64,000 nucleotides of DNA from Patescibacteria group bacterium (GTDB lineage Bacteria; Patescibacteriota; Doudnabacteria; UBA920). The DNA lies in contig DAIMCS010000002.1 in the NCBI GenBank assembly GCA_036726225.1, positions 3,994 through 67,993 on the forward strand, in the 5' to 3' direction. Both the position numbers and the translations under genes were made by a program. Within the stretch, counting starts at the first letter, position 1. The number at the start of each line of letters is the position of its first letter. Under the pieces are notes generated by a model. The model ran no database searches and was not told where the DNA came from. It worked only from the letters and a program-made list of their open reading frames with translations. Positions 1 through 64,000 of the stretch are shown here, piece after piece.

Positions 1-122
1 TTTTTACCATAATTTGGGCTTTTAAGCAAGAGCACGAGAGGAATAAAAAATAAAACCGCTCCAATATGAGGAGCGGTTTCTTAATCTGCGTAATCTATTT
101 TTTATCAGCGTATTTGTGATTT

Positions 123-893
123 TTATTTCCAAACCACAATCAGCATTTTTTTGCTGGTATCCACCGAATGAGTATCGTGGTTAAAGTCGCCGTTGGCGGC
201 ATAGAGAGTGTCGTACGTGTAAGGATAGTTTAAACCTTTGCGCGTGCCCGGGTCGTTGGTTATAAAGCCTGACTGATCATAACCTTTAATTACCAACATA
301 TGGTAAGGAGGGCCGGGGCGCCTGAAATTTGGGTTGCCAAGCATTTGTCCGTTGGCAGGTAATATTACAGCATGGTTTTGCACCAATTCTTCTTTAATAT
401 TTTTTTCGGTTACATCGTAAATTATTTTTGCGTTTAGACCATAAACCTCTTTTATTAAGCGAACCGTTTCTTCGGAGTTAATGTCCAGAAAATAACCAAA
501 AGTATTTTTTTCCCATTCAACCAGTTTGGAAATTTCCGTTTCCACTTCCTCGGCCGGTAAATTTGCCCTGGTGTCGCCGGAAAAATATTTGTAAACCATT
601 ATTGCGCTGGCTTCCTCACAGGCTTCGTTATGGATTTCATCCCAGTTGGCAGTGGGCGCTTGCGGCGTAAACGGGATTTTAAGGGAGAAAGTTTTTGGCA
701 GCTGCGGCGTTGAAGTTGGGGTAGATGGCGAAGGGTTGGGAGGCAAAGGCAGGGGAGCGGGCGGGTAAACAGGGCTAATTGGAGGAGGAGTGCCGGGTTG
801 CCTGTTAGTTTGTTTAAAAAACAAAACGCCTACTCCGGCGCCGGCCAGCAGGCAAACAACAACAAGAAAAAGTTTAAAAATTTTAGAATTCAT
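123..893 (-). CDS. Membrane-anchored protein with a Pro-rich linker and a C39-like (YvpB/BtrH-type) papain-fold peptidase domain
   Basis: N-terminal TM helix (KLFLVVVCLLAGAGVGVLFF), a P-rich low-complexity linker, then a C-terminal domain resembling peptidase_C39_2 (PQAPTANWDEIHNEACEEASAIMVYKYFSG). Paralogous in domain type to the next gene. Confidence 0.45.
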   Translation of the reverse strand: MNSKIFKLFLVVVCLLAGAGVGVLFFKQTNRQPGTPPPISPVYPPAPLPLPPNPSPSTPTSTPQLPKTFSLKIPFTPQAPTANWDEIHNEACEEASAIMVYKYFSGDTRANLPAEEVETEISKLVEWEKNTFGYFLDINSEETVRLIKEVYGLNAKIIYDVTEKNIKEELVQNHAVILPANGQMLGNPNFRRPGPPYHMLVIKGYDQSGFITNDPGTRKGLNYPYTYDTLYAANGDFNHDTHSVDTSKKMLIVVWK

Positions 894-1019
894 TAAAAGT
901 GTATTATAATTATAGCATGCATCCCGTTAGAAAAGGGATGAATTGTTTATGTTTAATACCTGTGAATTTACAGTGACGGCGTTATTAATTGCTAAAAATT
1001 AATTTAGTTTTCTTACGGG

Positions 1020-1787
1020 ATGAATAAGCTATTTAAAAAGCTAGACAGGCGTTTTTTTATTCCCGCTGCTTTTGTTTTGGTGCTGGCAGTAAGTTTTGTT
1101 ATAGCCGGGAATTGGCCGACAGTAGTTTATTTTAAAGGCAAGCTTTTAGCAACGTATTATTGGCAGTCCAAAGTCTTAGGCGCGAGTGTTTTTCGTCTGC
1201 CTGTAATTTACCACCGTCAGGAACACAGTTTAAGCTGCGAAATTGCCGCTTTGAAAATGGCTTTAAACGGGGTAGGGATTACAGTTCCGGAAGGCGAGCT
1301 TTTAAACCAGTTGGCTTTTGACCCAACTCCGCGCGGCAGAAATTTGTGGGGCGACCCTTTTACGGGTTTTGTGGGAGACATAGACGGGAAAATGGGAGTA
1401 ACCGGCTACGGTGTTTATTGGGACCCAATTAAAGATGTGGCCGGCCGCTACACTTACGCGGAAGTTGTGCAAAATGCAATCCCCCAAGATTTAGCCAAAC
1501 ACCTTATAGCGGGCAGGCCTATTGTGTGGTGGGGATACTTTGGCAGAGGCAGGAAACTTGGGTGGGAAACGCCGGACGGCAAACAAATTAACGCGGTTTA
1601 TGGCGAGCACGCCAGGACTATTATTGGTTTTACCGGAAGCGAAGATGACCCAACCGGTTTTATATTAATGGACCCAATTTACGGTGAGCTGTACTGGGAC
1701 ACGGAAAAGCTTTTAAAAAATTCTGAAAATTTTGGGAATAGCGGCGTGGCGGTTTACCCCCGCGAGTCTTTGTTTAGTTTAGAATAA
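1020..1787 (+). CDS. C39-like peptidase domain protein (peptidase_C39_2 family), N-terminal TM
   Basis: N-terminal TM, then HRQEHSLSCEIAALKMALNGVGITVPEGELL, typical of C39-like Cys-peptidase domains. Complete ORF followed by a hairpin terminator. Confidence 0.5.
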   Translation: MNKLFKKLDRRFFIPAAFVLVLAVSFVIAGNWPTVVYFKGKLLATYYWQSKVLGASVFRLPVIYHRQEHSLSCEIAALKMALNGVGITVPEGELLNQLAFDPTPRGRNLWGDPFTGFVGDIDGKMGVTGYGVYWDPIKDVAGRYTYAEVVQNAIPQDLAKHLIAGRPIVWWGYFGRGRKLGWETPDGKQINAVYGEHARTIIGFTGSEDDPTGFILMDPIYGELYWDTEKLLKNSENFGNSGVAVYPRESLFSLE

Positions 1788-1794
1788 TATTTAT

Positions 1795-1832
1795 GTCCCT
1801 GCGTCCAGATTCACTCTGGATGCAGGGACTCT
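1795..1832 (+). terminator. Rho-independent terminator hairpin after the 1020..1787 gene
   Basis: Inverted repeat gtccctgcgtccaga...tctggatgcagggac followed by tcttt. Confidence 0.5.
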
Positions 1833-1834
1833 TT

Positions 1835-1909
1835 GGAAAGGTGAGGCAGCGATCCGCCAAAGGCGGAGAGCGTTGGAGAGGAAAAACCTTTTTGGGTTTT
1901 CCTCTCCAA
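1835..1909. repeat. ~75-bp two-hairpin repeat element, copy 1 (second copy at 8024..8103)
   Basis: ggaaaggtgaggcagcgatccgccaaaggcggagagcgttggagaggaaaaacc...ggttttcctctccaa is near-identical to 8024..8103. It contains hairpins ccgccaaaggcgg and ggagaggaaaacc/ggttttcctctcc. Confidence 0.7.
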
Positions 1910-1916
1910 GATGTTT

Positions 1917-2600
1917 TTAAATGATTTCTTCTCTTTCAATTTTTTTAAATTGCCCCAAAGGTAAACTTTCGGGCAATTTTAATTTGTTTATGCGTATTCG
2001 CTTAAGGGCGGTTACGGTAAGGCCGACAGCGGCGAGCATCCTTCTTATTTGCCTTTTTTTACCCTCGTGAATAGTAATTCGGAGTTTGCCGTCCCGCTGT
2101 TTCACCTGCGCAGGGTAAGTGGTGCCGCTGGAAATTTCCACGCCGGTCCTTAAATTTTCCATTTGGCTTTCATTGGGCTCTTCCTGGGTTTGGATTTCAT
2201 ATTCTTTTTCGTGCTCAAATTTTGGGTGCGCAAGCGCCTGCGTAAGCTCGCCGTCATTGGTTAAAATAAGCAAGCCTTCGGTGTCAAAATCAAGCCTGCC
2301 TACATTCCAAACTTTTTCTCGTAAATTTTCAGGCAGCAAATCGAAAACTGTTCTCCTTCTTGTGGGGTCGCTTTTGCTGACCACGTAGCCTTGCGGCTTA
2401 TTCATTGCAATATAAATTTTTTCATCTTGAGGTTTAACAATTTTTCCGTAGACTTTTACCACGTCATTTTCCGGGTCAACTTTGTCGCCCAGCTTTGCTT
2501 TTTTGCCATTAATAAACACCTGGCCGGATTTTATGAATTCTTCGGCCTTCCTGCGGCTGGCAACGCCGGCACTGGATATGAATTTCTGGACTCTTTCCAT
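1917..2600 (-). CDS. Pseudouridine synthase, RsuA/RluB family (S4 domain plus catalytic domain)
   Basis: N-terminal S4 RNA-binding motif (VQKFISSAGVASRRKAEEFIKSGQVFINGKK) and a PUS catalytic core (GRLDFDTEGLLILTNDGEL). 227 aa is typical of RsuA. Confidence 0.8.
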   Translation of the reverse strand: MERVQKFISSAGVASRRKAEEFIKSGQVFINGKKAKLGDKVDPENDVVKVYGKIVKPQDEKIYIAMNKPQGYVVSKSDPTRRRTVFDLLPENLREKVWNVGRLDFDTEGLLILTNDGELTQALAHPKFEHEKEYEIQTQEEPNESQMENLRTGVEISSGTTYPAQVKQRDGKLRITIHEGKKRQIRRMLAAVGLTVTALKRIRINKLKLPESLPLGQFKKIEREEII

Positions 2601-2741
2601 AGAATTAGATCCCTCGTCCCGATTTCATCGGGACTCGGGACGACAGCTAAAAATAAATAATTATTGTTTGTCGTTTTTTAAACCCGTTCTTGCATATCTA
2701 ATATCATATATTATTTGGCCATTTTGTGCTATAATAAGGGT

Positions 2742-3278
2742 ATGTTTAACAAGAAAAATCTTCCGCTGGCCATTGCGCTGGCAATCCCGCTGTTAATGAT
2801 AGCCTTAGTCGCGGCGTTTATTTATTTGCCGGGAATTGGCAAAAAGCCGCAGTACAATTTTTTGTATATAACAGGCAATACTTACTTATATACTTACAAT
2901 AAGGGACAGTATTTTGTAAGCGGGGACAAACTAGTCCATAACCCGGCGCCGGTCCAAAATGGGTTGCAAAGCTCTGTGTCTTCCACAATTAGGGCAGAGG
3001 ACCAGCAGTCACATTTTTATATTTACAATGTCGCCCAAAATACTGCAACCGAGCTGACTTTTGAGCAAACCCAAAGTTACAGGCTTGACCCGGGCAATAC
3101 TTCGCCCGACGGTTATAGGGTTGAGCGGGGCAGTTCCGGCGGCGGTATATTTTTTGGCGGCTCCTACGATTACAACAGCTGGTATATAAAAGGGCACAAC
3201 CGAAGCTGGAGACTTAATTTGAAATTAACCGGCCAGGATTATTACAATATGCAGTTTTTGGGTTGGGTAATAAATTAA
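2742..3278 (+). CDS. Hypothetical membrane-anchored/secreted protein
   Basis: Internal ATG at 2742 follows an aaggg SD. N-terminal TM (LPLAIALAIPLLMIALVAAFIYL). No recognisable domain. Confidence 0.4.
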   Translation: MFNKKNLPLAIALAIPLLMIALVAAFIYLPGIGKKPQYNFLYITGNTYLYTYNKGQYFVSGDKLVHNPAPVQNGLQSSVSSTIRAEDQQSHFYIYNVAQNTATELTFEQTQSYRLDPGNTSPDGYRVERGSSGGGIFFGGSYDYNSWYIKGHNRSWRLNLKLTGQDYYNMQFLGWVIN

Positions 3279-3295
3279 AATCTAAATGTTTGATT

Positions 3296-3338
3296 CCCCT
3301 CCCTTGAGGGGAGGGGTTAGGGGAGGGTGATGAGAGGT
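3296..3338. repeat. GC-rich palindromic element (family member)
   Basis: cccctcccttgaggggaggggttaggggagggtgat has the same termini and hairpin (cccctccc/ggggaggg) as the elements at 5275, 5330, 59644 and 60298. Confidence 0.7.
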
Positions 3339-3362
3339 TTAAAATTAAACTTTGTAAGTTAA

Positions 3363-4358
3363 ATGGACAAACAACAACTTTTTTTAGAAATCCGCCAAAT
3401 GGCGGCAAGAGGAGAGCTTAACCAGGCCGAAGTTTTGGCTGTTTTTGGCGGCCAAGTCCCGCAGCCCCCGCAAGATGCTGCTACAAAAGGCCTTAGCCTG
3501 TCCGACATTATGTATTACATTGGTGGGGCAATTGTGTTTTTGGGCATTGTGGTTTTGTGCTACCAGAATTGGGATAATTTCTCTCCCGCCTTACGCATTT
3601 TAGTTACTTTAGGCAGCGCCATTGCGTGTTTTATTACTGCCGCGCTTTTGAACAGGTATGAAGATTTTAAAAAAATCTCCCACGCCTTCTTTTTGCTCTC
3701 CGGTATGCTTGCGCCCATGGGCGTGGAAATTACTGCAGACCAAATAGGCTTTGATTTAGACTCTAACTCAATACAGCTTGCCATTTTTTTCATTTTAAGC
3801 GCGGTTTATTTGGGCGCTTTTTATTTTTTCCGCCAAACTATGCTGTTGTTTTTTAGCATAGTGTTTACCACCCTGACATTCCATTTTCTAATTAACATAA
3901 TGATTGGCGACAACCTTATGTACGAAAATTTGGACACAATTTGGAAATACAGGATTTTAGTTTTGGGTTTGGCCTATATGTTTTTGGGCTACTATTTAAG
4001 TTCCACCTCCCAAAAGGCTTTGAGCGGAGTTTTGTATGCCTTTGGCACGAGTTTCTTTTTAGGGGCGGCTATATTTTTAGGCGGTTATTATCCGGACCAC
4101 AATATTTTTTGGGAATTAATTTATCCGGTTTTGGTGTTCGGTGTAATTTTCTTAAGTGTGCACGTAAAAAGCAAAGCTTTTTTAATTTTTGGTTCCCTGT
4201 TTTTAATTAGCTATATTTTAAAACTCACGGGTGAATATTTCAGCGAAGGCCTTGGCTGGCCGTTGGCTTTGGTGTTGGCCGGGTTGGCAATTATGGGCGT
4301 GGGTTATTATGCATTTAGAATAAATAAAAGATATTTAACCAACGCAACGCTTAGTTAA
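3363..4358 (+). CDS. Polytopic integral membrane protein, unknown function
   Basis: Multiple hydrophobic helices across the ORF. SD-like sequence upstream, terminator downstream. Confidence 0.5.
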   Translation: MDKQQLFLEIRQMAARGELNQAEVLAVFGGQVPQPPQDAATKGLSLSDIMYYIGGAIVFLGIVVLCYQNWDNFSPALRILVTLGSAIACFITAALLNRYEDFKKISHAFFLLSGMLAPMGVEITADQIGFDLDSNSIQLAIFFILSAVYLGAFYFFRQTMLLFFSIVFTTLTFHFLINIMIGDNLMYENLDTIWKYRILVLGLAYMFLGYYLSSTSQKALSGVLYAFGTSFFLGAAIFLGGYYPDHNIFWELIYPVLVFGVIFLSVHVKSKAFLIFGSLFLISYILKLTGEYFSEGLGWPLALVLAGLAIMGVGYYAFRINKRYLTNATLS

Positions 4359-4369
4359 TTAAAAAAATA

Positions 4370-4396
4370 AAACCCCCTTTAAGGGGGTTTTTTGTT
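4370..4396 (+). terminator. Rho-independent terminator
   Basis: aaacccccttt aagggggtttttt: perfect hairpin plus T-tract. Confidence 0.7.
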
Positions 4397-4446
4397 AGGG
4401 CTCCAAAAATTTTTTGTACTCGCAGGCCATAAGAACGATTGGCCCG

Positions 4447-4521
4447 TGGTGGTCCCGGTTGGAATCGAACCAACATCAATGCCTTAGAAGAGCACTGCTC
4501 TATCCATTGAGCTACGGAACC
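4447..4521 (-). tRNA. tRNA-Arg (anticodon TCT), CCA encoded
   Basis: Hand-folded reverse complement: acceptor ggttccg/cgggacc, D-arm gctc-aatggata-gagc, anticodon loop CUUCUAA (UCU), T-arm gttgg-ttcgatt-ccaac, discriminator A, then CCA. Confidence 0.8.
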
Positions 4522-4778
4522 GCGTCGTACTTTTCTACGGGCTTTCGCGATTTGTTTAAACAAATCGACTCTAGCCCTCCGCAAAGTACTCCTCTTCCAC
4601 AAAAACGCGTGCTCGCTCCGACTGAAACGTCGTAGCTGCGCTACTCGTTTTTGTGGTTTTAACGTTCGGGGTCCCCAAAAATTCTGAAAGAATTTTTGGG
4701 GAGAGGCACAACATTCTGAAGGCTGAAGTGCCCAAAATATATTTTGGGCACGTAAGCCGAAAGAATGATTGGGCCGAT

Positions 4779-4855
4779 GTGGTGATCGTGGCAGGAGTCG
4801 AACCTGCGACCTTCAGCTCCGCAAGCTGACGCTCTATCCAACTGAGCTACACGAT
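4779..4855 (-). tRNA. tRNA-Arg (anticodon GCG as read), CCA encoded
   Basis: Hand-folded reverse complement: acceptor gatcgtg/cacgatc, D-arm gctc-agttggat-agagc, anticodon stem tcagc/gctga with loop UUGCGGA (GCG), T-arm gcagg-ttcgact-cctgc, ACCA. Confidence 0.7.
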
Positions 4856-5274
4856 CAGGTCACAATTTGCTGCGAGCTTACGGGGCTCGTTAAAGCGAAC
4901 CGCCTGTCGCCCTTTGCAGTTTTTTCTTATCCCAAAAATCCCTTTAATAAATCTCGGGTGGATTTTTTGGGAGACTTAAATATTAAGAAACTTGATGAAC
5001 TATAACACGAATCTCTTTATTTTTCAAGCATTTGGAAACAAATATTATTGCAGGGCGATGTATTTTGTAGAGGCGAGAATTAACTTTGAAAGGGCCGCCT
5101 TATGCAAATGTCCAAATATATATGCGACGATTGCGGTTTTTCCGGACAGAAGTCGGGCGTGTGTATGTTTTGCCAAATACCTTTAACTGCTAATTCAAGA
5201 CGAAAACCGCTTGCAAAAAATACCGGCCAGGTAGTAGGGGAGTATAAGTGGTTTTCTTAAACTGGTTCCCTTTT

Positions 5275-5310
5275 CCCCTCCCTTGATGGGAGGGGCTAGG
5301 GGAGGGTGAT
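5275..5310. repeat. GC-rich palindromic element
   Basis: cccctcccttgatgggaggggctaggggagggtgat. Confidence 0.7.
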
Positions 5311-5329
5311 AAAAATAAGTTGTCTAAAG

Positions 5330-5364
5330 CCCCTCCCTAACCCTCCCCACAAGGGGGAGGGAAT
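5330..5364. repeat. GC-rich palindromic element
   Basis: cccctccctaaccctccccacaagggggagggaat. Same ends as the unit at 60299..60345. Confidence 0.7.
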
Positions 5365-5392
5365 TGAGTGCAAGCTTAATATACTCTAAATT

Positions 5393-6415
5393 TCATTTTT
5401 TATTATGGAATTTTTTGTGAATGTCCCTAAGACCCTGGTTGGTTATGTGGGTGTAAATTTGTGTAGTGGTAATGCTGGCATGCCCCAGTAAAGTTTGCAC
5501 GCTTCTAATGTCCGCCCCGTTTTGCAGCAAATCGGTTGCAAAAGAGTGGCGCAAAGTGTGAGGCGTAACTTTTTTAACAATACCTGCCAGCCGGCAGTAT
5601 TTTTTTATAATTCTTTGAATTTGCCTGGGAGTCAGGCCTAAAATTTTTCGGTCGTCTTTTGTGCCGGAGGCGGATCGGCCTTTGGCGGAATTTTTTACTT
5701 TCGCTCCCTGGCTTTGAATTTGTTTTTCCACGCTTTGGCCAACTGTGGAATGGCCAACAAATAGGGCATTGCTGTTGTCAGGCCTTTTGCTTAAATATTT
5801 TTTAATTGTTTCCGCAGCTTCGTCACTTAAAAAAACTAAACGCAGTTTGCTGCCTTTGCCGCGAACCGTAAATTCTCTGCGGTCTAAATTTATGGAATCG
5901 CGCCTTAGCGAAGCAAGTTCGGAAACGCGCAGGCCTGTGGAAAACAATGTTTGCAAAATTGCGCGGTCGCGCAACTTTGAAAGTTCATCCTTTTCTGCAT
6001 TTGTTGCTTCAAAAAGTCTTTCTAATTCTTCTTTTTCCAAAAACTCCACCTGGCGTTGGGGGTTTTTTGGCAGTTCAATTTTTTCCGGAGACAAAGTTTT
6101 AACATCATTTTTTATTAAATATTTTAAAAACGCCCGCAAAGCAATTAAATGGTAGTTTTGAGTAATTAACTTAAGCTGGTTGCCACGCTCATCTGTTTGC
6201 CGGTTTAAAAACAGCCGGTATTTGTTTATGCTCTGCAAATCAATACCTTTGGGGTCTTTTATATTTAAGCTTTGGGCAAAGGAAAAAAACTTACGCAAAT
6301 AACGCTCGTAAGCCTTAATGGTGTTTAAACTTTGGTTTTTGCCAATTTCGCAGTATTCCAAAAAAGCGCTTATGTAGCTATATAACGGCGAATCTATTTT
6401 TTGTTTGCTGTCCAT
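5393..6415 (-). CDS. Tyrosine site-specific recombinase (XerC/XerD / phage-integrase family)
   Basis: N-terminal core-binding domain and C-terminal catalytic motifs (HTLRHSFATDLLQNGADIRSVQTLLGHASITTTQIYTHI). Lies next to two tRNA-Arg genes. Confidence 0.8.
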   Translation of the reverse strand: MDSKQKIDSPLYSYISAFLEYCEIGKNQSLNTIKAYERYLRKFFSFAQSLNIKDPKGIDLQSINKYRLFLNRQTDERGNQLKLITQNYHLIALRAFLKYLIKNDVKTLSPEKIELPKNPQRQVEFLEKEELERLFEATNAEKDELSKLRDRAILQTLFSTGLRVSELASLRRDSINLDRREFTVRGKGSKLRLVFLSDEAAETIKKYLSKRPDNSNALFVGHSTVGQSVEKQIQSQGAKVKNSAKGRSASGTKDDRKILGLTPRQIQRIIKKYCRLAGIVKKVTPHTLRHSFATDLLQNGADIRSVQTLLGHASITTTQIYTHITNQGLRDIHKKFHNKK

Positions 6416-6634
6416 TAATGTCCAAGTCCGGCAATATTGTGCGATGTTTTAAACGTTGCACAATATTGCAATAATTTGCGACACTTTAAGTGTATCAAAT
6501 TACTACATTGTGCGACTCGTGAGATATCCACAGTATCCCCAGTATATATTACGACTGACCAAAATATGGAAGTTTGGTTTAACGTTTTGCGACATGGTAA
6601 TTGGGCTGAATTTAAGCTAGAATTTAGTAGATTT

Positions 6635-7450
6635 ATGATTTTAGTTGTATCTTCTCCAAATACTTACGCCTCAAAGCGGCTTATGGCGGAGTCAAAAAAA
6701 CTCTCTATCCCCTTAAAAATTGTCCCTGCCAATGAGCTCTCGACTGTAAATTTAGCGCCTTTTAAGGTTTTATATATTAGAAACCCGTTTGTAAATAAAA
6801 GCCCCGAGTTTTTACCGCAAGTAATTGCTTTGGCAAAAAAGTTTAAACGGTCCGGTAAAAAAGTTGTGGATGACGTCGTGGCAAATGGAGATTTAGCTTT
6901 GGGCAAATGGGACAACTACAAACGCTTAAAATTAAGCGGCATCCCTATCCCAAAAACCGAGCTTTTGAGCGACTACCCACTACCTACTACGCACTACCCA
7001 CTAATCCTCAAATGGATTTACGGCTTTAAAGCCCGTGAAGTTTTTTTTGTGGCAAATGAACTTCGGCTCAAAGAAATTTTTAGCAAATTTCCAAAAAATG
7101 AATTGTTAATTCAAGAGTTTATCCCTGCTAAATACGAGTACAAAATTATTACCGTGGGTTATAAAGCTTTGCCTGTGGCAACCAAATTTAAAATTAAAGA
7201 TTTAGGCTTTAAGATAGATTTTAGTTCAGCAAGTAGCGTGCCTATTCGTGGGCTTCCCAGTGAGTTGATTGAGATGGCTGAAACCGCGGCTAAAGTTTTA
7301 GGCCGGCAGCTTTCTAAGGTTGATATTTTAGAGAGCCACGGTAAGTTTTATGTTTTGGAGGTTAACCGCTGCCCGGGGCTTAAATCTTTTGAAAGAATAA
7401 CCAAACATAACGTTGTTAAAGCCTTTTTGGACTATTTATATTCCCTTTAA
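6635..7450 (+). CDS. ATP-grasp domain protein (RimK/alpha-L-glutamate-ligase-like)
   Basis: C-terminal ATP-grasp signature (KIITVGYKALPVATKFKI...SKVDILESHGKFYVLEVNRCPGLKSF). Start placed at internal ATG 6635 (MILVVSS...); the track ORF extends upstream from 6437. Confidence 0.55.
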   Translation: MILVVSSPNTYASKRLMAESKKLSIPLKIVPANELSTVNLAPFKVLYIRNPFVNKSPEFLPQVIALAKKFKRSGKKVVDDVVANGDLALGKWDNYKRLKLSGIPIPKTELLSDYPLPTTHYPLILKWIYGFKAREVFFVANELRLKEIFSKFPKNELLIQEFIPAKYEYKIITVGYKALPVATKFKIKDLGFKIDFSSASSVPIRGLPSELIEMAETAAKVLGRQLSKVDILESHGKFYVLEVNRCPGLKSFERITKHNVVKAFLDYLYSL

Positions 7451-7636
7451 CAATGAATTTTAAACTTGGATCACAAATAATCTTAGCGTAAGTTGAGCAT
7501 AAGGGCAGTAATGCCCGGGATTTACAAATATATTCATTTAAGCTATAATTAAGGCACTAATTTTAACCCACGGATGAATCTGTAATGCGGTTTTTGAACT
7601 TGTGCCGCAATTCATTTCGTGCTGAAAGGCATTGTT

Positions 7637-7909
7637 ATGCTAAGCCCAAAAGAGAAGAATAATTTAATTAAAAAATTCCAGACGCACAAAGACGACACCG
7701 GCAGCCCGGAAGTGCAAATTGCCATTCTCACCAAAGAGATTGAGCAGGTTAGTGAGCACTTAAAAATCCACCGCAAAGACAACCATTCCCGCAGGGGTTT
7801 GCTTAAAATGGTAGGCAACCGCAGAAGGCTTTTAAGGTTCCTAAAAAACGAAGACCAGAAACGCCATGACAAAATTGCGGAGAAATTAAAACTGAAAGTT
7901 TCAGAGTAA
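7637..7909 (+). CDS. rpsO: 30S ribosomal protein S15
   Basis: [70 protein letters not shown] is canonical S15. Start at internal ATG 7637. Confidence 0.9.
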
Positions 7910-8023
7910 TCTGAAACTTTCATCCTGAGCGAAGCGAAGGATCTGTTTAGTATAATAAACCGACGAAGTCGGTATAAAAAAATATCCGAAACGACGGATT
8001 TATTCCGTCATTGAGGATACATT

Positions 8024-8103
8024 GGAAAAGTGAGGCAGCGATCCGCCGAAGGCGGAGAGTGTTGGAGAGGAAAACCCTCTCCCCCTTGGGTTGTCCTCTC
8101 CAA
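8024..8103. repeat. ~75-bp two-hairpin repeat element, copy 2
   Basis: Near-identical to 1835..1909. Sits after additional rpsO-downstream hairpins at 7945..8010. Confidence 0.7.
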
Positions 8104-8113
8104 AATTACCCTT

Positions 8114-8509
8114 ATGGACAGTATAGATTTTCAGGTATTTGATAGGGAGTGGACACGCCTGGGCAGAGAAATTTGCCAGGCGGTTTACACAAACCCCAAA
8201 GTCCAAAAAATTAAAACCGCGTTAATAAAAAACCGTACTTTAAACACCGAAGAGCACAGCGAGTTTATTAATATTTGCAACGAAACCAAGTATAGGCTAA
8301 TTTACGAAAAATATGGCGACGAAAAGAGCCAGGGTTACAAAGATTTTAGTAAAAGGTGGCAGGCGTGGTTTCAACAAAAAGGCGTGCAGAGCCAGCAGGA
8401 ACGCAAGCAACGCAGCAGCGTAGACCATATACTCTTTGGCAGTACACCCGAACCCAACACTTTCCTCCTGCATTTTGAAGAAGAAATGCTTGGAAGTATG
8501 AAACCATAA
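8114..8509 (+). CDS. Hypothetical protein
   Basis: Start moved to ATG 8114 (MDSIDFQ...) because the upstream part of the track ORF overlaps the repeat element. Terminator follows. Confidence 0.4.
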   Translation: MDSIDFQVFDREWTRLGREICQAVYTNPKVQKIKTALIKNRTLNTEEHSEFINICNETKYRLIYEKYGDEKSQGYKDFSKRWQAWFQQKGVQSQQERKQRSSVDHILFGSTPEPNTFLLHFEEEMLGSMKP

Positions 8510-8513
8510 ATTA

Positions 8514-8542
8514 AAAATCCTCCCGAAAGGGAGGATTTTTTT
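8514..8542 (+). terminator. Rho-independent terminator
   Basis: aaaatcctcccgaaagggaggatttttt. Confidence 0.7.
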
Positions 8543-8604
8543 ATGACATGGGTCATGTCACCATTGTTTTGACCAAATTTAGAGAACTTATGTTTCAATG
8601 TAAA

Positions 8605-8628
8605 CTGTCAAATGTCAAGACTTGACCC
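8605..8628 (+). repeat. REP-like palindrome (copy A)
   Basis: ctgtcaaatgtcaagacttgaccc. The core gtcaag-a-cttgac is self-complementary. Same motif at 9377..9425, 9511..9530 (inverted) and 10579..10626. Confidence 0.7.
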
Positions 8629-8880
8629 CCTTTGTTTCTCGGTAAGGCCGTTGACAATAAAACAAAACAGCGGATAGAGCGTGTAAGAACACCTTTCCTA
8701 AACCTCTGCAGGGGCATGGAAGAAAAACCGTGAACTAATCCGCAAGAGCTTACTTACAACAATCTCTTCTTCCACTGCTAATATCTCATCGTCGCTTAAA
8801 CCAGTCTCAAAAGCAACACCAAAATTTTTAAGCTGTGAGTTTACAGATTCTAAATTCATTTTTCGTCTTCTTTTACATAC

Positions 8881-9294
8881 CTAACCATCATTAGGTTTTT
8901 CCTTTTCGAATTTTTCTTGATCTGATTGGTACTTTCCAATTTGCCTGGCGTAACCTTCCGATATATCAAACATGGGGATCTGATGATATTCCCAATGATG
9001 GGGGCCGAAGTAATGAACCCACTCTTTATCTAATTTTTTTATTATCTCTGCATTATTCATATCCCAATACCGTAAAAAAGAGCCGGATTCATTATTAAGA
9101 TTACCCACTCTTATTTTATTTTCTGCTAAAAGCTCTTCAATAGCTTTAAGCATGTACTGCTTTTCTAATTCCTTATCATCTCCAAGACCAGGTATTTCGG
9201 ATTCTAAAATTCCTATATAACCTATATCTGTATAGTCATCAGAAATCTGTGTTAATAAAATATCTTTTATCTTTTTTAATGTCTGGTTGTCCAT
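8881..9294 (-). CDS. Hypothetical acidic protein lying between REP-like copies
   Basis: Complete ORF with no recognisable domain. Flanked by the 8605 and 9377 palindrome copies. Confidence 0.35.
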   Translation of the reverse strand: MDNQTLKKIKDILLTQISDDYTDIGYIGILESEIPGLGDDKELEKQYMLKAIEELLAENKIRVGNLNNESGSFLRYWDMNNAEIIKKLDKEWVHYFGPHHWEYHQIPMFDISEGYARQIGKYQSDQEKFEKEKPNDG

Positions 9295-9376
9295 TATTTT
9301 GTAGCTCCTTCTGCTACATATTTTAATGTTTGTACTGTTTGACCTTGATTATTCATCACTTGGATTGTTGCTTGCG

Positions 9377-10626
9377 AGAAACTTTTTTATTTACCATTGT
9401 GTCAAATGTCAAGACTTGACCCTGTGTTTCCTCCCTGATCTACTCATTCCGAATTGCTGAGTTAGATTCTGCAACTTTTCCATAGCTGTAGGCCTGACTA
9501 TCAGAACAAGGGGTCAAGTCTTGACATTTTACATTTTGCATAACCCATCAACCTTCTCAATTAAACGTTTAATTGCCTTATCTTTTTCTGCCTGCACGCA
9601 CAGCCTTTTAACCGTTTGCGATATAGAAGAATAATGCAAACCATTAAACTGTTCGGCTATTTGTTTTAGGCTAAGGTAAGTATAATGCTTTAAAGCGTAA
9701 ATGATAAGCTTCTTTTCGAGCTTGCGCTCTAGCTTGAGCCTGGTAATTACGGCTGTTATCCCTTCCAGAGTTTTAGTCCTTTGGACAAGTTTTAGGCTAG
9801 GAATCTCAGGATCTGTTTTATTACCTAAATAATCTTCTTGAATTTTAGAGACAAAGTCGCTATTTCCAAGAATTATACCTTTGTAAGCTTCTTTTTCAGG
9901 CCTAAAGTCTTGTTCTTCAGACTCAAACATAAATTCTTTAAATGCTTTAATGGCTTTTCTCTTGGATTTATGGAACTGCGAAAGCAAAAAATCAGTTTTT
10001 AAAAATACAGGCATTTCTGCTTTGCCAATATATGCGGGATAGCTGGAAAATTGATATTCTTCCAGCTGTTTTACAATCTTTGCCTTAAGCGGGTTTAAAT
10101 GAATGTATTTAGACAGTTGTAAAGAATAGCTGTCTTGGTCAACTAAAGTGGCTTTATACCTGCCTTGGAATAGAGGCCCTACTCTTTTGCGGCGCTTGTT
10201 GAATTTTAAAGTGTAGATGCCGTCCAACTGCCTCATAATTTTAGACAGCTGGCCGTTGGGAGTTTCAATATATAGGTGGTAATGGTTAGACATTAGGCAG
10301 TAACAATGAACCCAAAGGCCATACTTTTCGTGCAAATGTTTCAGCAGAAAAAAGAAATATTCTCTATCCTTAGAATCCCTAAATATTTCTCTTCGTTCAA
10401 GGCCACGATTGATTACGTGGTAAAACGCACCTGGATATTCAATTCTAAGAGGTCTGGCCATGCTAATTTACCGTTATTTGGCCAGTTTAATTTAATTAAG
10501 ATTGTTGTCAATGGATAACTTAAAAATACAAGCCTAATCTATTGTTTTAACTTAAATGTTTATTCTTACTGACAGTAAGAAACTTTTTTATTTACCATTG
10601 TGTCAAATGTCAAGACTTGACCCTGT
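9377..10626 (-). mobile_element. IS200/IS605-like or REPtron-type unit: HUH Y1 transposase flanked by ~49-bp direct repeats carrying REP-like hairpins
   Basis: Near-identical 49-bp segments (gaaactttttatttaccattgtgtcaaatgtcaagacttgaccctgt) at 9377..9425 and 10579..10626 bracket the transposase gene. An inverted copy of the hairpin lies at 9511..9530. Confidence 0.65.
9529..10461 (-). CDS. Y1 HUH transposase (IS200 TnpA / REP-associated tyrosine transposase) with a C-terminal DnaA-domain-IV-like HTH
   Basis: YHVINRG...HCYCLMSNHYHLYIETP (HuH motif) and a downstream catalytic-Tyr region. The C-terminal tail SLKQIAEQFNGLHYSSISQTVKRL resembles the DnaA C-terminal HTH. Confidence 0.8.
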   Translation of the reverse strand: MARPLRIEYPGAFYHVINRGLERREIFRDSKDREYFFFLLKHLHEKYGLWVHCYCLMSNHYHLYIETPNGQLSKIMRQLDGIYTLKFNKRRKRVGPLFQGRYKATLVDQDSYSLQLSKYIHLNPLKAKIVKQLEEYQFSSYPAYIGKAEMPVFLKTDFLLSQFHKSKRKAIKAFKEFMFESEEQDFRPEKEAYKGIILGNSDFVSKIQEDYLGNKTDPEIPSLKLVQRTKTLEGITAVITRLKLERKLEKKLIIYALKHYTYLSLKQIAEQFNGLHYSSISQTVKRLCVQAEKDKAIKRLIEKVDGLCKM

Positions 10627-10739
10627 CTGTCCCTATTCCAGTTTGATTAATTCCTTGATCGGCATTTATTAAAATTAATCTATAATATTTTATTTTGTTG
10701 CTAAACAAACAAGCTCTTTTTAGGTATTACCTACAAAAT

Positions 10740-11213
10740 TTATTTATTAGACTTATAGGAACTGGGTACCGAAGCTTCTTCGAAGTCAAATTTGTCTTTA
10801 TTCTTTTTTACTTCTTCTGCCAACAAATTTCCAATCATATTTGGGTCTACTTCTGATGGCACATCAATGGTTACAAAATTTTCAACTACACCGCTAGTTT
10901 CAGTACCGCAGCCAAGAGCATTAATTCTTTTTATTACTGAATTTGTATAATCACCTTTTTCATCCTCAAACACTTTAAACCTAAATGTACTATGGCCGCT
11001 AAACTTTATAGTTTTATCGTACATTAATAAACCATCAGGTGCAGGGGTCGCACTTACTATATCACCCCAACTAACACCAAAGACTCCGAAAGGAATATTT
11101 CTAATTTCATACTCATTTTCGGAGAGTTTTTCTGCAAACATTGTTTCTGTATGAGACCCTAAAAGCGAATCTTCTACATGAAAACCTATTTTTACCAAAT
11201 TATCATTGTTCAT
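10740..11213 (-). CDS. Putative immunity protein for the adjacent orphan Rhs-CT (HNH-like) cassette
   Basis: Small ORF immediately downstream of, and co-directional with, the toxin cassette 11245..12579. No known domain; assigned from position only. Confidence 0.4.
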   Translation of the reverse strand: MNNDNLVKIGFHVEDSLLGSHTETMFAEKLSENEYEIRNIPFGVFGVSWGDIVSATPAPDGLLMYDKTIKFSGHSTFRFKVFEDEKGDYTNSVIKRINALGCGTETSGVVENFVTIDVPSEVDPNMIGNLLAEEVKKNKDKFDFEEASVPSSYKSNK

Positions 11214-11244
11214 ATTTTAAATTCCTTTATTCTATTATAACCTT

Positions 11245-12579
11245 TTATGGCCAAGATGAAAACGGGTTGATATATTTATTTAGTGGGTTATTTGGGCTGT
11301 TTTTAAACTGCTCCTCAGACTGGGCACCCTTCTTTAAATTACAATCCCTACACTTCACGGAATCATTTTGAGGTGAGTTGTCTCCCCCCGCTTTACGCGA
11401 AGTCTTATGATCGTGATTCTTTTCATCCGGTGAAGGAGATTTCCCTTTTTCTGGCTTTCCGGGCTCTGTGACTTCTTTACCACAGTTGTCACATTTCAAC
11501 TTTCCATCATTTCTAGCTCTATTTTCTTCTTCTGTCTTTTCCTTGGTCTTATTTGAAAACTTACCTCCCGGCAAATATTTTTCTAAAGCAATTCCAGTAG
11601 AAGTCTGTGGCGTGGACATTAATGAAGCTGGTGTACTTTGATTTCCGATTGAATCAGGACCAGCTAAAGTCCATCTAATACCATAATACGCCCCAACTGT
11701 GCCGCCAACAACTATGGTTGCTCCCCCTAATACATATGCACCGACAATTACTTCACCACCGAGAGCAGCGCCTCCTCCACCAAATACCAATGTGCCTGCT
11801 GCAGCGTTTTCTCCAGTCGGATCAGTATTCACAATTGGGTTGTTTCTAGCATAACTATAACTATTCCACTGCTGAGGGTCTTGAAGATACTCATCTGGAG
11901 TTTCCCAGAACATAGGATCCTGACTTATAAACTTCGCATTTGTGCCATTGAAATAACGGCTATTCATGTAGGTCAAAGAACTGGTTGGGTCATACTCGTG
12001 TCCGCTAATACCTTTTCTTTGTTCGTTGAATCCAGTTTGTTCATCTATCCTAAAAGTACCGTAGGGATATGTATCGACAATTTGGACCACGGCGCCAGCA
12101 TCTGAGGTCGAGACATTTGCTCCACCGAGATGATCAACATGCACGTAACTTACTGTGGTAGAAGTACCCGTTCCAACTACAGTAGCAATAAGTGTGCCGT
12201 CTGGTAAGAATATATGTTTAGTTGGAACGCTTCCGGTTATATTATATTCCTTCGTTGGATAATAAGTAGTAACTGAGGATGTGGTAGCGACTGTCATCTT
12301 CACACGCTGACCCCAGGGATCATAGCTAAAAGTACTGGTGGCCGTCGTTGAAGTAGCCTGAGTCAGTCTATTGTTGTAATCCCAAGTGTAAGATACAGCT
12401 GGGGTACTGGTTCCTATTCTTTGGGTGAGTAGGTTTCCATTGTTATCATATGTATAAGCATAGGCGCTACCCGCTGTAGTGGTCGCTACAGCATGGGGAT
12501 TCAAATAAGCAGGGGTATTTGTAGCATAGGTATACGTAGTGGTAGTGGACAAGCCGACATCTACTCCAGATTTTAGCAA
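11245..12579 (-). CDS. Orphan Rhs C-terminal cassette (terminal YD repeats + Rhs core end + variable toxin tip with an HNH-like Cys/His motif)
   Basis: Shares TTTYTYATNTPAYLNPHAVATT...RYFNGTNAKFISQDP...NNPIVNTDPTG with the C-terminal part of the 2654-aa Rhs. The divergent tip contains CDNCGK...NHDH...CRDCN. Confidence 0.75.
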   Translation of the reverse strand: MLKSGVDVGLSTTTTYTYATNTPAYLNPHAVATTTAGSAYAYTYDNNGNLLTQRIGTSTPAVSYTWDYNNRLTQATSTTATSTFSYDPWGQRVKMTVATTSSVTTYYPTKEYNITGSVPTKHIFLPDGTLIATVVGTGTSTTVSYVHVDHLGGANVSTSDAGAVVQIVDTYPYGTFRIDEQTGFNEQRKGISGHEYDPTSSLTYMNSRYFNGTNAKFISQDPMFWETPDEYLQDPQQWNSYSYARNNPIVNTDPTGENAAAGTLVFGGGGAALGGEVIVGAYVLGGATIVVGGTVGAYYGIRWTLAGPDSIGNQSTPASLMSTPQTSTGIALEKYLPGGKFSNKTKEKTEEENRARNDGKLKCDNCGKEVTEPGKPEKGKSPSPDEKNHDHKTSRKAGGDNSPQNDSVKCRDCNLKKGAQSEEQFKNSPNNPLNKYINPFSSWP

Positions 12580-12628
12580 TGCTTAAAGGATAATATTAAT
12601 TTGTCAAAGGGCTTTAAGCTGGAATACT

Positions 12629-12853
12629 TTACTCAGTAAACGGTTCCAGCGTTTCTTCTTTTACAAAAGTGTCAGAACCATCGCTAAACTCAATAGTATA
12701 AAAAGCTGCACCTATTGGGGCTTTGAAATGTTTAGACTGATCCTCCGTTTCCACGGTAGTGATCCCGACTATCACCGCATAGGTTTTTAAAATTTTGCCG
12801 TTTTGATCTCTTGTTACTAAATTCACTTGATCATTGTAAGTAAATTTTGTCAT
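12629..12853 (-). CDS. Small immunity-like protein (paralog family of 3)
   Basis: 74 aa, directly downstream of orphan cassette 12868..14163. Paralogous to 14239..14463 and 14468..14704 (shared ...FYTIEF.DGSD.....LEPFTE). Confidence 0.5.
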   Translation of the reverse strand: MTKFTYNDQVNLVTRDQNGKILKTYAVIVGITTVETEDQSKHFKAPIGAAFYTIEFSDGSDTFVKEETLEPFTE

Positions 12854-12867
12854 ATAGTTATGCTTAA

Positions 12868-14163
12868 TTATTTAATCGGTAGCCAAGGAGTGCCGTCTGG
12901 ATTTGTAACTCCAGGCCTATGCGCATGAGGCTGTTGGGATCTGGGGTCTTGGTGCTTTGAAGAAGCAGGATGACCCTTATCTATTCGAGTTCCTGTTTGC
13001 TTGCCCTGAGAATCTTTTACTTGAATAGCCTCTCCATCGGGGGAACCTTGGATCTGCTCTCCCGCCCCCACTGGAATCGCATTACCTTTAGGGTCAACTA
13101 CAATAACAGGTTCTTTCACAGGCCCCACAAAAGGATTAGAATTGTCTGTATCGGTGGTTGAGGTGTCAGCAGTCAGTATAGAACTAGGTGTGGTTTGATT
13201 GCTAATATCTGGACTAGCCAATCCCCACCTAAGAGTTCCGGCAACGCCAATTGCCGCTGCACCACCAATTGCGACTGGCGGAGCATAAACTCCAATGAGA
13301 CCCCCGATGTAACTAAAAATAGGTGCTAATGAAGGAATATTAATTGTTGGAAGTGCTCTGGTAGCTTCACCGACAGCTGCTTGCCCTGTTGGATCTGTGT
13401 TTACTATTGGATTATTCAGTGCGTAACTGTAAGAATTTAGATTTTGAGGATTTGATAAATACTCCTTTAATTCCTGATCAGTCATCTCTTGAAGGTGACG
13501 ATTATCACCCATAGCTAAAAATGCTGGATCTTGGGACAAGAATCTAGTATTGGTTTGATTGTAATAGCGCTGGTTAAGATAGTTTAAATTTGAAGCAGGA
13601 TCAAACTCATAATTTGCAAATTTTCTTTGGCTGTTTAGTCCATTCTGTTCATCTATTCTTGCAGTCCCATACGGATAATAATCGGTTAGTTCAACTACAG
13701 CCGGATTTTCGCCGTCACTTGTTGCTAGATTCATACCACCTAGGTGATCTGTATGCACATACGACACTGTTGTAGTTGTACCAGTTCCAACAACAGTCGC
13801 GATTAAAGTACCGTCGGGTAAGAAGATATTTTTAGTAGGAGTTGAACCTGTTACGTTATACCCCTTGCTTGGATAATATGTTGTGGCGGATGAAGTGGTG
13901 GCTACTGTTTGTTTTATACGCTGTCCCCAAGGATCGTAACTGTATGTTGACGTTGCACTATTTCCCACTGCCTGGGTCATACGGTTATTATAATCCCAGG
14001 TATAGGCAGCTGTAGTTGTAGCACCGACTGCTGAGGAAGTAAGGTTGCCGTTATTATCATAAACGTATGTGGTGGCCGAGGCAGCAGTCGTAGTTGCCAC
14101 AGCGTGAGGATTAAGATAGGCCGCTGTTCCTGTAGCATAGGTATACGTAGTGGTAGCAACCAA
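12868..14163 (-). CDS. Orphan Rhs C-terminal cassette with toxin tip ending ...HAHRPGVTNPDGTPWLPIK
   Basis: Same conserved Rhs-core end (NNPIVNTDPTGQ). The tip is ~80% identical to that of 14729..16033. Confidence 0.75.
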   Translation of the reverse strand: MVATTTYTYATGTAAYLNPHAVATTTAASATTYVYDNNGNLTSSAVGATTTAAYTWDYNNRMTQAVGNSATSTYSYDPWGQRIKQTVATTSSATTYYPSKGYNVTGSTPTKNIFLPDGTLIATVVGTGTTTTVSYVHTDHLGGMNLATSDGENPAVVELTDYYPYGTARIDEQNGLNSQRKFANYEFDPASNLNYLNQRYYNQTNTRFLSQDPAFLAMGDNRHLQEMTDQELKEYLSNPQNLNSYSYALNNPIVNTDPTGQAAVGEATRALPTINIPSLAPIFSYIGGLIGVYAPPVAIGGAAAIGVAGTLRWGLASPDISNQTTPSSILTADTSTTDTDNSNPFVGPVKEPVIVVDPKGNAIPVGAGEQIQGSPDGEAIQVKDSQGKQTGTRIDKGHPASSKHQDPRSQQPHAHRPGVTNPDGTPWLPIK

Positions 14164-14238
14164 GCCAACACCTTCTCCGGGTTTTAGCGAGATTTTATAA
14201 GGCTATTCAGTTGTCAAAGGACTTTAAATTCGCATACC

Positions 14239-14463
14239 TCACTCAGTAAACGGTTCCAGCATATCTTCTGGAGCCAAAGTATCTGAGCCATCTGCAAACT
14301 CAATTGTATAAAATGTTGTACCTATAGACGCATTAAAATGCTTTGAGTCCTGTTCAGTTTTAACAGGCGATATACCGACTACTGCAGCATAAACTTTAGA
14401 AACGACATTTCCGCTTTCATCAAGTTTTTTTAAATAAACACTGTCTCCCCATGTAAATTGCAT
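14239..14463 (-). CDS. Small immunity-like protein (tandem paralog 1)
   Basis: Start placed at internal MQFTWGDSVYLKKLDE. ~75 aa, paralog of 14468..14704 and 12629..12853. Confidence 0.5.
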   Translation of the reverse strand: MQFTWGDSVYLKKLDESGNVVSKVYAAVVGISPVKTEQDSKHFNASIGTTFYTIEFADGSDTLAPEDMLEPFTE

Positions 14464-14467
14464 GTGA

Positions 14468-14704
14468 TTATTCGTTATTAGAAGAAAACGACTCCAGGAC
14501 ATCTTCCCGGACAAATTCCTGCATAGATCCATCACCAAATTCAATATTATACAAATTTGCACCAATAGGAAGTCCAAAGCGTTTTACATCCTCCTCTGTT
14601 TCAACCTGGGTCACCCATATCACTGCCGCAGGAACTTTAGACACTACTTTCCCATGTTCGTCAAGTTTTTTTAAATAAACACTGTCTCCCCATGTAAATT
14701 GCAT
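14468..14704 (-). CDS. Small immunity-like protein (tandem paralog 2)
   Basis: MQFTWGDSVYLKKLDEHGKVV... The 5' DNA (ccatgtaaattgcatgtgatt) is duplicated at 14441 and 14681. Confidence 0.5.
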   Translation of the reverse strand: MQFTWGDSVYLKKLDEHGKVVSKVPAAVIWVTQVETEEDVKRFGLPIGANLYNIEFGDGSMQEFVREDVLESFSSNNE

Positions 14705-14728
14705 GTGATTAAAACTTAAAATTATTAA

Positions 14729-16033
14729 TTATTTTATTGGTAACCAAGGAGTTCCGTCAGGATTTGTAACCCCAGGTCTATGGGCGTGAGGTTGTTGCCC
14801 CCTCGTATCAGGATGGGTACTAGCTGGATGTCCATTATCTATACGAGTTCCTGTGGTAGTCTTTCCATCAGATTGTTTGACATCAACCCACTTTCCATCC
14901 TTTGATGTTTTTATCTGCTCGCCTTTCCCAACGGGAATAGCGTTACCTTTAGGGTCAACTACGGTAACAGGTTCCTTTACCGGCCCTACAAAAGGATTGG
15001 AATTATCGGTATCGGCTTCTGGCTGGGCATTGGCATCACCTTCAGCAGTTAATATTGAACTAGGGGTTGTCTGGTTACTAATATCGGGGCTTGCCAATCC
15101 CCACCTCAGACTTCCCACTATAGCGACTGCTCCTACCCCACCAATAGCGACAGGTGGCGTATAGCTAATTATAACACCGCCGATATAATAAAGAATAGAT
15201 CCGAGAGCGGGAAGCGCAGGAGCAAGTCTCATAGCGCCTTCTGCGGATTGACCTGTAGGATCTGTGTTCACTATCGGATTATTGAGAGCGTAACTGTAAG
15301 AGTTCAGGTTTTGAGGGTTTGATAAGTATTCTTTTAATTTTTGGCCAGTCATTTCTTCGAGGTATTGATTGTCACCCATTGCCAAGAAAGCTGGATCCTG
15401 GCTTAAGAATCTAGCGTTGGTGCCATTGTAGTAGCGCTGGTTAAGATAATTTAAATTGGAGGCCGGGTCAAACTCGTAATTAGCAAACTTACGCTGGCTG
15501 GAAAATCCGCTCTGTTCGTCTATTCTTATATTTCCATAGGGCAGGTAATCTGAAAGTTGCTGGATTTCGCCTTCTTCGGAGGTCGCTACATTCATACCAC
15601 CGAGATGATCGGTATGGATATATGACACGGTTGTAGTTGTGCCGGTTCCAACTATCGTTGCTATCATAGTTCCGTCTGGTAGGAATATGTGCTTGGTCGG
15701 AACGCTGCCGGTAATATTGTATTCTTTGCTTGAATAGATAGTTGTAGTAGCACCTTGGGTCTGTTTTACTCTTTGACCCCAAGGATCGTAAGTGTAAGTT
15801 ACCGAAACTCCGGTAGATGAAGCTTGCGTTAAGCGATTATTATAATCCCAAGTATAGGCAGTTGATGTAGCGCCGCTAGTGATTATACCCGTAAGGTTTC
15901 CGTTGTTGTCATAAGTGCTGGTAGCAGTTCCTATCTTCTGTGGGGCATGGGGGTTTAAGTAAGCAGGAGTGTTTGTAGCATAGGTATACGTAGTGGTAGC
16001 ACCCAAGCCAACAGCTTCTCCCAACTTCAGCAA
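14729..16033 (-). CDS. Orphan Rhs C-terminal cassette (same tip family as 12868..14163)
   Basis: Begins inside YD repeats (TTTYTYATNTPAYLNPHA). Core end DPAFLAMGDNQYLEEM...NNPIVNTDPTGQ, then a GxxxG-rich TM-like segment and the ...HAHRPGVTNPDGTPWLPIK tip. Confidence 0.75.
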   Translation of the reverse strand: MLKLGEAVGLGATTTYTYATNTPAYLNPHAPQKIGTATSTYDNNGNLTGIITSGATSTAYTWDYNNRLTQASSTGVSVTYTYDPWGQRVKQTQGATTTIYSSKEYNITGSVPTKHIFLPDGTMIATIVGTGTTTTVSYIHTDHLGGMNVATSEEGEIQQLSDYLPYGNIRIDEQSGFSSQRKFANYEFDPASNLNYLNQRYYNGTNARFLSQDPAFLAMGDNQYLEEMTGQKLKEYLSNPQNLNSYSYALNNPIVNTDPTGQSAEGAMRLAPALPALGSILYYIGGVIISYTPPVAIGGVGAVAIVGSLRWGLASPDISNQTTPSSILTAEGDANAQPEADTDNSNPFVGPVKEPVTVVDPKGNAIPVGKGEQIKTSKDGKWVDVKQSDGKTTTGTRIDNGHPASTHPDTRGQQPHAHRPGVTNPDGTPWLPIK

Positions 16034-16069
16034 TGTTTGAAAGGTCTTACTAAGATGTTAAAGAACGAT

Positions 16070-16501
16070 TTAGAGGTCTTTAAAAATTTCAGAATCATAT
16101 TCACCTATTGATACCATTACCTGAACATCATCCAATGTGCCACAGTCAAAATATTGATGGAAATCATCACCATCTTTAGCAGAAGCAAAAATATCAAGCT
16201 CATTGATAAATTGTTCAAATTCTTTAGCACCCAAACCCCATTCAAATAAACTATCGTTAATTTTTTTCATACCCGTTACATCAGGAAGAACTTTTAACAG
16301 TACATCGACGTTGGATTTTATAAACATCGGTATTCCTCCAAAATTTACACTTGTTCCGGGTCTTCCTGCATAATCCTTTAATAGATCTCTAAATGAAGCG
16401 AAAGCTAAGGGACTTCCGGAAAACAATAATGTATCTGCGCTTTTAAAATTCTTAAAAAAACCAAAGTAAATTTTATTATCTTGTTTGTTCATATTTATCA
16501 T
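16070..16501 (-). CDS. Putative cognate immunity protein of the full-length Rhs toxin
   Basis: Its start codon overlaps the Rhs stop (ATGA at 16498..16501), implying translational coupling. No known domain. Confidence 0.5.
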   Translation of the reverse strand: MINMNKQDNKIYFGFFKNFKSADTLLFSGSPLAFASFRDLLKDYAGRPGTSVNFGGIPMFIKSNVDVLLKVLPDVTGMKKINDSLFEWGLGAKEFEQFINELDIFASAKDGDDFHQYFDCGTLDDVQVMVSIGEYDSEIFKDL

Positions 16502-19500
16502 TTTTTAGGTGTATTAGAGGACGGATTGTTTTTAAGAGGAGAATCATTACCAATTGGAACATTTCTCCACTCATTTCCCTGTTTTCCATCTGGACCCGGT
16601 GGTTGACCAGGTTTATGAGGATTATAGTCCCAATGAGGATTATGGCGCTCATCACCGGGGAAATATCTCCATTCGCCTCCTTTAGAATCCCAATAACTCT
16701 TCCCTCCTTCCTTTCCTTCAGAAGGACGACTAGCGGGACCCACTTTTAATTCTCCTGGATTTTCTACTGGTGGCGCGACACCGTCAGGTGCCAAACCTCT
16801 GGGAGTCTCAATCTTATCATTTGATTGGTCTGCAGGCATTATTGGCCCTATAAAAGGTTGGGGGGTCATCGCTTCTCTTTCAGCGTCTGTAATTGCTGGT
16901 GCATTAGCTGTACGGGGAAATACCAATACGCCTATTGCCGCGCCTATGCCTAGAGCAGTCGCGGATATTCCCGAAAGGATACCTGCCCCAATTTTAGCAA
17001 ATGGCATAGCAAGTGTGGCGGCGTTACCAGTTGGATCAGTATTGACGATTGGGTTATTTAAAGCATAGCTATAGGTATTTAAGTTTTGAGGATTAGATAA
17101 GTATTCCTTTAGTTGCTGGTTAGTCATTTCTCTTAACTGACGACTATCGCCCATAGCCAAAAACGCGGGATCTTGGGATATAAATTTTGCGTTCGCACCA
17201 TTGAAATAACGGCTGTTCATGTAGGTCAAAGAACTGGTTGGATCATACTCATGACCGCTGATTCCTTTTCTTTGTTCGTTGAACCCGTTTTGCTCATCTA
17301 ATCTGAAAGTACCATAAGGGTACGTATCAACAAGTTGGACTACTTCTCCGGAATCTGAGGTGGAGACGTTTGGTCCGCCAAGATGGTCGGTATGGATGTA
17401 ACTAACAGTTGTGGAAGTGCCGGTTCCAACTATGGTAGCTATCATGGTGCCGTCTGGTAAGAATATATGTTTGGTAGGAACACTTCCAGTTATATTGTAT
17501 TCTTTTGTCGGATAGTAAGTTGTAGCGCTGGATGTTGTCGCAACGGTCATTTTGACCCTCTGGCCCCAGGGGTCATAGGAATATGTACTGGTCGCATTAT
17601 TACCAAGAGCCTGCGTCAGCCTGTTGTTATAGTCCCATGTGTAAGAAGCTTGGGTGGATGTCCCTATCGCAGTAGAGGTTAAATTACCATTGTTATCATA
17701 GGTAAAGCTAGTGCTGGTTGCGACAGTAGTCGTGGCCACAGCGTGAGGATTCAAGTAAGCAGCCGTTCCTGTAGCATAGGTATACGTAGTGGTAGTGCCG
17801 TTTTCAACTCGGGTTAATATATTCCCAACACTGCTATAGGTATAACTATAGTTGTAAGGTGTGGTTGAAGCAGCAGTCGTGGAAGCATTGGTTAGCCTGT
17901 TTAAGTCGTCGTAAGAATAGGTAACCACCCTTTCTAAGGTCGTGCTGGCAGATTCCCTTATTTGGGTAATATTGCCGTTGTTATCGTAAGTGTAAGTTAA
18001 GTCCTGAATGGCAGGGCCCGGGGAGGGTGGCACCGGCCAATCACCCGTGTAAAGGTCAGAAATTTCTTCATCTGTCAGAGCGCGGTTAAATATGGAAAAG
18101 TCATCCACAATTCCGTCTGCTTTATTACCACCGTGAATAGCAGCCCCTACAACAGCTCCGGAAACTCCATAAGTTCCGCTCCCTCCACCGCTCACTGAAA
18201 TAGTGCCCAAATAGGTGCCGTTTATATAGGCTTTGGTAGATGAACCGTTATAGGATAAAGTTAGCATACTGAAGTAACTGGTGGGTACGGTTGTACTGTA
18301 AGATACCTGGTTGTCTGATACAGAATTCTTTTGGTAGATATAAAGCAGCTTTGGCGTACCACTGTCGTCGTAGTAGTCTATACGCATATTTACCTTGTCA
18401 GTGTCGGAAAACGCACCACCAAGTTCCCATCTCGCTCCGCCTGTTGGGGCGGCCGGCGGCTTGTACCAGAAATTCAAAGTAAAACCGGAAAGGAAGGAGT
18501 AGCCGTTTGGGTCGTTGGTATTGTTAAGCCATTTGCTGCTGTTAGAGCTACCCATATCCGCGCCATTGTTAAATTTAGCGGAATTGAAGGGTGTACTGCC
18601 ATTGTTCGTAAGGTTGCTGCCGACTGAGGCAGTGGTATTTTCAAGCCGGAAATATTCTTGAATGTTAGGGTCTGTGTAAAGTGAAGTTTCGTAAAGCTCA
18701 ACTGCCGCTGCGTTGGCTGTTTTGGGAGTAAATTGGGCAATAAGAAAACCAAAAGCTTTGCTAACGCCATTTGCAAAAGCGCGATAAATCTTGGACAAAA
18801 CCCCTTCCTCTTGAATTTCCTGAGGCAAAACTTCTTCCGGTTGTGGTGTGAGCTGCGATTCGGGCGTAGTTAAATTTGTAGGCTGGGGTGTAATTATTTC
18901 AGGGCTGGTTGTAGCCTCGACAACTTCAGGAACAGGCATTACGGGTTCTTCTAAAACACTTCCCTGTGTTGAGGTTGGAGTCGCTTCTTCCTCTTGTGAG
19001 GAAGTGGATGTTGCGGTGTTATTTTCAGCGGCCGGAGCCTGGTCTATTAAGTTTTCGGGCGTGTCGCTGGCAATATATTCTGGCGGTGGGTCTGCGACTA
19101 TTACTTCGGCTTTGCCTAGAGTCTCTTTTTGTTTTAATTCTTCTTCCTCTTTTATTTTTTCATCTTCATTATTAGGCAAGAGCTCTGGAGTTGCTTCTTC
19201 GTCAACAATGGCCGGTTCTTGAACTTGACCTAAGCTCTCTTGGGCATCCATTTGGGATTCTTCCTGTCCTGACTCTCCCTCACCAAACATCATAGATTCT
19301 TCTGAGGGCAGCCTTGTAACTTTTTGCTGCAGCCGGTACATATGGGCGACATCGTAAGTGTTTGTAGTAATAGCCCCATTGGCAAAAGTAATTACAGTGG
19401 GTTGTTCTAGAGGTGAGTAATCGTAACTGCTGACTACATCTGTATAAGAGCCGTCTGTGCTTTCTTTTCTTTGAACCTGGTCTAAAAGTCCCGCGCTGTT

Positions 19501-22500
19501 GTAAATATATTTAACCTGCGAGCTGTCAGGATTAGTTATGGTTAACCGGTTCCCGGCTCGGTCGTAAGTATAGGAAGTTGTGTAGCTGCTGCCCGTTATG
19601 ATTTTTACCTCCTGCGTAAGCTGACCTAAGGCGTTGTAGGTGTTGGTAAGGTTTACTGTCGTGGAGGAAGCCGTGCATAAACGCCCTTTGCCCTGGGTGC
19701 AGGAATCGTAGGTGTAGGTAACTTCTGTGCCACCGCTAGTGCCGGTGTGATCTTCCGTGAGTTGGCGATTAATGTCGTCGTAAGTGTAGTTAATGGTTTG
19801 AGACTTAGGGTCAATTTTTTGCGTAAGATTGCCCGCGTCGTCGTAGGTGTAAGTATAGGTGCCGTAAGTGGCGTCTGACGGCGAGTGCAAGTCTTGGGCA
19901 GTAAGTCTTCTGCCTAAACCGTCATAAGTAAAGCTTCGGGTGCTGCTGGCAGAATCCGTAATAGTTAAAAGATTACCCAAATAGTCGTAAGTGTAAGCGG
20001 TTGGGTGGATGGAAGCGCCGTTGCGCTCATCTACCTGTTTTAAATTACCATAGGCATCGCTATGTAAATCTTTAAGTTTGCCGTTGGGGTCTGTGACGGT
20101 AGTTTTCCAATCCTGAAAAGCTGTAGTGGTGGTGCCGTTGGCATTGGTGGTTGTTCCCACCCGGTATAAAGCGTCGTAAGTATAGTTTATAAATAAGGCA
20201 GATGTGGAAGTCGCGGTCGTGCTGGCTAAGCCGGACGAAAAATAAGGCAAAGATTCTTTTTGCAAAGAACCAATGTTATTGTAAACATAATCTTTAACAG
20301 AATAGTTGCTGCCTTCCGCCTCTTTGCGCTCCTGCTTTTTTCTGCCCAAGCCGTCCAGATATAAGTAGCTGTCTGTACTCGTGCTGGTGTCTAAGTAGAC
20401 TGACTTTTTTACGCTAAATGAACTGGTGGCGTTAGTGTAAGTAAAAGTTACTGCGGTCAGTAAAGTGGAAGTGGCGCTCGGGTCCGGCTGTTTTTGTTCA
20501 ATTACCCGGTCTAAGCCGTCGTACACATTTACAAAAATGTTTCCGTTTGGGTCTGTTGTGGTGGCAATTTTACCCGAAGAATAGTCGTAAGTCAGCTGAG
20601 TTGCCTGGCTAAGCGGGTTTAAAACCGTTGCGGGATAAAGATTAAAGCTGTCGTAGGTGTAAGTTGTAGTTTTGTCCCTTGGGTCTTTTTCCGAAGTAAC
20701 CAGACCGTAAGCGTTGTAAGTTTTTTCAATATCAACATAGGTAGAACTTGCCTTCCACATTTCTTGCTTGGTCAAATTTCCCTTATTTACAAGTCCTAAG
20801 TTTAAACTGTCATAATAATATTTATTCTCCTTAACTTTAGTGCTCCCGTTGTTAACTGTGGATTCAGTTGCCAATAAACTCATGGCAGAGGTCGTTGAAC
20901 TTGTGGCGTATGTATAAGTGGTGGTAAAATCGTCTGTTCCGGAATCGCTGAAGGTGCCGTCATCGCTGCCGGTTACTTCCCCATATTCAATTTTTTGGGT
21001 AATATTGCCTTTAGAATTGTTATAAGTGTAGCTTTCGGCTTTGTCCTTGTGGCTTGCGTCGCCGTCGTAAGTAAATTCCACTGTTTGGGCAAGCTTAACA
21101 AAGCCTGCCAGACCGTTAGCAGTGGTTGTTGCGCTATCCCATTTGTTAATTGTCTTTTTGAATAAGTTACTGTTTGCGTTGTATTGTTCAACCCTGTAAG
21201 GCTTGCCGATTTTAAAATAGTTGTCAGAAAATTCGCCGGTGGAGGTGGCGCTTGTGTTGCCCTGATGAAAAAAGGTTTTGGTCACATTTCCGGCCGCGTC
21301 GGTCTTGTCTACCTGGTTAAAGCCAGCAAAGCGCCTGTCAAAAGGACCGTTGAAATAATACTTGCCTCCACTGTAAGTAAAAGATTCTGCTGTACTGGTT
21401 GCTCCGTTTTCGCTTGTGGTAATTTGACTTACAGTCTGAACAATTAAGGGTAAGGTATTTAACTGAGTAGTGCTGGCATAATATTGGGAGGATGGTTTGT
21501 AGCTAATTTCGGTTTTACCGCCTGTTGGGTAAGTGATTCGGGTAAGTACATCTACCGGTTTTATATTGTTAACATTACTGCCTGATATATCATTAAAATA
21601 ATAAAAAGAATCGGCTAAGCCATTTCCATCTAAATCTCCGATTAATGAATGAGTGTAATGTGGTACGGAGTTATCGCTAAACTGGGCATAGCTTCCGTCG
21701 CCAATATCATCACTCCAACCATTACCTGTGTTTAAATAAGTTCTACGCGTCAGTTCGCCATCCCGTAAAGACTGGTTAATATCGGGTAAACCATCACCAT
21801 TGTACTCAAATACTCTTACGCCGTCATCGCCCCAGGTAGTTTGCAAATTTAGGGGTGGGGCGTAGCGAGAATAGCTATCCCAAGTGCTTGAGCTGTTGTT
21901 TATGTAAGCTTGTTTTTCGCTGCTACTGCCATCGTGGTAACCTCGTAAAAAGTCTGTTAATGTGTCCCCATTTAAATCAGCATTTATTCTTCCGCTTTTC
22001 GGGACTAACGGAAGAGTCCAGCTATTGCTTTGGGTCCAACCTTGACCGTTGTTTAAATAGACATGGTAATAAACAAAAGCCCCGTCTTCTAACATCCTAA
22101 AAATGTCCGGTAAACTGTCACCGTTAATATCACCAATTTCAGCGAACCTCTGATTACCCACGTTGGTAGTACCGTCTGAAAAGGACAAAAGAGGATTCCA
22201 GGTAGAACTGGCGGTCCAGCCTGCACCGGTATTTAAATAGGCTGCGCCTCCATAAGCATTGCTGGCACTAAGCATATCTTCCAATCCATCTCCGTTAACA
22301 TCCGCCATCCTGACACCCAAATCACACCACGGGTCTGTACAGCTACCTCCGTAAGCATAAAAATCGATAGGAGGCTGGTAAGTACTGGTGGCCGTAAAAA
22401 TACTTTGACCATTGTTTAACCACGCAACCCGTGTGGAACTCGCGCTTTGGTCTTTTGCCGCGTACATAATGTCAGTAAAACCATCCCCGTTAATGTCGCT

Positions 22501-24462
22501 GGCTATGGCGTAGTTTAAAGCGCTAGGCGGAGTGAAACTGGCATTACTAGACCAGCCCCCTTGTCGGGCTTGATAAGTAAATAGCGTTGAAGGCAAGCTC
22601 GTAGTACTGCCGTTATCGTCAATGCCGTTTTCGGTAACGCCGCTTAAAAGAGACCTGTAACCATTGTCACCGGTTGTGTAACTAAGAGAATATTTTTTAT
22701 GTAAACTTGTATCCTTCTTAATGTTTATTTCTTTTATACGTGAATTGGTTACTACTTGAAAACCAGTTTTTGTAGATGTAGAAGTGTCTGTCCTCGTTTC
22801 CCGGTTAAATTCAATATTATATAGAGGTGTGCTCGTGGTATTGCCGGCGTAATAAATGTTGGAAGGATAAATTTGAGAGCCGGATTTATAATAGCCGTAC
22901 TTTATTTGGTTACCATTGGTGTCCAGAACTCTGTCTAACAGCCATTTATAAATACGGCTTGGATTTTGCGGGTCTGCAAGTGTTGGTGATACACTTTGCC
23001 CCGACCCGCCGGACGGATATAGACTAAGGACTTCAGAACCACTTAAGTTTCTGTTAAAAGCAGCAACATCGTCTACAATGCCGCTGGCTTTGTTGCCTCC
23101 GTGGATTGCAGCGCCGACAACATAGCCTGAAGCTCCATAAGTCCCGCTTCCGCCCCCACTGGCCGACACATTTCCAACGTCAACCCCATTCATATAACCG
23201 CGCAGAGTAGAGCCGTTATACGTTACGGTCAGCATTGTAAAAATGCTGGTTGGCAGCGTGGTGGCATAAGTAACAGCAGTATCAGACACCCCTGTTTTTT
23301 GGTATATAAACTGTACTTTAGGAGTTCCGCTGTCATCAAAGTAGTCTATGCGAATATTTACTTTGTCAGTATCGGAAAATGCTCCGCCTAACTCCCATCT
23401 TGCGCTCCCGGTTGGTGAAGACGGGGGTTTGTACCACAGGTTTAAACTAAAGCCGCTTAAAAATGAATCCGAGTTTGGGTCCCGGCTATTCGTTAAATAA
23501 CGAGTTGAGTTACTAAAACCAAAATCAGAGCCATTGGCAAACTGTCCCGGGTTAAAAGGTGTTGAGCCGTTATTGGTCAGGTTATTACCAATTGTGGCAG
23601 ACGTGTTTTCGAGCCTAAAATATTGTTTTAAATTCGCGTCGTTGTAAAGCGAAGTTGAATACAATTCCACCGGCAAGCTTGCTTCAGGGTCACCAAAATA
23701 AAACCGGTTTCCTTTTTTGTCCGTAGCAGTCCAAACATTATTAGAAAAGACATAATTTAAAAATTCGCCGTTGTCTACTCTTGAAACATAAGTCGTGCTG
23801 GCGGTTGTGCTGGCAACAAGCTCGCCTGACAAAGACGAACTGAAATAACTCGTTGTGGAAATATTATTGTAGATGTTGTTAAGGCCGCTTTTATTTAATC
23901 TTTCAATATAAGGTATATTAATGCCCCAACCGGCGCCAAATTGGGAATCTATTTCTTTACTGTTTTGGCTGTTGTATTGAAGTTTTAAATCGGGCTGAAA
24001 GCCGTTGCGTCCGGGAGGCACAGCAATGGGGTATTCAGTCAGCAAAGAACCGCTGCTTTCATCGGCGTGGACAGGGGAAGCGGGTTTATAACCGGTTTCA
24101 ATTCTCGGATCCGGGTCCGAAGAGTCTAATAGCATTTCCGGTGGGGGTTCTTCGCTTTCGAGCTGTTGGTCAATCTGGCCGCTTTCTTCCGTAGGCTGTA
24201 GTTGTTCTTGGGGTAAAGGGTTAGGTTCGGGTGTGGGGGTAATTAATTCCGTTTCAGGCGTTGTTGTATTGTTCGATTCTAAGGAGGGGATAGTTGTAGT
24301 TGTTTGTGCAAAAGCGGAGGCTAAGGGAGTGAATAAAAAAGAAAAAGCTAACAAAATTGCTGTTAGCTTTTTAACTGCGTTAAATTTTAATACTTCAAAA
24401 AAGTCTTCTATAGAGGGCCCGGGAGCTTCGGGAAAGAGTTTTGTAATTTGATTCTCTTTCAT
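16498..24462 (-). CDS. Giant Rhs/YD-repeat polymorphic toxin (2654 aa): signal-like N-terminus, LamG-like domain, FG-GAP/VCBS-like repeats, YD repeats, P/E-rich linker, second LamG + YD-repeat/Rhs core, C-terminal toxin tip
   Basis: Numerous YD repeats (YTYDALYRV, YTYDYLGNL, FTYDGLGRRL, YTYDDAGNL). FG-GAP-like DINGDGFTDI/DVNGDGLEDM motifs. Rhs core end RYFNGANAKFISQDP...NLNTYSYALNNPIVNTDPTG followed by a ~210-aa unique tip. The LamG-like block (WELGGAFSDTDKVN...GIVDDVAAFNR) occurs twice. Confidence 0.85.
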   Translation of the reverse strand: MKENQITKLFPEAPGPSIEDFFEVLKFNAVKKLTAILLAFSFLFTPLASAFAQTTTTIPSLESNNTTTPETELITPTPEPNPLPQEQLQPTEESGQIDQQLESEEPPPEMLLDSSDPDPRIETGYKPASPVHADESSGSLLTEYPIAVPPGRNGFQPDLKLQYNSQNSKEIDSQFGAGWGINIPYIERLNKSGLNNIYNNISTTSYFSSSLSGELVASTTASTTYVSRVDNGEFLNYVFSNNVWTATDKKGNRFYFGDPEASLPVELYSTSLYNDANLKQYFRLENTSATIGNNLTNNGSTPFNPGQFANGSDFGFSNSTRYLTNSRDPNSDSFLSGFSLNLWYKPPSSPTGSARWELGGAFSDTDKVNIRIDYFDDSGTPKVQFIYQKTGVSDTAVTYATTLPTSIFTMLTVTYNGSTLRGYMNGVDVGNVSASGGGSGTYGASGYVVGAAIHGGNKASGIVDDVAAFNRNLSGSEVLSLYPSGGSGQSVSPTLADPQNPSRIYKWLLDRVLDTNGNQIKYGYYKSGSQIYPSNIYYAGNTTSTPLYNIEFNRETRTDTSTSTKTGFQVVTNSRIKEINIKKDTSLHKKYSLSYTTGDNGYRSLLSGVTENGIDDNGSTTSLPSTLFTYQARQGGWSSNASFTPPSALNYAIASDINGDGFTDIMYAAKDQSASSTRVAWLNNGQSIFTATSTYQPPIDFYAYGGSCTDPWCDLGVRMADVNGDGLEDMLSASNAYGGAAYLNTGAGWTASSTWNPLLSFSDGTTNVGNQRFAEIGDINGDSLPDIFRMLEDGAFVYYHVYLNNGQGWTQSNSWTLPLVPKSGRINADLNGDTLTDFLRGYHDGSSSEKQAYINNSSSTWDSYSRYAPPLNLQTTWGDDGVRVFEYNGDGLPDINQSLRDGELTRRTYLNTGNGWSDDIGDGSYAQFSDNSVPHYTHSLIGDLDGNGLADSFYYFNDISGSNVNNIKPVDVLTRITYPTGGKTEISYKPSSQYYASTTQLNTLPLIVQTVSQITTSENGATSTAESFTYSGGKYYFNGPFDRRFAGFNQVDKTDAAGNVTKTFFHQGNTSATSTGEFSDNYFKIGKPYRVEQYNANSNLFKKTINKWDSATTTANGLAGFVKLAQTVEFTYDGDASHKDKAESYTYNNSKGNITQKIEYGEVTGSDDGTFSDSGTDDFTTTYTYATSSTTSAMSLLATESTVNNGSTKVKENKYYYDSLNLGLVNKGNLTKQEMWKASSTYVDIEKTYNAYGLVTSEKDPRDKTTTYTYDSFNLYPATVLNPLSQATQLTYDYSSGKIATTTDPNGNIFVNVYDGLDRVIEQKQPDPSATSTLLTAVTFTYTNATSSFSVKKSVYLDTSTSTDSYLYLDGLGRKKQERKEAEGSNYSVKDYVYNNIGSLQKESLPYFSSGLASTTATSTSALFINYTYDALYRVGTTTNANGTTTTAFQDWKTTVTDPNGKLKDLHSDAYGNLKQVDERNGASIHPTAYTYDYLGNLLTITDSASSTRSFTYDGLGRRLTAQDLHSPSDATYGTYTYTYDDAGNLTQKIDPKSQTINYTYDDINRQLTEDHTGTSGGTEVTYTYDSCTQGKGRLCTASSTTVNLTNTYNALGQLTQEVKIITGSSYTTSYTYDRAGNRLTITNPDSSQVKYIYNSAGLLDQVQRKESTDGSYTDVVSSYDYSPLEQPTVITFANGAITTNTYDVAHMYRLQQKVTRLPSEESMMFGEGESGQEESQMDAQESLGQVQEPAIVDEEATPELLPNNEDEKIKEEEELKQKETLGKAEVIVADPPPEYIASDTPENLIDQAPAAENNTATSTSSQEEEATPTSTQGSVLEEPVMPVPEVVEATTSPEIITPQPTNLTTPESQLTPQPEEVLPQEIQEEGVLSKIYRAFANGVSKAFGFLIAQFTPKTANAAAVELYETSLYTDPNIQEYFRLENTTASVGSNLTNNGSTPFNSAKFNNGADMGSSNSSKWLNNTNDPNGYSFLSGFTLNFWYKPPAAPTGGARWELGGAFSDTDKVNMRIDYYDDSGTPKLLYIYQKNSVSDNQVSYSTTVPTSYFSMLTLSYNGSSTKAYINGTYLGTISVSGGGSGTYGVSGAVVGAAIHGGNKADGIVDDFSIFNRALTDEEISDLYTGDWPVPPSPGPAIQDLTYTYDNNGNITQIRESASTTLERVVTYSYDDLNRLTNASTTAASTTPYNYSYTYSSVGNILTRVENGTTTTYTYATGTAAYLNPHAVATTTVATSTSFTYDNNGNLTSTAIGTSTQASYTWDYNNRLTQALGNNATSTYSYDPWGQRVKMTVATTSSATTYYPTKEYNITGSVPTKHIFLPDGTMIATIVGTGTSTTVSYIHTDHLGGPNVSTSDSGEVVQLVDTYPYGTFRLDEQNGFNEQRKGISGHEYDPTSSLTYMNSRYFNGANAKFISQDPAFLAMGDSRQLREMTNQQLKEYLSNPQNLNTYSYALNNPIVNTDPTGNAATLAMPFAKIGAGILSGISATALGIGAAIGVLVFPRTANAPAITDAEREAMTPQPFIGPIMPADQSNDKIETPRGLAPDGVAPPVENPGELKVGPASRPSEGKEGGKSYWDSKGGEWRYFPGDERHNPHWDYNPHKPGQPPGPDGKQGNEWRNVPIGNDSPLKNNPSSNTPKK

Positions 24463-24602
24463 GCAAATATTCTAACTTAGGCTTAACTAAAAGTAAAATA
24501 AGCATTGTGGATAACTTTATAAATAATGTTAGCTCTTGTAAACGAAATTTTAGGAACCTTTAGTAATTCAGCATAAATTATTGTTAACAGATAACAACAA
24601 AT

Positions 24603-26030
24603 TTAAGTTTGGGTTTTGGTAAGGTCCACCAAAGTAGTTTCGGTAAGGCCGTTATGTATTGGCACGGTAAAAATAAAACTTGAGCCTTTGTCTAGCCCTT
24701 GGCTTTCCGCCCAAAGCTTTCCTTTATGCTGCTCTACAATAACTTTGGCAACATAAAGGCCAAGCCCAAGGCCTGCACTTTGCTTGGAAGACTCTTTTCC
24801 ACGTTTGAATTTTTCAAAAATTTCATCTTTTTCGTCTTCCGACATCCCTTTGCCCGTATCGGTAACACTAAAACGTATTTCTTCGTCAGTAGAAGAAAGG
24901 TCAACTGTAATACTTCCCTTTTTGGTGTATTTAATGGAGTTGTCTATAAAGTTGTTCATAACCTGCCTAATTTTTTCTTTGTCTGCCATTATTTGCGGTA
25001 CAGATTTTGGCATGTTGAATGCCAGCTTTAATCCTTTTTCCTTCGCAATGGGTTGAAGCTGCTCAAAAGTTATTTTGGCTAGGTCTAAAAGGTTGACCTC
25101 TTGGAATAAAAATTCCATTTTGCCGCGTTCAATACGGGAGACATTTAACATATCGTCAATAAGCGCAATAAGTGAGTTGTTGGTGCGTGCAGTCTTTTCC
25201 AGGGTCTCTTTTAGGCCGTCGTCAACTTTGCCGTAGTCTCCGGCTAAAATTGAGCTTAAAAACCACTTTATAGTTGCCGGCGGCGTGCGCAGCTGATGGC
25301 TGGCAATGGTAATAAACTCCGACCTGGCTTTGTCTAATGCTTCGAGCTGTTCGTTGGCTTTTTGTAATTCTTCGTAGAGTATTGCTTTGTCTAATGCAAC
25401 AGCAATTACGTCGACACAGTTTTTCACAGATTCTTTTTCAAAATCACTTAAGCCACTGTATTCTCGGTTAATTGCTAAAACTAAAAGCCCAGTTGTCCGA
25501 TTCTGGCTCAATAGTGGGTATAAGAGCACATTTTTTATATGAGATTCTTCCGCAATAGTTTTTAAATTGGAGTCGTTTATAATTCCGCCCCACACGTCAT
25601 TTAATCTGGAATTTAAAGATGGAATTTTATTTCGTATTACATTGGTTAAAACAGGTTTGGCCGATACAGAGTTAATAATAAAATCTCTAAACATAAAGCC
25701 CGTATGTTTTAAAGCTGTAAGAAGGCGTTCAGATTTAGAAAAAATAAAAGGGTAGAGGGTGTCATCTGCTTCGTGAAAGGAAAAAACCCCTACCGTTTCC
25801 ATATTTAAATCGACCCTGACCTCTTCCGACATTTTTTCGGAAAGCGAGGCTGGGTCTAAAGTTAAAAGGCTAACTTGATAAAGCTTTCGCAAAAGCGAAA
25901 GCGTTTTATTTACGACTGCTAGCTCAATGTTGCGCCTGTAGATTTCTTCGTTTATTTCTTGAAGATGTTGATCCATGGGAGCTTCGGTGGTTACTGACTT
26001 GTCTTTTTTTACTTCCTTACGTTTCGGCAT
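24603..26030 (-). CDS. Cytoplasmic sensor histidine kinase (GAF-like sensor + HisKA + HATPase_c)
   Basis: H-box ASHQLRTPPATIKW. ATPase G-boxes DTGKGMSEDE and GLGLGLYVAKVIVEQHKGKL. No TM segments and no adjacent response regulator. Confidence 0.8.
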   Translation of the reverse strand: MPKRKEVKKDKSVTTEAPMDQHLQEINEEIYRRNIELAVVNKTLSLLRKLYQVSLLTLDPASLSEKMSEEVRVDLNMETVGVFSFHEADDTLYPFIFSKSERLLTALKHTGFMFRDFIINSVSAKPVLTNVIRNKIPSLNSRLNDVWGGIINDSNLKTIAEESHIKNVLLYPLLSQNRTTGLLVLAINREYSGLSDFEKESVKNCVDVIAVALDKAILYEELQKANEQLEALDKARSEFITIASHQLRTPPATIKWFLSSILAGDYGKVDDGLKETLEKTARTNNSLIALIDDMLNVSRIERGKMEFLFQEVNLLDLAKITFEQLQPIAKEKGLKLAFNMPKSVPQIMADKEKIRQVMNNFIDNSIKYTKKGSITVDLSSTDEEIRFSVTDTGKGMSEDEKDEIFEKFKRGKESSKQSAGLGLGLYVAKVIVEQHKGKLWAESQGLDKGSSFIFTVPIHNGLTETTLVDLTKTQT

Positions 26031-26107
26031 ATGCCTATAAACTTTATTTCTTATTTACATAGAGAAAGTCTGGATGTCAATAATATTAATGGGCTAAATT
26101 TTAGGGT

Positions 26108-26395
26108 TTATTTAAGGGAGGATGGTACTTCTGAAGGTGGAAGATCTGCCACTAAACTCATTACGGCCTCTTTGCAAACTTCGCGTGCGGCTCTTCCGAA
26201 TAGACTGCCGTATTGGTTTACTAGGTTATCAACTATATTAATAGCATTAGCGGTTTCTTCTATTGATATTAATCCGTTTTTTTGATCAACAATTTTTAAG
26301 CCTTTTACTTTACCTGCCTCATGCCAAGCCACAGGACCCATAAGTAATTCCTGTTCTCTTATAATTTTTATGGCTATTTGATCGTATTTGCTCAT
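26108..26395 (-). CDS. Hypothetical small protein
   Basis: Complete 95-aa ORF, no recognisable motif. Confidence 0.35.
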   Translation of the reverse strand: MSKYDQIAIKIIREQELLMGPVAWHEAGKVKGLKIVDQKNGLISIEETANAINIVDNLVNQYGSLFGRAAREVCKEAVMSLVADLPPSEVPSSLK

Positions 26396-26421
26396 ACAGT
26401 GTAACTTTTGATTCCGGTTTT

Positions 26422-27240
26422 TTAAGATTCTTTAAGTTCGCAAAACCCAAGGACGCCGAAAGTTAAAAGGAAAGTGCCTGTGGTTAGAAGCAAATCCCCC
26501 CAATTACCATTGTAGTAAGTTCCAGCGGTCGTAGCGTAAGAAAAAGCAGTATCACCCAAAAACATTACAGCGAGTCCTAAAAGAACAGATGCTATATCGA
26601 GCGTGTATTTGCCCCCCATGTATTTAAACGAAAGACCTGAAATTATTGTCGCAATTGCCAGCGCTACAAAGTCCCCAAGTGGGTATGCGATATCAAGAAT
26701 TGTTTTTAGTGCTGTTTCTCCCGCAGGAACCAGTACGCCTCCACGCGCAACTATAACTTGTAAATAATAAGTAGCGAACAAAATCACAAAAGGGGCTATG
26801 ATTACGAAAACTTTGGAAATTTTGTTACGCAGGCCGAATTTGGCTCCTGTCACTTTAGACAGGTAAAATGCCCCTAGCCCGTAGAAAAATATACTTGGAG
26901 CGAAGCCAAGGTCAGCCAAAGAGGGATAAGGGGCTGGTTGGTTTAAAAAAAAGTTATAGTACGACCAAATCATTTCTCCGCATCCCCACAAAAAAATGCC
27001 AATGCCAATAAAAAAGATAGCCTTTCCTAAGGCAGTTTTAAGGCCTCCCCAGACTTTGGAGTTGAACATGGCCATTAGTCCTCCCAACAAAGGAACCAGG
27101 CCAAAAAGAAAAGAGTAAAGGTAATTATAAAAACCTTCCGTGCTTTTTGTTGCAAAAAGGGTAGTCCAAAAAATGAGCAAAAAAATGTAAAAACCAAGAC
27201 TGATTCTTTGTGGAAGATTTAGATTTGCTTCTTTAAACAT
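26422..27240 (-). CDS. Polytopic membrane protein, unknown function
   Basis: About 8 hydrophobic segments. Confidence 0.45.
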   Translation of the reverse strand: MFKEANLNLPQRISLGFYIFLLIFWTTLFATKSTEGFYNYLYSFLFGLVPLLGGLMAMFNSKVWGGLKTALGKAIFFIGIGIFLWGCGEMIWSYYNFFLNQPAPYPSLADLGFAPSIFFYGLGAFYLSKVTGAKFGLRNKISKVFVIIAPFVILFATYYLQVIVARGGVLVPAGETALKTILDIAYPLGDFVALAIATIISGLSFKYMGGKYTLDIASVLLGLAVMFLGDTAFSYATTAGTYYNGNWGDLLLTTGTFLLTFGVLGFCELKES

Positions 27241-27324
27241 AAAGCTTTGTTTATTTTTTAGGCTGATATTCTTCCGATGCCAAGAATATTTAACATTTTA
27301 ATTATATAGTTTTGATTTTTGGTG

Positions 27325-28464
27325 TCAAATGATATACACAGATGGTTTGGGAAATCCATTCATTCTGGTTGACACCACTAAATTGTATGCCCCTGTATCA
27401 TGGAAGACCAGTTTATCTCCTACGGCTATATCTTGGGGGAGTAAAGCTTCGTGAGTAATAATATCAGGCGAATCGCCGGTGGGGCCGGCTAAGGCGAAAA
27501 ATGCTTCCCCGGAATCAAAGGAAGATCTGAGGCTGGTTACTTTGTAGCGGACTGAGCCTTGGTAAGCCATAGCCTCAAAGAGAGCGCTATATACCCCAGC
27601 GTCTAAAAAGAGCCAGGTGCTTTCTTTCCTTTCAACTTTTCCAATTATGCTGGTGACAACTACGCTGGTCGAGGCAATAATCCCTCTTCCAGGTTCCAAG
27701 ATAAGCTTAGGTTGGTATGGTAATTTTTTGTATTGTTCCAAGGTATTTTGTGCTATCTCCTTTAAGGTCAAAATTTTGTCTGTGGAAGCGTAGGGACAGG
27801 GGAAGCCGCCTCCAATATTTAAAATTTCTATTTTAATCCCTACTTTTTTTAATTCAATCAGGATTTCGCGTAAACTTTCTAAAGCTTCTGCCCAAGCCAT
27901 AGGATTGCTTGCTTGGGAGCCTACATGAAAACTTATACCGTAAGGTGTAAGGCCTAATTCTTTAGCCCTTATTAACAAAGGGACTGCATTTTTTTTGTCT
28001 GTACCAAATTTTTCCGAGAATTTGTAAACGCTGCCTGTGTCATTAACAATCACCCTTACATAAACCTTTGAATGTGGTGCCATGGCGGCTATTTTTTCCA
28101 GTTCAGGCAAGGAGTCGAAAGCGAATTTGTCTACCCCATATGCAGCGAATTCCTTTATATGCTCAGCCGGTTTTACCGATGTGCCATAAATCATTTTATG
28201 TGGAGGTATTTTGATTGCTTTGAGCATAGTCAATTCATATACTGATGCAATTTCAAATCCACATCCCGCTTTGGCTATTATTTTTAGAATTTCTGTTTCC
28301 GCGTTTGCTTTTAAGGCGTAGTAAATTCCCGCACCCGGAAAGTATTTTTTAAACTCGTTGATTTTATCAAGGAGATTTTTTTTTGAAAAAATAAAAAACG
28401 GAGTTTCGTATTTTAAACTTTCTAAAAAAGCATGCTCGAACACTTGGTTTCCCTTGGTTGGCAT
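27325..28464 (-). CDS. Type III PLP-dependent enzyme of the Orn/DAP/Arg decarboxylase family
   Basis: PLP-lysine motif IYYALKANAE, EPGRGIIA motif, and a C-terminal GPTGDSPD block that aligns with the family GPxC(D/E)xxD motif. Confidence 0.75.
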   Translation of the reverse strand: MPTKGNQVFEHAFLESLKYETPFFIFSKKNLLDKINEFKKYFPGAGIYYALKANAETEILKIIAKAGCGFEIASVYELTMLKAIKIPPHKMIYGTSVKPAEHIKEFAAYGVDKFAFDSLPELEKIAAMAPHSKVYVRVIVNDTGSVYKFSEKFGTDKKNAVPLLIRAKELGLTPYGISFHVGSQASNPMAWAEALESLREILIELKKVGIKIEILNIGGGFPCPYASTDKILTLKEIAQNTLEQYKKLPYQPKLILEPGRGIIASTSVVVTSIIGKVERKESTWLFLDAGVYSALFEAMAYQGSVRYKVTSLRSSFDSGEAFFALAGPTGDSPDIITHEALLPQDIAVGDKLVFHDTGAYNLVVSTRMNGFPKPSVYII

Positions 28465-28482
28465 AAAGAACGGTTAAATTTT

Positions 28483-29379
28483 TTATTTAAAGGACACAGC
28501 CATTATTCCAGCAATAATAATAAGACCGCCGATTGTCTGTGCAGCGGTAATTTTTTCTTTTAAAAATAGTCGAGCAAGAATAATGGTTGGCAAAGAAAAT
28601 GCCCCTGACAAAAGTGCTACCAAGCTGGTTAGTGATGTAGCGCTATACCCTAGACTTATTGCCAGGTAAGCGCCAATCTCACAAATGCCGATTAGAGCCA
28701 AAAACTTCCAAAGCTGTGGTTCGACAGACAGCAGATTTGTACGGCGCAGTTTGGCGACTGCCAAAAGGGCGATTGTCATAAAAACGTACATTAGCAAAGC
28801 GTAAGGTAGCCAATCTTTACCGCTTACAAACCGATCCCAAAATAAAGTCCAAAAACCGGCCATAAGGGTTGCTAGGCCAATTTCTTTAAACCCTGGGACA
28901 TGCGCTAAACTCAAGCGCTTCAGGCGCAACGCTTGAATGTCAGTATTAATTAATAAAATTCCCAAAAATAGCACGCATAGACCAATAAGCATGGTCATAT
29001 TAATGACTTCTCCAAAAATAGCGATTGACAAAATAGCTGTTAGGCCTGAGAAAGAAGCAAATATAGGGCTTAGTACGCCAACTTGGCCTTTGCCAAAACC
29101 TTTATATACAAAAAGATAAACCAACGCCTGTATTATTCCAAAAATTGCCAATGAAAAGTAGCTTTTTGTGTCTTTCGGCCACAAAATTTCATTTTGATTT
29201 ATAAAAGTTTGGTATAAAACAATACCAAATAATACTAAACAACCAAAAATATGCCCCCAAACCAAGCTGGCAACTGTCCCGACTTTATCAATAGTTTTTT
29301 TGGCAAAAAAATCTGCAAAACCCCAACCCAACATACCTCCCAGTCCAGCGAGTAGGGCAACCATTAATTCTTGATTCAT
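28483..29379 (-). CDS. EamA/DMT-superfamily transporter (10 TM)
   Basis: Two EamA-like halves of ~5 TM helices each. Confidence 0.6.
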   Translation of the reverse strand: MNQELMVALLAGLGGMLGWGFADFFAKKTIDKVGTVASLVWGHIFGCLVLFGIVLYQTFINQNEILWPKDTKSYFSLAIFGIIQALVYLFVYKGFGKGQVGVLSPIFASFSGLTAILSIAIFGEVINMTMLIGLCVLFLGILLINTDIQALRLKRLSLAHVPGFKEIGLATLMAGFWTLFWDRFVSGKDWLPYALLMYVFMTIALLAVAKLRRTNLLSVEPQLWKFLALIGICEIGAYLAISLGYSATSLTSLVALLSGAFSLPTIILARLFLKEKITAAQTIGGLIIIAGIMAVSFK

Positions 29380-29464
29380 TTTTTTGTATCAAATTTTACT
29401 GTGTATGAAAATAACAAAAATATTATAGCATCTTATACATTTTTTGGCAAAGCCTATGCTTTAT

Positions 29465-30247
29465 TTAGTTTTTGATTTGTTTACTTAATCTTTTTGCTTC
29501 TTCCCATGCTAAATCGAAGCTATTCTTTAAAATTTCTGCTATTTCTTTATTTTCAATAATAATTCCAAAATTTTCTTTCGAGGATACGAACGCAACCTTG
29601 TTTCCATATATACCGATATCAGAAGAAAAATTAAATTTTTCTTCAGGAATCATAAGGGCTTCAGCTGGTTGTGAAGGTTTAACGCGCTTGTATAACTCAA
29701 TGACTTCTTTGGATGCTGGATTTATCGCGAACATTTTTATCCCCCTTTTACCTCTTTCCTTATCTTGATTTTGAAAATCAGGCACACGTTCAAAAATAAG
29801 AAAAGGATTTGCAAAAGTTCTTAATTCCTTAGTGTTGTTTGTGGAAAAAAGATCAAAATACACTTCTTTCGCTGCATTTTCACCCTCAAATATTTTTACT
29901 ATTGGCCTAGTTTTAGTGGCTTTGTGTAAAGCCTTTAGCTCGGGAATAATAGATTCAACTCCAAGCGTCACCTCATCTTGTCGTTTGGCTGCTATCCTTG
30001 CCGAATGAAGTAATGTATCCGGAGAGACGGCAATATACCTTTGAACCTTCTTTTCGTTGGAAATACTAACAAAGCCTTTTTTTATCAAAGCTTCCAATAC
30101 AACGTAGGTTGAACTACGGTTTATCTCGGCATGTTTAGCAATTTCAAAAACCGTAGACACTTCTAATTCAAGCAAGGAAAGGTAAATTCTTGCTTCTTTT
30201 TCCGAGAGCCCAAAATTAACTAGCTGTTTTAAAAAATTTTCTTGCAT
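29465..30247 (-). CDS. TrmB-family transcriptional regulator (paralog 1)
   Basis: N-terminal wHTH LSEKEARIYLSLLELEVSTVFEIAKHAEINRSSTYVVLEALIKKGF plus a TrmB-like C-terminal domain. ~65% identical to its neighbour. Confidence 0.65.
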   Translation of the reverse strand: MQENFLKQLVNFGLSEKEARIYLSLLELEVSTVFEIAKHAEINRSSTYVVLEALIKKGFVSISNEKKVQRYIAVSPDTLLHSARIAAKRQDEVTLGVESIIPELKALHKATKTRPIVKIFEGENAAKEVYFDLFSTNNTKELRTFANPFLIFERVPDFQNQDKERGKRGIKMFAINPASKEVIELYKRVKPSQPAEALMIPEEKFNFSSDIGIYGNKVAFVSSKENFGIIIENKEIAEILKNSFDLAWEEAKRLSKQIKN

Positions 30248-30250
30248 ATA

Positions 30251-31066
30251 TTATTTTTTCTTGCGCAAGCTTATTTTTACCTCTCTATCCAGCCTTTTTG
30301 CTTCCTCCCAAGCAAGGTCAAAAATATTGTTTAACATGCCAACTATTTCTTTATTTTCTAGAATGATCCCAAAATTATCTTTTGGAGAGGTAAATGCGAC
30401 TTCGTCACCGTAAATTCCCATATCTGAAGAGAATTTAAATTTATCTTCTGGAATTAAAGCTATTTCGTAAGGGTGTTGGGGGCGAACTTTTTTGCCCAGT
30501 TCAAGTAATTGTTTTGTGGCTGGGTTTATTGCGTACATTTTTATTCCCTTTTTGCCCCTTTCTTTGTCATGATTAATAAAATTAGGCACTTTTTTAAAAA
30601 TCGCAATTGGATCAGAGATGGTTTTTAATTCCTTTGTTTTTGAGAATACAGAAAAAAGCAGATCGTAAACCTGTTTAACGGCGTCGTCTCCTTCAAAAAC
30701 TTTTACAACAGGTTTTCTTTTTGTATCTTTATGCAGGGACTTTAATTCTGGAACTATAGATTCAACCCCTTCTTTTATGCTGTCTTGTTTTTTGGCAGCA
30801 GCTTTAGCGGAATACATTAGGGTTTCGGGAGAGGCGGCTATATATTGCCTAACTTTTTTTTCGTCGGAAATACCAACTAAACCTTTTTCCTTTAAGGCTT
30901 CTAAAACAACATAAGCCGAGCTTCTGTTAATTCCCGAATGTTTTGCAGTTTCGAAGACCGTGGCTATTTCTAACTCCAGCAAGGAAAGGTAAATTCTTGC
31001 TTCTTTTTCGGAAAGACCGAAATTTATAAGTTGTTTAAGTAGTATGTCTGTCATATGTTTATCCAC
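30251..31066 (-). CDS. TrmB-family transcriptional regulator (paralog 2)
   Basis: Same architecture as paralog 1. The N-terminal coding DNA is nearly identical to 30170..30235. Confidence 0.65.
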   Translation of the reverse strand: MDKHMTDILLKQLINFGLSEKEARIYLSLLELEIATVFETAKHSGINRSSAYVVLEALKEKGLVGISDEKKVRQYIAASPETLMYSAKAAAKKQDSIKEGVESIVPELKSLHKDTKRKPVVKVFEGDDAVKQVYDLLFSVFSKTKELKTISDPIAIFKKVPNFINHDKERGKKGIKMYAINPATKQLLELGKKVRPQHPYEIALIPEDKFKFSSDMGIYGDEVAFTSPKDNFGIILENKEIVGMLNNIFDLAWEEAKRLDREVKISLRKKK

Positions 31067-31363
31067 CCCAACAATAGGGGATAAAAATAATATTTTAAAA
31101 TTTACTGTTAGAGTATAACAACAAACTTTATCATAAGCAAGGGCTTAAATAAAGCACTTTTGTCACCTATTTTAAACACGTTTATCAACAACATCTTTGC
31201 TGTTAGTTATTGACAACAATACTATATATTCTAATCTGCCATTATAAACTGACCTTTGAAAAATTTTAGGAGGTTAAATAACGAAGTTAGTTGAATATTC
31301 ATAAAATTCGAAAAATGTGTATAATTGACTTAATTGAATGTAAATTAAGTATTGAACTAAACT

Positions 31364-32026
31364 ATGAATAACAAGTATTTATTAACGGGAATAGTTGTGA
31401 CAGTTATGCTAGTTGCCACCGGAGTTATTTATCATTTTCGACAAAATAACGTTTATCGAAATGAACAAAAGGCTAATACTGACCAAATTAACTCAAGTTC
31501 TTCGCCACTGATCTATTACTCAAGTAGTCCTAAAGTTATAGGAAAGGAATTAAATGGACTTTTGTCTATTCCTGAACAATACAAACCACAGGATGTAATT
31601 ATAGATATTGACGCTTTGGCAGAACCATATTTAGAGCAAGACAAAAATAGGCCGGCTACAAGCGGTCGCCTGCAATTACTAAAAGATCCCGAAGGTTTGT
31701 TTAGTGTGATGGGTTACGGCATTTACCAAAATTACAACAGTCTCTTCTTTGAGTATGCTTTAAATTGGGAAATAGCCGTTGAGAAGGCAAACAACGCTAC
31801 AGTACCAGCTTATAAGTTCAAAAGTCAAAACATTGAAGGTTACATAAATAGGAGTTTGACTGAAATGGTAATTAAAAAAGAAGATTTAGTTTATACAATT
31901 TCTTATTCGTCAAAGGCGTTTAACCCAAACTTCGAAGGGGAAATTGACCTTGAAGATTTTCCTGGAAAAAGTAGGCCGGCTTCCGAACTTTTTATTTTTG
32001 GAAGTACTTTCCGGTTTCTGAAATAG
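31364..32026 (+). CDS. Hypothetical membrane-anchored protein
   Basis: N-terminal TM (LLTGIVVTVMLVATGVIYHF), no known domain. Confidence 0.4.
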   Translation: MNNKYLLTGIVVTVMLVATGVIYHFRQNNVYRNEQKANTDQINSSSSPLIYYSSSPKVIGKELNGLLSIPEQYKPQDVIIDIDALAEPYLEQDKNRPATSGRLQLLKDPEGLFSVMGYGIYQNYNSLFFEYALNWEIAVEKANNATVPAYKFKSQNIEGYINRSLTEMVIKKEDLVYTISYSSKAFNPNFEGEIDLEDFPGKSRPASELFIFGSTFRFLK

Positions 32027-32193
32027 TATAAAGAACTAAAAAACAAATACCGTTTTAAGAACAGAATGTTTTCTGTTTTTTTGCGGTATTTGTTTGTTCA
32101 AATCGGCGCACTAAAAAAGGAGAGGGCATGAACTAAATAATCTGAATCTGAATTTGGTTGTTTTGGAATTTTCTGTAAAAAAGGAGAAAGAGT

Positions 32194-35100
32194 ATGAGTC
32201 GGATGAAAAGAGTTCTGAAGGTTTCGGCGGTTTTTATTGGAATAGTTTTTTCACAAACCCTAGCGTTTGGGCAGCAGTGCACAGCCGCCAGAGTTACGAA
32301 CGCACAGTTCTCAAGCCCGTTCGGCAATGGAACAGTTTTTAAGACTGGTAGCCCTGGCAGTTGGCATGACGAAAACGCTCACATAGATAATGCAGGTACA
32401 AATGTTTATAGCGCCTGCGCCGTGGATATGAATGTAGGGACAGGTAGCGATGATGAAGGTATGCCTTTGGTTGCGGTTGCAGACGGAACGGTTGTCTACG
32501 CCGACATCAGAAGTGGTTTTGGCAATACTGTCATTATCCAACATTCTCCAAATACACGGAGTCAGCTTTCTCATTTGTATTACAATCCCAAAATCAAACC
32601 TGGTTTGAAAGTTGGGGATATGGTGAGGAAAGCTTCGGTAATTGGGTTTTTGGGTAACACGGGTGGATCGTCTAGCCCTCACCTACATTTCGAATGGCAA
32701 GAGATTGACTCTTTAGATCCGGTAATTCGGGATGATAAAGGTAACACAAGCGACAAATGGAAGTCTTATCACTTTCCACATATGGATGGGCAAATGGTGA
32801 CCAATGGCGGGACGGTTTCTTCTTTCAATGGGAGAATTGTTCCTGATATTGCGGTTACATATGCCGACGGTACATTCGTTAAAGACATTAATAGCACTGA
32901 TATTTACTATGTGGATGGAGGAAAACTGAGAAAATTTGGTTCTTTGGACCACTTTCGTTCTTGGTTTCCGTTCTATACCAATAGTGTTCCTATTGGGGCT
33001 GCAGTGGCTTTGGCAGGAGCTTCGACTATTTCGGCCTACCCAAAGGGAAGCGATATGTCTTTTCGGCCTGGAGTTCTACTGCGGTCCGATAAATTTGCGG
33101 AAAATATTCCCAATTCCATGTTTTATCAAGTCGTCTACGACAATAGCTTAGCCAAAAAAAAGTCCCTAACGTTTGCTCAAATAAATGCTATGGGTTTTGA
33201 AGAAGGCTCTGCTTTGATAGTTAAGGACGCGTTGATTTTAACACTGCCCGAAGCCCCCGATGTAATTATCCCTCCTTATTGCCCTGCAATCACAGCCCTT
33301 CCCGGCGGGAAATTCATGGATGAGAGTGTGGTTTTTACTGTTTCATCTTGCACCACTCCACCTGCGCTCACAGCCATGTGTTCGCCGGCCAGCTCAATTT
33401 TGGTAGCTGGCGACAGCAAGCAGTTCACACTCACCCCCACGGGAGGCACACCGCCGTACAATTATTCTTGGAGCACGGCTAGTTCTGGCATCTTCGTTTC
33501 GGGTTCAGACTCAACTACCAACGTTAGTTTTCCTGCCATGGGTAGTTATATAATTACTGGCAAGATAACAGACAGCGGTAGCGTTTCGGCCGGAACTCAG
33601 CAGACAACCCAGAGTTCATGTTCAGTCCAGGTCAACGGGGTGGTGCCGATTGGGCCGACGGAGTTTTCCAAAACTTCTTTGGCTGCCGATCCAAGCCTTA
33701 TCTCGTATTGGCCGCTTGAAAACACTTCGGACGTCAAAGCAAAAAATCCGCTTACAAACAACGGAGCAAGTTTTGAACCCGCCCAGTTTGGCAATGGCGC
33801 GAATTTAGGTTCAAACAATACAGTCCGTTATTTGACCAGCAAGAACGACCCTCGCTCATACGCTTTTTTGAGCGGGTTTGCCTACAACTTGTGGTACAAA
33901 CCTTCTTTTGCCCCAAGCGGTGGGGCCAGGTGGGAATTAGGCGGCGGCTTTTCTGACCAGGATAAAGTTAACATTCGGATAGACTATTTGGATGACGGTG
34001 GAGTTGCAAAACTGCTGTTCATCTACCAAAAAAATGGCGTGTCCGATACCCAGGTTGCTTATCCAACCACATTGCCCACCAACCTCTTTACCATGTTAAC
34101 TATTACTTACGACGGTTTTACCGTCCGGGGTTTTGTTAACGGCAATGAAGTTGGAAACGTTGCGGCAAGCGGCAGTGGCGTAGGTTTGTACGGTGAGTCG
34201 GGTTTTTCCGTTGGCGCGGCAATCCATGGAGGAAACAAAGCCAGCGGAATAATAGACGACGTAACAGCTTTCAGCCGGCCGCTTAGCGCTTCGGAGGTAG
34301 CGCAAGTTTTTGGCGGGGGCGGAGCTCCAGTTACACCGATTACAGGTCCGGTTGAGCTTTCCGCATCATCCTTGTCAACAGACCCAAACCTCGTTGCCTA
34401 TTACCGTTTTGAGGGTAACAGCAACGACAGCCGCGGCTCTAACCACGGCAGCGGCAATTCGGTTGCCTACTCTACAGCAAACGGCAAATTCGGCCAGGGC
34501 GCGGGCTTTAACGGCCTGTCTTCGAAGGTCGATTTTGGCAACCCCTTAGGTCTACAAATCACCGGTGCCATAAGCATCCATTTTTGGCTTAAGGACAACG
34601 GTTCATTTACAAATCCTGACGTCGTGGTTATGAAGAGCAATGACAGCAACTTGCGTTCCTACGCTGTCTATTTTGACTCCGGTTCGCTTACTGCTAATTT
34701 TTCTAGCGACGGCGGAGGCTCCAATAACTTTATTTTTTGGACGACGGTTAGTTGGGATCAGCAATGGCATATGTGGGATATTGTATTTGTTCCTAACGGC
34801 AGTAATTCCGTCCACAAAATTTACAAGGATGGGGTGCTCCAGCCAGACAACATTAGTTCCAGTAGTTTTAGCGGTACTGCCGTCTACAATTCTGGTTCTA
34901 ACCTGGTTGTTGGCCAAAAGAGCAACGGTGGATGGCAAATGCACGGTGCTTTGGATGACGTGGCAGTTTTTAACAGGGCATTGAGCGCTTCGGAGGTAGC
35001 GCAAGTTTTTAGTGGGGGCGGAGCTCCAGTTACACCGAGTACAGGTACGGTCAAGGTTGATGTCAGCGGCTACAGCGGAACTATTAACTGTAAGCTTAAC

Positions 35101-36120
35101 AGCAACGATCTTTCTGCGCCTGTAACCTGGAACAGCCAGCCCGCGGTTAGTTACACTTTGTCCTGCACAGCTCCCAGCGGTTATTCGATTACTTCAATTA
35201 CGCCTGATCCTACTCAAATGCTTTCTGCGGGAGCAACCGTGACTTTTATGGTAAATTTGGCGGCCGCCCCTACCCCGAGCTTTACGTTTGTTACTTTAAA
35301 CGCCAGCAAAACGGTAGAGGCCGGAAAAAATATCGGGTTTGATTTAAGCTTAAATCCGGTAACAGGTTTTTTTGCCGAGGTTTCGGTGTTCGTCGCCGGT
35401 TTGCCTGCAAACACGGCGGTAGTCAATGCCACTTTAAAATTTTCTGTAGGTCCGGTAAACGGCGCGAATTTTACGCTGACTTTACAGACCTCAGGCAACA
35501 CACCGGTCGGCACACACCCGTTGACGCTTACGGCTCTGGGCGGAGGAATTTCTAAAACCCTGTCGTTAAGCTTAACGGTCACGCCTGCCCCGCCTGCCCC
35601 GCTTTCGGTTAGCTGCTACTTGTCTCCCAATCCTGTTAATTTGGGACAGGGCACTACGCTGTTTGTAAGCGCAACCGGCGGCAGCGGCAGCTATGTTTAC
35701 AGTCTAAACGGAGGAGTTTTCCAGTCCGGCAACAGTTCGGTAGTTATCCCTCCAAATGCCGGAACAGTTAGCTATTCGGCTGTGGCAAAAGACAGTAGCG
35801 GCATTACCGCTTCTGCAAACTGCAGCGTTAATGTCACGGGGGTTGCCCCGGGCATTAGCGGCTCTATTTGGGACAGCCAGCCGACCGGCGGCGTACAGTT
35901 TTCCGGCAATCTTTCCGGAAATGCTTTTACATCCGCCGCAAGCGTTTGGTTTTACGGTCCCGGTTGTAGCAACGGTTGCCAGCATCCTTCGGCCGGAGTA
36001 AGCGTGCTGTCGCTTACGAACATTCGGCTTACCAATGTCCAGTTAGCTTCGGGCAATTGGCAAGCGGAGGTGCGTACGGTTTACGGCACGGCTAAGTCTA
36101 ACATTTTCACTGTAAGGTAG
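32194..36120 (+). CDS. Secreted 1308-aa protein: M23 (LytM-type) peptidase domain + two LamG-like domains + Ig-like domains
   Basis: Signal peptide. M23 motifs (HIDNAGTNVYSACAVDM ... GNTVIIQH ... GNTGGSSSPHLHFEWQ). LamG-like blocks (WELGGGFSDQDKVNIRIDYLDD...IIDDVTAFSRPLSASEV and ...LDDVAVFNRALSASEV). aaggag SD at 32180. Confidence 0.75.
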   Translation: MSRMKRVLKVSAVFIGIVFSQTLAFGQQCTAARVTNAQFSSPFGNGTVFKTGSPGSWHDENAHIDNAGTNVYSACAVDMNVGTGSDDEGMPLVAVADGTVVYADIRSGFGNTVIIQHSPNTRSQLSHLYYNPKIKPGLKVGDMVRKASVIGFLGNTGGSSSPHLHFEWQEIDSLDPVIRDDKGNTSDKWKSYHFPHMDGQMVTNGGTVSSFNGRIVPDIAVTYADGTFVKDINSTDIYYVDGGKLRKFGSLDHFRSWFPFYTNSVPIGAAVALAGASTISAYPKGSDMSFRPGVLLRSDKFAENIPNSMFYQVVYDNSLAKKKSLTFAQINAMGFEEGSALIVKDALILTLPEAPDVIIPPYCPAITALPGGKFMDESVVFTVSSCTTPPALTAMCSPASSILVAGDSKQFTLTPTGGTPPYNYSWSTASSGIFVSGSDSTTNVSFPAMGSYIITGKITDSGSVSAGTQQTTQSSCSVQVNGVVPIGPTEFSKTSLAADPSLISYWPLENTSDVKAKNPLTNNGASFEPAQFGNGANLGSNNTVRYLTSKNDPRSYAFLSGFAYNLWYKPSFAPSGGARWELGGGFSDQDKVNIRIDYLDDGGVAKLLFIYQKNGVSDTQVAYPTTLPTNLFTMLTITYDGFTVRGFVNGNEVGNVAASGSGVGLYGESGFSVGAAIHGGNKASGIIDDVTAFSRPLSASEVAQVFGGGGAPVTPITGPVELSASSLSTDPNLVAYYRFEGNSNDSRGSNHGSGNSVAYSTANGKFGQGAGFNGLSSKVDFGNPLGLQITGAISIHFWLKDNGSFTNPDVVVMKSNDSNLRSYAVYFDSGSLTANFSSDGGGSNNFIFWTTVSWDQQWHMWDIVFVPNGSNSVHKIYKDGVLQPDNISSSSFSGTAVYNSGSNLVVGQKSNGGWQMHGALDDVAVFNRALSASEVAQVFSGGGAPVTPSTGTVKVDVSGYSGTINCKLNSNDLSAPVTWNSQPAVSYTLSCTAPSGYSITSITPDPTQMLSAGATVTFMVNLAAAPTPSFTFVTLNASKTVEAGKNIGFDLSLNPVTGFFAEVSVFVAGLPANTAVVNATLKFSVGPVNGANFTLTLQTSGNTPVGTHPLTLTALGGGISKTLSLSLTVTPAPPAPLSVSCYLSPNPVNLGQGTTLFVSATGGSGSYVYSLNGGVFQSGNSSVVIPPNAGTVSYSAVAKDSSGITASANCSVNVTGVAPGISGSIWDSQPTGGVQFSGNLSGNAFTSAASVWFYGPGCSNGCQHPSAGVSVLSLTNIRLTNVQLASGNWQAEVRTVYGTAKSNIFTVR

Positions 36121-36189
36121 AGATGGCGAATATCTGCTACTTTTACAAAAGGCCGCCTCCTCTTTGGAGACGGCCTGTTTTTTTCTTTT

Positions 36190-37800
36190 TTACGGCACTT
36201 CAATTATTGTAGGGATTCCGGGGCCGGTTTGGAAAGGCAAAATGGGAGTGCAGGCGGAGGTAAATGTCATACCGCTGCCGTTGTTGTAATCTGCCCTAAA
36301 ACAGTTTTGCATTCTTCCGGTTGCGGCAGAATAGCCGGTGGGTATTGCAAGCTGGCCTTCAAAAGTAATTCTGCGAATGCTGGGTAAAGCCCCTCCCGCA
36401 GGAATATTGGGAATGCCGGTAAAGGTAAGCCTTTGGTTGGGCGGTGAGCCCGTAACACTTAAATTAATGCCCACGCTGGCAATGTTAACTTCTCCTGAAC
36501 CGGAATCGTACTTTGCGTTCCATCCGCCCGGAGGCTGTTTTAAGTTGAGCAAATTGTCAGTGAGGGTTATTGTGCTGGCTTGTAAGTTGCCGGTATTACA
36601 CAGGTTAATGGAAAATTTTAAAATATCGTTGAGTTTTAATTTGGTACCGGCAGGCAGGCTGTCGGTTATGCCGCATTGGTTAAAACCAAGCACGTCCCCG
36701 TTTATGGCAACAATGTCTTTGTCAGAAGTGGACAAATTAGCCGCGCAAATGGTATCTGCCAAACCGGCAAATTCAAGCAGGCTAGATTCCCCAACAGCAT
36801 TGTAGGCGCTTGCCCAGTAATAGTAGACAGTGCCCGAAGGCGTGGGCGTGTAGGTGTGGGTTAGTATGCCTGAAACTCCGGCCGAAGGCCCAAAAGTTTG
36901 AAGCAGGTAAGGGGAGCCGGCTCCGGTTGGGCTTGGTGGTGTGCTGTTGTTGGTTCGGTACAAATAAAAGCCGTCTTCGTCATTTGCCTGGTCTTTAAAG
37001 GTCAGCCTTACCTGGCCGCAAGGCACCACGCCTCCGGAAGTCGCCCAGTTGTCTCCCGTGGGGTCGGTTGGAGGGTTTGGCCCTAAAGTGTAAGAAGGAT
37101 AGGAGGGGTAGGTTGGGTAACCCGGGTAGGTTGGATATCCCGGATAAGTGGGGTAGGAAGGATATGTGGGATAAGCAGGATAGCTGGGGTACGAGGGGTT
37201 TCCGTAACTTGGGTAAGAAGGATAGGCCGGGTAGGAAGGGTATGCGGGGTAGGCCGGATAGGTGGGGTAACCGGGATAGGTTGGGTAAACGGGGTAAGCA
37301 GGATAAACAGGATACGTGGGCGCGTATGCCGGATAGGAAGGACAGGCGCCCGTGTTGCTACAGGCTGCTGTGGGTGTTCCCGGGTCGGTACAGGTGTCTG
37401 TTGTGCAAGCGTCGTTGTCGTCACAATCTGCGTCTGTGCTGCAGGCATAGGTTGGGTAAGTGGGGTAAGTTGGAGGATAGGTTGGGTACGAGGGGTAGGT
37501 GGGATAAGTAGGATATGTAGGATAAGAAGGATATGTAGGTGAAGGGCAACCGGGAGGCGGTGGGGTGTCGAAACAGTTGGGGGTGCATTCCCAAATATCA
37601 CACACCGGTGGGCTCACACCGTCACAACCAAGAGGCTCTCCGGCACGACCCATACAGGCCGGTTCGCAGGTCCATTGGTCATCCAAATGGCAAGCATTTG
37701 CGGTTTTGGCAGAAGTTAAAAATAAGAACGTAAAAAAAGCAAAGCAGGAAAGCAACAGTGTAAAAATTTTAATGTTTTTAGCCATAAAGTTAGCCTTCAA
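36190..37800 (-). CDS. Secreted Cys-rich protein with (S/T/A)YP tandem repeats, an FN3-like domain and a DUF11-like C-terminal domain
   Basis: Signal/TM at the N-terminus. Runs of PTYPTYPSYPTYP. C-terminal ~190 aa is homologous to the C-terminus of 44236..47826 (NLSTSDKDIVAING...RRITFE.QL...MQNCFR.DYN.G.GMTF..ACTP.LPF....GTPTIIEVP). Confidence 0.6.
   Translation of the reverse strand: MKANFMAKNIKIFTLLLSCFAFFTFLFLTSAKTANACHLDDQWTCEPACMGRAGEPLGCDGVSPPVCDIWECTPNCFDTPPPPGCPSPTYPSYPTYPTYPTYPSYPTYPPTYPTYPTYACSTDADCDDNDACTTDTCTDPGTPTAACSNTGACPSYPAYAPTYPVYPAYPVYPTYPGYPTYPAYPAYPSYPAYPSYPSYGNPSYPSYPAYPTYPSYPTYPGYPTYPGYPTYPSYPSYTLGPNPPTDPTGDNWATSGGVVPCGQVRLTFKDQANDEDGFYLYRTNNSTPPSPTGAGSPYLLQTFGPSAGVSGILTHTYTPTPSGTVYYYWASAYNAVGESSLLEFAGLADTICAANLSTSDKDIVAINGDVLGFNQCGITDSLPAGTKLKLNDILKFSINLCNTGNLQASTITLTDNLLNLKQPPGGWNAKYDSGSGEVNIASVGINLSVTGSPPNQRLTFTGIPNIPAGGALPSIRRITFEGQLAIPTGYSAATGRMQNCFRADYNNGSGMTFTSACTPILPFQTGPGIPTIIEVP
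37080..37340. repeat. Imperfect 9-bp tandem repeats (coding for YP-triplet repeats)
   Basis: Periodic ggRtaDgNN units on the + strand (ggataggag gggtaggtt gggtaaccc gggtaggtt...). A second shorter block lies at ~37455..37545. Confidence 0.6.
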
Positions 37801-38317
37801 TTAAATCTATATTCGCCTGGGTTTTACCGTTTTGGCTTGGGCCGAGCAGAATTTTTACCTGATATTTTATATTGCTTAGTTCCATTAAAGAGTATAAATG
37901 ATTCTTAAAAAAAGTAACGCCTAACCAGCCGCCGTTGTCGGGATTTTCAATTTGTTCAAAGTAATTGTTAAAAAGCTCTACCACAGGAGTGTTAGTGGTA
38001 AGTTTTATTTGGTAGCCTGTTTTGCCCCCCTGATAGGTGACTTCAGATACGGTTTTTTCAATGGTGTCTTTGGGCACAAAAATTTCCAAAAATGAAGGCA
38101 GGGTAGCAGCCCTTTTAGAAGCTGCGGCCGGAATATTGACGGTGGATTTAGCCAGCGCGGTTTTTAAAATCTGCTCTTTAAAGCCCGAAGTTTGAATTTG
38201 TTTTTCTACGGCAAGTAAGTCCTGCTTTTTTTGGTTTTTGTAGTAAACAAAAATAAGCACGGCAGCAGCTGCGGCCAGGATGAGAATTACAACAATTATT
38301 TTATTTTTGCCTGCCAT
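37790..38317 (-). CDS. Hypothetical membrane-anchored protein
   Basis: N-terminal TM (IIVVILILAAAAAVLIFVYY). Confidence 0.4.
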   Translation of the reverse strand: MAGKNKIIVVILILAAAAAVLIFVYYKNQKKQDLLAVEKQIQTSGFKEQILKTALAKSTVNIPAAASKRAATLPSFLEIFVPKDTIEKTVSEVTYQGGKTGYQIKLTTNTPVVELFNNYFEQIENPDNGGWLGVTFFKNHLYSLMELSNIKYQVKILLGPSQNGKTQANIDLIEG

Positions 38318-38455
38318 TATATTGCTGTATTTGTTTCTTTTAGCTTGAGGTCTCTCTCTTTAAATTATACAACGAAGTAAATTTTTGTCAAAAAAAAAGA
38401 GGGTTTGCGGTTTTTTGGCCGCTAACCCATCTTTTCGAGTTGTTTTCTTATCGCT

Positions 38456-39001
38456 TTATCGGTTGAAGCTGATTTGCTCCGCTTCAAACGTCTTCTTGAC
38501 GTTTGAAAGGTAAGCATCGGCCTCCTTGCCTGTAAACCTACCTTGTTGTTGCAGGTCTTCCAGGTACTGAATTTCAACCGACCTACAGCTGTTTTCGTCA
38601 GGTTGCCCTAAGGCATGGCACAGCTCATGGAGCAGTACCGAGGCTACAGACCCGACTGCCGCAGAACGATTTTGCAGATTTTGTGCTTCACGCCAGAATT
38701 TGGTGTCCTGCCTGACGAAAAGCGGAAAATGGATATGGGCTTTCTTGCCGGGCTCTTTGACAAGAACAAAAGCATTCTTGTCTTTGAGTTCAGACAGGCT
38801 CTTTTCCATGCCCGATTCTTTCGCCCACGTCTTGAGGTCTTTTATCAGAAAAATATCCTGCTGTGTGATTGTGATGCCCGTCAGTCCGACGTTCAACAGA
38901 GTAATGGCTTCATCAATCAGCTCCGTTGCTTTGTCCGCAGCACCCAAGGAGGGCGCGCAGATAAAGAACAACAGCACGATGAGTGCGATAATCTTTTTCA
39001 T
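38456..39001 (-). CDS. Small secreted putative Zn-metallopeptidase (HExxH)
   Basis: Signal peptide plus VLLHELCHALGQPDE. Confidence 0.45.
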   Translation of the reverse strand: MKKIIALIVLLFFICAPSLGAADKATELIDEAITLLNVGLTGITITQQDIFLIKDLKTWAKESGMEKSLSELKDKNAFVLVKEPGKKAHIHFPLFVRQDTKFWREAQNLQNRSAAVGSVASVLLHELCHALGQPDENSCRSVEIQYLEDLQQQGRFTGKEADAYLSNVKKTFEAEQISFNR

Positions 39002-39292
39002 TTTTTTGCCCTCCTAAGGGTTTTACTGTGGTTTTACCTTGGCTGGCCTAAACTCACAAAAGAAAAGTCTGTTTTATAAAACTGCTCTTTTGTACGTTTG
39101 GCCGAAAAAAACAAAATAAAAAGCCCTAAAGCGCAAGTTAAAAACTTGTCTTTAGGACAAAAGGAAAATTGTTAAATTTAATTGTTTTTTCCCTCATTTT
39201 ACCCACCATAAAATCTAATTTTATTATATCAGGTAATAAATTAATCGCCTATTTAATATAGGTAGTTTCAGGCTTGTATAATAGCATAAATT

Positions 39293-40570
39293 TTGGTTTT
39301 TGTCAATCCCGCCGTAGAAGAAATTTTAAAATTAGTTATGGTATACTTTAATTCTGAAATGTTAAATTATTTTACAAAAAATCCAAAAAAAGTTTTGCTG
39401 TTGCTAAATATAATTTTGGCTTTGGGGTTGGTTTTTAGTCTGCAAATTATTTGGAAAAATTATCCTCAAAACGAAAATGAAACCGAAAACCTTTTGTTAA
39501 GTTCCGAAGTTTCTAAAATGGCCGGGGAAATTTTTTCAGAGTGCAAAAAATCCAACAGCTGGCACGAGTGCTACAAAGTGGAGCTTTCTAAAACCACCAA
39601 AACTTACGGCCTTAAAACCGGCACTGAAATTTTAAACCTGGTCCAGGCGCAAGACCCCAACAGCAGGAACTGCCATGTCATTTCCCATTTTATGTCCAGG
39701 GAGGCCATAAAAAGAAACCCAAATAATTTAGACCAACTTTTAGACGAGCTGGACGTAAACGCGTGCGGCAGCGGTTTTTTGCACGGGGTTTTGGAAGCTT
39801 ACGTGGGCATGCATCCGGAGCTTAAGATAGAAGACTTTGCCAACGAGGTTTGCAACCGCGGCACAGAGTACAAAAAAAGGATGTGCGCGCATTTTATTGG
39901 CCATGTTTTTTTGCTAAACACAGAAGGGGATTTACAGCTGGCTGTCGGCCTGTGCCATAAGCTACAAGATGCCTGGTTGTTTGACTGTTTAGACGGAGCG
40001 TTTATGGAAGACCATCAAAAACTTGCTTTGGTGGAACACGAAGTGGCCAAGCAGCCGGTGTTAAATGACGAATATATTAAACAAATGGAAAATACATGCG
40101 CTAAATTTAAGCAAAGAGCGGAACTTATGGCTTGCTGGACAGAAATGGCCGAAATGTATGCGCATACTTACGGCTATGACGCGGAAATTATTTACAAAAA
40201 TTGTTTAAGAGCCAAAGATTTGCAGGACCAAAGGGCGTGTTACGGCAAAGGCGTGGTGGTTATGGCAATTTATATGGGCTTTGAAAGTGAGCAAAAAATT
40301 CAAAGTTTATGCAAGCATTACAAAACTTCCCCGCAAGATGAGCAATGGTGCGTTAGCAGCGTTCTTTCGGCATTAATTTATTATTCGCCAAAATTTGTGG
40401 ACCGAGGCATTACCGCGTGCGGTTTAGTTTCACCCGATTTGCAAGCCTGGTGCTTTGAAAAATTGAAAAATGAATTAAAGACTGTTATGCCCGACGCAAA
40501 AGCCCGCCAAGATTTGTGTAACGGATTAAGCGAGGCCGACAAACAAATTTGTCTGAAGTATGAAATATAG
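39293..40570 (+). CDS. Cys-rich repeat protein, paralog A (N-terminal TM anchor, unknown family)
   Basis: TM helix, then a periodic C-x-[HA]-x(2)-[GSA]-H motif (NCHVISHF, MCAHFIGHVF). Paralogous to 40560..41705 and 41702..42919. The true start may be an internal ATG (39338 or 39359). Confidence 0.5.
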   Translation: MVFVNPAVEEILKLVMVYFNSEMLNYFTKNPKKVLLLLNIILALGLVFSLQIIWKNYPQNENETENLLLSSEVSKMAGEIFSECKKSNSWHECYKVELSKTTKTYGLKTGTEILNLVQAQDPNSRNCHVISHFMSREAIKRNPNNLDQLLDELDVNACGSGFLHGVLEAYVGMHPELKIEDFANEVCNRGTEYKKRMCAHFIGHVFLLNTEGDLQLAVGLCHKLQDAWLFDCLDGAFMEDHQKLALVEHEVAKQPVLNDEYIKQMENTCAKFKQRAELMACWTEMAEMYAHTYGYDAEIIYKNCLRAKDLQDQRACYGKGVVVMAIYMGFESEQKIQSLCKHYKTSPQDEQWCVSSVLSALIYYSPKFVDRGITACGLVSPDLQAWCFEKLKNELKTVMPDAKARQDLCNGLSEADKQICLKYEI

Positions 40571-41705
40571 GCTTATTGCATTAATAATTTTACTGGCCGG
40601 GGGTTTTTTGCTAATGAAATTTTTTCCGGCAAAAAAAGTTGAGGGGCCCAAAGTGGAAGCGTCTTTTGAGCAGGCGGAAATTTATATTTCCGAAAAAATG
40701 TTAGCTTGTAAAGACCAACCCCAAAAGAGCTGCTATGAGCTGGCCGCAAAAGATTTTTTAAGCAAATTTTCTTTACCCCAGGTTTTGGAAGTTTTTGCGG
40801 CCAATGAAAAAAAACCGGAATTTTTTACCAAGTGCCATTTAGTGGCCCACTATTTAGGCCAGGAAGCCTACCGGCTTTCCGGCAGCGTGAGAAAAGTTTT
40901 TGAACAAAGCAGCCGCTCCTGTTTGGGCGGTTCGTACCACGGCGCGGTGGAAGGCTACTTTATAGCCAAGGGGCTGAATATAGATATTGATACCAATCCA
41001 AATTTGGGAAAAGAAGTGGCCGGTATGTGCGGCAAGCGGGAAGAATATGCCGCGCCCCAGCAATTTACCGAATGCAATCATGGCCTTGGCCATGCGTTAA
41101 TGTTTATTACCAATAACGATCTTATTAAAGCCTTAAATTTGTGTGACAATTTGGAGAGTTTAAATGAGCGCGAACTGTGTTATACCGGATCGCTTATGGC
41201 CAATTCTGACGGGGGAAAAGACACAGACCATCCTTCTAAATATTTAGACCCCAAAGATCCTTTATATCCCTGCCCGATTTTAGAGAAAAAATACCAAAAC
41301 CAATGTTACACTTATGGCGTGCTTTCGCAGTTCCAGTCAGACTTGGACAAAGCAATTGAACTTTGCACAAAAATTCCGGACGAATTCCAAAGCGCGTGCT
41401 TTAGGACAATTGGCCGGGACCGCACTATGGTGTCTGCAGATGTAAATGAACTTACGGCGCAGTGCCAAAAAGCCCCGGATGAATTTAAAACAGAATGTAT
41501 GAAAGGCACGGCGTATAATTTGGTAATCCGGTTTGGCCCGGGTTCGGAGCTGCCTTTTGAATATTGCGGCATACAAACCCAAAGCAAGGCTGAATGCTAT
41601 GAACAAATTGTCATAGCCACAAGCGGGCAATCGCAGGATAAAACTTTTGTGTCAGCTGTTTGCGGCAAAATACCCGTTGAATTTAAAAACGAGAGGTGCA
41701 ATTAA
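40560..41705 (+). CDS. Cys-rich repeat protein, paralog B
   Basis: KCHLVAHYLGQEA, ECNHGLGHALMF and repeated C-x(3-4)-G motifs. Its start overlaps the stop of paralog A. Confidence 0.5.
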   Translation: MKYRLIALIILLAGGFLLMKFFPAKKVEGPKVEASFEQAEIYISEKMLACKDQPQKSCYELAAKDFLSKFSLPQVLEVFAANEKKPEFFTKCHLVAHYLGQEAYRLSGSVRKVFEQSSRSCLGGSYHGAVEGYFIAKGLNIDIDTNPNLGKEVAGMCGKREEYAAPQQFTECNHGLGHALMFITNNDLIKALNLCDNLESLNERELCYTGSLMANSDGGKDTDHPSKYLDPKDPLYPCPILEKKYQNQCYTYGVLSQFQSDLDKAIELCTKIPDEFQSACFRTIGRDRTMVSADVNELTAQCQKAPDEFKTECMKGTAYNLVIRFGPGSELPFEYCGIQTQSKAECYEQIVIATSGQSQDKTFVSAVCGKIPVEFKNERCN

Positions 41706-42919
41706 AAGGCTGAAAATATATCTTCGTCCGGTTTGGGCGTTAGGCAAAGGTGTAAATAATTTTTTGGGAAATTTTCGCAGGCAGTTTGCAAATTTTTTGC
41801 ATCCAGCCTTTGGCTTAGCATAAAGCCAACGGCTTTAAAACATCCTTCCTGTGCCTCATACAGCAGACCTAAACAATAGTCTGCGGTTTTTTGAGCGTAA
41901 GTGGTTGAATGGTAAATAAGTGTGGCGGCAACGTACCTTGCGCATTTGCTGTAAGCTTTAAGGTCCTCTGCGTAAGGGGTGCACAGGGAGAGTTTTTCGG
42001 CAGTTGGTGAAAATTTTTCAGAAATTACAAGCGAAGAAATAGCCCTAAAATAACAAAGGCGTGCCTGGGCTTTGTGGGGGGCTTTTTGGCAGGCAGAGTA
42101 AACCTGCTTTTGGTCGTATTGGTAATATTCCGCAATAATATGTCCTAAATTGGACCAGCAGGCTTCACTTGCCTCGAGGTTGTTTTTAAAATTTTCGCAT
42201 TGTTTTTTAACTTGCGCAAAACTTTGGGCGTCTTTAGTGGGATTGGGGTGGTTAGTAATGAGCCCGTGTTCAAACAGCATATCTTTAAATGCGTTTTCCA
42301 TAAACATACCGTTGTAACATTCAAAAGCAAGCGGCCCAACCTGCCCGCAGACAGCAGCGGCTTTTTCAATGTCATCTTCAGTTTGGAAAATTAGCATATG
42401 GCCAAAGCCGTGAGCGCAGGCAGTGGAAGTAAGTTTGGGCAGGCTGCCGCAAGTTTGGGTTAAGCTTTGGGCATTAATTGTAAAACTGCTGTCAAAAGCC
42501 AAATGGCCCTCCACTATGCCGTGCAAAAAACCGCCGGCGCAGCCTTCCATAGAAATGTCGGCTTTTTTAATTAGCTGCTGCCAGGAATTAGGGTCTCTTT
42601 TGACTGCGGCAATAGAAATAATATGCGCCAGCCCGTGGCATTGGCGGGTTTGGGAATCCAGTAACTGCAATTCTTTAAGGGTTTGGCTTGCAAATTCAAA
42701 ACCATTTTCTAAAGCCAGCTTGCTGAATTTTTGGCGGTAGCAGTTTTGTTTTTGCGCATCTTGCGCACATTGCTCCTGCAGGTTTTTTGCTTCTGCCGCA
42801 AAATCTAAAAGCTTAACAGGTTGTTTATTTATTTTAAAAAACGCAACCGTTGCAAAAGCAAGAACGGCAGCGAAAAGCAGAACAATTATTTTAATTTTTA
42901 TCGGTCGGGATATAAACAT
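41702..42919 (-). CDS. Cys-rich repeat protein, paralog C
   Basis: QCHGLAHIISIA, ACAHGFGHMLIF. Convergent with paralog B; the two stops overlap by 4 nt. Confidence 0.5.
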   Translation of the reverse strand: MFISRPIKIKIIVLLFAAVLAFATVAFFKINKQPVKLLDFAAEAKNLQEQCAQDAQKQNCYRQKFSKLALENGFEFASQTLKELQLLDSQTRQCHGLAHIISIAAVKRDPNSWQQLIKKADISMEGCAGGFLHGIVEGHLAFDSSFTINAQSLTQTCGSLPKLTSTACAHGFGHMLIFQTEDDIEKAAAVCGQVGPLAFECYNGMFMENAFKDMLFEHGLITNHPNPTKDAQSFAQVKKQCENFKNNLEASEACWSNLGHIIAEYYQYDQKQVYSACQKAPHKAQARLCYFRAISSLVISEKFSPTAEKLSLCTPYAEDLKAYSKCARYVAATLIYHSTTYAQKTADYCLGLLYEAQEGCFKAVGFMLSQRLDAKNLQTACENFPKNYLHLCLTPKPDEDIFSAF

Positions 42920-43367
42920 CTCTTACTATCCACGCTTTGCTTCGAAGGTCGTATTCCGCAGAAATAATTATATTTAAGCCGGCTTTTAGCTCGTTTCTGG
43001 CTTCAGCCATACTGCTTTGGGCGCCGTAGGGAGGGGTGAGTTTGGAAACCCTGCTCTCGCCGCTTAAAGTAAATTTAGGCAGCGAAGCATTGTCTAAAAC
43101 AATTATGTTGTTGCCGCTTTCAAGCGCGGCTATTTTTCCGTTTATGAAATAATGTACGAAAGCCTGGCCAATGCTTGGGTCTGAAAGGGAAATGGGAAAG
43201 TTTGATGTTTCTTCCTGTTTAACTTTTTCCTGGTTGCCGGTTTGTGTGTTTGAAGCCGGAGGCGCTTTTATTTTTAGTTTTGGGCCGGCAATAATTGCCA
43301 GGCTCACTAAGAAAGCTGCCCCTAATATGATAGCAGAAATAATTAAGGGTTTTTTTGAGTCTAACAT
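42891..43367 (-). CDS. Small N-terminally anchored protein (paralog pair with 43376..43819)
   Basis: N-terminal TM. C-terminal WIVRDVYIPTDKN is similar to the neighbour's WIFRDIYILK. Confidence 0.4.
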   Translation of the reverse strand: MLDSKKPLIISAIILGAAFLVSLAIIAGPKLKIKAPPASNTQTGNQEKVKQEETSNFPISLSDPSIGQAFVHYFINGKIAALESGNNIIVLDNASLPKFTLSGESRVSKLTPPYGAQSSMAEARNELKAGLNIIISAEYDLRSKAWIVRDVYIPTDKN

Positions 43368-43375
43368 TAGTCTTA

Positions 43376-43819
43376 TTATTTTAAAATATAGATGTCCCTA
43401 AAAATCCAAAACCCCTGGGTATCTTCTTTGTCTAACTGCAGGTCCACATGGCTGCCAACTTTTATTTCGCTTGCCGCGGCTTTTTCAAATTGGGTTCCGG
43501 CTTTTTTCCAAATGCGAGTGTCGCTTTTTATGGTAAAATCGGGCAGGCTTAGCTTGCCGGCGTTTTCTAAAATAATTTGCTTGCCGGCATCGGTTGCATT
43601 AACGGCTTTTACGTCGCCTTCAAAACTATACCTTGTAAGACCGGGGCCGGGTTTTTCCGGAAAAACTACCTGTTTGACTGTTGACTCACCCCCTTCATTT
43701 ACTACGGGCGGCGGTTGAGGCGGCGGGTTTACATTTCCGTCCTGGCGGTTTTTTGTAAATATAAACGCTGCTAAAGCAACAACAACTATTACTATTATAG
43801 ATAAGGTTTTTTTGTCCAT
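43376..43819 (-). CDS. Small N-terminally anchored protein (paralog)
   Basis: N-terminal TM, Pro-rich linker, C-terminal domain similar to 42891..43367. Confidence 0.4.
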   Translation of the reverse strand: MDKKTLSIIVIVVVALAAFIFTKNRQDGNVNPPPQPPPVVNEGGESTVKQVVFPEKPGPGLTRYSFEGDVKAVNATDAGKQIILENAGKLSLPDFTIKSDTRIWKKAGTQFEKAAASEIKVGSHVDLQLDKEDTQGFWIFRDIYILK

Positions 43820-43829
43820 AATTTTTATT

Positions 43830-44222
43830 TTAATTCTCTACCGTAATTATACCACGGATTTGGGCATTTAGGTGGTCATGGAATTTCCAGCTGCCGTTTT
43901 TTTCAAAAACAAAGCTCCATTCCGCATTGGGAGCTATGGGTTTTTGCGGGTCGAACTCGGGGTAAATCCCATGGGTTGGATGCAGGTCGGAAGCCGGCCA
44001 ATGCTCTTTTTCTCCCAAATTTTGGAAAACTACTTTAGTGCACTTTTTTATGTTAAGCGAAGAAGGGTCAAAGCTACTGTCCTTAAGCGCAATTTTAACT
44101 TCTGCATAAATTTGCGGGCAAGCGGTCGGGTTTTGTGGCGGCTTAGTCTCTTTGCTGCAGCCGGCAGCCAGAAAAAATATAAAACTAAAGACTAAAATAA
44201 ATTTTAAGGTTTGAATATACAT
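43830..44222 (-). CDS. Small secreted/lipoprotein-like protein with conserved His/Cys residues
   Basis: Signal-like N-terminus ending LAAGCSKE (a possible lipobox). Residues C...H..H...HDH are present, but no confident family could be assigned. Confidence 0.35.
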   Translation of the reverse strand: MYIQTLKFILVFSFIFFLAAGCSKETKPPQNPTACPQIYAEVKIALKDSSFDPSSLNIKKCTKVVFQNLGEKEHWPASDLHPTHGIYPEFDPQKPIAPNAEWSFVFEKNGSWKFHDHLNAQIRGIITVEN

Positions 44223-44235
44223 TCACTCCTGGGCT

Positions 44236-47200
44236 TTACGGCACTTCAATTATAGTAGGCGTGCCAAGATTTGTAGTAAACGGCAGGAGCGGGGTGCAGG
44301 CGGTTGCAAAGGTCATACCGCCCCCGTAGTTGTAATCAACCCTAAAGCAGTTTTGCATGCGCGCGGTTGAAGCTTTATAACCGGGGGACACCGTTAACTG
44401 GGCTTCAAAGGTAATTCTGCGAATGCCCGGCGGCGGGGCTGCGGCCGGAACGTTGGGCATACCGCTAAAAGTAAGGGTTTGGTTAGGTTCGCTGCCGGAA
44501 ACGCTTAAGCTTATGCCGCTGGCGCCTCCGCTACCCAGGGCGTCTTCTCCTGCGCCGTCGTCGTATTTGGCATTCCAGCCGCCGGCCGGCTCTTTTAAGT
44601 TGAGCAGGGTATCCGCTAAACTTATGGCCGTTGCATCTACCACGCCGGAATTACACAGGTTAACTGAAAACTTAAGCACATCGCCAAGAGCTAAAGTTAG
44701 TCCTGAAGGCAGGGCGTCGGTGACTCCGCACTGGTTGCCCAGGCCGTTGCCAATATTTACCCCGTTTATGGCAACAATGTCTTTGTCCGATGTGTTTAAA
44801 TTTGCGCTGCAAGCGGTTGGCGAAATTGAGGTGTAGGCATAATTGTTTGGATTGGAGCTTAAGACAGAAGGTTCGGTTACGGCGTAAGACTGTACCCAGT
44901 AATGGTAAAGTATGCCCGTTGGCAGCGCCTCGTCTGTGTAAGTGTAAACAGAGCCGGTTAAAGGTTTGGTGGAAGAAGTAATTGTGGTAATTTTGGTTGC
45001 CGTGGACGTGCTGTTTGAAGTATTGCGGAAAATAACCCAGCCGTCTTCGTTGGTTGACTGGTCGGTTATAAGCAGGCGGATGTCTGAACATTCCACAGCA
45101 GCGTTTATTGATGTGTTTTGAGGGACGACTCCCGGAGCCTCAGGGATACCCGGTGTAGTAAAGTTTATGGTAAAGGTTAGGGTTGGTTTTACTGCCAAAT
45201 TTCCGGGAAGCGTCTGGGTTTGGCTGGGAGTGATGGAAGTTAAGTTTGAACCGGCAGGGCCCCCGGTGAAATAAGTTACCGTCCAGTTTCCTTGGGTCAG
45301 ATTTAGGTAGGTGCCGGTGCGGTTTGCAAATTTAACAAAACCCGGATTGCCATCTAAAGGGTTATCATCGCAATAGATATCATCACCATAAATAGTGTCA
45401 GATCCGCTGTCATAGTAAGGAGCGTCTACTCCACACCAGACCGTTTGCCCGCCAAAGTACGAGGGGTTGTTAAAGAGCCACCAGCAAAGAGTTGGCTCAT
45501 TAACGTCACATTCATAGTCGTTTGCGCCCGCCTGTTGGGTAATAATTGCGCCGGGGGACGGCAAGCTAACATCGTCGTTGCCGCTTTCGGCAACCGACGG
45601 GCCGGTTAGCGAATACCTAATATTGCCTCCCCACGGAGCGCCGTCTAAGGTTGCGTTAACGGTTACATTGCCCACGCAATACGGCGTGGTAAAGGACCTG
45701 AAAGTGGGGCTGGCGGTCGCTATTTGCAAGCCGCTGCTGTTATAGGCCCTTACTGCGTAAAATCCAAAGCCGCCGTTGCTCGAATTAACAGTATAAGTGG
45801 TTACGTTGCCGACATTAACGTTAGATGCTTGGGGGGTATCTACCCGGTAATGGTCAACTCCCGGATGCGCGGCCCAGGACATAGTTACGCGGGGTGTGGA
45901 GCCATTGCAGGTTGAGGTTAGGGGGTTAAAAGTAAAGGCAGGCATAGTCACGTTTACAGTTGCCGTATCTGTGTATATTACAGTGTTGGAATTAAAACCG
46001 CTGCCATAAGCGTTAACCCTGAGGGTAAAGAATCCGGCATTGTTGTAGTTGCACCTGTCCCAAAATTCGGTGAAAGCATTTATGCCGTCTACCGATGCGT
46101 TGTAAATATCCTGGTTTGCGCTGTTGGCGCACTGTAGTTGGATGTGGTTGGTATAGAAAGAAACAGCAAAGCCGTTGCTAAAGTAAACTTTCATATCAAC
46201 ACCGGAAATCGGGACGTTGCCGGAGATGTCGTCGCTCCAGTTGGTGTGGTCTGTGGAAAGCTTGAGCACTATGTTTGTGGCTTGTGGGGGCTCGACGAAC
46301 GTTACGTTCACACTGCAGGAAGCGTTTGAGCCCGTGTTATCGGTAACCCCAAATGAGTGGACGCCCGCCGCGTTAAAGGTAGAGGAAAATGTGTTGCCTA
46401 TGTTTTGCCAGTTCGGGTCGCTAACGCCGTCGCGGGTCCAGTCATACGGGCCGGTGCCGCCAACTGCCGTTGCGGTAACGCTTTGGCCGGTTTGGGAAGG
46501 GTTGGGGGAAACGCTGCAGCTAATACCACCGGGCTGGGGAGTTGGGGTTGGCGTGGGGCTTGCGCAAGTGCCGACGCAGAGGTTAGAGCCGCTGCAGACG
46601 GTGTTGTCGGACAAAATTGCGTAACGGTTGTAACTCGCGTCCTGGTTATAAGTTAGCGGACCGGTACTATAATTAGTGGTTCCTCCGGCAACCGGGCCAA
46701 CGTTTTGCGGGCCGCTGCCAAAATTGTCAGTTCCGTACCAGTCAAAAGTAAAGCCGGGCGGGACAGAATTTACTGACCAGGTTGCCGAACCCCCAATTGG
46801 AATAGACGAGGGATCAACAGTAACAGAGCAGGTGCTGCTGTTGGATGATACAGTAACATTACAAGTGCCGGATGTTGATCCATCAGTAACTGTTACTGTA
46901 TAATTTCCTGCCGCGCCATACTGGGCTGCAAAATTATCTCCTGAACCGGAAGAAGGAGTGCCCCCTGGAGCTGACCAATTATATGAGGAGCCTCCACCAG
47001 CTGTAAAGTTTGCAGAAGAGCCAGGTAATACTGTTTGAATATCAGGCGAGCAGGTCACAACCCCCCCCGGTACTGCATTCACAGTTACCTCTACGTCATC
47101 AACCGGATACGGTTCTCCAAATCCGTCCACAACAAATAATGTGTATGTGTAATTTCCTGCAGACAGGTTTGAGTGAACTTCAGAGCCGCTGTCGCCTTCA

Positions 47201-47826
47201 AACAGCTGTGTGCCGTTAACATGGACCGAAGCGCTTTGTCCGGAAGTTTTGTTCCAGGTTATGGTCGGGCTGCAGGGCGCGTTGCAATTTATGGGGTCTG
47301 CGCTTATGGTTCCGCCAATGTCAACGCAGGAATTATTTACTACAATTTCTTGGCTGTTGCAAGTAACAACAGAATAACCAAAGGAAACACTGCCCCAGAA
47401 ATAATTTGGTTCAGTGGTTCGTTTTTGTTGGGCAACCAATGCCAGGGTAATACTGTCGTTAGCTGTGCCGCTGTTGCCGTTAAAAAAGGTTACCGGAATC
47501 CAAACGCCATTTCCTGCGGCTACGTCGCCGCAAGCCTGAGGTGGGTTGGGCTGGTTTACATTCATAACAGTGTTGCCGTTTACCACCGCAGAGTATCCAA
47601 CCTGGTCGTCCCAGGAAATTCCGCTGCCTCGCCAGGCGCTGGATATATAAGAATAGGGGGTTTCCGTTATTGTTTCCGACGCAACGCATTGCTGGTTACA
47701 AATGTCTGTCATAAAACCGTTACACTGCAAAGCCTTAGCGTTGTATTTTACAAAAAATATCAAAAAAGCGGGCAAAACAAAAGCCGCCAGCAACAGTAAT
47801 TTTTTATTCAATGACAACATAGTCAA
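44236..47826 (-). CDS. Giant secreted surface protein (1196 aa) with Ig/PKD-like and FN3-like repeats and a DUF11-like C-terminal domain
   Basis: Signal peptide and many Thr/Ser/Asn/Gly-rich beta-rich repeats. The C-terminal ~190 aa is homologous to the C-terminus of 36190..37800. Its start overlaps the stop of the TPR gene (same-strand gene run). Confidence 0.65.
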   Translation of the reverse strand: MTMLSLNKKLLLLAAFVLPAFLIFFVKYNAKALQCNGFMTDICNQQCVASETITETPYSYISSAWRGSGISWDDQVGYSAVVNGNTVMNVNQPNPPQACGDVAAGNGVWIPVTFFNGNSGTANDSITLALVAQQKRTTEPNYFWGSVSFGYSVVTCNSQEIVVNNSCVDIGGTISADPINCNAPCSPTITWNKTSGQSASVHVNGTQLFEGDSGSEVHSNLSAGNYTYTLFVVDGFGEPYPVDDVEVTVNAVPGGVVTCSPDIQTVLPGSSANFTAGGGSSYNWSAPGGTPSSGSGDNFAAQYGAAGNYTVTVTDGSTSGTCNVTVSSNSSTCSVTVDPSSIPIGGSATWSVNSVPPGFTFDWYGTDNFGSGPQNVGPVAGGTTNYSTGPLTYNQDASYNRYAILSDNTVCSGSNLCVGTCASPTPTPTPQPGGISCSVSPNPSQTGQSVTATAVGGTGPYDWTRDGVSDPNWQNIGNTFSSTFNAAGVHSFGVTDNTGSNASCSVNVTFVEPPQATNIVLKLSTDHTNWSDDISGNVPISGVDMKVYFSNGFAVSFYTNHIQLQCANSANQDIYNASVDGINAFTEFWDRCNYNNAGFFTLRVNAYGSGFNSNTVIYTDTATVNVTMPAFTFNPLTSTCNGSTPRVTMSWAAHPGVDHYRVDTPQASNVNVGNVTTYTVNSSNGGFGFYAVRAYNSSGLQIATASPTFRSFTTPYCVGNVTVNATLDGAPWGGNIRYSLTGPSVAESGNDDVSLPSPGAIITQQAGANDYECDVNEPTLCWWLFNNPSYFGGQTVWCGVDAPYYDSGSDTIYGDDIYCDDNPLDGNPGFVKFANRTGTYLNLTQGNWTVTYFTGGPAGSNLTSITPSQTQTLPGNLAVKPTLTFTINFTTPGIPEAPGVVPQNTSINAAVECSDIRLLITDQSTNEDGWVIFRNTSNSTSTATKITTITSSTKPLTGSVYTYTDEALPTGILYHYWVQSYAVTEPSVLSSNPNNYAYTSISPTACSANLNTSDKDIVAINGVNIGNGLGNQCGVTDALPSGLTLALGDVLKFSVNLCNSGVVDATAISLADTLLNLKEPAGGWNAKYDDGAGEDALGSGGASGISLSVSGSEPNQTLTFSGMPNVPAAAPPPGIRRITFEAQLTVSPGYKASTARMQNCFRVDYNYGGGMTFATACTPLLPFTTNLGTPTIIEVP

Positions 47827-48532
47827 AAGTTAAAGATGTATCCCAAAAAGTAATGGCGTAAGCGTGCTTACTGTCGGCCTTTATTTCCCAATTTTCCGGG
47901 CCGCCCTGGGCGTGGATTGTGTAGTTTAAGTGAGCTGCGGCAAGGGATTTTTTTAGCGCCTGTTTTACCGCGGAAGTCGATTGCAAAAATTCATAGTTAG
48001 CGGCAATGTATTCGGTTATGCCCGTTTCAATGGGGCGCTTTATGGCGTCTTTAAAGCTTAACAGTTTGGGGTCGATTGTAATTTTAAGGCGGGATTCAAA
48101 ATCTTGGCGGCTTATTTGGTATTGCGAAATGTTGGCGTCGTTTAAAACCTGCCGGCCTTGTTTTTGGGTAAGCAGTTCAAGATGGTTTTTGGCAGATACA
48201 TTATTTGGCTCCAGGCTTAACACTTTTTCAAAGCTAATTTTGGCTTCGTCAAATTTGCCCAGGTCAAATTCACACGTGCCTTTAATGACCCAAACGTCGG
48301 AAGCTTCGGGGTAATCTTCAAGAAATTTTGTTGCTTCTGCAATAATCTCCGGTGAGCATTTTTTTTCCACCATTGTTTGCTTGAGCGCCAGAGTCTTGTC
48401 TGAAATTTGCTTTGTTTCCTCGTCTTTATTGCGGTTTAGAAACAAAAAAACAGCAACCGCAATTATTAGCGCTACGCCTAAAATAATAAGAAGATTTTTT
48501 TTATTTTCCATTCCTTTTAGTTTCGTCTCCAA
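47804..48532 (-). CDS. TPR-repeat protein with N-terminal TM
   Basis: TM helix plus TPR-like helical repeats (VIKGTCEFDLGKFDEAKISFEKVLSLEPNNVSAKNHLELL). Confidence 0.55.
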   Translation of the reverse strand: METKLKGMENKKNLLIILGVALIIAVAVFLFLNRNKDEETKQISDKTLALKQTMVEKKCSPEIIAEATKFLEDYPEASDVWVIKGTCEFDLGKFDEAKISFEKVLSLEPNNVSAKNHLELLTQKQGRQVLNDANISQYQISRQDFESRLKITIDPKLLSFKDAIKRPIETGITEYIAANYEFLQSTSAVKQALKKSLAAAHLNYTIHAQGGPENWEIKADSKHAYAITFWDTSLTFDYVVIE

Positions 48533-48680
48533 TGCACTTTTTATACAATTTTATTATAATATGAGCGTGCAAGTTAAGTCAAGATTTTTAAAAGTGGATA
48601 TTTAGCCAAAATAAAAGACCCTGTTCTTCGCAAAAACCGCGAAAAAATGAACAGGGTCTAAAGGCTTTCAAGCGCAAACG

Positions 48681-50249
48681 TTAAGGGTGTAAGTTGACCC
48701 ATGTCATGGTTTCTTTACCGTCGACAACCACTTGTTTTGTTACGGGCTGGTCGTTTTCATATTGCCGACCAAATATCTCCCGCATAATTCCCGGACAAGT
48801 ATATTTTGAGCTTTGGACTATCATGCCCGGCATTGCGCCGCGCATGGCATTTTCTACATCGCTATACTGTTGTTCCATGGTAAGGGAGTGGTAAGGTGAA
48901 TCAGGGGTTCCGCTTCCACTAAGACCGACCATATGGCCAATCTCATGGACAGCGTAACAGAAGGTGTTTTGCCAAACCCCCCCCCGGATGGTTGTTGACC
49001 ATTTTTGGCCTTCCGTTGCCAAAAATTTTGTTGGGTCGTGGAAATCCCTCCATGTTGTATGCCCGGCTGTCGGTCCGCCAATATAACCTATGGATCCCAA
49101 AATCGCAACGTCACCGCTCCAATCAGGTCCTGGCCAAACCAGAAAATGTTTTACTCCGGGAAATTCTTCTCTGAGCTGAGCTGCGATGCTTGGAAATCCA
49201 ATCGAGGATTCGGCGCGGTATTCTGCTGATGTTTTTTTGCCCCGTAGAGTGTCTACATGTATCTGGTTGGTAGGCAAGTCATAAAGAAAGGTCACTCTTT
49301 GGGTAAAGCTTCCCTGATTGTTGGCTGACATCTGTCCATCCCAGTAGAGCAAGGCGTTTTTAGCTACCTGGCCAAGACCGCGAGGACAATCCGGATCTTC
49401 CGGAATATCAGATGGGGTAACACATACCACCCGACTGACAGCAGCTGCCTGGACTGTGTCCATTGCAGGTGACGAAGGGAAGTTGTCCATCCTGAAGCCC
49501 CTTTCGTCTAGCGTGGATTTAATCCCCATTACAGCCGTCAGGTCTCCGGAATCAATGTTAACGACCCCGTTGAACTCTGACATTGCCTTTATCTGGGGAA
49601 AAATCTCTTCAACAAACTTGGGCAGGTTACCGTATGGCGGAAGGGTGGTGTTGTAGGTTCCGACCGGGGTTTTTGCGCTGTCGTAGAGCGTGATGCGTAC
49701 GTTGTTTGGGGTTTGCTCTACGTTGGCAATTGCCATTCCAGTCGAAATTGTCAGTTGCGGGGTTTTGGCATAGTTGACGAATAGGGAGTGTCCTCTGCGC
49801 CACGGCTCAACATTAACGCTGGTTGAGATGGTCGTTCCGCCGTACGGAGAGGTGAAAGTCAGTGTTCCCGTGACCTTTTGGTCCATTGCCCAAAATCGGG
49901 CTGCTCCGGGAATTACCTGGCTTCCTTCGCACATTGTGGTGACAGAAGCAACTGCCGCAATTGTTAAATCGACAGTTCCTTCCGGGGCTACAACTATCCT
50001 GGTGCCGTTAGCGTCCCTCACTTTGAAAGTTAAGGGCTGGGAAATGCCGTCGGAATTGAAAAATTTTATCGCCGTACCGACTGCAAACTTTCCCAAGTTC
50101 CTTAACTGCGCTTCAGAGCTGTATCCACCCCCGCAAGCCCATTGCGGGAATACTCCAAAGCCGCCAACTGACACCTGTCCCTCCAAAGAAGGGACAAAAA
50201 CCAATGCTAAAAATACAACAAACAGAATCCTTTTCACGTTTGCGTTCAT
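48681..50249 (-). CDS. Secreted zincin-type metalloprotease (HExxH)
   Basis: Signal peptide. HEIGHMVGL near the C-terminus. Confidence 0.5.
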   Translation of the reverse strand: MNANVKRILFVVFLALVFVPSLEGQVSVGGFGVFPQWACGGGYSSEAQLRNLGKFAVGTAIKFFNSDGISQPLTFKVRDANGTRIVVAPEGTVDLTIAAVASVTTMCEGSQVIPGAARFWAMDQKVTGTLTFTSPYGGTTISTSVNVEPWRRGHSLFVNYAKTPQLTISTGMAIANVEQTPNNVRITLYDSAKTPVGTYNTTLPPYGNLPKFVEEIFPQIKAMSEFNGVVNIDSGDLTAVMGIKSTLDERGFRMDNFPSSPAMDTVQAAAVSRVVCVTPSDIPEDPDCPRGLGQVAKNALLYWDGQMSANNQGSFTQRVTFLYDLPTNQIHVDTLRGKKTSAEYRAESSIGFPSIAAQLREEFPGVKHFLVWPGPDWSGDVAILGSIGYIGGPTAGHTTWRDFHDPTKFLATEGQKWSTTIRGGVWQNTFCYAVHEIGHMVGLSGSGTPDSPYHSLTMEQQYSDVENAMRGAMPGMIVQSSKYTCPGIMREIFGRQYENDQPVTKQVVVDGKETMTWVNLHP

Positions 50250-50571
50250 ATTTCCCTCCTTTCAAGGGATGTACAAGAACAATGCGTGCGCTTTGAATCG
50301 AGCTAGCGCAACACACAAAAAAACACTTGAATTGCTCTAATTCAAGCGCTTTTTTGTAGGCTGCCCCAAAGTTAAACTGCCGATATTTTGGCAATCGGCC
50401 GGTAATGGGTGAAAGTTATTGGATTTTTTGTAAGCTAACATTATTTAACAACAGCTTAATTTTCCGGCACAATCATAGCATAAAAGTGGTATTCTGTCAA
50501 ATTTTACAAACTTTTATTATCTGTGCTATAATATAGAACAGTTTTTAGGGATAATTCATTTCAAAAACTAA

Positions 50572-50973
50572 ATGGCAGACAAAAATAAAAAGCTAATACT
50601 CATAGCCGAGGACGACCCGGCCATGGCTGAAATTGTCAGCCACAAGCTTAGCATCCATGGTTTTAGTGTTAATCATGCGGAAGACGGCCTTAAGGCCATT
50701 GCTATGTTCGAGGAAAATCCGCCAGATTTAGTGCTTTTGGACCTTATGATGCCCGAGCTGGACGGCTTTGGAGTTTTGGAAAAAATTCGCAATAACAAAA
50801 ACAAGAAAATAGCAGAAACGCCGGTTATTGTTTTAAGCAACTTGTGGAGCAACCAGGACATTTTAAAAACCCAGGGGCTTAGGGCAAACGGCTATATGGT
50901 GAAGGCATATTTTACCCCGGAGGAAATTGTGGCAAAGATAAGCGAGGTGCTGCAAGGAAAAACCAAAAGTTAA
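50572..50973 (+). CDS. Stand-alone response-regulator receiver (CheY-like)
   Basis: LIAEDDPAMAEIV...DLVLLDLMMPELDGFGVL with a conserved Asp pocket. No output domain. Confidence 0.75.
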   Translation: MADKNKKLILIAEDDPAMAEIVSHKLSIHGFSVNHAEDGLKAIAMFEENPPDLVLLDLMMPELDGFGVLEKIRNNKNKKIAETPVIVLSNLWSNQDILKTQGLRANGYMVKAYFTPEEIVAKISEVLQGKTKS

Positions 50974-51067
50974 TGCATATAAATAATTAATTCGATGGTT
51001 TGCGGATATCGCGAAGACTTATTAAGTCATCGTTAATCTGTAAATCATCGTGAGTAAAGGTAATTAA

Positions 51068-53305
51068 ATGGAAGCAAAAAAGATTGCTTGTAAAATCGGC
51101 GAGGCTGATTTTACTTTTGAAACCGGCAAACTGGCCTCACAGGCCGACGGTGCAGTTTTGGCGCGCCTTGGTGACACTGTAGTTTTAGCCACAGCCATGA
51201 TGAGCGCAAATGTCAGGAGCGGTATAGATTATTTTCCTCTTTTGCTGGATTACGAGGAACGGCTTTACGCTGCCGGCAAAATTAAGGGCAGCCGCTGGAT
51301 TAAGCGCGAAGGCAGGGCAACTGACGAAGCCATTTTAAAAGGCCGTGTTATAGACAGAACTTTAAGGCCAATGTTCCCGGACGGTATGAGAAATGACGTC
51401 CAGGTTATTGCCACGGTCTTGTCTATTGACGGCGTAAACGAACCCGACATTTTAGCGGTCAACGCCGCTTCTATGGCTTTGGCTATTTCCCGCGTACCTT
51501 ACGACGGCCCGGTGGCCGGCGTGCGCGTAGGAAAAATTGGTGAGCAGTATGTAGTAAACCCAACCCAAGAGCAGCAAGTCCAATCCAGTATGGATTTAAT
51601 TGTCTGCGGCACGGCAGACAGTATTATTATGGTAGAAATGGGCGCCAAGCTGGTTAAGGAAGAAGAAATTGTAGAAGCAATTAAATTCGCCCAGCCGTTT
51701 TTGGGTGAATTGGTAAAAACACAGATTGAATTTGCAAAACAGCTTGGAGTTAGCAAAGCCGAGCCGACAATTGTTAAACCTAACGAACAGGTTTACGAAA
51801 AAGTTAAAGAACTTTTAACGGCCGAAAAAATTGATGCTGCGGTTTATGTGGTGAGCAAGGAAGAACGCGCTCACAAAACCGATGCCCTTATTAAAGAAAT
51901 TACAGAAGCCGTTAAAACTGCCTTAGGTGAAATGGAAGGCGTATCTATAGAGAAGGAAGTATTTTCTTCGGTAGATAAAATTTTAAAGAAATACCAGCAA
52001 AAGCAAATTTTGGAAAAAGAACGCAGAGTAGACGGACGCAAACTTACAGAAACCCGTCCTATTACCTGCGAGGTTGGTGTTTTGCCCCGCACCCACGGCA
52101 GCGCTTTGTTCACGCGCGGCGAGACCCAGGCCTTAACTATTATTACTTTAGGCAGCAAAGGCGACGAGCAATTACTGGACGGTATGGAAGACCCGCTGGA
52201 CGGGCGCTCTAAGCGCTACATTCACCACTATAATATGCCGGGTTACTCGGTGGGCGAAGTTACGCCTATTCGCGGTCCGGGTAGGCGTGAAATTGGCCAC
52301 GGTATGCTGGCCGAACGCGCGGTGGAAATTGCTCTTCCGGAGCAGGAAACTTTTCCGTACACTATGCGTTTGGTTTCTGAAATTTTGTCCAGCAACGGTT
52401 CCACCTCTATGGCCTCCACTTGCGGATCTACACTCGCTTTAATGGACGCGGGCGTCCCAATAAAACAAATTATTGGCGGCTGCGCTATGGGTTTGGTAAT
52501 TGACGAACAAAATCCGTCCCACTTTAAAGTGTTAACTGACATTGCCGGCATAGAAGATTTTAACGGACATATGGATTTTAAAGTTGCGGGAAGTGATGAA
52601 GGCGTAAGCGCGCTTCAGTTGGATATGAAAGTCAAAGGGCTTTCCGCCGACATTTTGGCCCAGGCGCTGGAGCAGGCAAAACCTGCGCGTATTCACATCC
52701 TTTCCAAAATGAAAGAAGCTATTGCTGCGCCGCGCCCCGACCTTTCCCCGTATGCGCCAAGAATTACATCTTTCAAAATTAAACCCGACAAAATTCGCGA
52801 AGTTATCGGCAGCGGCGGCAAGACAATTAACGAAATTATTGCCAACTGTCCGGGCGTTAAAATTGACATTGAAGACGACGGTTTGGTTATGGTAACATCT
52901 ACCGATGCAGAATCCAGCGCAAAAGCCGTAAAGTGGATTCAGGATATTGTGCGCGAAGTGGAAGCCGGAGAAATTTTTGAAGGCAAAGTTACCAGGCTTA
53001 TGGACTTTGGCGCGTTTGTAGAAGTGTTGCCGGGCAAAGAAGGCCTGGTGCACATTTCCCAGCTGGCCAACTATCGCGTGGGAAGAGTGGAAGATGTTGT
53101 TAAAGTTGGTGACACTTTGAAAGTTCAGGTTTCTGAAATTGACGACCAGGGCAGAATTAATTTAACCCACAAACCTTTTGCCGCTCCGGCTCCGGAGGGC
53201 GCTGCCGGCGCGTTTGGCGGCAATGACGACTTTAGGCCGCGCAGGCCAATGGGCGGCCATCGCAGTAACGGCTCAAGGCCCCCAAGAAGGAATTTTGACC
53301 GGTAA
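51068..53305 (+). CDS. pnp: Polyribonucleotide nucleotidyltransferase (PNPase)
   Basis: Full-length: two RNase PH domains, KH and S1 domains (MEAKKIACKIGEADFTFETGKLASQADGAVLARLGDTVVL...). Confidence 0.95.
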   Translation: MEAKKIACKIGEADFTFETGKLASQADGAVLARLGDTVVLATAMMSANVRSGIDYFPLLLDYEERLYAAGKIKGSRWIKREGRATDEAILKGRVIDRTLRPMFPDGMRNDVQVIATVLSIDGVNEPDILAVNAASMALAISRVPYDGPVAGVRVGKIGEQYVVNPTQEQQVQSSMDLIVCGTADSIIMVEMGAKLVKEEEIVEAIKFAQPFLGELVKTQIEFAKQLGVSKAEPTIVKPNEQVYEKVKELLTAEKIDAAVYVVSKEERAHKTDALIKEITEAVKTALGEMEGVSIEKEVFSSVDKILKKYQQKQILEKERRVDGRKLTETRPITCEVGVLPRTHGSALFTRGETQALTIITLGSKGDEQLLDGMEDPLDGRSKRYIHHYNMPGYSVGEVTPIRGPGRREIGHGMLAERAVEIALPEQETFPYTMRLVSEILSSNGSTSMASTCGSTLALMDAGVPIKQIIGGCAMGLVIDEQNPSHFKVLTDIAGIEDFNGHMDFKVAGSDEGVSALQLDMKVKGLSADILAQALEQAKPARIHILSKMKEAIAAPRPDLSPYAPRITSFKIKPDKIREVIGSGGKTINEIIANCPGVKIDIEDDGLVMVTSTDAESSAKAVKWIQDIVREVEAGEIFEGKVTRLMDFGAFVEVLPGKEGLVHISQLANYRVGRVEDVVKVGDTLKVQVSEIDDQGRINLTHKPFAAPAPEGAAGAFGGNDDFRPRRPMGGHRSNGSRPPRRNFDR

Positions 53306-53319
53306 AAATTTGTGCAAAA

Positions 53320-53979
53320 ATGAAAAAAACACCAAAAACAAAAAACAAACAGAGCGGGTTTACCTTAATTGAATTGATGGTGGTGGTGGCCATAGTCGGC
53401 TTGCTGGCTTCGGTGGCTTTAACTTTAATTAGGAACGCCCGTTCCCGCGCTTACGACGTCAGGCGCTACAGCGATATGCAAACCCTGCAAAAAGCCATTG
53501 AGCTGTATTACCAGGACAACGGAGCTTTCCCAAACGCTCCCATTGCCTGCTGCTTTGGTTGGGGTGTGATTCTGTACGATAAAGATTCCAGATGGGACAG
53601 CCAGCTGGGCGCTGCCTTGGCCCCTTATATTCAAAATATCCCTCATTCTTTGGGCCCAAATGATTCAGTTTTTATAGACGCCGGGGGCGAGCCTTACGAT
53701 GCTTACTACGAGGGCGGCGGGTTTGTTTATATAAAGTTAGGGGCGGGGGCTAAGTTTAAACTGCCTATATACAAAAACGGGGTGCAGGATCACGCCGTGT
53801 GCCTAAGGTCAGGTTCTTATGTATTGTTTGGTTTTATGAATCAGACTGAAAAATATAAGAATGCCGCTTTGTTAGCCGATGACGGCTCAGGAGGGATTGC
53901 TAAGTATTTCAATTTTGTGCTTTATGGGGGTAATAAAATTGCTCCTTTTCCGATTGGGCCGCCAGAATGCCCGGTGTAA
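53320..53979 (+). CDS. Type IV pilin / pseudopilin with prepilin-type N-terminal cleavage-methylation motif
   Basis: KQSGFTLIELMVVVAIVGLLASVAL. Confidence 0.75.
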   Translation: MKKTPKTKNKQSGFTLIELMVVVAIVGLLASVALTLIRNARSRAYDVRRYSDMQTLQKAIELYYQDNGAFPNAPIACCFGWGVILYDKDSRWDSQLGAALAPYIQNIPHSLGPNDSVFIDAGGEPYDAYYEGGGFVYIKLGAGAKFKLPIYKNGVQDHAVCLRSGSYVLFGFMNQTEKYKNAALLADDGSGGIAKYFNFVLYGGNKIAPFPIGPPECPV

Positions 53980-54046
53980 GCAAATGGACATGCAAAAGAA
54001 GTTTTGGTATATTTAAGCTGAATTTTATAAATTAATTATTAAATTT

Positions 54047-54313
54047 ATGTCCAAAGAAACCGGGCCTAATTTACCGCCAAAAAATATTGATGAAATTTTG
54101 TCGGCGAATTTGGGTTTGCAACAGCTTTATGACCGGCTCGATGACGGAGAGAAATCCGCGGTAAGGGTAAATTATTCTCAATTAAGCCTTATGATATCCA
54201 TGCCCGGAGCCGCTCTCTTAGAAAATATAATTTCCCAATATGGGTCGGCCAATAACGAACACATTAATTTCAACACCAAGCGCCAAGCTAAGTCGGCGGG
54301 CGGATCGGCATAA
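54047..54313 (+). CDS. Hypothetical small protein
   Basis: Complete ORF, first of a run of five co-directional small ORFs. Confidence 0.3.
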   Translation: MSKETGPNLPPKNIDEILSANLGLQQLYDRLDDGEKSAVRVNYSQLSLMISMPGAALLENIISQYGSANNEHINFNTKRQAKSAGGSA

Positions 54314-54343
54314 GTGTGAGAAAGAATTTTAACTGGTGAATTT

Positions 54344-54691
54344 ATGGCGGAAATTTTAGAGCATCCAAATCAGGCGAAAGAAACAAAGCCTGAGATTGTA
54401 ATACCAGAGGAGATGAAAAAATTGTTGGCGACAAAAGATGCGTATCCTTTAAATGAAAGATTTTTCAAACTAAACAGGGCGGAAAAAATTCAGGTAATAA
54501 GGGAGTTTGTAGAATTGAGGGAAGCGCAGAAGAACGAATTTACGCGTTTAAACGATTCTATGCAGCGCCTGGAAAATATGAAGCCTATGCCGTTTAATGA
54601 AAAATACTTTGAGGAAAATGTCTGGAATAAAAATTCCCAACCGCCAAAGCCCCTGCGCGCCAGAGAAGTAGATAAAGATGAGTTAAACTAA
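54344..54691 (+). CDS. Hypothetical small protein
   Basis: Complete ORF, no domain recognised. Confidence 0.3.
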   Translation: MAEILEHPNQAKETKPEIVIPEEMKKLLATKDAYPLNERFFKLNRAEKIQVIREFVELREAQKNEFTRLNDSMQRLENMKPMPFNEKYFEENVWNKNSQPPKPLRAREVDKDELN

Positions 54692-54730
54692 AGTATAGGA
54701 TATTCAAAGTTTCAGCAGTCAGAAGAAACT

Positions 54731-55102
54731 TTGACAGATAAATTTATGATTGAATCTCCCTCCTCATATGAAAATTTAGCAGAATTTCTTCAAGTATCTG
54801 GAGCAAGTCCCGAAAGGATTAATCGTATAAGAGATATGCTAAATAAAGGACATACTTTAGCTTTTTTGGTTACGCCCAATTTTAATATCCATATAGGTAC
54901 GACAGGTATGCATAAGGATATTCCTGTGCGTGGGGAGGTTATGGAAAAGGGCAGGATAGTAGGTTCAAGTAAACAAATTACCTGGGAAACATCAGATAAT
55001 AATAGAAGTGTAGAGATTAATTCTGCTGATTTGCAAAAACTGAGATCCGCCATAAGACAAAAGATAAATAACACTTTAGATTTAACCTTTTATCTGCAAT
55101 AG
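54731..55102 (+). CDS. Hypothetical small protein
   Basis: Complete ORF, no domain recognised. Confidence 0.3.
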   Translation: MTDKFMIESPSSYENLAEFLQVSGASPERINRIRDMLNKGHTLAFLVTPNFNIHIGTTGMHKDIPVRGEVMEKGRIVGSSKQITWETSDNNRSVEINSADLQKLRSAIRQKINNTLDLTFYLQ

Positions 55103-55284
55103 TATTAAATTTATCGGCGGCAGTCATGGCAGCAGGCACAGACGAAATTTTTTGCTATAATTTAAGCATATGTCTGAAGTTTTAAAGTCCCAATACAAAT
55201 ACCGGAAGTAAGAGAAATACAACCTGAGCTTAAAAGGCCTTGTAAAACTTTTGACAGATATAAGCGTTATGTTAGTATATAACT

Positions 55285-55527
55285 ATGGGAAGATATGATA
55301 TAGAAAAATCTTTAAGTTTTTACCTATTTTCCAAACCTGGTTTTAACGAAGGTATGGGTAGAATTTTGGATATGGGTGCTACCTTAGATTCTTACAATGA
55401 GAACCTTACAGGCGCCCAAGCCGATTATAAAGCCTTATTAGCTGATTGGATAACGGTTGGAAATGATATAAAAAATTCTATTCATCAGTATGAACGAGAA
55501 TCAGCAGCAACTTCAAAAGCAAAATAA
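55285..55527 (+). CDS. Hypothetical small protein
   Basis: Complete ORF. Its 3' end overlaps the next ORF. Confidence 0.3.
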   Translation: MGRYDIEKSLSFYLFSKPGFNEGMGRILDMGATLDSYNENLTGAQADYKALLADWITVGNDIKNSIHQYERESAATSKAK

Positions 55528-55921
55528 CAGCTCCTTGAATAGGCAGGTAAGCGTTCAGTTGGAAAGTTTTTCTGGTCCTTTGCCTCCACCGCAAATTCTT
55601 TCAGATTATGAAAGAATCGTGCCAGGATCAGCCGCAAAAATTTTAGATATGGCCGTAAGTCAGTCTGAGCATAGGAAGTCTTTGGAAACTAAAGTGATTA
55701 ATTCAAATGTTAGTAATTCTAAATTAGGACTGTGGTTTGGGTTAGTCATCGGTTTAGTCGGAATAGGGGCAGGAGCTTTTTTGGCCTTGTATGATAAACA
55801 GATAGCTGGCAGTGTAATTGGCGGCGGTTCATTGGCTTCTTTAGTAGGTGTTTTTATTTACGGTTCTCAACAGAGACAAAAAGAAAGAATTCTTAGAGAA
55901 AGAGAATTACAGAAAAAGTAG
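55490..55921 (+). CDS. Membrane protein, possibly DUF2335-like
   Basis: GPLPPPQILSDYERIVPGSAAKIL motif followed by a Gly-rich TM region. Family assignment is from memory and unverified. Confidence 0.35.
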   Translation: MNENQQQLQKQNNSSLNRQVSVQLESFSGPLPPPQILSDYERIVPGSAAKILDMAVSQSEHRKSLETKVINSNVSNSKLGLWFGLVIGLVGIGAGAFLALYDKQIAGSVIGGGSLASLVGVFIYGSQQRQKERILRERELQKK

Positions 55922-55965
55922 TAATAATTAACCTTTAAAAACCACCAAAAGGTGGTTTTTCTATC

Positions 55966-57141
55966 ATGTCATATTTTGAAATTCTAAAAAAAGATCCGGC
56001 ATCAGCAGCAAGAGCCGGGGTAATTCATACGGCGCACGGCGACATTAGCACGCCGGCGTTTTTGCCAATTGGTACCAAAGGCGCTATAAAATCCGTTACA
56101 TCCGAGGAGTTAAAGTTTTGGGGAGCGCAAATAATTTTGGCCAATACATACCATTTGTGGCAGCGGCCCGGGGACGCGCTAATTTACAAAGCCGGAGGCT
56201 TGCACAAATTTATGAACTGGCAGGGGCCAATTTTTACGGACAGCGGCGGTTTCCAGGTTTTTAGCTTGGCTAAAATGCGTAAAGTTATGGAAGCAGGGGT
56301 AACTTTTCAGTTCGACTTAGACGGCAGAACTGAAATTTTGTCACCGGAAAAGTCAGTCCAAATCCAGGCAAATTTAGGCAGTGACATTGCTTTAATTTTG
56401 GACGATTTTCCCGGATATCCTTTTGAATATGAACGGTCAAAGGAATCCATTGGGCTCACCAAAAGATGGGCCCAGCGCGCGGTTAAAGAACATAAAAAAA
56501 TAATGGAGTTTGGCGACCCTATAAACCAGGGCCAGAAATTGTGGGGGATTGTGCAAGGGGCTTCTTTTCCCGATTTACGCGAAAAATCCGCTCGCGATAT
56601 GGTGGATTTTGGCTTTGAAGGTTTTGCCATTGGCGGCGTGGCAGTAGGCGAGCCGCACACCGAAATGATGAAAGCCGTCTCCTATGCCATTCCCCATTTG
56701 CCCGAAAATTCACCCAAACATTTACTCGGCGTGGGAACGCCGTATGATATTGTGCAGGCTGCTGCTTTGGGCTGTGACACTTTTGACTGTGTCATTCCGA
56801 CGCGCGAGGCAAGGCACGGCAGGTTGTATATAAGTACACAGTATACAGCAGACAGTAATCAGAAAGCGGAAGGGTATTCTACTATTAATATAGACAACGA
56901 AAAGTACAGGGAAGATTTTACGCCCGTAGACAACCAGTGTGATTGTTATTTGTGCCTAAACCACACGAAAGGTTATCTCCGCCATCTTTTTGCCACCGGC
57001 GAGCCTTTGGCAATTCGTTTGGCAACAATGCATAATTTGAAATTTTATTTGCGGCTTATGAAAAAAATCCGCACAGCAATCCAGTATGAGCATTTTGACG
57101 AAATGGTAAAGAGTTATAAGGAAATAGGAAATAGGAGTTAG
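55966..57141 (+). CDS. tgt: Queuine tRNA-ribosyltransferase
   Basis: Canonical TGT motifs including the Zn site CDCYLCLNHTKGYLRHL and DCVIPTREARHGRLY. Confidence 0.9.
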   Translation: MSYFEILKKDPASAARAGVIHTAHGDISTPAFLPIGTKGAIKSVTSEELKFWGAQIILANTYHLWQRPGDALIYKAGGLHKFMNWQGPIFTDSGGFQVFSLAKMRKVMEAGVTFQFDLDGRTEILSPEKSVQIQANLGSDIALILDDFPGYPFEYERSKESIGLTKRWAQRAVKEHKKIMEFGDPINQGQKLWGIVQGASFPDLREKSARDMVDFGFEGFAIGGVAVGEPHTEMMKAVSYAIPHLPENSPKHLLGVGTPYDIVQAAALGCDTFDCVIPTREARHGRLYISTQYTADSNQKAEGYSTINIDNEKYREDFTPVDNQCDCYLCLNHTKGYLRHLFATGEPLAIRLATMHNLKFYLRLMKKIRTAIQYEHFDEMVKSYKEIGNRS

Positions 57142-57155
57142 AAATTAGTTTTACA

Positions 57156-57197
57156 AAACCCCCTCTTTATAGAGACAGCGAATTTAGGGGGTTTTTC
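57156..57197 (+). terminator. Rho-independent terminator after tgt
   Basis: aaccccctc...gagggggttttt hairpin. Confidence 0.6.
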
Positions 57198-57199
57198 TA

Positions 57200-57228
57200 T
57201 TGACAAAACACCCCTTTTTTGTTATGAT
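57200..57228 (+). promoter_or_regulatory. Consensus sigma70-type promoter (TTGACA-17-TATGAT)
   Basis: ttgaca at 57200..57205, a 17-nt spacer, tatgat at 57223..57228. Confidence 0.5.
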
Positions 57229-57309
57229 GTTGGGCTTATCTGTTGAATGCTTTTATCTTGGTTTTCAGAAACAGCTACGCAAAAAGAGAAAAAGGAAAGG
57301 GAGGAGTCA

Positions 57310-57807
57310 GTGAAACGAAAGGCTTCAAAGAAAGTAGTGCGCCGGACTGAAATCGTCGAGCTCGATCGATTGACGTTATTTGAGGTCCGCTCTTTGAGGA
57401 AAAAGGAAGAGAAGGCGGCAAAAAGAGCTGGGACGCTGAAAGACAAGCACCAGCGAAAGGTCTACGCAACAGAGGTCTGGTACTTGATTTCGCTCTGCGT
57501 CAAAGCCATGCTCTGGCAGATTGAGCAAGAGGGCCGGAGCAGGTACGATCCTATGACTCTTAGCGGAATCACGGAGCATATCCGTGAACAGGTCGAGGCT
57601 TGGGTTATCAAGATCCGTATAGAGTGCGGCATGGAATTCGATAACCCGTTTCGCCTCTATTCTTCTCACGTAAGAAGAGTTCTGGGGAAAATGAAGGTTG
57701 ACGGCCGCTACTTTCGGATCGAGGGACAGGCTGTGGTCTTACCGGAAGGCGAGAACCTTACACCCTTACTCGATATTCAACGTCGCCACCGCAACAGGAG
57801 CAGGTAA
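57310..57807 (+). CDS. Hypothetical basic protein in a compositionally distinct (higher-GC) single-gene cassette
   Basis: GTG start at 57310 follows a strong SD (aaagggaggag). The track ORF begins at 57247 without an SD. A strong terminator follows. Visibly higher GC than the flanks. Confidence 0.4.
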   Translation: MKRKASKKVVRRTEIVELDRLTLFEVRSLRKKEEKAAKRAGTLKDKHQRKVYATEVWYLISLCVKAMLWQIEQEGRSRYDPMTLSGITEHIREQVEAWVIKIRIECGMEFDNPFRLYSSHVRRVLGKMKVDGRYFRIEGQAVVLPEGENLTPLLDIQRRHRNRSR

Positions 57808-57816
57808 ACCCGCGCA

Positions 57817-57858
57817 AGGGTCGGAGAGATTTCAAACTTCCGACCCGCGCATTTTTTA
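57817..57858 (+). terminator. Rho-independent terminator
   Basis: gggtcgga...tccgaccc hairpin followed by gcgcattttttatt. Confidence 0.65.
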
Positions 57859-57895
57859 TTTGTCCAAAAATAGCGGCTTTGATATAATAAATATT

Positions 57896-59188
57896 ATGCA
57901 AAACAGCGATTTAATGGATAAAATAGTTTCCCTTTGCAAGCGCCGCGGCTTTGTTTTTCCGGGAAGCGAAATTTACGGCGGACTGGCCAACTCTTTTGAC
58001 TACGGCCCATTGGGAGTTGAGCTCAAAAATAATATAAAAAATCTTTGGTGGGAGCGGTTTGTGCATCGCCGTGACGATATAGTAGGCCTGGACGCGGCTT
58101 TAATAATGAATACAAAAGTGTGGGAAGCCAGCGGACACGTCGGCGCTTTTAATGACCCAATGGTGGAATGCAAAAATTGCCACGAACGTTACCGAGCGGA
58201 TCAAATTAATACCAACGAGCCCTGCCAAAAGTGCGGTAAAAAAACTTTTACCGGCGTTAAGCAGTTTAATACAATGTTTAAGACAAATCTTGGCCCGGTT
58301 GAGGACGAAAAATCAACAGTATATTTGCGCCCCGAAACTGCCCAGGGTATGTTTGTGAATTTTAAAAATATTTTAGATACAACCAGAAAAACTTTGCCTT
58401 TTGGTATCGCTCAGATCGGACAGGTGTTTAGGAATGAAATCACTCCCGGGAATTTTATTTTCCGTACGCGCGAATTTGAACAAATGGAAATTGAGTATTT
58501 TGTAAAGCCCGATGAGTGGGAGAAATGGTTTGAATATTGGATGGAAGAACAAAAAGAATGGCTTAAAGAAGTTGGAATTTTTGAGCAGGCGGTCTTTGTT
58601 GAAATCTCGGAAGCCGACCGGGCGCATTACAGCAAACGCAGCGTTGATACTGAATACAAGTTTCCATTTGGCCAAAAAGAACTTTACGGATTGGCTTACA
58701 GAACAGATTACGATTTAGCGCGCCACCAGGAAATGTCCGGCCAAAGTTTGGAATATACCGACCCCCAGACTAATGAGAAATTTTTGCCGCACGTGGTAGA
58801 GCCGACTTGGGGAGTCAGTCGAACATTTTTGGCAGTCTTGTGTTCCGCTTACCGCGAGGAAGAAGACCGTGTGTATTTATCACTTCCGCCAAAATTAGCC
58901 CCGTACAAAGTTGCCGTATTTCCGCTTTTAAAAAACAAGCCCGAATTGGTTACAAAAGCTCGCGAAATTTATCACGATTTACAAAAAGACTTTACGGTTG
59001 CGTGGGATGACCGAGGCAATGTGGGCAAGCGTTATTACAGCCAGGACGAAATTGGCACGCCGTTTTGTGTGACGGTTGACTTTGACTCTTTGGAAGACGG
59101 AAGTGTAACTGTGCGCGACCGCGACACAAAAGAGCAGCCTAGGGTTAAAATCGCAGAGTTAAAAGAATATCTGCTAAATAAAATTTAA
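57896..59188 (+). CDS. glyQS: Glycine--tRNA ligase (alpha2 class II GlyRS)
   Basis: MDKIVSLCKRRGFVFPGSEIYGGLANSFDYGPLGVELKNNIKNLWWERFV. Start chosen at ATG 57896. Confidence 0.9.
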   Translation: MQNSDLMDKIVSLCKRRGFVFPGSEIYGGLANSFDYGPLGVELKNNIKNLWWERFVHRRDDIVGLDAALIMNTKVWEASGHVGAFNDPMVECKNCHERYRADQINTNEPCQKCGKKTFTGVKQFNTMFKTNLGPVEDEKSTVYLRPETAQGMFVNFKNILDTTRKTLPFGIAQIGQVFRNEITPGNFIFRTREFEQMEIEYFVKPDEWEKWFEYWMEEQKEWLKEVGIFEQAVFVEISEADRAHYSKRSVDTEYKFPFGQKELYGLAYRTDYDLARHQEMSGQSLEYTDPQTNEKFLPHVVEPTWGVSRTFLAVLCSAYREEEDRVYLSLPPKLAPYKVAVFPLLKNKPELVTKAREIYHDLQKDFTVAWDDRGNVGKRYYSQDEIGTPFCVTVDFDSLEDGSVTVRDRDTKEQPRVKIAELKEYLLNKI

Positions 59189-59190
59189 AC

Positions 59191-59502
59191 ATGCCCGAAA
59201 ACGAACCTAATTTGAAGGAGTTTTTAAGGAACTCTTTATCTTTATGTATGGATAAGGTTTCGGAAGCGCTTTTAAACAGTGTAGACATAGCTGAAGAGAA
59301 CGAGGACCCTGAATTAACAGATGCTTTAGAAAAGTATCATGACAAAATCTCGGAAGCCAAAGTACTCATTGAAGAGGGTGCAAAAGAAGCAGAATCTAAA
59401 ATAAAAGAAATAGAGGTGGAAGTTGAGGTGATTTTACATTTATTGGAGGAAGAAAAAAATAAGTTCAAGGTCCGCAGGCGCTTTATTAAAAAACCCAACT
59501 AG
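59191..59502 (+). CDS. Hypothetical acidic coiled-coil-like protein
   Basis: Complete ORF, E/K-rich. Confidence 0.35.
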   Translation: MPENEPNLKEFLRNSLSLCMDKVSEALLNSVDIAEENEDPELTDALEKYHDKISEAKVLIEEGAKEAESKIKEIEVEVEVILHLLEEEKNKFKVRRRFIKKPN

Positions 59503-59520
59503 AGAGTTAAATTATTTTAC

Positions 59521-60714
59521 ATGGAAGCTTCCAGGCTTAAAGCACTTCAAAAGACGCTGAACAATCCGATTTTAATTAAGAAAAAAGAAAACCTGCTTTA
59601 TTTAACGGGCAGGAGTTTTATGCACGGGTACTTGCTAATAAAACCCCTCACCCCGGCCCTCTCCCGCAAGGGGAGAGGGGGTGAAGTAGTATTTTTGGGA
59701 GATGGGTTGGAAAAAATTGAAGGCGTAAAGACGGATTTTTTAAAAAATGTGGGAAAATATATTTCAAAAAAAGAAGTTTTGGAAATTTTTGGAGAGTTTA
59801 CTTATGCCGAAGCTAAATATATTAGAGCAAAGAATAAAGATTTAAGATTAAAGATTACAGTCAAGCACGACCCCGTAGACTATCAGCGTGTCATAAAAGA
59901 GCCGGAAGAAATAGAAAATGTGAAAAAGTCCATGCAAATTGTGGAAAGAGTTTTTAAATTGGTAAGAGGCAAACTGAAGGACACGGACGGGAAACGGATT
60001 AACACGGAGATAGGATTGGCAAAATTTATAGAAACATCCGGCTTAAAAATGGGCGCAAATGATTTGGCTTTTCCTGCCATCGTCGCTTCTGGCCCAAACG
60101 CGGCTATTCCTCACCACGTTCCATCTTCCAAAAAAATAAAATCAAACGAATCTATAATTTTAGACTTTGGTTTTAAGTATAAAAATTATTGCTCCGATTT
60201 TACAAGAACAGTATTTTTAAAATCAGCACCCAAAAGATTGGCAGAAGCTTATAACCAAACTGAAAAAGCTTATAATGGATCCATTAAATTCTGTAACACC
60301 CCCTCCCTAACCCTCCCCACGTCGGATGCACTCCGGGGGAGGGAATCTAAGCCTTTCCTCCCCCTTGATGGGGGAGGAATAAAAACCCCCTCTTACAATA
60401 AGAGGGGGTTAGGGGGTGATATTACCGGTAACGATGTTTACCAAAAATCCGTTAGTATTTTAAAAGAAAAACATCTCGAAAAATATTTCATCCATTCCTT
60501 GGGCCACGGGACGGGTTTGGAAATTCACGAACTTCCGAATTTATCACCTAATTCTAAGGATGTGTTAAAAGATAATATGATTTTTAGCATTGAACCCGGA
60601 GTTTATATTCCCAAAGTCGGTGGTATACGCATTGAGGATTTGGTATACTTGCAGGGCGGCAAAGTGAAAAAATTCATTAATATCTCGACTAAGCTAGAAG
60701 ATAATGTCATCTAA
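59521..60714 (+). CDS. M24-family Xaa-Pro aminopeptidase/dipeptidase carrying in-frame GC-rich repeat insertions
   Basis: M24 motifs (IVASGPNAAIPHHVPS, HSLGHGTGLEIHELP, IRIEDLVY). Two GC-rich palindromic elements are embedded in-frame (KPLTPALSRKGRGGE and TPSLTLPTSDALRGRESKPFLPLDGGGIKTPSYNKRGLGGD). Confidence 0.8.
   Translation: MEASRLKALQKTLNNPILIKKKENLLYLTGRSFMHGYLLIKPLTPALSRKGRGGEVVFLGDGLEKIEGVKTDFLKNVGKYISKKEVLEIFGEFTYAEAKYIRAKNKDLRLKITVKHDPVDYQRVIKEPEEIENVKKSMQIVERVFKLVRGKLKDTDGKRINTEIGLAKFIETSGLKMGANDLAFPAIVASGPNAAIPHHVPSSKKIKSNESIILDFGFKYKNYCSDFTRTVFLKSAPKRLAEAYNQTEKAYNGSIKFCNTPSLTLPTSDALRGRESKPFLPLDGGGIKTPSYNKRGLGGDITGNDVYQKSVSILKEKHLEKYFIHSLGHGTGLEIHELPNLSPNSKDVLKDNMIFSIEPGVYIPKVGGIRIEDLVYLQGGKVKKFINISTKLEDNVI
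59644..59686. repeat. GC-rich palindromic element inside a CDS, in-frame
   Basis: cccctcaccccggccctctcccgcaaggggagagggggtgaag, with inverted repeat ccctctcc/ggagaggg. Confidence 0.7.
60298..60419. repeat. Composite GC-rich palindromic element (3 hairpin units) inside a CDS, in-frame
   Basis: Units cccctccctaaccctcccc...gggggagggaat, cctccccc-ttgat-gggggagg and ccccctctt-acaat-aagaggggg. The first unit matches 5330..5364. Confidence 0.7.
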
Positions 60715-61003
60715 TCCCGAATCACCATATATGCAAAGAAATAGAGAAAAAATGACTCCTGAAAATGGTCGTTTACTTATTTCATTGGTTGAATTATCAA
60801 AAAGTGTTTTGATAGAAATTAATGAGTTGGACGAAGCAGATACAAATCAAGCAAGATTATTGGAACGGGGTAAAGATTTAATTCGTGAAATTGGAGAAGC
60901 CGTGGATAGCTTGTCAAATTTAGTTTCTTTATCTTCCGGACAAAGTATTGAATATTTCGAAGATAAAGTCGCTGCTCTTATAAAATCCATAAAAGAATTA
61001 TGA
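60704..61003 (+). CDS. Hypothetical small protein
   Basis: Complete ORF overlapping its neighbours by a few nt. Confidence 0.3.
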   Translation: MSSNPESPYMQRNREKMTPENGRLLISLVELSKSVLIEINELDEADTNQARLLERGKDLIREIGEAVDSLSNLVSLSSGQSIEYFEDKVAALIKSIKEL

Positions 61004-62268
61004 AATTTACAAAAAGAATTTTATCTAACGGTTTAACTATTTTAGAGGTCCCCAGTCAGGACGCCGAAAGCGTAGTGGTGGATTTTTTTGTTAAAACCGG
61101 TTCCAGGTCCGAGACACCCAAAGAAAACGGCATTTCCCACTTTTTGGAGCATTTTTTATTTAAGGGCACTAAAAAGTATCCCACCGCGCTTTCCATTTCA
61201 TCACTCGTAGACAGCATTGGCGGGGAAATGAATGCCAACACCGGCAAAGAACACACCCAATATTACATTAAAGCGGCAAGCAAACAACTGCCGCTTATCT
61301 TCGAAATTTTGACAGAAATGCTGCAAAATCCTTTGCTGGACGAAAAAGAGCTGGAGAGGGAAAAAGGCGTAATTATAGAGGAGATTAATATGTACAAAGA
61401 CACGCCTATGTATGAGGTGGAAAATATTTTAGAGCAAACTATGTGGCCGAAAGACGCGCTGGGGCGGGACATTGCCGGCAGCCGCGGAGCGGTGTCTAAA
61501 TTTAGCAGGGCGATGTTTGTGGATTATATAAATCGGCACTACCAAACTTCCAATATGATTTTAGGAGTTTCCGGCAAATACAATTCCGGCGATTTAAATA
61601 AACTTATTTCCAAATATTGGACAAAATATCCTAAAAAAAGATTTTATGGCTGGCAAAAAGCCCGCGACAAGCAAAACCGACCGCGGTTAGCTGTGCAGTT
61701 TAAACAGACCGAGCAGGCACATTTGTCCTTGGGTTTTAAAGGTTTTGCTTATGGTGACAAACAGAACCCGGCGCAATCGGTACTCTCGGCTATTTTGGGC
61801 GGCGGTATGTCATCCAGGTTATTTATAGAAGTCCGGGAAAGGCGGGGACTGGCATATTACGTTAGGGCAAGCGGAAGCAATTACCAGGATACCGGAGTTT
61901 TTACCGTGGGCAGCGGCGTGCAGGTGGGAAAAATTCAAGACGCTATAAAAGTTATTTTGCAGGAATTAAAAAAAGCCACCGTAACTTTGGCCAATGAAAA
62001 AGAAATGCAAAAGGCAAAAGAATACATAAAAGGCAAAACCACTCTGGCTTTAGAAGACAACCAGGTGCGTTTAGACTGGTTTTTAGACCGCGTAGCCTTC
62101 CACAAAAAAATTGAAAGACCCGCAGAGGCGTTTAATAAAATTGACTCTGTGACCGCAGAGCAGGTTAGGAGTGTGGCGCGGGATTTGTTTAAAAGCAAAA
62201 ATTTAAGCTTAGCGGTAATTGGCCCTTATAAAAGCGAAAAAACTTTTAAAAAGCTTTTAGCTATTTAA
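61000..62268 (+). CDS. M16-family (pitrilysin/insulinase-like) zinc peptidase
   Basis: Inverted zincin motif HFLEHFLFKGT, with ~420 aa typical two-domain organisation. Confidence 0.8.
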   Translation: MKFTKRILSNGLTILEVPSQDAESVVVDFFVKTGSRSETPKENGISHFLEHFLFKGTKKYPTALSISSLVDSIGGEMNANTGKEHTQYYIKAASKQLPLIFEILTEMLQNPLLDEKELEREKGVIIEEINMYKDTPMYEVENILEQTMWPKDALGRDIAGSRGAVSKFSRAMFVDYINRHYQTSNMILGVSGKYNSGDLNKLISKYWTKYPKKRFYGWQKARDKQNRPRLAVQFKQTEQAHLSLGFKGFAYGDKQNPAQSVLSAILGGGMSSRLFIEVRERRGLAYYVRASGSNYQDTGVFTVGSGVQVGKIQDAIKVILQELKKATVTLANEKEMQKAKEYIKGKTTLALEDNQVRLDWFLDRVAFHKKIERPAEAFNKIDSVTAEQVRSVARDLFKSKNLSLAVIGPYKSEKTFKKLLAI

Positions 62269-62326
62269 AGTGTATTAGTTGTGGATAATTTAGAAAATCA
62301 ATCTTAATTATGGTAAATAATTTTTG

Positions 62327-62355
62327 TTGACACATAAATTTTATTCGGTTAATAT
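62327..62355 (+). promoter_or_regulatory. Consensus sigma70-type promoter (TTGACA-17-TAATAT) driving a ~100-nt structured leader that ends in a terminator-like hairpin
   Basis: ttgaca at 62327..62332, a 17-nt spacer, taatat at 62350..62355. Downstream lie hairpins ccgcaag...cttgcgg and aaaccgg...gcggtttttt (~62440..62470). Confidence 0.45.
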
Positions 62356-62809
62356 AAAAATCTAACTAAATATAGTAGACCCAAGATCCGCAAGTTAGTA
62401 TATGGTCGCCTTAAGCTTGCGGGAAGGTCAATGGCGAAACCGGACAAGAGATTTGTGCGGTTTTTTGTTTATTAGTTGGTTTGAGAGGGGGTGAAATATA
62501 TGAATGAGTATAATTATGCGGACGACCGCAGTATGGAAAAAGACAAGAACGAACTTGATTATGAGAGCGTAGGTAAAGAATAAATAAATTCCTGCCTTTT
62601 GTTGGAGGGCTAAGGCGGTTTAGAGGGATAAAAGCTAGTATGGCAATATTACAGAAGCGCCTTTGGGCTAAAAGAGCCCGAGGCCGAGCCAAAAAGGAAT
62701 TACTTGTTGAAATTTATGGCTTGTAGAGCATTTATAAGGAGGCGGGAGTCTCCAGGAAATTTTTGGAGACTCCCATTTAAAAAACTAACGGTAATTAATT
62801 TCTAAAGGG

Positions 62810-63097
62810 ATGGATATTATTTTTCAAATTATTTTTGGCGGTTTTACCGGCTGGATGCTCTCAAAAAGAACACAAATTAGCGTGCTATACGTTATATTTG
62901 GTGTAAGTGGGGCAATGTTTTCCAGTTTGTTAATGAATGTTTTAAACTTGCCGGGGGTTTATGGCTACAATGTTTACAGTTTTTTTGTGGCCATGAGCGG
63001 AGCCGTTTGTATTATATTAGCCGGACATTTTTTTTATAGTTTTTTAAGAAGGTCAAATTTTTTAACTGAACGACGTTTAGTTCCAAGAGAAAATTAA
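62810..63097 (+). CDS. GlsB/YeaQ/YmgE-family small membrane protein
   Basis: IIFGGFTGWMLSKR...GVSGAMFSSLLMNVL: two to three Gly-rich TM helices typical of this family. Confidence 0.55.
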   Translation: MDIIFQIIFGGFTGWMLSKRTQISVLYVIFGVSGAMFSSLLMNVLNLPGVYGYNVYSFFVAMSGAVCIILAGHFFYSFLRRSNFLTERRLVPREN

Positions 63098-63112
63098 TTA
63101 GCTTTTTAGGGG

Positions 63113-63355
63113 GTGATATTTATGTCACAAGAACAAGTAATGCAGCCGCTCTTTGGAGGAATTTCAGATCAGGATATTAATGAGCTGGAGGAGCTGCATT
63201 TGGACCATAAAATGGAAACGGCAGAAGAGAATGTTGCCCGTTTTAGTTTGTTGGGCAACCATATAAGTAAATTGTTTGCTTTAAAATCACATAGCTTGCA
63301 CGCTGCGGCAGAAATTAAAGCCAGGCAAAATAACAAACTTAAAGAAGAAAATTAA
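63113..63355 (+). CDS. Hypothetical small protein
   Basis: ORF with a gggggtga SD upstream. Confidence 0.3.
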   Translation: MIFMSQEQVMQPLFGGISDQDINELEELHLDHKMETAEENVARFSLLGNHISKLFALKSHSLHAAAEIKARQNNKLKEEN

Positions 63356-63404
63356 AATTAATTAGCAGTTAACAAAAATTTAATTGCTAAAGGAGCGAGT
63401 GGTT

Positions 63405-63794
63405 ATGCAAAAAAAGATTCCTACAATATTAGTAGTAGAAGACGAAAAAACGCTTTTAAAAACCTGGGCACAAAAATTTAAGCAGGAAGGCCTGGAAGTT
63501 TTAACCGCGCAAGACGGAGAGGCCGCGCTCAAAGTTGCCTTACAGAATCACCCCGACTTGATTGTTTTAGATTTAGTTATGCCCAGCACGGACGGGCTAA
63601 TGTTTATAAAAAAGCTTAGGGAAGACAAATGGGGCAACCGCGTGGCGGTGACCTTTTTAAACAGCTGGAGGGATCCGGAAAGCTTTAGTAAGCAGGAGCC
63701 AAAGGAGTACCATATAGACCAAAATTGGGGCCTGGACCAGGTTGTGCAAAGTATTGCCGGAAAATTGGAAGTAATGAAATTGGGGCTTGCATAA
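63405..63794 (+). CDS. Stand-alone response-regulator receiver (CheY-like)
   Basis: ILVVEDEKTLL...DLIVLDLVMPSTDG. aaggagcgagtgg SD before ATG 63405. Confidence 0.7.
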   Translation: MQKKIPTILVVEDEKTLLKTWAQKFKQEGLEVLTAQDGEAALKVALQNHPDLIVLDLVMPSTDGLMFIKKLREDKWGNRVAVTFLNSWRDPESFSKQEPKEYHIDQNWGLDQVVQSIAGKLEVMKLGLA

Positions 63795-63806
63795 AGAGGA
63801 CAAGTT

Positions 63807-63842
63807 AAAATCCGTCCCGATGTTCAATCGGGACGGATTTTT
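63807..63842 (+). terminator. Rho-independent terminator
   Basis: aaaatccgtcccgatgttcaatcgggacggatttt. A similar gtcccga...tcgggac hairpin also occurs at 2618..2645. Confidence 0.7.
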
Positions 63843-63856
63843 GGTATAATAGGGTT

Positions 63857-64000
63857 ATGAAATCATCCCAAGTCTTACAAATAGGCTGCCATGTTAGTGC
63901 TGCCGGGGGAGTATGGAACGCGCCAAAGAACGCGGCGGATTTAAAATGCGAAACTTTCCAAATTTTTACGCGTCCGCCAATGGGCGGGCCGGCGTCTAAA
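63857..64000 (+). CDS. nfo: Endonuclease IV, N-terminal fragment (runs off the window)
   Basis: MKSSQVLQIGCHVSAAGGVWNAPKNAADLKCETFQIFTRPP matches the Nfo N-terminus. Confidence 0.6.
   Translation, partial: MKSSQVLQIGCHVSAAGGVWNAPKNAADLKCETFQIFTRPPMGGPASK

Follow-up and report, generated by a model that had tools for sequence, protein, structure and literature searches.

The transposase locus and its repeats

The window, by which we mean the whole 64-kb stretch of DNA analysed here, carries within 2 kb four copies of a 23/24-nt motif, TGTCAAATGTCAAGACTTGACCC(C), arranged in and around the gene for a 310-residue Y1/HUH transposase (Table 1). This gene comes directly after the last Rhs orphan toxin cassette, a position already recognized in the first-pass annotation of this DNA; that cassette consists of an ORF with RHS_repeat and HNH domains and a DUF4265 partner. 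The four motif copies reported in the same annotation are all found, three of them exact and on the forward strand, the remaining one on the reverse strand and differing by a single mismatch. Two of the places given for it, 9377 and 10579, are the starts of longer direct copies in which the motif itself begins at 9400 and 10601. The chance expectation for the motif is zero (none in 100 shuffles), against four copies observed. No further copy occurs across the 64-kb window even with up to 7 mismatches allowed; in this part of the genome the motif is not a dispersed REP family.

The direct repeat that surrounds two of the motif copies is real, although longer than the 49 bp first ascribed to it: it spans 55 nt (9377-9431 and 10578-10632) at 96% identity. 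It had been taken to bracket the transposase gene. The pair that does so is instead an inverted one, 9510-9533 and 10601-10624, whose arms are 96% complementary over 9511-9533 and 10601-10623; the limits of the element are not set by the 55-nt direct copies, and 9377-9431 is a duplicated fragment of its left end. What had been taken for REP-like palindromes are terminal inverted repeats (TIRs) of 24 bp and not REP hairpins. On the outer side the TIR ends read GGGG...CCCC, and in the right TIR a C4>A change makes the TAA stop codon of the gene.

Table 1. Features of the transposase locus, in window coordinates.
Feature	Position	Strand	Remarks
Motif TGTCAAATGTCAAGACTTGACCC	8606-8628, 9400-9422, 10601-10623	+	exact matches
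Motif TGTCAAATGTCAAGACTTGACCC	9511-9533	-	1 mismatch
Likely TIRtron (TIR, promoter region, TIRYT ORF, TIR)	9510..10624	-	1115 bp, inverted repeat
Left TIR, TGTCAAATGTCAAGACTTGACCCT	10601..10624	+	upstream of gene; outer end at 10624
Right TIR, TGTAAAATGTCAAGACTTGACCCC on minus strand	9510..9533	-	overlaps stop codon of gene
TIRYT gene, 310 aa, Y1/HUH transposase with C-terminal HTH	9529..10461	-	ORF, Pfam/NCBIfam
HUH/Y1 catalytic domain, about aa 1-145	10027..10461	-	H15, H60-Y61-H62, Y119, N123
DnaA-domain-IV-like HTH domain, about aa 230-310	9532..9774	-	R286 invariant
Best sigma-70-like promoter	10484..10511	-	TTGACA-16-TAAACT, 10/12, consensus match only; between left TIR and ATG
55-nt left-end block	10578..10632	+	8 nt outer flank, 24-nt TIR, 23 nt inner; source copy of direct repeat
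Duplicated left-end fragment	9377..9431	+	96% identical to 10578-10632; solo TIR at 9400-9423
Rhs C-terminal toxin remnant, last 27 codons, ending ...SQATIQVMNNQGQTVQTLKYVAEGATK and stop	9294..9376	-	stop overlaps ATG of next gene
Orphan Rhs immunity gene, 137 aa	8881..9294	-	from context of homologues
53-aa ORF	8698..8859	-	between immunity gene and solo TIR; called as gene in source contigs
Solo TIR, perfect 24-mer	8606..8629	+	frame into TIR gives ...ELMFQCKLSNVKT and stop
DUF4265 partner of last Rhs orphan	10740-11213		Pfam domain
Last Rhs orphan, RHS_repeat and HNH	11245-12579		Pfam domains; transposase gene comes directly after

The internal hairpin that the TIR can form is weak by folding (5 bp, -2.5 kcal/mol, z -1.65). 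The TIR variant TGTGAAATGTTAAGACTTGACCCC, which flanks an intact homologue at both ends (L148), lacks this hairpin altogether, and no compensatory changes are seen among the TIR variants. A hairpin reading of the motif, therefore, is supported neither by folding nor by covariation among variants. A GTAG or CGTC head is missing from the motif. Rfam matches in the window are limited to two tRNAs, and hence the motif corresponds to no known RNA. The TIR contains TTGACA twice and was considered as a source of promoters; the scan had its best match in the interior of the element and no promoter in the TIR. Base composition sets the element apart from its surroundings, with a GC content of 35.9% vs 42.8% for the window.

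The transposase

The 310-aa ORF is intact, includes the segments YHVINRG and CLMSNHYHLYI, and matches Pfam family Y1_Tnp at 3e-14, which bears out its earlier designation as a Y1 HUH transposase. In an alignment of 46 homologues, residues H15, H60-Y61-H62, Y119, and N123 are invariant. Of these, H60/H62, Y119, and N123 align with H59/H61, Y115, and N119 of Escherichia coli TnpA_REP (4ER8; active-site residues from PMC3479197), and the catalytic tyrosine, whose absence the first-pass annotation had named as evidence against its own proposal, is thus in place. The AF2 model (pLDDT 87.5) has as its best Foldseek match the same structure, 4ER8 (E 3.7e-7, target-normalised TM 0.73), and IS200, ISDra2, and IS608 transposases also match at E ~1e-4.

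The model is helical over residues 232-309, where an extra helix-turn-helix (HTH) domain resembling DnaA domain IV had been proposed. This proposal is supported at the level of the family profile, which matches the DnaA structures 1L8Q/2HCB at E 1.6e-4 (domain IV) and 8BTG at 6.5e-4. The single sequence reaches 19.8 bits with Pfam model Bac_DnaA_C, below the cutoff of 31.5, and a PDB search with it found nothing relevant; the profile alone gave the DnaA matches. The protein is therefore a Y1/HUH fold of the RAYT lineage, with all catalytic residues, joined to a DnaA-domain-IV-like HTH.

TIRs and TIR-bracketed elements in other organisms

The motif was found in about 140 retrieved DNA stretches of other organisms and is thus not unique as a sequence, although in this genome no locus but this one showed it. 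MAGs of Patescibacteria, Omnitrophota, Planctomycetia, and Alpha-, Gamma-, and Deltaproteobacteria carry near-identical TIRs. Most of the loci were retrieved through the motif itself, and perfect TIRs are for this reason over-represented among them. Nine homologues, however, were reached through the protein (43-65% identity); a TIR lies upstream in all nine and clearly downstream as well in eight, with 0-7 mismatches. At one locus (L030) the TIR has 0-1 mismatches, although the protein is only 30% identical. Conservation takes the form of a sharp 24-nt block, in which positions 1-4 and 24 are kept though they lie outside the search pattern.

The same geometry of TIRs and gene, over about 1000-1115 bp, recurs at more than 20 loci of other organisms. 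In homologues, too, the ORF ends within the TIR (...MSNVKT followed by the stop). Among viral contigs we found only one match to the element. Locus L091 holds two such elements, 97.2% identical, whose similarity ends no more than 2 nt from one TIR and 11 nt from the other. About 8-11 nt outside the left TIR are also alike between the two L091 copies and, in the window, between the two 55-nt copies; because this likeness extends past the TIR, the true left boundary of the element may lie outside the 24-mer.

Some genomes that carry the TIR contain dispersed MITE/REPIN-like doublets. One Alphaproteobacteria MAG has such gene-less doublets, 62-150 bp long and set in unrelated flanking sequence, at 12 or more sites, and one Gammaproteobacteria chromosome has them at several; one and the same doublet was seen in both orientations. 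Around 55 inverted motif pairs, comprising gene-bearing units and doublets, no target duplication longer than 2 bp was detected, and one genome showed a possible TA target duplication. Duplications beside the TIR are concentrated at its outer boundary, with 32 instances in 194 vs 0 in 194 at the inner boundary and 2 in 194 in the random control. We rely on this test rather than on a second, finer scan for flank duplications, the inner control of which was unclean (22 vs 51), as tandem arrays and doublets are counted on either side.

In the organism studied here the element is single-copy, ten contigs of the same population are 100% identical over 8400-10900, and among the 21 contigs that carry the protein, every place listed shows the same gene neighbourhood. 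Given the invariance of the contigs compared, there is no sign of current mobility at this site.

End fragments and an orphan immunity gene

The duplicated left-end fragment sits 86 nt past the right TIR, so that the two motifs point their outer (CCCC) ends at each other. Locus L150 has the same tandem geometry, with a second copy that is longer and pseudogenised. Exactly at the inner edge of the window's fragment begins the remnant of an Rhs C-terminal toxin. We aligned this remnant by eye to the C-termini of the toxins at L143 and L142; the corresponding tblastn match is weak (E 0.67, 40% over 25 aa). No Rhs remnants were found just outside the element, in 10625-10739 and 9432-9509.

The 137-aa ORF that follows the remnant had been noted before at its correct place, but as a protein of unknown function. 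Only four homologues are known, and two of these (P0123 and P0124) are encoded immediately behind Rhs C-terminal toxin ORFs whose core region shares 51-68% identity with the Rhs orphans of the window. To judge from this context, the ORF is the orphan immunity gene of the truncated Rhs toxin. It was also considered as cargo of the element, a possibility that we rejected because no homologue occurs at any other TIR locus. The 53-aa ORF beyond it has no family match. For the perfect solo TIR at 8606, the likeness of the inner flank to the ends of homologous elements is modest; the reading frame that runs into it resembles the C-termini of their transposases, and on this resemblance the solo TIR probably represents what is left of the right end of an older copy.

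The motifs at this locus belong to one intact element and to two end fragments left there by earlier events, and this composition explains what had appeared as a cluster of palindromes. The 55-nt copy at 9377-9431 would best be read as the stump of a second copy in tandem, and a deletion beginning inside it would have taken away the greater part of the last Rhs orphan toxin gene. By this reconstruction, a tandem copy followed by deletion, the rearrangement that ended inside the element fragment would have deprived the 137-aa immunity gene of its toxin.

Assignment of the element

We consider it likely that positions 9510-10624 constitute a TIRtron, an IS-like element with a single gene for a TIR-associated tyrosine transposase (TIRYT; TnpA-Y1 subclass 2.1.2) between two 24-bp TIRs. 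The TIRtron/TIRYT class, with its GGGGWSAS TIR head, has been described already (Di Nocera, De Gregorio, and Rocco 2013, BMC Genomics 14:522; PMC3733652), as has subclass 2.1.2 (Quentin et al. 2018, BMC Genomics 19:475; PMC6006769), and the element would be another member of the class, in CPR bacteria. By published account, TIRYTs (subclass 2.1) rank second in size among the groups of RAYT-like Y1 proteins. The contrast between a universal TIR here and the lineage-specific REPs of canonical RAYTs suggests that the ends of TIRtrons are read by the protein through its HTH rather than recognized as hairpins. One 24-bp sequence that flanks TIRYT genes from CPR bacteria to Proteobacteria also offers biochemists a single defined candidate substrate.

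For the TIRYT we infer binding, cleavage site, and strandedness alike. The HTH would read the TIR as sequence, the outer 12 nt of which (AGACTTGACCCC) are nearly invariant. The HUH/Y119 centre would form a 5'-phosphotyrosine link in nicking single-stranded DNA, at or beside the outer boundary of the TIR. Panhandle pairing between the two TIRs of a strand is probable, as in the REPIN proposal, and movement of the element would leave no target duplication. To our knowledge, activity has never been demonstrated for any TIRYT.

Alternative readings

The first-pass annotation had offered a REPtron or a minimal IS. A minimal IS bracketed by repeats is what we find. A REPtron, in which a canonical RAYT would be flanked by REP hairpins that are spread through the genome as REPs, BIMEs, or REPINs, is nevertheless very unlikely, even though the structure of the protein is closest to that of E. 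coli TnpA_REP, the gene is single-copy as RAYT genes are, and the motif forms REPIN-like inverted doublets in other genomes. NCBIfam model REP_Tyr_transpos is the top family match, yet the score is 73.9 bits against an equivalog cutoff of 80. The motif lacks the GTAG/CGTC head, its weak hairpin is lost in variants, the 64 kb contain no copy outside the locus, and Doudnabacteria genomes have just one or two exact copies each. Several phyla have this single sequence in common, whereas each tnpA_REP has a REP family of its own (PMC6006769), and Quentin et al. saw no REP-like sequences beside subclass 2.1 genes (PMC6006769). An ordinary IS200/IS605 insertion sequence, with subterminal hairpins at left and right, would share with the element the Y1/HUH fold, in keeping with the structural matches to IS200, ISDra2, and IS608, and the lack of a visible target duplication. 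This reading is already contradicted by the structure of the ends, which are inverted repeats and not two different hairpins in the same orientation. With the transpos_IS200 score at 19.4 bits against a cutoff of 55, a protein twice as long that includes an HTH domain, and no tnpB, we hold it to be extremely improbable.

The surroundings of the element raise another possibility, that of a domesticated recombinase or regulator in the service of toxin-cassette arrays, acting either by integron-like addition, truncation, or exchange of Rhs toxin-immunity or toxin-antitoxin (TA) cassettes or through an HTH that regulates neighbouring genes via the motif. Four of the ten patescibacterial-type loci (the window, L135, L137, and L148) have the gene as the distal member of an Rhs/YD array, its orientation constant and the genes downstream different. 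A TIR falls within an orphan toxin ORF at L135, the TIR fragment of the window is fused to a truncated toxin, and a solo TIR lies between Rhs orphans in a Deltaproteobacteria MAG (L100; the same sequences are in L024). At L147, toxin-antitoxin pairs of the MNT/HEPN and Gp49/HTH types alternate with four solo TIRs next to a TIRtron; these solo TIRs carry decayed TIRYT codons, however, and so look like debris of elements rather than dedicated sites. The other six loci, L090 among them, are away from Rhs arrays, and the four linked ones could stem from one ancestral insertion, since identity among their TIRYTs (54-60%) is similar to that among the Rhs cores (46-65%). Permissive regions, moreover, commonly gather insertion sequences, and in other phyla the motif occurs in assorted contexts, where the genes between solo TIRs of the same orientation are mixed accessory genes and not consistently cassettes. 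A role of this kind is, in our view, unlikely. Equally doubtful is the broader idea of an integron-like platform, in which a TIRYT and a universal 24-bp site would be more than a decaying IS and would build and remodel toxin-immunity or TA arrays, with the recombinase gene at the array end and solo TIRs at cassette junctions. Arrangements that illustrate the idea are the TIR with a truncated Rhs toxin in the window and the order TIR-TA-TIR-TA-TIR-TA-TIRtron at L147.

Comparison with known systems

As a probable TIRtron, the element can be compared with several systems that use related transposases. With the TnpA proteins of the IS200/IS605 family (IS608, ISDra2) it shares Y1/HUH chemistry and the absence of a target duplication. 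Those TnpA proteins are dimeric enzymes of 130-155 aa, and the ends of their elements are two different subterminal hairpins on one strand, without TIRs; the enzymes have no HTH.

The best structural match is E. coli TnpA_REP, a RAYT that works with REP, BIME, and REPIN sequences (4ER8; Messing et al. 2012, PMC3479197; Bertels and Rainey 2011). Common to both are the active-site HUH, Tyr, and Asn, a single-copy gene flanked by cognate repeats in inverted orientation, and gene-less inverted doublets that are dispersed in some genomes. TnpA_REP differs in its length of 165 aa, in having no HTH, and in recognizing an imperfect hairpin, tagged by GTAG, that is specific to the host lineage; its H123 corresponds to an invariant alanine (A127) in the TIRYT family.

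Subclass 2.1.2 (PMC6006769) agrees with the protein in its length, its Bac_DnaA_C-like C-terminal extension, a Ser motif that follows the catalytic Tyr (S139-S140 in this protein), and a gene without REP-like hairpins nearby. Quentin et al. suggested that the C-terminal domain may not recognize repeats (PMC6006769). The strict conservation of the TIR across phyla suggests, though only by inference, that the TIR is read by some portion of the protein.

In literature searches we found no paper with the exact motif string in the library covered, no newer work on the TIRtron class, and no prior report of cross-phylum TIR conservation, of duplications at the outer boundary, or of a link to Rhs arrays; in the supplements of Di Nocera 2013, no text matched the TIR. 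The survey of TIRtrons (PMC3733652) did not cover the CPR lineage or the Rhs context. As in the elements surveyed there, a RAYT-like Y1 transposase gene lies between long TIRs that take the place of REPs (PMC3733652). The TIR head of the window, GGGGTCAA, matches the published GGGGWSAS at seven of eight positions, with A for S at the last. Published TIRs occur as singles, dimers, and clusters, in families that are moderately abundant in some genomes and absent in others (PMC3733652); correspondingly, we find two extra solo TIRs at this locus and dimers or clusters in other genomes. The head shared among the published TIRs, however, is 8 nt only (PMC3733652), whereas here the full 24 bp are near-identical across phyla.

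A terminal inverted repeat shared across phyla

The first-pass annotation of this locus reported a real feature and read it, for the most part, correctly. All four motif copies that it claimed were located: three are exact instances of the 23-mer TGTCAAATGTCAAGACTTGACCC and the fourth has one mismatch (see table). None would be expected in the window by chance, and a scan of all 64 kb allowing up to 7 mismatches found no further copy. The near-identical direct repeat described as 49 bp is indeed present, although its actual length is 55 nt, with 96% identity. GC content is 35.9% in the element, versus 42.8% in the window.

Features of the window and of related DNA stretches from other organisms (L-numbers)
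Feature	Coordinates	Strand	Remarks
159-aa ORF	8030-8509	+	
Hairpin	8513-8540		Between 159-aa ORF and solo TIR
Solo TIR	8606	+	Exact 23-mer
53-aa ORF	8698-8859		Between immunity gene and solo TIR
Left-end copy	9377-9431		Direct orientation relative to original left end; 86 nt past right TIR
Solo TIR	9400	+	Exact 23-mer
Right TIR	9510-9533	-	23-mer at 9511-9533, one mismatch
TIRYT ORF	9529-10461	-	310 aa
Original left end	10578-10632		Partner of left-end copy in direct repeat
Left TIR	10601-10624	+	Exact 23-mer
Rhs array	11245-12579 and upstream		Reaches beyond 18000
L091 units	2031-3040; 6663-7682		4.6 kb apart
Rhs-linked regions	L135 2930-3988; L137 1-3738; L148 363-4350		Transposase homologues 54-60% identical
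L142, immunity gene relative	1613-4593		Beside serine recombinases
L143, immunity gene relative	1771-2821		Beside ThsB_TIR and SLATT genes
L147 array	1739-6026		(+)TIR, MNT/HEPN, (+)TIR, MNT/HEPN, (+)TIR, Gp49/HTH, (+)TIR, TIRtron, extra (+)TIR
Boundary repeats	L041 965; L049 5333; L115 6149 and 7130; L145 both ends; L146 1483		Examples among L011-L150

Exact matches to a 19-mer taken from the motif were sought in three collections and found in 74 stretches of metagenome contigs, 50 of species-representative genomes, and one of viral contigs. The motif-bearing genomes are MAGs labelled Doudnabacteria, Saccharibacteria, Omnitrophota, Planctomycetia, and Alpha-, Gamma- and Deltaproteobacteria, plus one Legionella. 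Flanks are mutually unrelated, from AT-rich to GC-rich, and the conserved part is a sharp 24-nt block, TGTCAAATGTCAAGACTTGACCCC, whose positions 1-4 and 24 are conserved despite lying outside the search pattern. Within the block the inner half is variable, and the outer 12 nt, AGACTTGACCCC, show almost no variation. Gene-bearing units of about 1000-1115 bp recur, in which a (-) and a (+) copy enclose a Y1 gene and the ORF terminates within the downstream copy (...MSNVKT*). Gene-less doublets of a (-) and a (+) copy, 62-150 bp and often with more inner symmetry, recur as well: one Alphaproteobacteria MAG has them at no fewer than 12 sites, and a complete Gammaproteobacteria chromosome at several. 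One doublet sequence was found in both orientations with unrelated flanks. Whole units and doublets are both dispersed. At motif pairs of either type, the search for target duplications yielded at most a possible TA.

Because a motif-found sample is biased by the choice of motif, the test was repeated from the protein side, by exact protein look-up, on nine homologues of 43-65% identity. The repeat lies upstream in all nine and clearly downstream too in eight, with 0-7 mismatches, and mismatch number does not track protein divergence. Both TIRs are perfect for homologue P0055 (49% identity), and in L030 the protein is 30% identical, yet the TIRs have 0-1 mismatches. The TIRs are conserved far more strongly than neutral divergence would permit. 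L091 carries two complete units that share 97.2% identity, and beyond their TIRs the similarity extends by only 2 nt on one side and 11 nt on the other; what was duplicated is therefore the gene together with its TIRs. One copy has a 10-nt deletion and a frameshift near the 3' end. The roughly 11 nt past the gene-upstream TIR, alike in both copies, hint at a true left boundary outside the 24-mer.

The copies had been taken for a cluster of REP-like palindromes around the Y1 gene. Inverted copies do flank the gene, here and in homologues, but a REP hairpin reading was rejected: the fold predicted for the internal palindrome is weak (-2.5 kcal/mol, z -1.65), the palindrome is abolished in a TIR variant found at both ends of an intact homologue, no compensatory changes were seen among TIR variants, and the motif has no GTAG or CGTC tag. 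Sequence comparison identifies the copies as the terminal inverted repeats (TIRs) of an element with a wide distribution.

The transposase and its predicted action

The TIRYT protein, which contains YHVINRG and CLMSNHYHLYI, matches Pfam Y1_Tnp (3e-14) and, weakly, Bac_DnaA_C over residues 251-286. Its top NCBIfam match is a RAYT equivalog, scoring 73.9, under the cutoff of 80; the IS200 score is far under its own cutoff. H15, H60-Y61-H62, Y119, N123 and R286 are invariant in an alignment of 46 homologues, and the family profile derived from it matches DnaA structures across domain IV (1L8Q, E 1.6e-4) and also E. coli TnpA_REP (4ER8, E 6e-4). In the latter alignment H59/H61, Y115 and N119, named as active-site residues of TnpA_REP (Messing et al., PMC3479197), are matched by H60/H62, Y119 and N123, whereas H123 of TnpA_REP is replaced by an invariant Ala. 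The best structural match of the AlphaFold model (pLDDT 87.5) is 4ER8 (E 3.7e-7, TM 0.73 on target), followed by IS200, ISDra2 and IS608 transposases. Because of the invariant residues, the profile matches, and the match of the model to 4ER8, the enzyme appears to be an intact Y1 nuclease of RAYT-like type that additionally carries a DnaA-IV-like HTH, bearing out both the Y1 HUH assignment, with Y119 as the catalytic Tyr, and the proposed DnaA-type C-terminal HTH.

In the mechanism we propose, the HTH would read the TIR as sequence, both TIRs of one strand would pair as a panhandle, as has likewise been proposed for REPINs, and Y119 would nick single-stranded DNA at or near the outer TIR boundary. 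Direct repeats of at least 8 nt occur within 40 nt outward of TGACCCC in 32 of 194 distinct instances, against 0/194 on the inner side and 2/194 in random windows. The repeated units are mostly 9-27 nt, usually comprising flank together with the final 4-11 nt of the TIR, with starts ranging from motif position 12 to a few nt past the TIR; this fits DNA breakage near that boundary. One such unit is TGACCCC plus 8 nt of flank, and L022, L028/L048 and L050 have full tandem arrays of the motif plus about 10 nt.

History of the locus

The exact 310-aa protein is present on 21 contigs from several samples, with an identical neighbourhood at every place shown. Ten compared contigs are 100% identical over 8400-10900, with no variation among them, and the element is single-copy in the visible sequence. 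Upstream on the same strand are the last Rhs orphan (RHS_repeat plus HNH) and a DUF4265 gene. In the array, a long Rhs gene, called at 2654 aa in the source contigs, is followed by several cassettes of orphan C-terminal toxins and small immunity ORFs, the last of them being the HNH orphan with the DUF4265 protein after it. Orphan ORF calls vary among same-population contigs (350, 435 or 444 aa), while 2.5 kb around the element is identical.

A 137-aa ORF, previously of unknown function, has only four homologues. Since two of these directly follow Rhs C-terminal toxin ORFs (stop and start overlapping or 1 nt apart) that are 51-68% identical to the window orphans in the core region, we identify it from this gene context as an immunity gene. 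The last 27 codons of its toxin are retained in the window; they remain in frame, with the customary TAATG overlap at their end. This identification of the remnant rests on a C-terminal alignment made by eye, the tblastn match being weak alone (E 0.67). The remnant starts exactly at 9376, where the left-end copy stops. The simplest reading of that copy is a tandem second copy of the element, which would afterwards have been mostly deleted along with most of the orphan toxin gene. The layout recurs in L150, where the second copy is longer and pseudogenised, L043 has left-end copies reaching into N-terminal codons, and in L016 left-end sequence is identical at both contig ends. The frame entering the solo TIR at 8606 reads ...QCKLSNVKT*, like TIRYT C-termini; this TIR is probably an older right-end remnant, although inner-flank similarity is modest. 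The 53-aa ORF, for which no family match was found, may be a truncated immunity gene. Relatives of the 137-aa gene in L142 and L143 are in mobile or defence contexts.

The right TIR faces the solo TIR at 9400, and the two can pair into a 24-bp stem in ssDNA or RNA (predicted fold of 9400-9533, -28.8 kcal/mol, z -6.6); this structure separates the stop codon of the transposase from the immunity gene. A separate hairpin, AAAAATCCTCCC-GAAA-GGGAGGATTTTT, has a perfect 12-bp stem with runs of A and T on either side and resembles a terminator acting in both directions.

Association with Rhs and toxin-antitoxin arrays

Ten patescibacterial-type loci were compared for context: the window, eight protein-found patescibacterial loci, and L090 (Doudnabacteria, motif scan). 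In four of the ten (the window, L135, L137 and L148), an Rhs/YD array has the TIRYT gene at its distal end, in the same orientation each time and with differing downstream genes. In L135 the upstream TIR is inside the last orphan toxin ORF, and in a Deltaproteobacteria MAG Rhs orphans are separated by a solo TIR. In L147 each of three toxin-antitoxin pairs has a solo TIR on either side, an alternating layout that looks like an integron-style cassette array. We consider it quite unlikely that TIRYTs or TIRs function in cassette turnover. Decayed TIRYT 3' codons (..KVDGLCK) precede the L147 solo TIRs, and this array may be element debris in a TA island; the Rhs link may reflect one old insertion inherited with the array, together with survival of insertion sequences in permissive regions.

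Relationship to described elements

Only two papers using the term TIRtron or TIRYT were found, and the motif string had no match in the literature searched. Di Nocera et al. (2013) gave the name to exactly such an arrangement, with TIR families moderately abundant in some genomes. Quentin et al. (2018) assigned most TIRYTs to subclass 2.1, near whose genes REP-like sequences were not found; the tail of subgroup 2.1.2 is Bac_DnaA_C-like, as here. The widely distributed Group 1 RAYTs of Bertels et al. (2017) may be the same group. Because TIRtrons and TIRYTs are already described, the window element is a further case of a known kind. It adds a cross-phylum 24-bp TIR, duplications adjoining the outer TIR boundary, an explanation for both the 137-aa ORF and the extra motifs, and a recurrent association of TIRYTs with Rhs arrays. 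The common head published for TIRtrons is GGGGWSAS (Di Nocera et al. 2013); here it reads GGGGTCAA.

Follow-up and report, generated by a model that had tools for sequence, protein, structure and literature searches.

The segment at positions 10,740 to 24,462 of the window (the whole stretch of 64,000 nucleotides of Patescibacteria DNA that was analysed) very probably represents a polymorphic-toxin locus on the chromosome of an uncultured Patescibacteria (CPR) bacterium. It belongs to the signal-peptide/SpvB/integrin-like-propeller/RHS class, with one giant rhs gene accompanied by a cassette array serving as a silent toxin reserve. As proposed in the initial annotation, the locus is of the Rhs polymorphic-toxin type: the defining RHS, SpvB, FG-GAP, Laminin_G_3 and Rhs_assc_core domains were all found. 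The ORF coordinates of the main gene, the three orphans and the small genes turned out to be exact (Table 1), and at 16498..16501 stop and start do overlap in ATGA. For the analysis of public copies we used the contigs fetched from JGI, ENA and Logan (n=10; L001-L006 and L094-L097). Since every one of these is 100% identical to the window, the array is not an assembly artefact. The PNPase is 77-82% identical to Doudnabacteria/Patescibacteria proteins, indicating a Doudnabacteria-like host, and the nearest Rhs core ends were found in Saccharibacteria, Uhrbacteria and Parcubacteria.

Table 1. Features of the rhs locus (coordinates in the window; L numbers, compared loci)
Feature	Coordinates	Strand	Evidence and remarks
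Main rhs gene, 2654 aa	16498..24462	-	RHS_repeat, Laminin_G_3, SpvB, FG-GAP_3, TIGR03696, YD_repeat_2x and TEN_YD-shell matches
Putative N-terminal export signal, aa 1-53	24304..24462	-	Direct reading of translation; hydrophobic core aa 32-50, ...ASAFA/Q
LamG insert 1, aa 304-482	23017..23553	-	Profile match; 66% identity to LamG-2
FG-GAP (integrin-like propeller) repeats, aa 654-788	22099..22503	-	Profile match
Acidic Pro/Glu/Thr-rich low-complexity linker splitting YD shell, about aa 1790-1960	18583..19095	-	Direct reading; bounds approximate
LamG insert 2, aa 1960-2138	18049..18585	-	Profile match
26-nt exact junction block, main-gene copy	17770..17795	-	Exact-string search; codons TTYTYAT
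Rhs-associated core of main gene, aa 2381-2479	17026..17322	-	TIGR03696, 43 bits (cut-off 32.5); end ...NNPIVNTDPTG
Gly/Ala-rich hydrophobic segment opening main tip	16891..17022	-	Kyte-Doolittle 19-aa window maximum 1.94
Main putative toxin domain, uncharacterised family	16501..16800	-	Motif GPASRPSE..GGxS.WD..GGEWRYFPGD..HNPHWDYNPH
143-aa putative immunity gene for main tip	16070..16501	-	ATGA overlap with rhs stop; homologs at L011, L012
Inter-cassette leader 1	16000..16063	-	Repeat family D5; conserved at three junctions, absent from main gene
Orphan cassette 1, 434 aa	14729..16033	-	TIGR03696; junction block 15974-15999, core end, hydrophobic segment, toxin domain 14732-15019
78-aa putative immunity gene 1a	14468..14704	-	Alignment; motif YTIEFGDGS
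74-aa putative immunity gene 1b	14239..14463	-	Gene calls; ATG at 14463 inside 112-aa TTG ORF; 62% identity to 1a, 58% to immunity gene 2
Inter-cassette leader 2	14157..14220	-	Repeat family D5
Orphan cassette 2, 431 aa	12868..14163	-	TIGR03696; junction block 14131-14156, tip paralogous to that of orphan 1
74-aa putative immunity gene 2	12629..12853	-	Alignment with 1a/1b family
Inter-cassette leader 3	12546..12609	-	Repeat family D5
Orphan cassette 3, 444 aa	11245..12579	-	PF01844, TIGR03696; junction block 12520-12545, HNH nuclease tip (motif about 11323-11493)
157-aa DUF4265 protein, putative immunity to HNH tip	10740..11213	-	PF14085, E 4e-21; homolog at L065
IS200-like Y1 transposase gene bounding array	9529..10461	-	PF01797; same gene order in L065

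Domain organization of the main Rhs protein

The modules of the main protein are arranged in the order putative signal peptide, SpvB, LamG-1, FG-GAP propeller, RHS/YD shell, acidic linker, LamG-2, YD shell, Rhs-associated core and toxin tip, with profile E-values of 1.2e-27 for RHS_repeat (PF05593), 8e-26 for Laminin_G_3, 2e-16 for SpvB and 2e-11 for FG-GAP_3. The repeat shell was recognized by PF05593 in seven stretches and by TIGR01643 in five, together with the TEN_YD-shell matches. Strongly hydrophobic stretches are two only, the N-terminal signal and the start of the tip. LamG-2 is also 57% identical to the LamG domain of an M23 peptidase encoded at 32194..36120. The Rhs-associated core was detected by TIGR03696 in the main protein and all three orphans (43-52 bits), and terminates in NNPIVNTDPTG in each of the four copies; such a core, ending in DPxG before the tip, is a predicted aspartyl autoprotease.

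A T6SS-delivered Rhs effector was considered and rejected, the N-terminus being a putative signal peptide followed by SpvB, and no match to PAAR, DUF4150 or VgrG being detected in the main protein or in the 64-kb window.

Orphan cassettes of the array

Downstream of the main gene and on the same strand are located three 5′-truncated orphan ORFs, each repeating the final ~255 aa of the core and adding a tip. Their earlier reading as cassettes was borne out in all three cases: they begin at one common position within the YD shell, at a 26-nt block which in the main gene sits 432 codons ahead of the stop, and carry a complete Rhs-associated core and then a tip. All three lack both a signal peptide and an ATG start, and in-frame stops are present just upstream. 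The unit of the array, repeated head to tail, is composed of the 26-nt block, the core end, the tip, one or two immunity genes and a leader of ~65 nt. The possibility that the orphans are degraded pseudogenes, raised in the initial annotation, does not agree with the intact frames of all three and with the strong purifying selection on them: the orphans gave pS of 0.63-0.86 against pN of 0.13-0.23 and dN/dS of 0.06-0.15 where computable, with no broken frame. This selection could predate the arrival of the cassettes at the locus.

Toxin tips and putative immunity genes

Each tip is organized as a Gly/Ala-rich hydrophobic stretch of 40-45 aa, a short linker and a putative enzymatic toxin domain of 85-95 aa. 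The main tip, previously estimated at ~210 aa, is 175 aa in length after DPTG. Each cassette had been described as carrying its own tip, but the tips of orphans 1 and 2 are paralogous (73% identity overall, 80% in the toxin domain). The conserved core thus carries three unrelated tip families, a Pfam-less domain in the main gene, a second Pfam-less domain in orphans 1 and 2, and an HNH nuclease in orphan 3. The profile search suggested earlier as a check gave a toxin assignment for orphan 3 (PF01844), but none for the domains of the main gene and orphans 1 and 2. The HNH match is just over threshold (E 1.3e-4, 22.4 bits against a cut-off of 21.4); the HNH pattern CxxC...H-DH...CxxCN is readable in this tip, which shares 28% identity with the HNH tip found in a Rhs protein of a Parcubacteria MAG (L065). 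The main-tip domain has 137 representatives, nearly all at the extreme C-terminus of proteins of up to 3361 aa, and the orphan-1/2 domain is found elsewhere at RHS-core C-termini, in fusion to a PT-HINT protein and behind signal peptides. The trunks to which the tip domains are joined also include ESX-linked proteins.

One small ORF had been assigned to each orphan, which holds for orphans 2 and 3, but behind orphan 1 there are two small genes, homologous to each other. The proposal that the small ORFs are immunity genes gained comparative support, as their homologs lie directly behind matching toxin homologs in unrelated genomes. Homologs of the 74-78-aa ORFs follow orphan-1/2 toxin homologs at four loci in three distinct genomic contexts, homologs of the 143-aa ORF follow main-tip homologs at L011 (58% identity) and L012 (28% identity), with a further, weak match in M. 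tuberculosis, and a DUF4265 homolog follows the Rhs-HNH tip in the Parcubacteria MAG. The toxin/small-ORF pairing is thus kept across unrelated loci for all three tip families, and judging from this gene order immunity genes are the best reading of the small downstream ORFs. Pfam has a model for only one of the three tip families, and likewise for only one of the three immunity families.

Core homology and the 26-nt junction block

The homology between the main gene and the cassettes, taken initially as a block of ~1 kb, measured ~735-775 nt. The identity of ~88% given earlier for one example stretch is of a level (85-90%) reached in short windows only, the core overall being lower: DNA identity is 75% between the main gene and orphan 3, 65-67% between the main gene and orphans 1 and 2, and 63-75% over the core copies. 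The core is a mosaic: over alignment columns 270-600 the main gene resembles orphan 3 most, but a 13-aa insert is common to it and orphans 1 and 2 only, and this pattern of identity indicates past exchange. On this background the 21-mer CATAGGTATACGTAGTGGTAG is present in exactly four places, at 12525, 14136, 15979 and 17775 (chance expectation zero), and each of these matches lies in a copy of the invariant 26-nt block that bounds the cassette on its 5′ side. The block is the only exact string of at least 12 nt common to all four; of 136 codon columns 21 are fully identical, eight of these being the codons of the block, and synonymous sites outside it are saturated.

It is tempting to consider this block as a maintained, dedicated crossover or insertion site, at which units are inserted, excised or framed, even though we regard this as very unlikely. 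If true, it would mean programmed toxin switching, against the host or rivals, in a tiny-genome epibiont despite the saturated decay of the remaining homology. As a substrate for RecA-type recombination, the homology is poor, with 63-75% identity and exact shared blocks of at most 31 nt. In Salmonella, with 95% identity over 522 bp between main and orphan, fusion of the orphan to the main gene by recombination is possible (PMC3967940). Tip swapping at the present locus would follow by analogy with such organisms (PMC3967940, PMC3482391). No variant arrangement or main::orphan recombinant was detected in the 10 fetched public copies or in two metagenome scans; all 10 being identical to the window, no switching is seen among them.

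Other roles of the orphan cassettes

The orphans might instead be displaced relics of once-active tips, pushed downstream by horizontally acquired cassettes, so that only the immunity genes still matter, guarding against neighbours armed with these toxins, while the toxin parts would not be used any more. Such displacement is the standard model of cassette arrays (PMC3482391), and it fits with the synonymous saturation, which makes exchange between copies difficult now, with zero variation among the fetched public copies, and with the extra immunity gene lacking its own toxin behind orphan 1. We consider it nevertheless unlikely, because three toxin frames of ~430 codons each are intact with dN/dS of at most 0.15, and the identical 26-nt block in all four copies on a saturated background is hard to reconcile with inert toxin parts.

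The second alternative sees the orphan units chiefly as internal toxin-antitoxin modules for growth regulation or locus stabilisation, each transcribed from its own leader and translated from a TTG start. Such a role has been demonstrated in Salmonella for the orphan and main Rhs tips, whose expression is driven by internal promoters (PMC7043789). TTGACA-like elements and GGAG are present in all three conserved leaders, and 11 nt further on lies an in-frame TTG; moreover, purifying selection acts on the orphan ORFs, whose frames are unbroken. However, in a scan promoter-like sites were not above chance and one leader only scored, the GGAG-to-TTG spacing is long, an ATG start is absent, and the conservation of the leaders is equally accounted for by the common descent of the units. 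Retention of ~255 aa of shell and autoprotease for each tip is also left unaccounted for. We therefore regard this role as quite unlikely to be the main one, even if it is compatible with the array being a toxin reserve.

A role of the protein as BC subunit in a Tc-type (ABC) toxin against eukaryotic cells, as its SpvB, propeller and RHS modules (the TcB/TcC architecture; PMC3482391) and weak profile matches to YenC2 and the salivary gland surface protein SGS1 might suggest, is extremely improbable, since no TcA-type gene was found among the large ORFs of the 64-kb window, one tip is an HNH nuclease, the tip families are found in T7SS and PT-HINT bacterial toxins, and the organism is a Patescibacterium. 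Moreover, the adjacent conserved putative immunity gene for every tip indicates that the toxins act on bacterial cells.

Proposed mode of action of the toxin reserve

Under the reading of the locus as a polymorphic toxin with a silent reserve, family membership predicts that the 2654-aa protein would be exported by Sec, that its YD repeats would form a closed shell around the C-terminal tip, and that the aspartyl autoprotease of the core would cut after ...DPTG; the 175-aa tip would therefore be free inside the shell. Both LamG inserts may bind carbohydrate on a cell surface, and contact with a neighbouring cell would, as in the family, lead to release of the tip into this neighbour, its Gly/Ala-rich hydrophobic stretch possibly aiding membrane passage. 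As targets, kin and competitors are conceivable, and so is the bacterium on which this probable epibiont lives. The gene directly downstream presumably encodes a cytoplasmic immunity protein guarding the producer and its kin, and the array would add protection against three further toxins, of which two belong to one family and the third is an HNH nuclease. If a crossover joined the main gene to one of the units, for which the 26-nt block is the most plausible site, the unit would be fused in frame to the 6.7-kb delivery part, giving a new deployed toxin.

Comparison with known systems

WapA of Bacillus subtilis, reportedly described by Koskiniemi and colleagues in 2013 (cited in PMC3967940), is said to be a Sec-exported, wall-associated YD-repeat toxin of contact-dependent inhibition. 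As predicted for the present locus, WapA is Sec-dependent in a bacterium without an outer-membrane injection machine, its C-terminal toxin being polymorphic and followed by an immunity gene. To our knowledge, WapA is without the SpvB, FG-GAP propeller and LamG modules of the main protein here. The Rhs proteins of Salmonella are delivered by the type VI secretion system. The Salmonella Typhimurium rhs-main/rhs-CT-orphan locus (STM0291/STM0292; PMC3967940, PMC7043789) is alike in having a full-length rhs gene followed by a 5′-truncated orphan that shares the core end, with an immunity gene each and an orphan without export signals. It differs in that the present locus has a putative Sec signal and no T6SS genes in 64 kb, three orphans that begin at the same 5′ boundary and have a leader in common, and 63-75% identity over about 750 nt plus one 26-nt exact block, in contrast to the 95% over 522 bp (PMC3967940).

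Other close systems are the PT7(Bc)/PIM7 polymorphic toxin DNase (PDB 8owu; bioRxiv 10.1101/2021.10.19.465003) and the 16S rRNase CdiA-CT(ECL) (PDB 4ntq). In the relevant part of their catalogue, Zhang et al. 2012 (PMC3482391) define a 'TcdB/TcaC' trafficking class with signal peptide, SpvB, integrin-like propeller, RHS and cassette arrays, and describe LamG adhesion modules and a median of about three cassettes per active toxin. The present locus agrees with this account in the N-terminal architecture, RHS shell, variable C-terminal toxin, accessory LamG adhesion, adjacent immunity gene and downstream cassettes, its ratio of one active toxin to three being the reported median. It departs from the same account in its phylum, Patescibacteria being absent from the phylum list shown for the class, in having two internal LamG modules, one within the YD shell after the ~170-aa acidic linker, instead of N-terminal ones, and in its tip and immunity families, two of three in each case being without a Pfam model. 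A giant Rhs gene with spare-tip cassettes and antidote genes is a well-known bacterial weapon layout, and what is particular to this locus is the two uncharacterised putative toxin families and the unusually sharp 26-nt junction.

Organization of the Rhs locus

The main rhs gene and, downstream on the same strand, three orphan toxin-immunity cassettes make up a polymorphic Rhs toxin locus, as the initial annotation had proposed, and the ORF coordinates given there agreed exactly with our ORF map (see table). The TGA stop codon of the main gene shares bases with the ATG of a 143-aa ORF, reading AAAAAATGATAAATATG, and the orphans 1, 2 and 3 are followed on the 3′ side by small ORFs of 78 plus 74 aa, 74 aa and 157 aa, respectively. 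A 21-mer noticed at the junctions occurs exactly four times against none expected by chance. Two sizes were corrected by measurement: the main tip, the variable putative toxin region after DPTG, is 175 aa long in place of ~210 aa, and the shared homology block is ~750 nt long in place of ~1 kb.

All public contigs of this locus among those fetched (L001-L006 and L094-L097; JGI, ENA and Logan assemblies) were 100% identical to the window, which speaks against an assembly artefact. The source samples include JGI 3300012231, 3300027513 and 3300011409 as well as ENA ERZ27267613 and related entries. The immunity protein also appeared as a 140-aa 'variant' (P0099), a possible sister strain, but the DNA is identical and only the called start differs. 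Population heterogeneity was considered for the contig breaks at 17794, 15596 and 14682, which are instead attributed to probable assembly-graph branching at repeats; at 17794, a 31-nt stretch of the main gene recurs exactly in orphan 2.

Features of the Rhs locus and its neighbourhood (window positions)
Feature	Position	Strand	Size
Main rhs ORF	16498..24462	-	2654 aa
Orphan 1 ORF	14729..16033	-	434 aa
Orphan 2 ORF	12868..14163	-	431 aa
Orphan 3 ORF	11245..12579	-	444 aa
Hydrophobic stretch, main tip (approximate)	16891..17022	-	
Hydrophobic stretch, orphan 1 tip (approximate)	15100..15225	-	
Hydrophobic stretch, orphan 2 tip (approximate)	13220..13345	-	
Hydrophobic stretch, orphan 3 tip (approximate)	11680..11800	-	
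26-nt block, main gene (plus-strand coordinates)	17770-17795		26 nt
26-nt block, orphan 1 (plus-strand coordinates)	15974-15999		26 nt
26-nt block, orphan 2 (plus-strand coordinates)	14131-14156		26 nt
26-nt block, orphan 3 (plus-strand coordinates)	12520-12545		26 nt
Tandem immunity-like genes	14239..14704	-	78 and 74 aa
tRNA-Arg genes and integrase	4447-6415		
ORF without family match	8881..9294	-	137 aa
IS200-like Y1 transposase gene	9529..10461	-	
Histidine kinase gene	24603..26030		
TrmB-family regulator genes (adjacent pair)	29465..31066	-	
M23 peptidase protein	32194..36120	+	1308 aa
PNPase	51068..53305		

Domain organization of the main protein

Pfam and NCBIfam searches identified SpvB, FG-GAP repeats, two Laminin_G_3 (LamG) modules, RHS/YD repeats and the Rhs-associated core in the main protein. 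Its N-terminus, KK followed by the hydrophobic run LTAILLAFSFLFTPLASAFA and then Q, reads as a putative Sec signal; besides this run, the protein has just one other strongly hydrophobic stretch. Identity between the two LamG modules is 66%, and the second lies within the YD shell, after an acidic low-complexity linker of ~170 aa. No PAAR, VgrG or TcA-type genes were found within the 64-kb window.

Just upstream of rhs are a histidine kinase gene, beside which no response regulator was identified, and a pair of TrmB-family regulator genes. Farther along, in a region of higher GC (0.49-0.52) than its surroundings, is the gene for a protein with a Peptidase_M23 domain, a SprB repeat and two LamG. 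Since the first of these LamG has 57% identity with the inserts in the Rhs protein, a toxin and a peptidoglycan hydrolase 8 kb apart bear the same surface-binding module, which hints at a common mode of cell-surface recognition.

Three families of putative toxin tips

All four C-terminal regions carry a complete Rhs-associated core terminating in NNPIVNTDPTG, and every tip opens right after DPTG with a Gly/Ala-rich hydrophobic stretch of 40-45 aa with GxxxG-like spacing. Homologs from other phyla likewise have such a stretch after their DPxG site, and this element may serve for membrane entry of such Rhs tips.

The toxin domains were sorted into three families: (a), the main tip; (b), orphans 1 and 2; and (c), orphan 3. 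Each orphan had been described as finishing with a tip of its own, which holds for orphan 3, whereas the tips of orphans 1 and 2 are paralogs sharing a conserved domain of ~85 aa (80% identity). The suggested search of the tips against toxin-domain profiles was successful for orphan 3, with an HNH nuclease motif just over the Pfam threshold, but gave no match for families (a) and (b), the former having none in Pfam or PDB sequence searches; for all tips and small ORFs taken together, Pfam, NCBIfam and PDB sequences yielded nothing besides HNH and DUF4265. MAFFT placed some motifs of the main tip and the orphan-1/2 tip together, but distant homology between the two was rejected: hhalign gave it a probability of 0.3% and shows families (a) and (b) to be unrelated.

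The word-indexed homologs of family (a) number 64, and a set of 1.84 billion proteins contains 137 representatives. In the representatives the domain nearly always forms the very C-terminal end of proteins as long as 3361 aa, whose trunks include RHS cores and mycobacterial proteins. The family (b) domain recurs elsewhere, joined to RHS cores or to a PT-HINT protein, or following signal peptides. Invariant residues are H69, D71, H78 and H80 in family (b) (numbering of alignment A3) and E39, W40, R41, H52 and D54 in family (a) (numbering of A5). The AlphaFold model is confident for family (b) (pLDDT 91.9), for which Foldseek detected no significant match to solved structures, and moderate for family (a) (pLDDT 78.8). 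PT7 is reportedly a DNase that depends on metal and has a novel fold (bioRxiv 10.1101/2021.10.19.465003). Structural comparisons of these modelled tips are taken as leads, not assignments.

Putative immunity genes

The proposal that the small ORFs are immunity genes is supported for all three toxin families by gene-neighbourhood comparison. Homologs of the orphan-1/2 toxin at comparison loci L007/L008, L009 and L010 are each directly followed by an ORF of 73-88 aa, homologous to the 74-78-aa ORFs of the window and sharing the motif YTIEFGDGS. After main-tip homologs come a 139-aa ORF (L011) with 58% identity to the 143-aa ORF and a 132-aa ORF (L012) with 28%, and the Rhs with an HNH tip at a Parcubacteria locus (L065) has a DUF4265 protein (33% identity) encoded after it.

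The tandem immunity-like genes 3′ of orphan 1 are 62% identical. The 3′ end and flank of the second, 74-aa gene are closer to the gene after orphan 2 (repeat family D7, 72% DNA identity), which suggests that cassette units were duplicated in staggered register.

Directly after the HNH-tip/DUF4265 pair is the Y1 transposase gene, its product carrying a DnaA-C-like HTH tail; the order Rhs-HNH tip, DUF4265 and Y1 transposase (31% identity) recurs in the Parcubacteria MAG (L065:4963-6329). Just past the transposase, on the strand of the array, the 137-aa ORF could be a stray immunity gene.

Relatives of the main tip in Mycobacterium tuberculosis

Homologs of the main-tip domain were identified in the M. 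tuberculosis complex (proteins P0087/P0090; L098:4001-5027, strain UT0087, KK340113.1), where one cluster of 300-aa proteins holds 730 member sequences. The 116-aa gene after the tip homolog retains the HQY...S..EY motif of the 143-aa immunity family, to which its match is weak (hhalign E 2e-4, probability 44%). One actinobacterial homolog adjoins EspK_C and EccC-type (FtsK/SpoIIIE) genes, an ESX context. Judged from these neighbourhoods, the mycobacterial and actinobacterial homologs may represent an unstudied ESX-linked toxin/immunity pair.

Selection on the orphan cassettes

Pairwise comparison of the core ends gave saturated pS of 0.66-0.86 and pN of 0.13-0.23, and pS between the orphan-1 and orphan-2 tips was 0.63. 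The dN/dS was 0.06-0.15 where computable, and 0.24 for the immunity paralogs. With these low ratios and all cassette reading frames intact, the orphans are not decaying pseudogenes. A caveat is that the purifying selection could date from a time when the cassettes served as active tips in another place.

The 26-nt block as a possible recombination substrate

The core identity of roughly 88% noted before holds only locally, in short stretches where the main gene and orphan 3 reach 85-90%; the overall identity is 63-75%. Over alignment columns 270-600 the main gene is nearest to orphan 3, while a 13-aa insert of its core is common only to orphans 1 and 2; this mosaic profile points to past exchange. 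The longest exact blocks among the core copies are 26-31 nt, and the homology is poor by comparison with that in Salmonella, 95% over 522 bp (PMC3967940).

One 26-nt block (minus strand, CTACCACTACGTATACCTATGCTACA) is the sole exact string of 12 nt or longer common to all four copies, and its eight codons supply 8 of just 21 codon columns that are identical throughout, out of 136 conserved degenerate positions. The block marks the 5′ edge of every unit, and a leader of ~65 nt is conserved between the units and is not in the main gene; no remnant of leader or block was found 3′ of the last immunity gene. A promoter and terminator scan gave counts no higher than the shuffled expectation. RecA-dependent exchange in E. 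coli reportedly requires an exact match of ~23-27 bp (Shen and Huang 1986), and the size of the block just matches it. The block may be a maintained switch site, the footprint of a Campbell-type cassette insertion or a hotspot of unequal crossing-over. No variant copy of the locus was found among the fetched public contigs. Metagenome scans with a main-specific 39-mer and with the 26-mer gave zero matches even to the parental sequence; the collection evidently lacks this organism, and the scans are therefore uninformative on variants.

Distribution and relation to known toxin systems

The PNPase of the window has 77-82% identity with proteins whose names carry Candidatus Doudnabacteria or Patescibacteria group; for sister Doudnabacteria genomes the PNPase identity is about 84%. 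Among GTDB species representatives, a set in which the window's own genome is absent, the nearest Rhs core ends (40-56% identity) are from Saccharibacteria, Uhrbacteria, Parcubacteria, Paceibacterota and Kaiserbacteria. The array layout is common, other CPR MAGs included, since L009, L011, L012 and L020 are also Rhs arrays with orphans. In L020:420-11305 (Candidatus Parcubacteria, JAPLYL010000002.1), an Rhs of at least 2205 aa precedes two partial copies (587 and 579 aa) with ATG starts, which have 83-91% homology to their main gene and a 5′ boundary unlike that of the window, indicating that such arrays recur in Patescibacteria. The tRNA-Arg genes and integrase were considered as marking a genomic island, a reading set aside because the housekeeping RimK and ribosomal protein S15 intervene before the array.

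Patescibacteria grow on the surface of other bacteria, and little is known of how they attack and compete; the locus documents for this group a complete Rhs weapon with a putative toxin reserve. Literature searches returned, for Rhs in Patescibacteria, just a brief reference to Rhs-family genes among integrated genes of putative phage origin in CPR genomes and, for DUF4265, one unrelated paper; such loci were described in neither. The locus is of interest for its host lineage, for the LamG modules inserted within the protein, for the two Pfam-less toxin/immunity families and for a junction block perfectly conserved on a saturated background. Two well-delimited putative toxin/immunity pairs without a Pfam model are offered for experiments, one of these families reaching the M. 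tuberculosis complex with relatives beside ESX secretion genes, and the array is a clean natural test of the minimum homology sufficing for toxin switching.

Among polymorphic toxins, the main protein falls in the class with the architecture 'signal peptide + SpvB + integrin-like propeller + RHS'. Zhang et al. 2012 (PMC3482391), who catalogued this class, also list laminin-G among the accessory adhesion domains of such toxins and give a median of ~3 cassettes per active polymorphic toxin. The locus is a new member of this known toxin class, not a new system.

Follow-up and report, generated by a model that had tools for sequence, protein, structure and literature searches.

The locus and its genes

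The window, that is, the whole 64,000-nt stretch of DNA analysed here, carries on its minus strand an uninterrupted ORF for a 2654-aa protein (hereafter Q), in which Pfam matched SpvB, FG-GAP, TcdB_toxin_midN, RHS_repeat and, twice, Laminin_G_3 (Table 1). A homolog sequence profile matched TcdB2-TccC3 with E 1.5e-59. At aa 27-52 hydropathy peaks (KD 1.96), and K-K, a hydrophobic core and A-x-A are visible in the sequence; cleavage of this N-terminal signal peptide would be expected after KKLTAILLAFSFLFTPLASAFA. The PF03534 match falls into two pieces, profile positions 4-88 at aa 137-228 and positions 141-182 at aa 488-529, and TcdB2 residues 40-204 align with the homolog profile over the first part of this domain. 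For the beta-propeller, which in Tc toxins is the TcA-binding gate, profile positions 346-851 aligned with TcdB2 323-790, and positions 352-851/854 with TcdB1/YenB. The N-terminal block of the YD shell matched PF12256 (49.3 bits) and PF05593. The sole Rhs-associated core (43 bits against a TIGR03696 cut-off of 32.5) contains two Asp motifs, FISQDP at aa 2427-2432 and NNPIVNTDPTGN at aa 2469-2480; across alignments A3 and A4 their D, P and G residues hardly vary.

The C-terminal toxin region, with a hydropathy peak of KD 1.94, had no Pfam match; counterparts of its aa 2555-2648 close other Rhs proteins and, separately, are present in Mycobacterium and Actinomycetota genes. In L017 (Nodosilinea) and L009 (Betaproteobacteria), a CT homolog is immediately followed by a homolog of the putative immunity gene. 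The HNH match of the third orphan cassette (E 4.2e-4, 20.8 bits) is just under the Pfam cut-off of 21.4. An anti-bacterial role is suggested by the immunity gene together with the orphan toxin cassettes.

Table 1. Features of the locus, with positions counted within the window.
Feature	Residues	Position	Strand	Basis or remark
Whole ORF, secreted TcB-TcC-type (BC) Rhs cocoon toxin	2654 aa	16498..24462	-	
N-terminal signal peptide or anchor, ending ...KKLTAILLAFSFLFTPLASAFA before a Gln residue	27-52	24307..24384	-	Hydropathy and sequence
N-terminal P/T/E-rich linker	53-130	24073..24306	-	P 19%, T 15%, E 15%
SpvB/TcB N-terminal domain, first part	137-262	23677..24054	-	PF03534 and TcdB2 alignment
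LamG cassette 1 (LamG1)	265-482	23017..23670	-	PF13385, E 9.6e-16; slot 1, SpvB-domain loop
SpvB/TcB N-terminal domain, continuation	488-~640	22543..23001	-	PF03534; C-terminal limit approximate
FG-GAP beta-propeller	~650-930	21673..22515	-	PF13517 and PF01839; limits approximate
YD shell, N-terminal block	950-1715	19318..21615	-	TcdB_toxin_midN, RHS repeats, start of TcC-like half
Acidic P/E/T-rich disordered linker	1716-1885	18808..19317	-	First part of slot-2 insert
Signal-peptide-like helix with terminal A-x-A, VLSKIYRAFANGVSKAFGFLIAQFTPKTANA before AA	1886-1920	18703..18807	-	Directly before LamG2
LamG cassette 2 (LamG2)	1921-2138	18049..18702	-	PF13385, E 2.1e-16; slot 2, YD shell
YD shell, C-terminal block	2147-2380	17323..18024	-	RHS_repeat; continues same shell
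Rhs-associated core	2381-2480	17023..17322	-	TIGR03696; two conserved Asp motifs
C-terminal toxin region	2481-2654	16501..17022	-	Gly-zipper hydrophobic helix, aa 2488-2519; un-named domain with HNPHWDYN motif
Putative cognate immunity gene	143 aa	16070..16501	-	Overlaps toxin stop by 4 nt
Orphan Rhs C-terminal cassette 1		14729..16033	-	57% identical to aa 2237-2541; RHS_repeat
Orphan Rhs C-terminal cassette 2		12868..14163	-	53% identical to aa 2237-2637
Orphan Rhs C-terminal cassette 3, HNH-type toxin		11245..12579	-	72% identical to aa 2237-2513
Third copy of same LamG type		33661..34311	+	In a 1308-aa secreted M23 peptidase/SprB/LamG x2 protein (32194-36120)

A duplicated LamG domain in two slots

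The first-pass annotation had described a repeat of the N-terminal ~480 aa (leader plus LamG) and considered a giant internal duplication. Self-comparison of the protein confirmed that an internal repeat is real, but it is the 218-aa LamG domain alone that is duplicated. The two copies, both Laminin_G_3, are identical at 148/218 residues (68%) without a gap (E 2e-94), while their flanks have 2/40 residues in common before the domain and 0/40 after it. The N-terminal leader and the second linker otherwise have only low-complexity P/T/E similarity (E about 0.1), and the SpvB segment is single, without a repeat. The P/E/T-rich linker before the second copy and the YD repeats behind it are present as had been described. 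At the DNA level the copies are 62.8% identical (36% at third codon positions), with dN 0.27, saturated dS and a longest identical run of 10 nt, and blastn found no DNA repeat between them. Thus, the LamG duplication is old and has been maintained at the protein level.

LamG1 interrupts the SpvB profile between its two matched pieces. This slot 1 is filled in Q and P0001-P0003 only; all other homologs whose two slot-1 anchors could be located are essentially empty there. Across the family, insertions are concentrated at slot 2, a hot spot within a hairpin of the TcC-like half. It is empty (at most 15 aa) in 34 of 84 homologs and holds an insert of at least 150 aa in 48, with LamG in 14 of these 48. 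Contents other than LamG include Ig_Rha78A_N, Bact_surface_Ig-like with Gly_rich_2, and DUF4082. In P0008, which has no insert, the chain passes uninterrupted through the slot-2 position at ...NTYDAAKLYRLSSKITTISGGAHAQDLTYSYD.... Slot 2 is also a fusion/fission point, being found empty, occupied by other beta-sandwich/Ig-like domains, or divided into two genes.

Spread and proposed role of the LamG cassettes

By tblastn the copy in the M23 protein shares 63% identity with LamG1 and 55% with LamG2. An identity matrix and an NJ tree show LamG types moving among slots, proteins and genomes; between orthologous slots LamG identity is about 30%, the backbone reaching about 50%. The closest outside relatives stand alone as LamG proteins of ~235 aa. 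Both of the two contexts examined for these are phage-like contigs, one of them placing the gene in a phage structural module, and the link to phage comes from these two contexts and weak PHROG matches to 'virion structural protein' families (E 1e-8 to 1e-13).

We infer that the LamG cassettes are cell-surface binding modules, probably for glycans, through which the cocoon is directed to a target cell. It is possible, if rather doubtful, that they instead attach the cocoon and the M23 enzyme to the envelope or S-layer of the producer itself, with a common cassette serving as a common producer-surface address. One genome does carry the same LamG type on two different secreted proteins, the types are lineage-specific by the identities given above, and bacterial teneurin-like toxins bear N-terminal surface-display modules (PMC13018210). 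However, the closest relatives occur in a phage structural context, where binding to another cell's surface is expected; in other proteins slot 2 is occupied by Ig-like and carbohydrate-type domains of the sort usual in receptor binding; and mosquito SGS1 gives a precedent, its YD shell bearing a pair of lectin-type receptor domains (PMC9935623).

A probable gene junction at the linker

The linker before LamG2 (E 21%, P 12%, T 10%) had pLDDT of about 30, no Pfam match and no tandem repeat. The signal-peptide-like A-x-A element that follows is conserved in seven fused relatives; its aa 1888-1909 are predicted to be helical at low pLDDT, and the helix is weakly hydrophobic, no 19-aa window exceeding KD 1.4. 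At the same position the split relatives have a true signal peptide. P0081 and P0082 contain a real stop codon exactly at slot 2, with the second gene starting 6 or 4 nt past it and running from a canonical signal peptide through a display domain to ...LQDLRYTYD..., and both genes have their own signal peptide. Homology also links the start of Q's linker, PSEESMMF, with the C-terminal tail of split gene A, which reads PESLGL and then stops.

These relatives, and the retained A-x-A element, make it plausible that two genes were fused in frame at the linker, as had been proposed, but the two parts are pieces of one cocoon and not two rhs genes. Most likely, Q represents the fused state and the element before LamG2 is a signal peptide, either a relic or one still in use; it may instead be a structural helix. 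That slot 2 is the classical TcB-TcC gene boundary, and Q simply a naturally fused TcB-TcC that carries a linker, seems improbable. Natural single-gene tcB-tcC fusions are known (B. pseudomallei ABA52082.1; PMC7861908), and the relatives are divided at slot 2. However, TccC2 209-663 and YenC2 214-689 correspond to profile positions 1414/1406-1820 and slot 2 to 1505-1515, which places it, by interpolation, near TcC residue 300, and a model of aa 1455-2654 accounts for almost the entire TcC, the insert lying midway.

One predicted shell

In this AF2 model the two YD blocks were ordered and the linker disordered, with pLDDT above 90 at aa 1455-1719, 60-90 at LamG2 and 85-90 at the C-terminal YD block. 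The model, a fragment with pTM 0.57, superposed on a single TcC (TccC2, TM (TMt) 0.74, rmsd 3.8 A; YenC2, 0.71). A shell model with the insert deleted gave one body (pLDDT 84.6, pTM 0.81) with a confident junction and matched the TcdB2-TccC3 cocoon at TMq 0.78-0.80; because its alignment consisted of insert-less homologs, the single shell derives in part from them. The YD blocks on either side of the insert are contiguous in the 34 insert-less homologs. Homolog continuity, the single Rhs core and the models together show that the protein has one predicted YD shell.

The first-pass annotation had read the protein as two complete LamG-YD Rhs modules with two shells, arising by rhs gene fusion or giant tandem duplication, which we consider highly improbable. 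Each LamG domain does have YD repeats behind it, and aa 1468-1642 match aa 2135-2305 weakly (30% identity, E 2e-7), but this YD-to-YD match is ordinary repeat similarity. SpvB, propeller, TcdB_midN and Rhs core are each single, and the supposed second YD-repeat core consists of the final ~330 aa of that one shell and the sole Rhs core, contiguous with the first block in those 34 homologs and part of one TcB-TcC-like cocoon in the models.

An assembly error that joined neighbouring genes or collapsed a repeat across the linker, to which the low complexity of the linker and the existence of two-gene relatives might lend some credit, can be excluded with near certainty, because the identical 2654-aa protein occurs on 8 contigs from separate JGI (3300012231) and ENA (ERZ27267613, ERZ27267632) assemblies and the LamG copies have no DNA run in common above 10 nt that could collapse; moreover, the linker has no tandem repeat, the arrangement of linker, helix and LamG recurs in the seven fused relatives, and P0001-P0003, from other assemblies, have the full architecture in common with Q.

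Proposed explanation

Taken as a whole, the locus very probably encodes one secreted, TcA-less BC-type Rhs cocoon with two LamG cassettes on its outside, in which slot 2 is both hot spot and fusion/fission point and LamG would serve in targeting. The producer is a Doudnabacteria-like Patescibacteria (CPR) bacterium, to judge by its PNPase, which shares 82% identity with a Candidatus Doudnabacteria entry and 80% with Patescibacteria entries. The one protein runs from the signal peptide through the SpvB/TcB-like domain, the FG-GAP propeller and one YD shell, which a single Rhs core closes, to the C-terminal toxin. By analogy with Tc and Rhs cocoons, the Rhs core would cut off the toxin, which would be held inside the shell. 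LamG1 sits outside on the SpvB-domain loop, and LamG2 outside on a long disordered acidic tether at the TcC-like hairpin. This targeting of the cocoon may parallel that of the M23 lytic enzyme, which has the same cassette type, while the three orphan C-terminal cassettes could provide independent variation in toxin specificity.

Comparison with known systems

Bacterial teneurin-like proteins (TLPs; PDB 9IFO, 9PT5) are likewise secreted toxins built on a YD shell, with adhesion modules that vary and with immunity genes (PMC13018210). They are defined by an FN-plug, NHL propeller and YD shell with N-terminal display modules, whereas Q has SpvB and FG-GAP, and the fold match of the insert-deleted model to them was about 0.3. 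T6SS-associated and other Rhs toxins (RhsA, Tse5, Tse15, RhsP) resemble Q in their YD repeats, Rhs core, C-terminal toxin with immunity, and orphan C-terminal cassettes downstream. In contrast, Q has a TcB-type N-terminal half with a propeller and no PAAR, VgrG or prePAAR N-terminus, and the corresponding fold match was 0.5-0.6.

Mosquito SGS1 (PDB 8FJP) is a Tc/Rhs-derived cocoon decorated with receptor domains (PMC9935623). Like Q, it has one YD shell interrupted by beta-sandwich carbohydrate-binding-type domains, two similar outer lectin-type domains and a hydrophobic helical C-terminal cargo (PMC9935623). Unlike Q, it is eukaryotic, its inserts are CBM, lectin-CRD and wedge instead of LamG_3, it has no long disordered tether or signal-like element, and its fold match to the shell model was weak (TMq 0.45).

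The Tc BC subcomplex (TcdB2-TccC3, YenB-YenC2) shares with Q the SpvB-type N-terminal domain, FG-GAP propeller and TcdB_toxin_midN, one YD cocoon closed by an Rhs core that carries a conserved pair of Asp motifs, and a variable C-terminal toxin. Q differs in its N-terminal signal peptide and in the absence of a TcA-type domain among the 30 window ORFs scanned with Pfam and among Pfam matches within 10 kb (less at contig ends) of its near relatives P0001 and P0002. It differs further in the LamG domains inserted in its SpvB domain and TcC-like half, in the gene break of its split relatives, which lies about 300 residues into the TcC-equivalent region and not between TcB and TcC, and in its immunity gene, orphan cassettes and Patescibacteria (CPR) host.

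An old LamG repeat within one uninterrupted protein

The giant Rhs/Tc-type protein of the window, here called Q, is encoded by a single uninterrupted minus-strand ORF at 16498-24462 (2654 aa). When its first 1700 residues were compared with the rest, aa 265-482 and aa 1921-2138 aligned without gaps at 148 of 218 identical positions (E 2e-94); self-BLASTP and self-BLASTN on the whole of Q gave the identity match alone, and the repeat became visible after the sequence was split. Its edges are sharp, with 2 identities in the preceding 40 residues and 0 in the following 40. The first-pass annotation had described a repeat of the N-terminal ~480 aa with its leader; because identity collapses in the flanks, the repeat that it noticed is real but amounts to the 218-aa LamG domain. 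At the DNA level the two copies, LamG1 and LamG2, are 62.8% identical (36% at third codon positions; dN 0.27, dS saturated), their longest identical run is 10 nt, and blastn detects no repeat between them. By sequence comparison the duplication is an old one, maintained at the protein level.

Both LamG domains match PF13385 (58.7 and 60.9 bits, profile positions 15-151). The YD (RHS) repeats are recognized by PF05593 (E 1.2e-27, in 7 stretches) and TIGR01643 (49 bits), and the Rhs core by TIGR03696 in one stretch (43 bits; cut-off 32.5). The Asp motifs of this core, 'SQDP' and 'NTDPTGN', have nearly invariant D, P and G in our alignments (A3, A4). TcB-type domains are found by PF03534 (60.6 bits), PF13517 (64.1 bits) and PF12256 (49.3 bits). 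The SpvB profile is interrupted and then resumes around LamG1, which is thus an insertion within the SpvB domain; a profile built from homologs that lack LamG, aligned to TcdB2 residues 40-204 and 323-790, places LamG1 at a TcdB2 loop around residues 165-187.

Features of Q and of its neighbors in the window
Feature	Residues of Q	Window position	Strand	Remark
Signal peptide or anchor	27-52
P/T/E-rich linker				after signal peptide, before SpvB/TcB domain
SpvB/TcB N-terminal domain, first part	137-228			PF03534 profile positions 4-88
LamG1	265-482			PF13385 Laminin_G_3
SpvB continuation	488-529			profile positions 141-182
FG-GAP propeller	~650-930
TcdB_toxin_midN	964-1063
RHS repeats, first block	to 1715
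Acidic disordered linker	1716-1885
Conserved ~33-aa amphipathic helix	1886/1888-1920	18703-18807	-	ends '...KTANA/AA' (A-x-A)
LamG2	1921-2138			PF13385 Laminin_G_3
RHS repeats, second block	2147-2380
Rhs-associated core	2381-2479			sole one in Q
C-terminal region (CT), 174 aa	2481-2654			Gly-zipper hydrophobic helix, then domain without Pfam match
HNPHWDYN-motif domain of CT	2555-2648	16501-16785
Putative immunity gene, 143-aa ORF		16070-16501		overlaps Q stop codon
Three orphan Rhs C-terminal cassettes		11245-16033	-	each matches Q from aa ~2237 on
Small possible immunity ORFs		14239-14577, 10740-11213		amid orphan cassettes
IS200-like transposase		9529-10461		closes orphan array
Secreted 1308-aa M23 protein		32194-36120	+	M23 peptidase, SprB repeat, two different LamG

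Insertion slots across the family

LamG1 occupies a loop of the SpvB domain (slot 1) and LamG2 a hairpin in the TcC-like half (slot 2). Both slot-2 anchors were located in 84 of the 120 homologs listed. At this exact hairpin 48 of the 84 carry 150-1564 extra residues, and in 34 slot 2 is empty and the chain runs uninterrupted across the linker position (for example P0008, '...NTYDAAKLYRLSSKITTISGGAHAQDLTYSYDANGNIT...'). Inserts are LamG-like in 14 of the 48 filled homologs, one of them a double LamG; the remainder include Ig_Rha78A_N, Bact_surface_Ig-like with Gly_rich_2, DUF4082 and unassigned beta-rich domains. Q and its relatives P0001-P0003 alone have an insert in slot 1. A third slot lies in the C-terminal shell block (~aa 2290 of Q), before the 'Y.YD..GQRV' strand, and in P0015, P0037, P0039 and P0054 it holds domains with an 'FLPFDTSALPD' motif or Ig-like repeats.

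Profile positions 1414/1406-1820 correspond to TccC2 209-663 and YenC2 214-689, and slot 2 lies at 1505-1515. These coordinates put slot 2 near TcC residue ~300 (interpolated), and its identification with the TcB/TcC boundary was therefore rejected. At a single defined hairpin, a Tc/Rhs cocoon can bear large insertions and even a break of the chain; this tolerance is of use when BC cocoons are engineered to carry cargo and when giant genes of Patescibacteria (CPR) are annotated. No earlier account of a fixed display or cut slot inside the TcC-like half, or of its split-gene variants, was found in the searched literature.

Split relatives and the case for a fusion

Four relatives (P0080, P0081, P0082 and P0084) terminate at the Q-equivalent position ~1714-1716. 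At the P0081 locus (L045), gene A ends '...PESLGL' TAA and gene B begins 6 bases on in the same frame; its product opens with a canonical signal peptide ('MINIMKKFLIQLAVLLGLWTLSATSVFA/AITFD...') and continues through a display domain into '...NALQDLRYTYDALGNITQIVD...', which is the slot-2 right flank. At the P0082 loci (L043/L044), gene A ends '...PETLILN' TAA and gene B lies in the +1 frame; it opens 'MTTMKKLFCTFFIVLCPFVASA/ATAKIL...' and continues with a Gly-rich domain and then '...TTLQDLRYSYD...'. Gene A has its own signal peptide too, and its tail is homologous to the stretch that opens the linker in fused proteins, which reads 'PSEESMMF' in Q and 'EIESLMM', 'GESLMSE' and 'GDSLMSS' in P0001-P0003. 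Directly before LamG2, seven fused proteins have in common an element 'FFSKIY...K..F[LI]..QF...[TA]xA', the rest of the linker being unconserved. We read this element as a relic, possibly still functional, of the signal peptide of a former gene B.

With split relatives and a shared signal-like element before LamG2, an in-frame fusion, one of the possibilities raised in the first-pass annotation, is plausible at the linker. The two parts, however, are pieces of one cocoon rather than two rhs genes, and the event may have been a fusion or a fission. A free-standing gene of LamG, short YD, core and toxin, which would suit a fusion of two rhs genes, was sought among the closest LamG relatives; the nine larger ones tested are all LamG arrays without RHS.

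One shell rather than two

That annotation had also taken Q for two LamG-YD modules and had raised the question of two YD shells. Three lines of evidence, from homologs and from predicted structures, agree that Q has one YD shell. First, the 34 contiguous homologs have the two YD blocks in one chain; between the conserved slot-2 flanks, Q carries 437 residues more than insert-less homologs, and it has a single Rhs core. Second, in an AF2 model of aa 1455-2654 the YD strands are confident on both sides (pLDDT >90 and 85-90), the linker is disordered (~30) and LamG is separate; this model superposes on a single TcC (TccC2, TM 0.74 at 3.8 A; YenC2, 0.71; RHS2, 0.66). Third, the shell with the insert deleted (aa 930-1716 + 2147-2482) is predicted as one body with a confident junction (pLDDT 84.6, pTM 0.81), although this model was built from an alignment of insert-less homologs and its single shell is to be read accordingly. 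It matches the TcdB2-TccC3 cocoon (4o9x, 6sup, 6h6f_F) at TMq 0.78-0.80, T6SS Rhs proteins at TM 0.5-0.6 and teneurins at ~0.3 (TMq 0.31 to 9ifo_A). The homolog profile finds TcdB2-TccC3 at E 1.5e-59; single-sequence phmmer against PDB reached generic Rhs proteins alone, and the profile was needed to reach TcB/TcC. The giant gene is tempting to misread as encoding two shells, and the present analysis corrects that reading.

An assembly error or collapse across the linker, raised in the first-pass annotation, is very unlikely, because 8 contigs (including JGI 3300012231, 96 kb; ENA ERZ27267613, 202 kb; and ERZ27267632) carry a gene for an identical product of 2654 aa, P0001-P0003 from other assemblies (49-54% identity to Q) share the architecture end to end, a scan for tandem repeats in the linker and the gene was negative, and there is no DNA repeat to collapse.

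Apparent sharing of LamG cassettes with other secreted and phage-like proteins

LamG domains in orthologous slots of Q, P0001, P0002 and P0003 are 25-37% identical, with backbones at ~50%. Within a protein, the pair is 68% identical in Q, 82% in P0002, 27% in P0001 and 36% in P0003 (102 aligned residues only). A third copy of Q's LamG type lies 9 kb off, at 33661-34311 in the M23 protein, and is 63% identical to LamG1 and 55% to LamG2; the second LamG of the M23 protein is 52% identical to the slot-1 LamG of P0001. The presence of both types in this protein suggests that cassettes are common to different secreted effectors. In a neighbor-joining tree the cassettes cluster according to their type rather than to the slot or protein in which they sit. 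Within 10 kb of P0001 and P0002 (less at contig ends) there is no further copy of their own LamG type, and the idea of one LamG type per genome therefore has the Q window as its sole source.

The nearest outside relatives of the Q cassettes are stand-alone LamG proteins of ~235 aa that start 'MAAVEL...' at the exact cassette boundary (P0129, 60%). This group has 868 cluster representatives at E <=1e-10, and the best 150 of the 868 are mostly 228-245 aa. One such gene lies in a phage structural module with SU10 adaptor, phiTE_241_C, integrase and glucosaminidase genes, and another adjoins a 1901-aa gene on a phage-like contig; PHROGs yielded no more than weak matches to 'virion structural protein' families. 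No description of LamG cassettes common to phage-like proteins and a lytic enzyme was found in the searched literature.

Patescibacteria are thought to live attached to host cells. Their secreted proteins appear to share swappable, putatively surface-binding cassettes with phage-like proteins and, if binding is confirmed, these could help to predict the cells recognized by a given Patescibacteria bacterium or phage.

Toxin end and surroundings of the locus

CT differs among Q, P0001-P0003 and the orphan cassettes. Genes of Mycobacterium, Actinomycetota, cyanobacteria and proteobacteria, several of which encode Rhs proteins, contain versions 45-60% identical to its HNPHWDYN domain, for which Pfam has no family. 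In a cyanobacterium and a betaproteobacterium (two other phyla), homologs of the CT domain are directly followed by homologs of the 143-aa ORF, and the placement of this ORF fits that of a putative immunity gene. The HNPHWDYN domain has the appearance of a polymorphic-toxin domain that is widespread but so far undescribed and that comes with a conserved immunity partner, both putative. BLAST matches of the orphan cassettes to Q start near 'TYTYATGTAAYLNPHA'; their toxin ends are all different, one being HNH-like. A Gly/Ala-rich hydrophobic stretch opens every cassette directly after the predicted Rhs-core cleavage site (16501-17000 on the minus strand, and the orphans); in Q it spans aa 2488-2519 (KD 1.94).

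Elsewhere in the window, two tRNA-Arg genes (4447-4521, 4780-4856) adjoin a tyrosine integrase (5393-6415), and GC falls to 0.37-0.38 across 6-12 kb; integrases or recombinases are present at the P0001 and P0002 loci too. It is possible that the toxin locus is part of an integrated element or adjoins one. A divergent pair of Peptidase_C39_2-like genes occupies 123-893 (-) and 1020-1787 (+). A 1196-aa PKD-domain protein (44236-47826, -) is surrounded by several ORFs of 380-536 aa without Pfam match (36190-37800, 39293-42919, 48681-50249), and together these may form a further surface-protein block. For the PNPase gene, identity is 82% with a Candidatus Doudnabacteria entry and 80% with Patescibacteria entries.

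A proposed mode of action

Behind a Sec-type leader, Q consists of one BC-type cocoon, which has a single Rhs core and carries two LamG domains on its outside; an immunity-like gene and orphan toxins accompany it. From what is known of Tc and Rhs proteins, the core, seen in Q as its motifs, would cut off the C-terminal toxin and retain it inside the shell. The LamG domains would bind a cell-surface ligand, to judge from the cassette relatives and from SGS1, a mosquito Tc/Rhs-derived cocoon (PMC9935623); two copies, one on a ~170-aa flexible tether, could provide avidity. A hydrophobic cargo helix has been proposed to take part in exit from SGS1 (PMC9935623), and the helix at the start of the Q cargo (aa 2488-2519) may likewise take part in toxin exit from a TcA-less cocoon.

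A broader reading is offered as speculation, and we think it improbable. Q would belong to a large family of TcA-less BC cocoons, mostly from Patescibacteria, whose TcC-like half has a display slot at a fixed place; receptor-binding cassettes (LamG, Ig-like and others) would be traded there both with virion proteins of phages and with lytic enzymes encoded by the same genome. Recognition of the target would be re-programmed at slot 2 and the toxin, separately, at the C-terminus. Slot 2 would also be a natural cut point, at which the cocoon can be divided into two proteins that are secreted separately; in fused forms, signal peptidase may still cleave at the internal A-x-A, which would leave a cocoon of two chains with LamG2 at a new N-terminus.

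Comparison with known systems

Q shares with Rhs/YD-repeat polymorphic toxins the YD repeats, the single Rhs core and the variable CT with a putative immunity gene, and with the Tc BC subcomplex the SpvB/TcB domain, propeller and TcdB mid domain as well as the predicted fold of a single cocoon equivalent to TcB plus TcC. A Pfam scan of 30 window ORFs revealed no TcA-type domain, and none is among the pre-computed Pfam hits within 10 kb of P0001 and P0002 (less at contig ends). Whereas the classical Tc BC consists of two polypeptides split at TcB/TcC, Q is a single ORF and its split relatives break near TcC-equivalent residue ~300. Bacterial teneurin-like proteins are defined by an FN-plug, an NHL propeller and a YD-shell superfold (PMC13018210); Q has no Pfam match to NHL or FN-plug and is not a teneurin-like protein in that sense.

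In the searched literature on Rhs/LamG proteins of candidate phyla radiation bacteria or on bacterial shell-inserted receptor domains this family is undescribed, the only precedents being SGS1 and teneurin-like proteins. As in SGS1 (PMC9935623), receptor-type domains are insertions within the YD-repeat sequence, the slot-2 flanks of Q being contiguous in the insert-less homologs, and the post-core hydrophobic stretches of Q and the orphans resemble the membrane-type helices stored in the SGS1 shell. The kind of protein represented by Q is already known: its nearest known counterparts are the Tc BC subcomplex, of which natural fusions exist (PMC7861908), and the decorated shell of SGS1 (PMC9935623).
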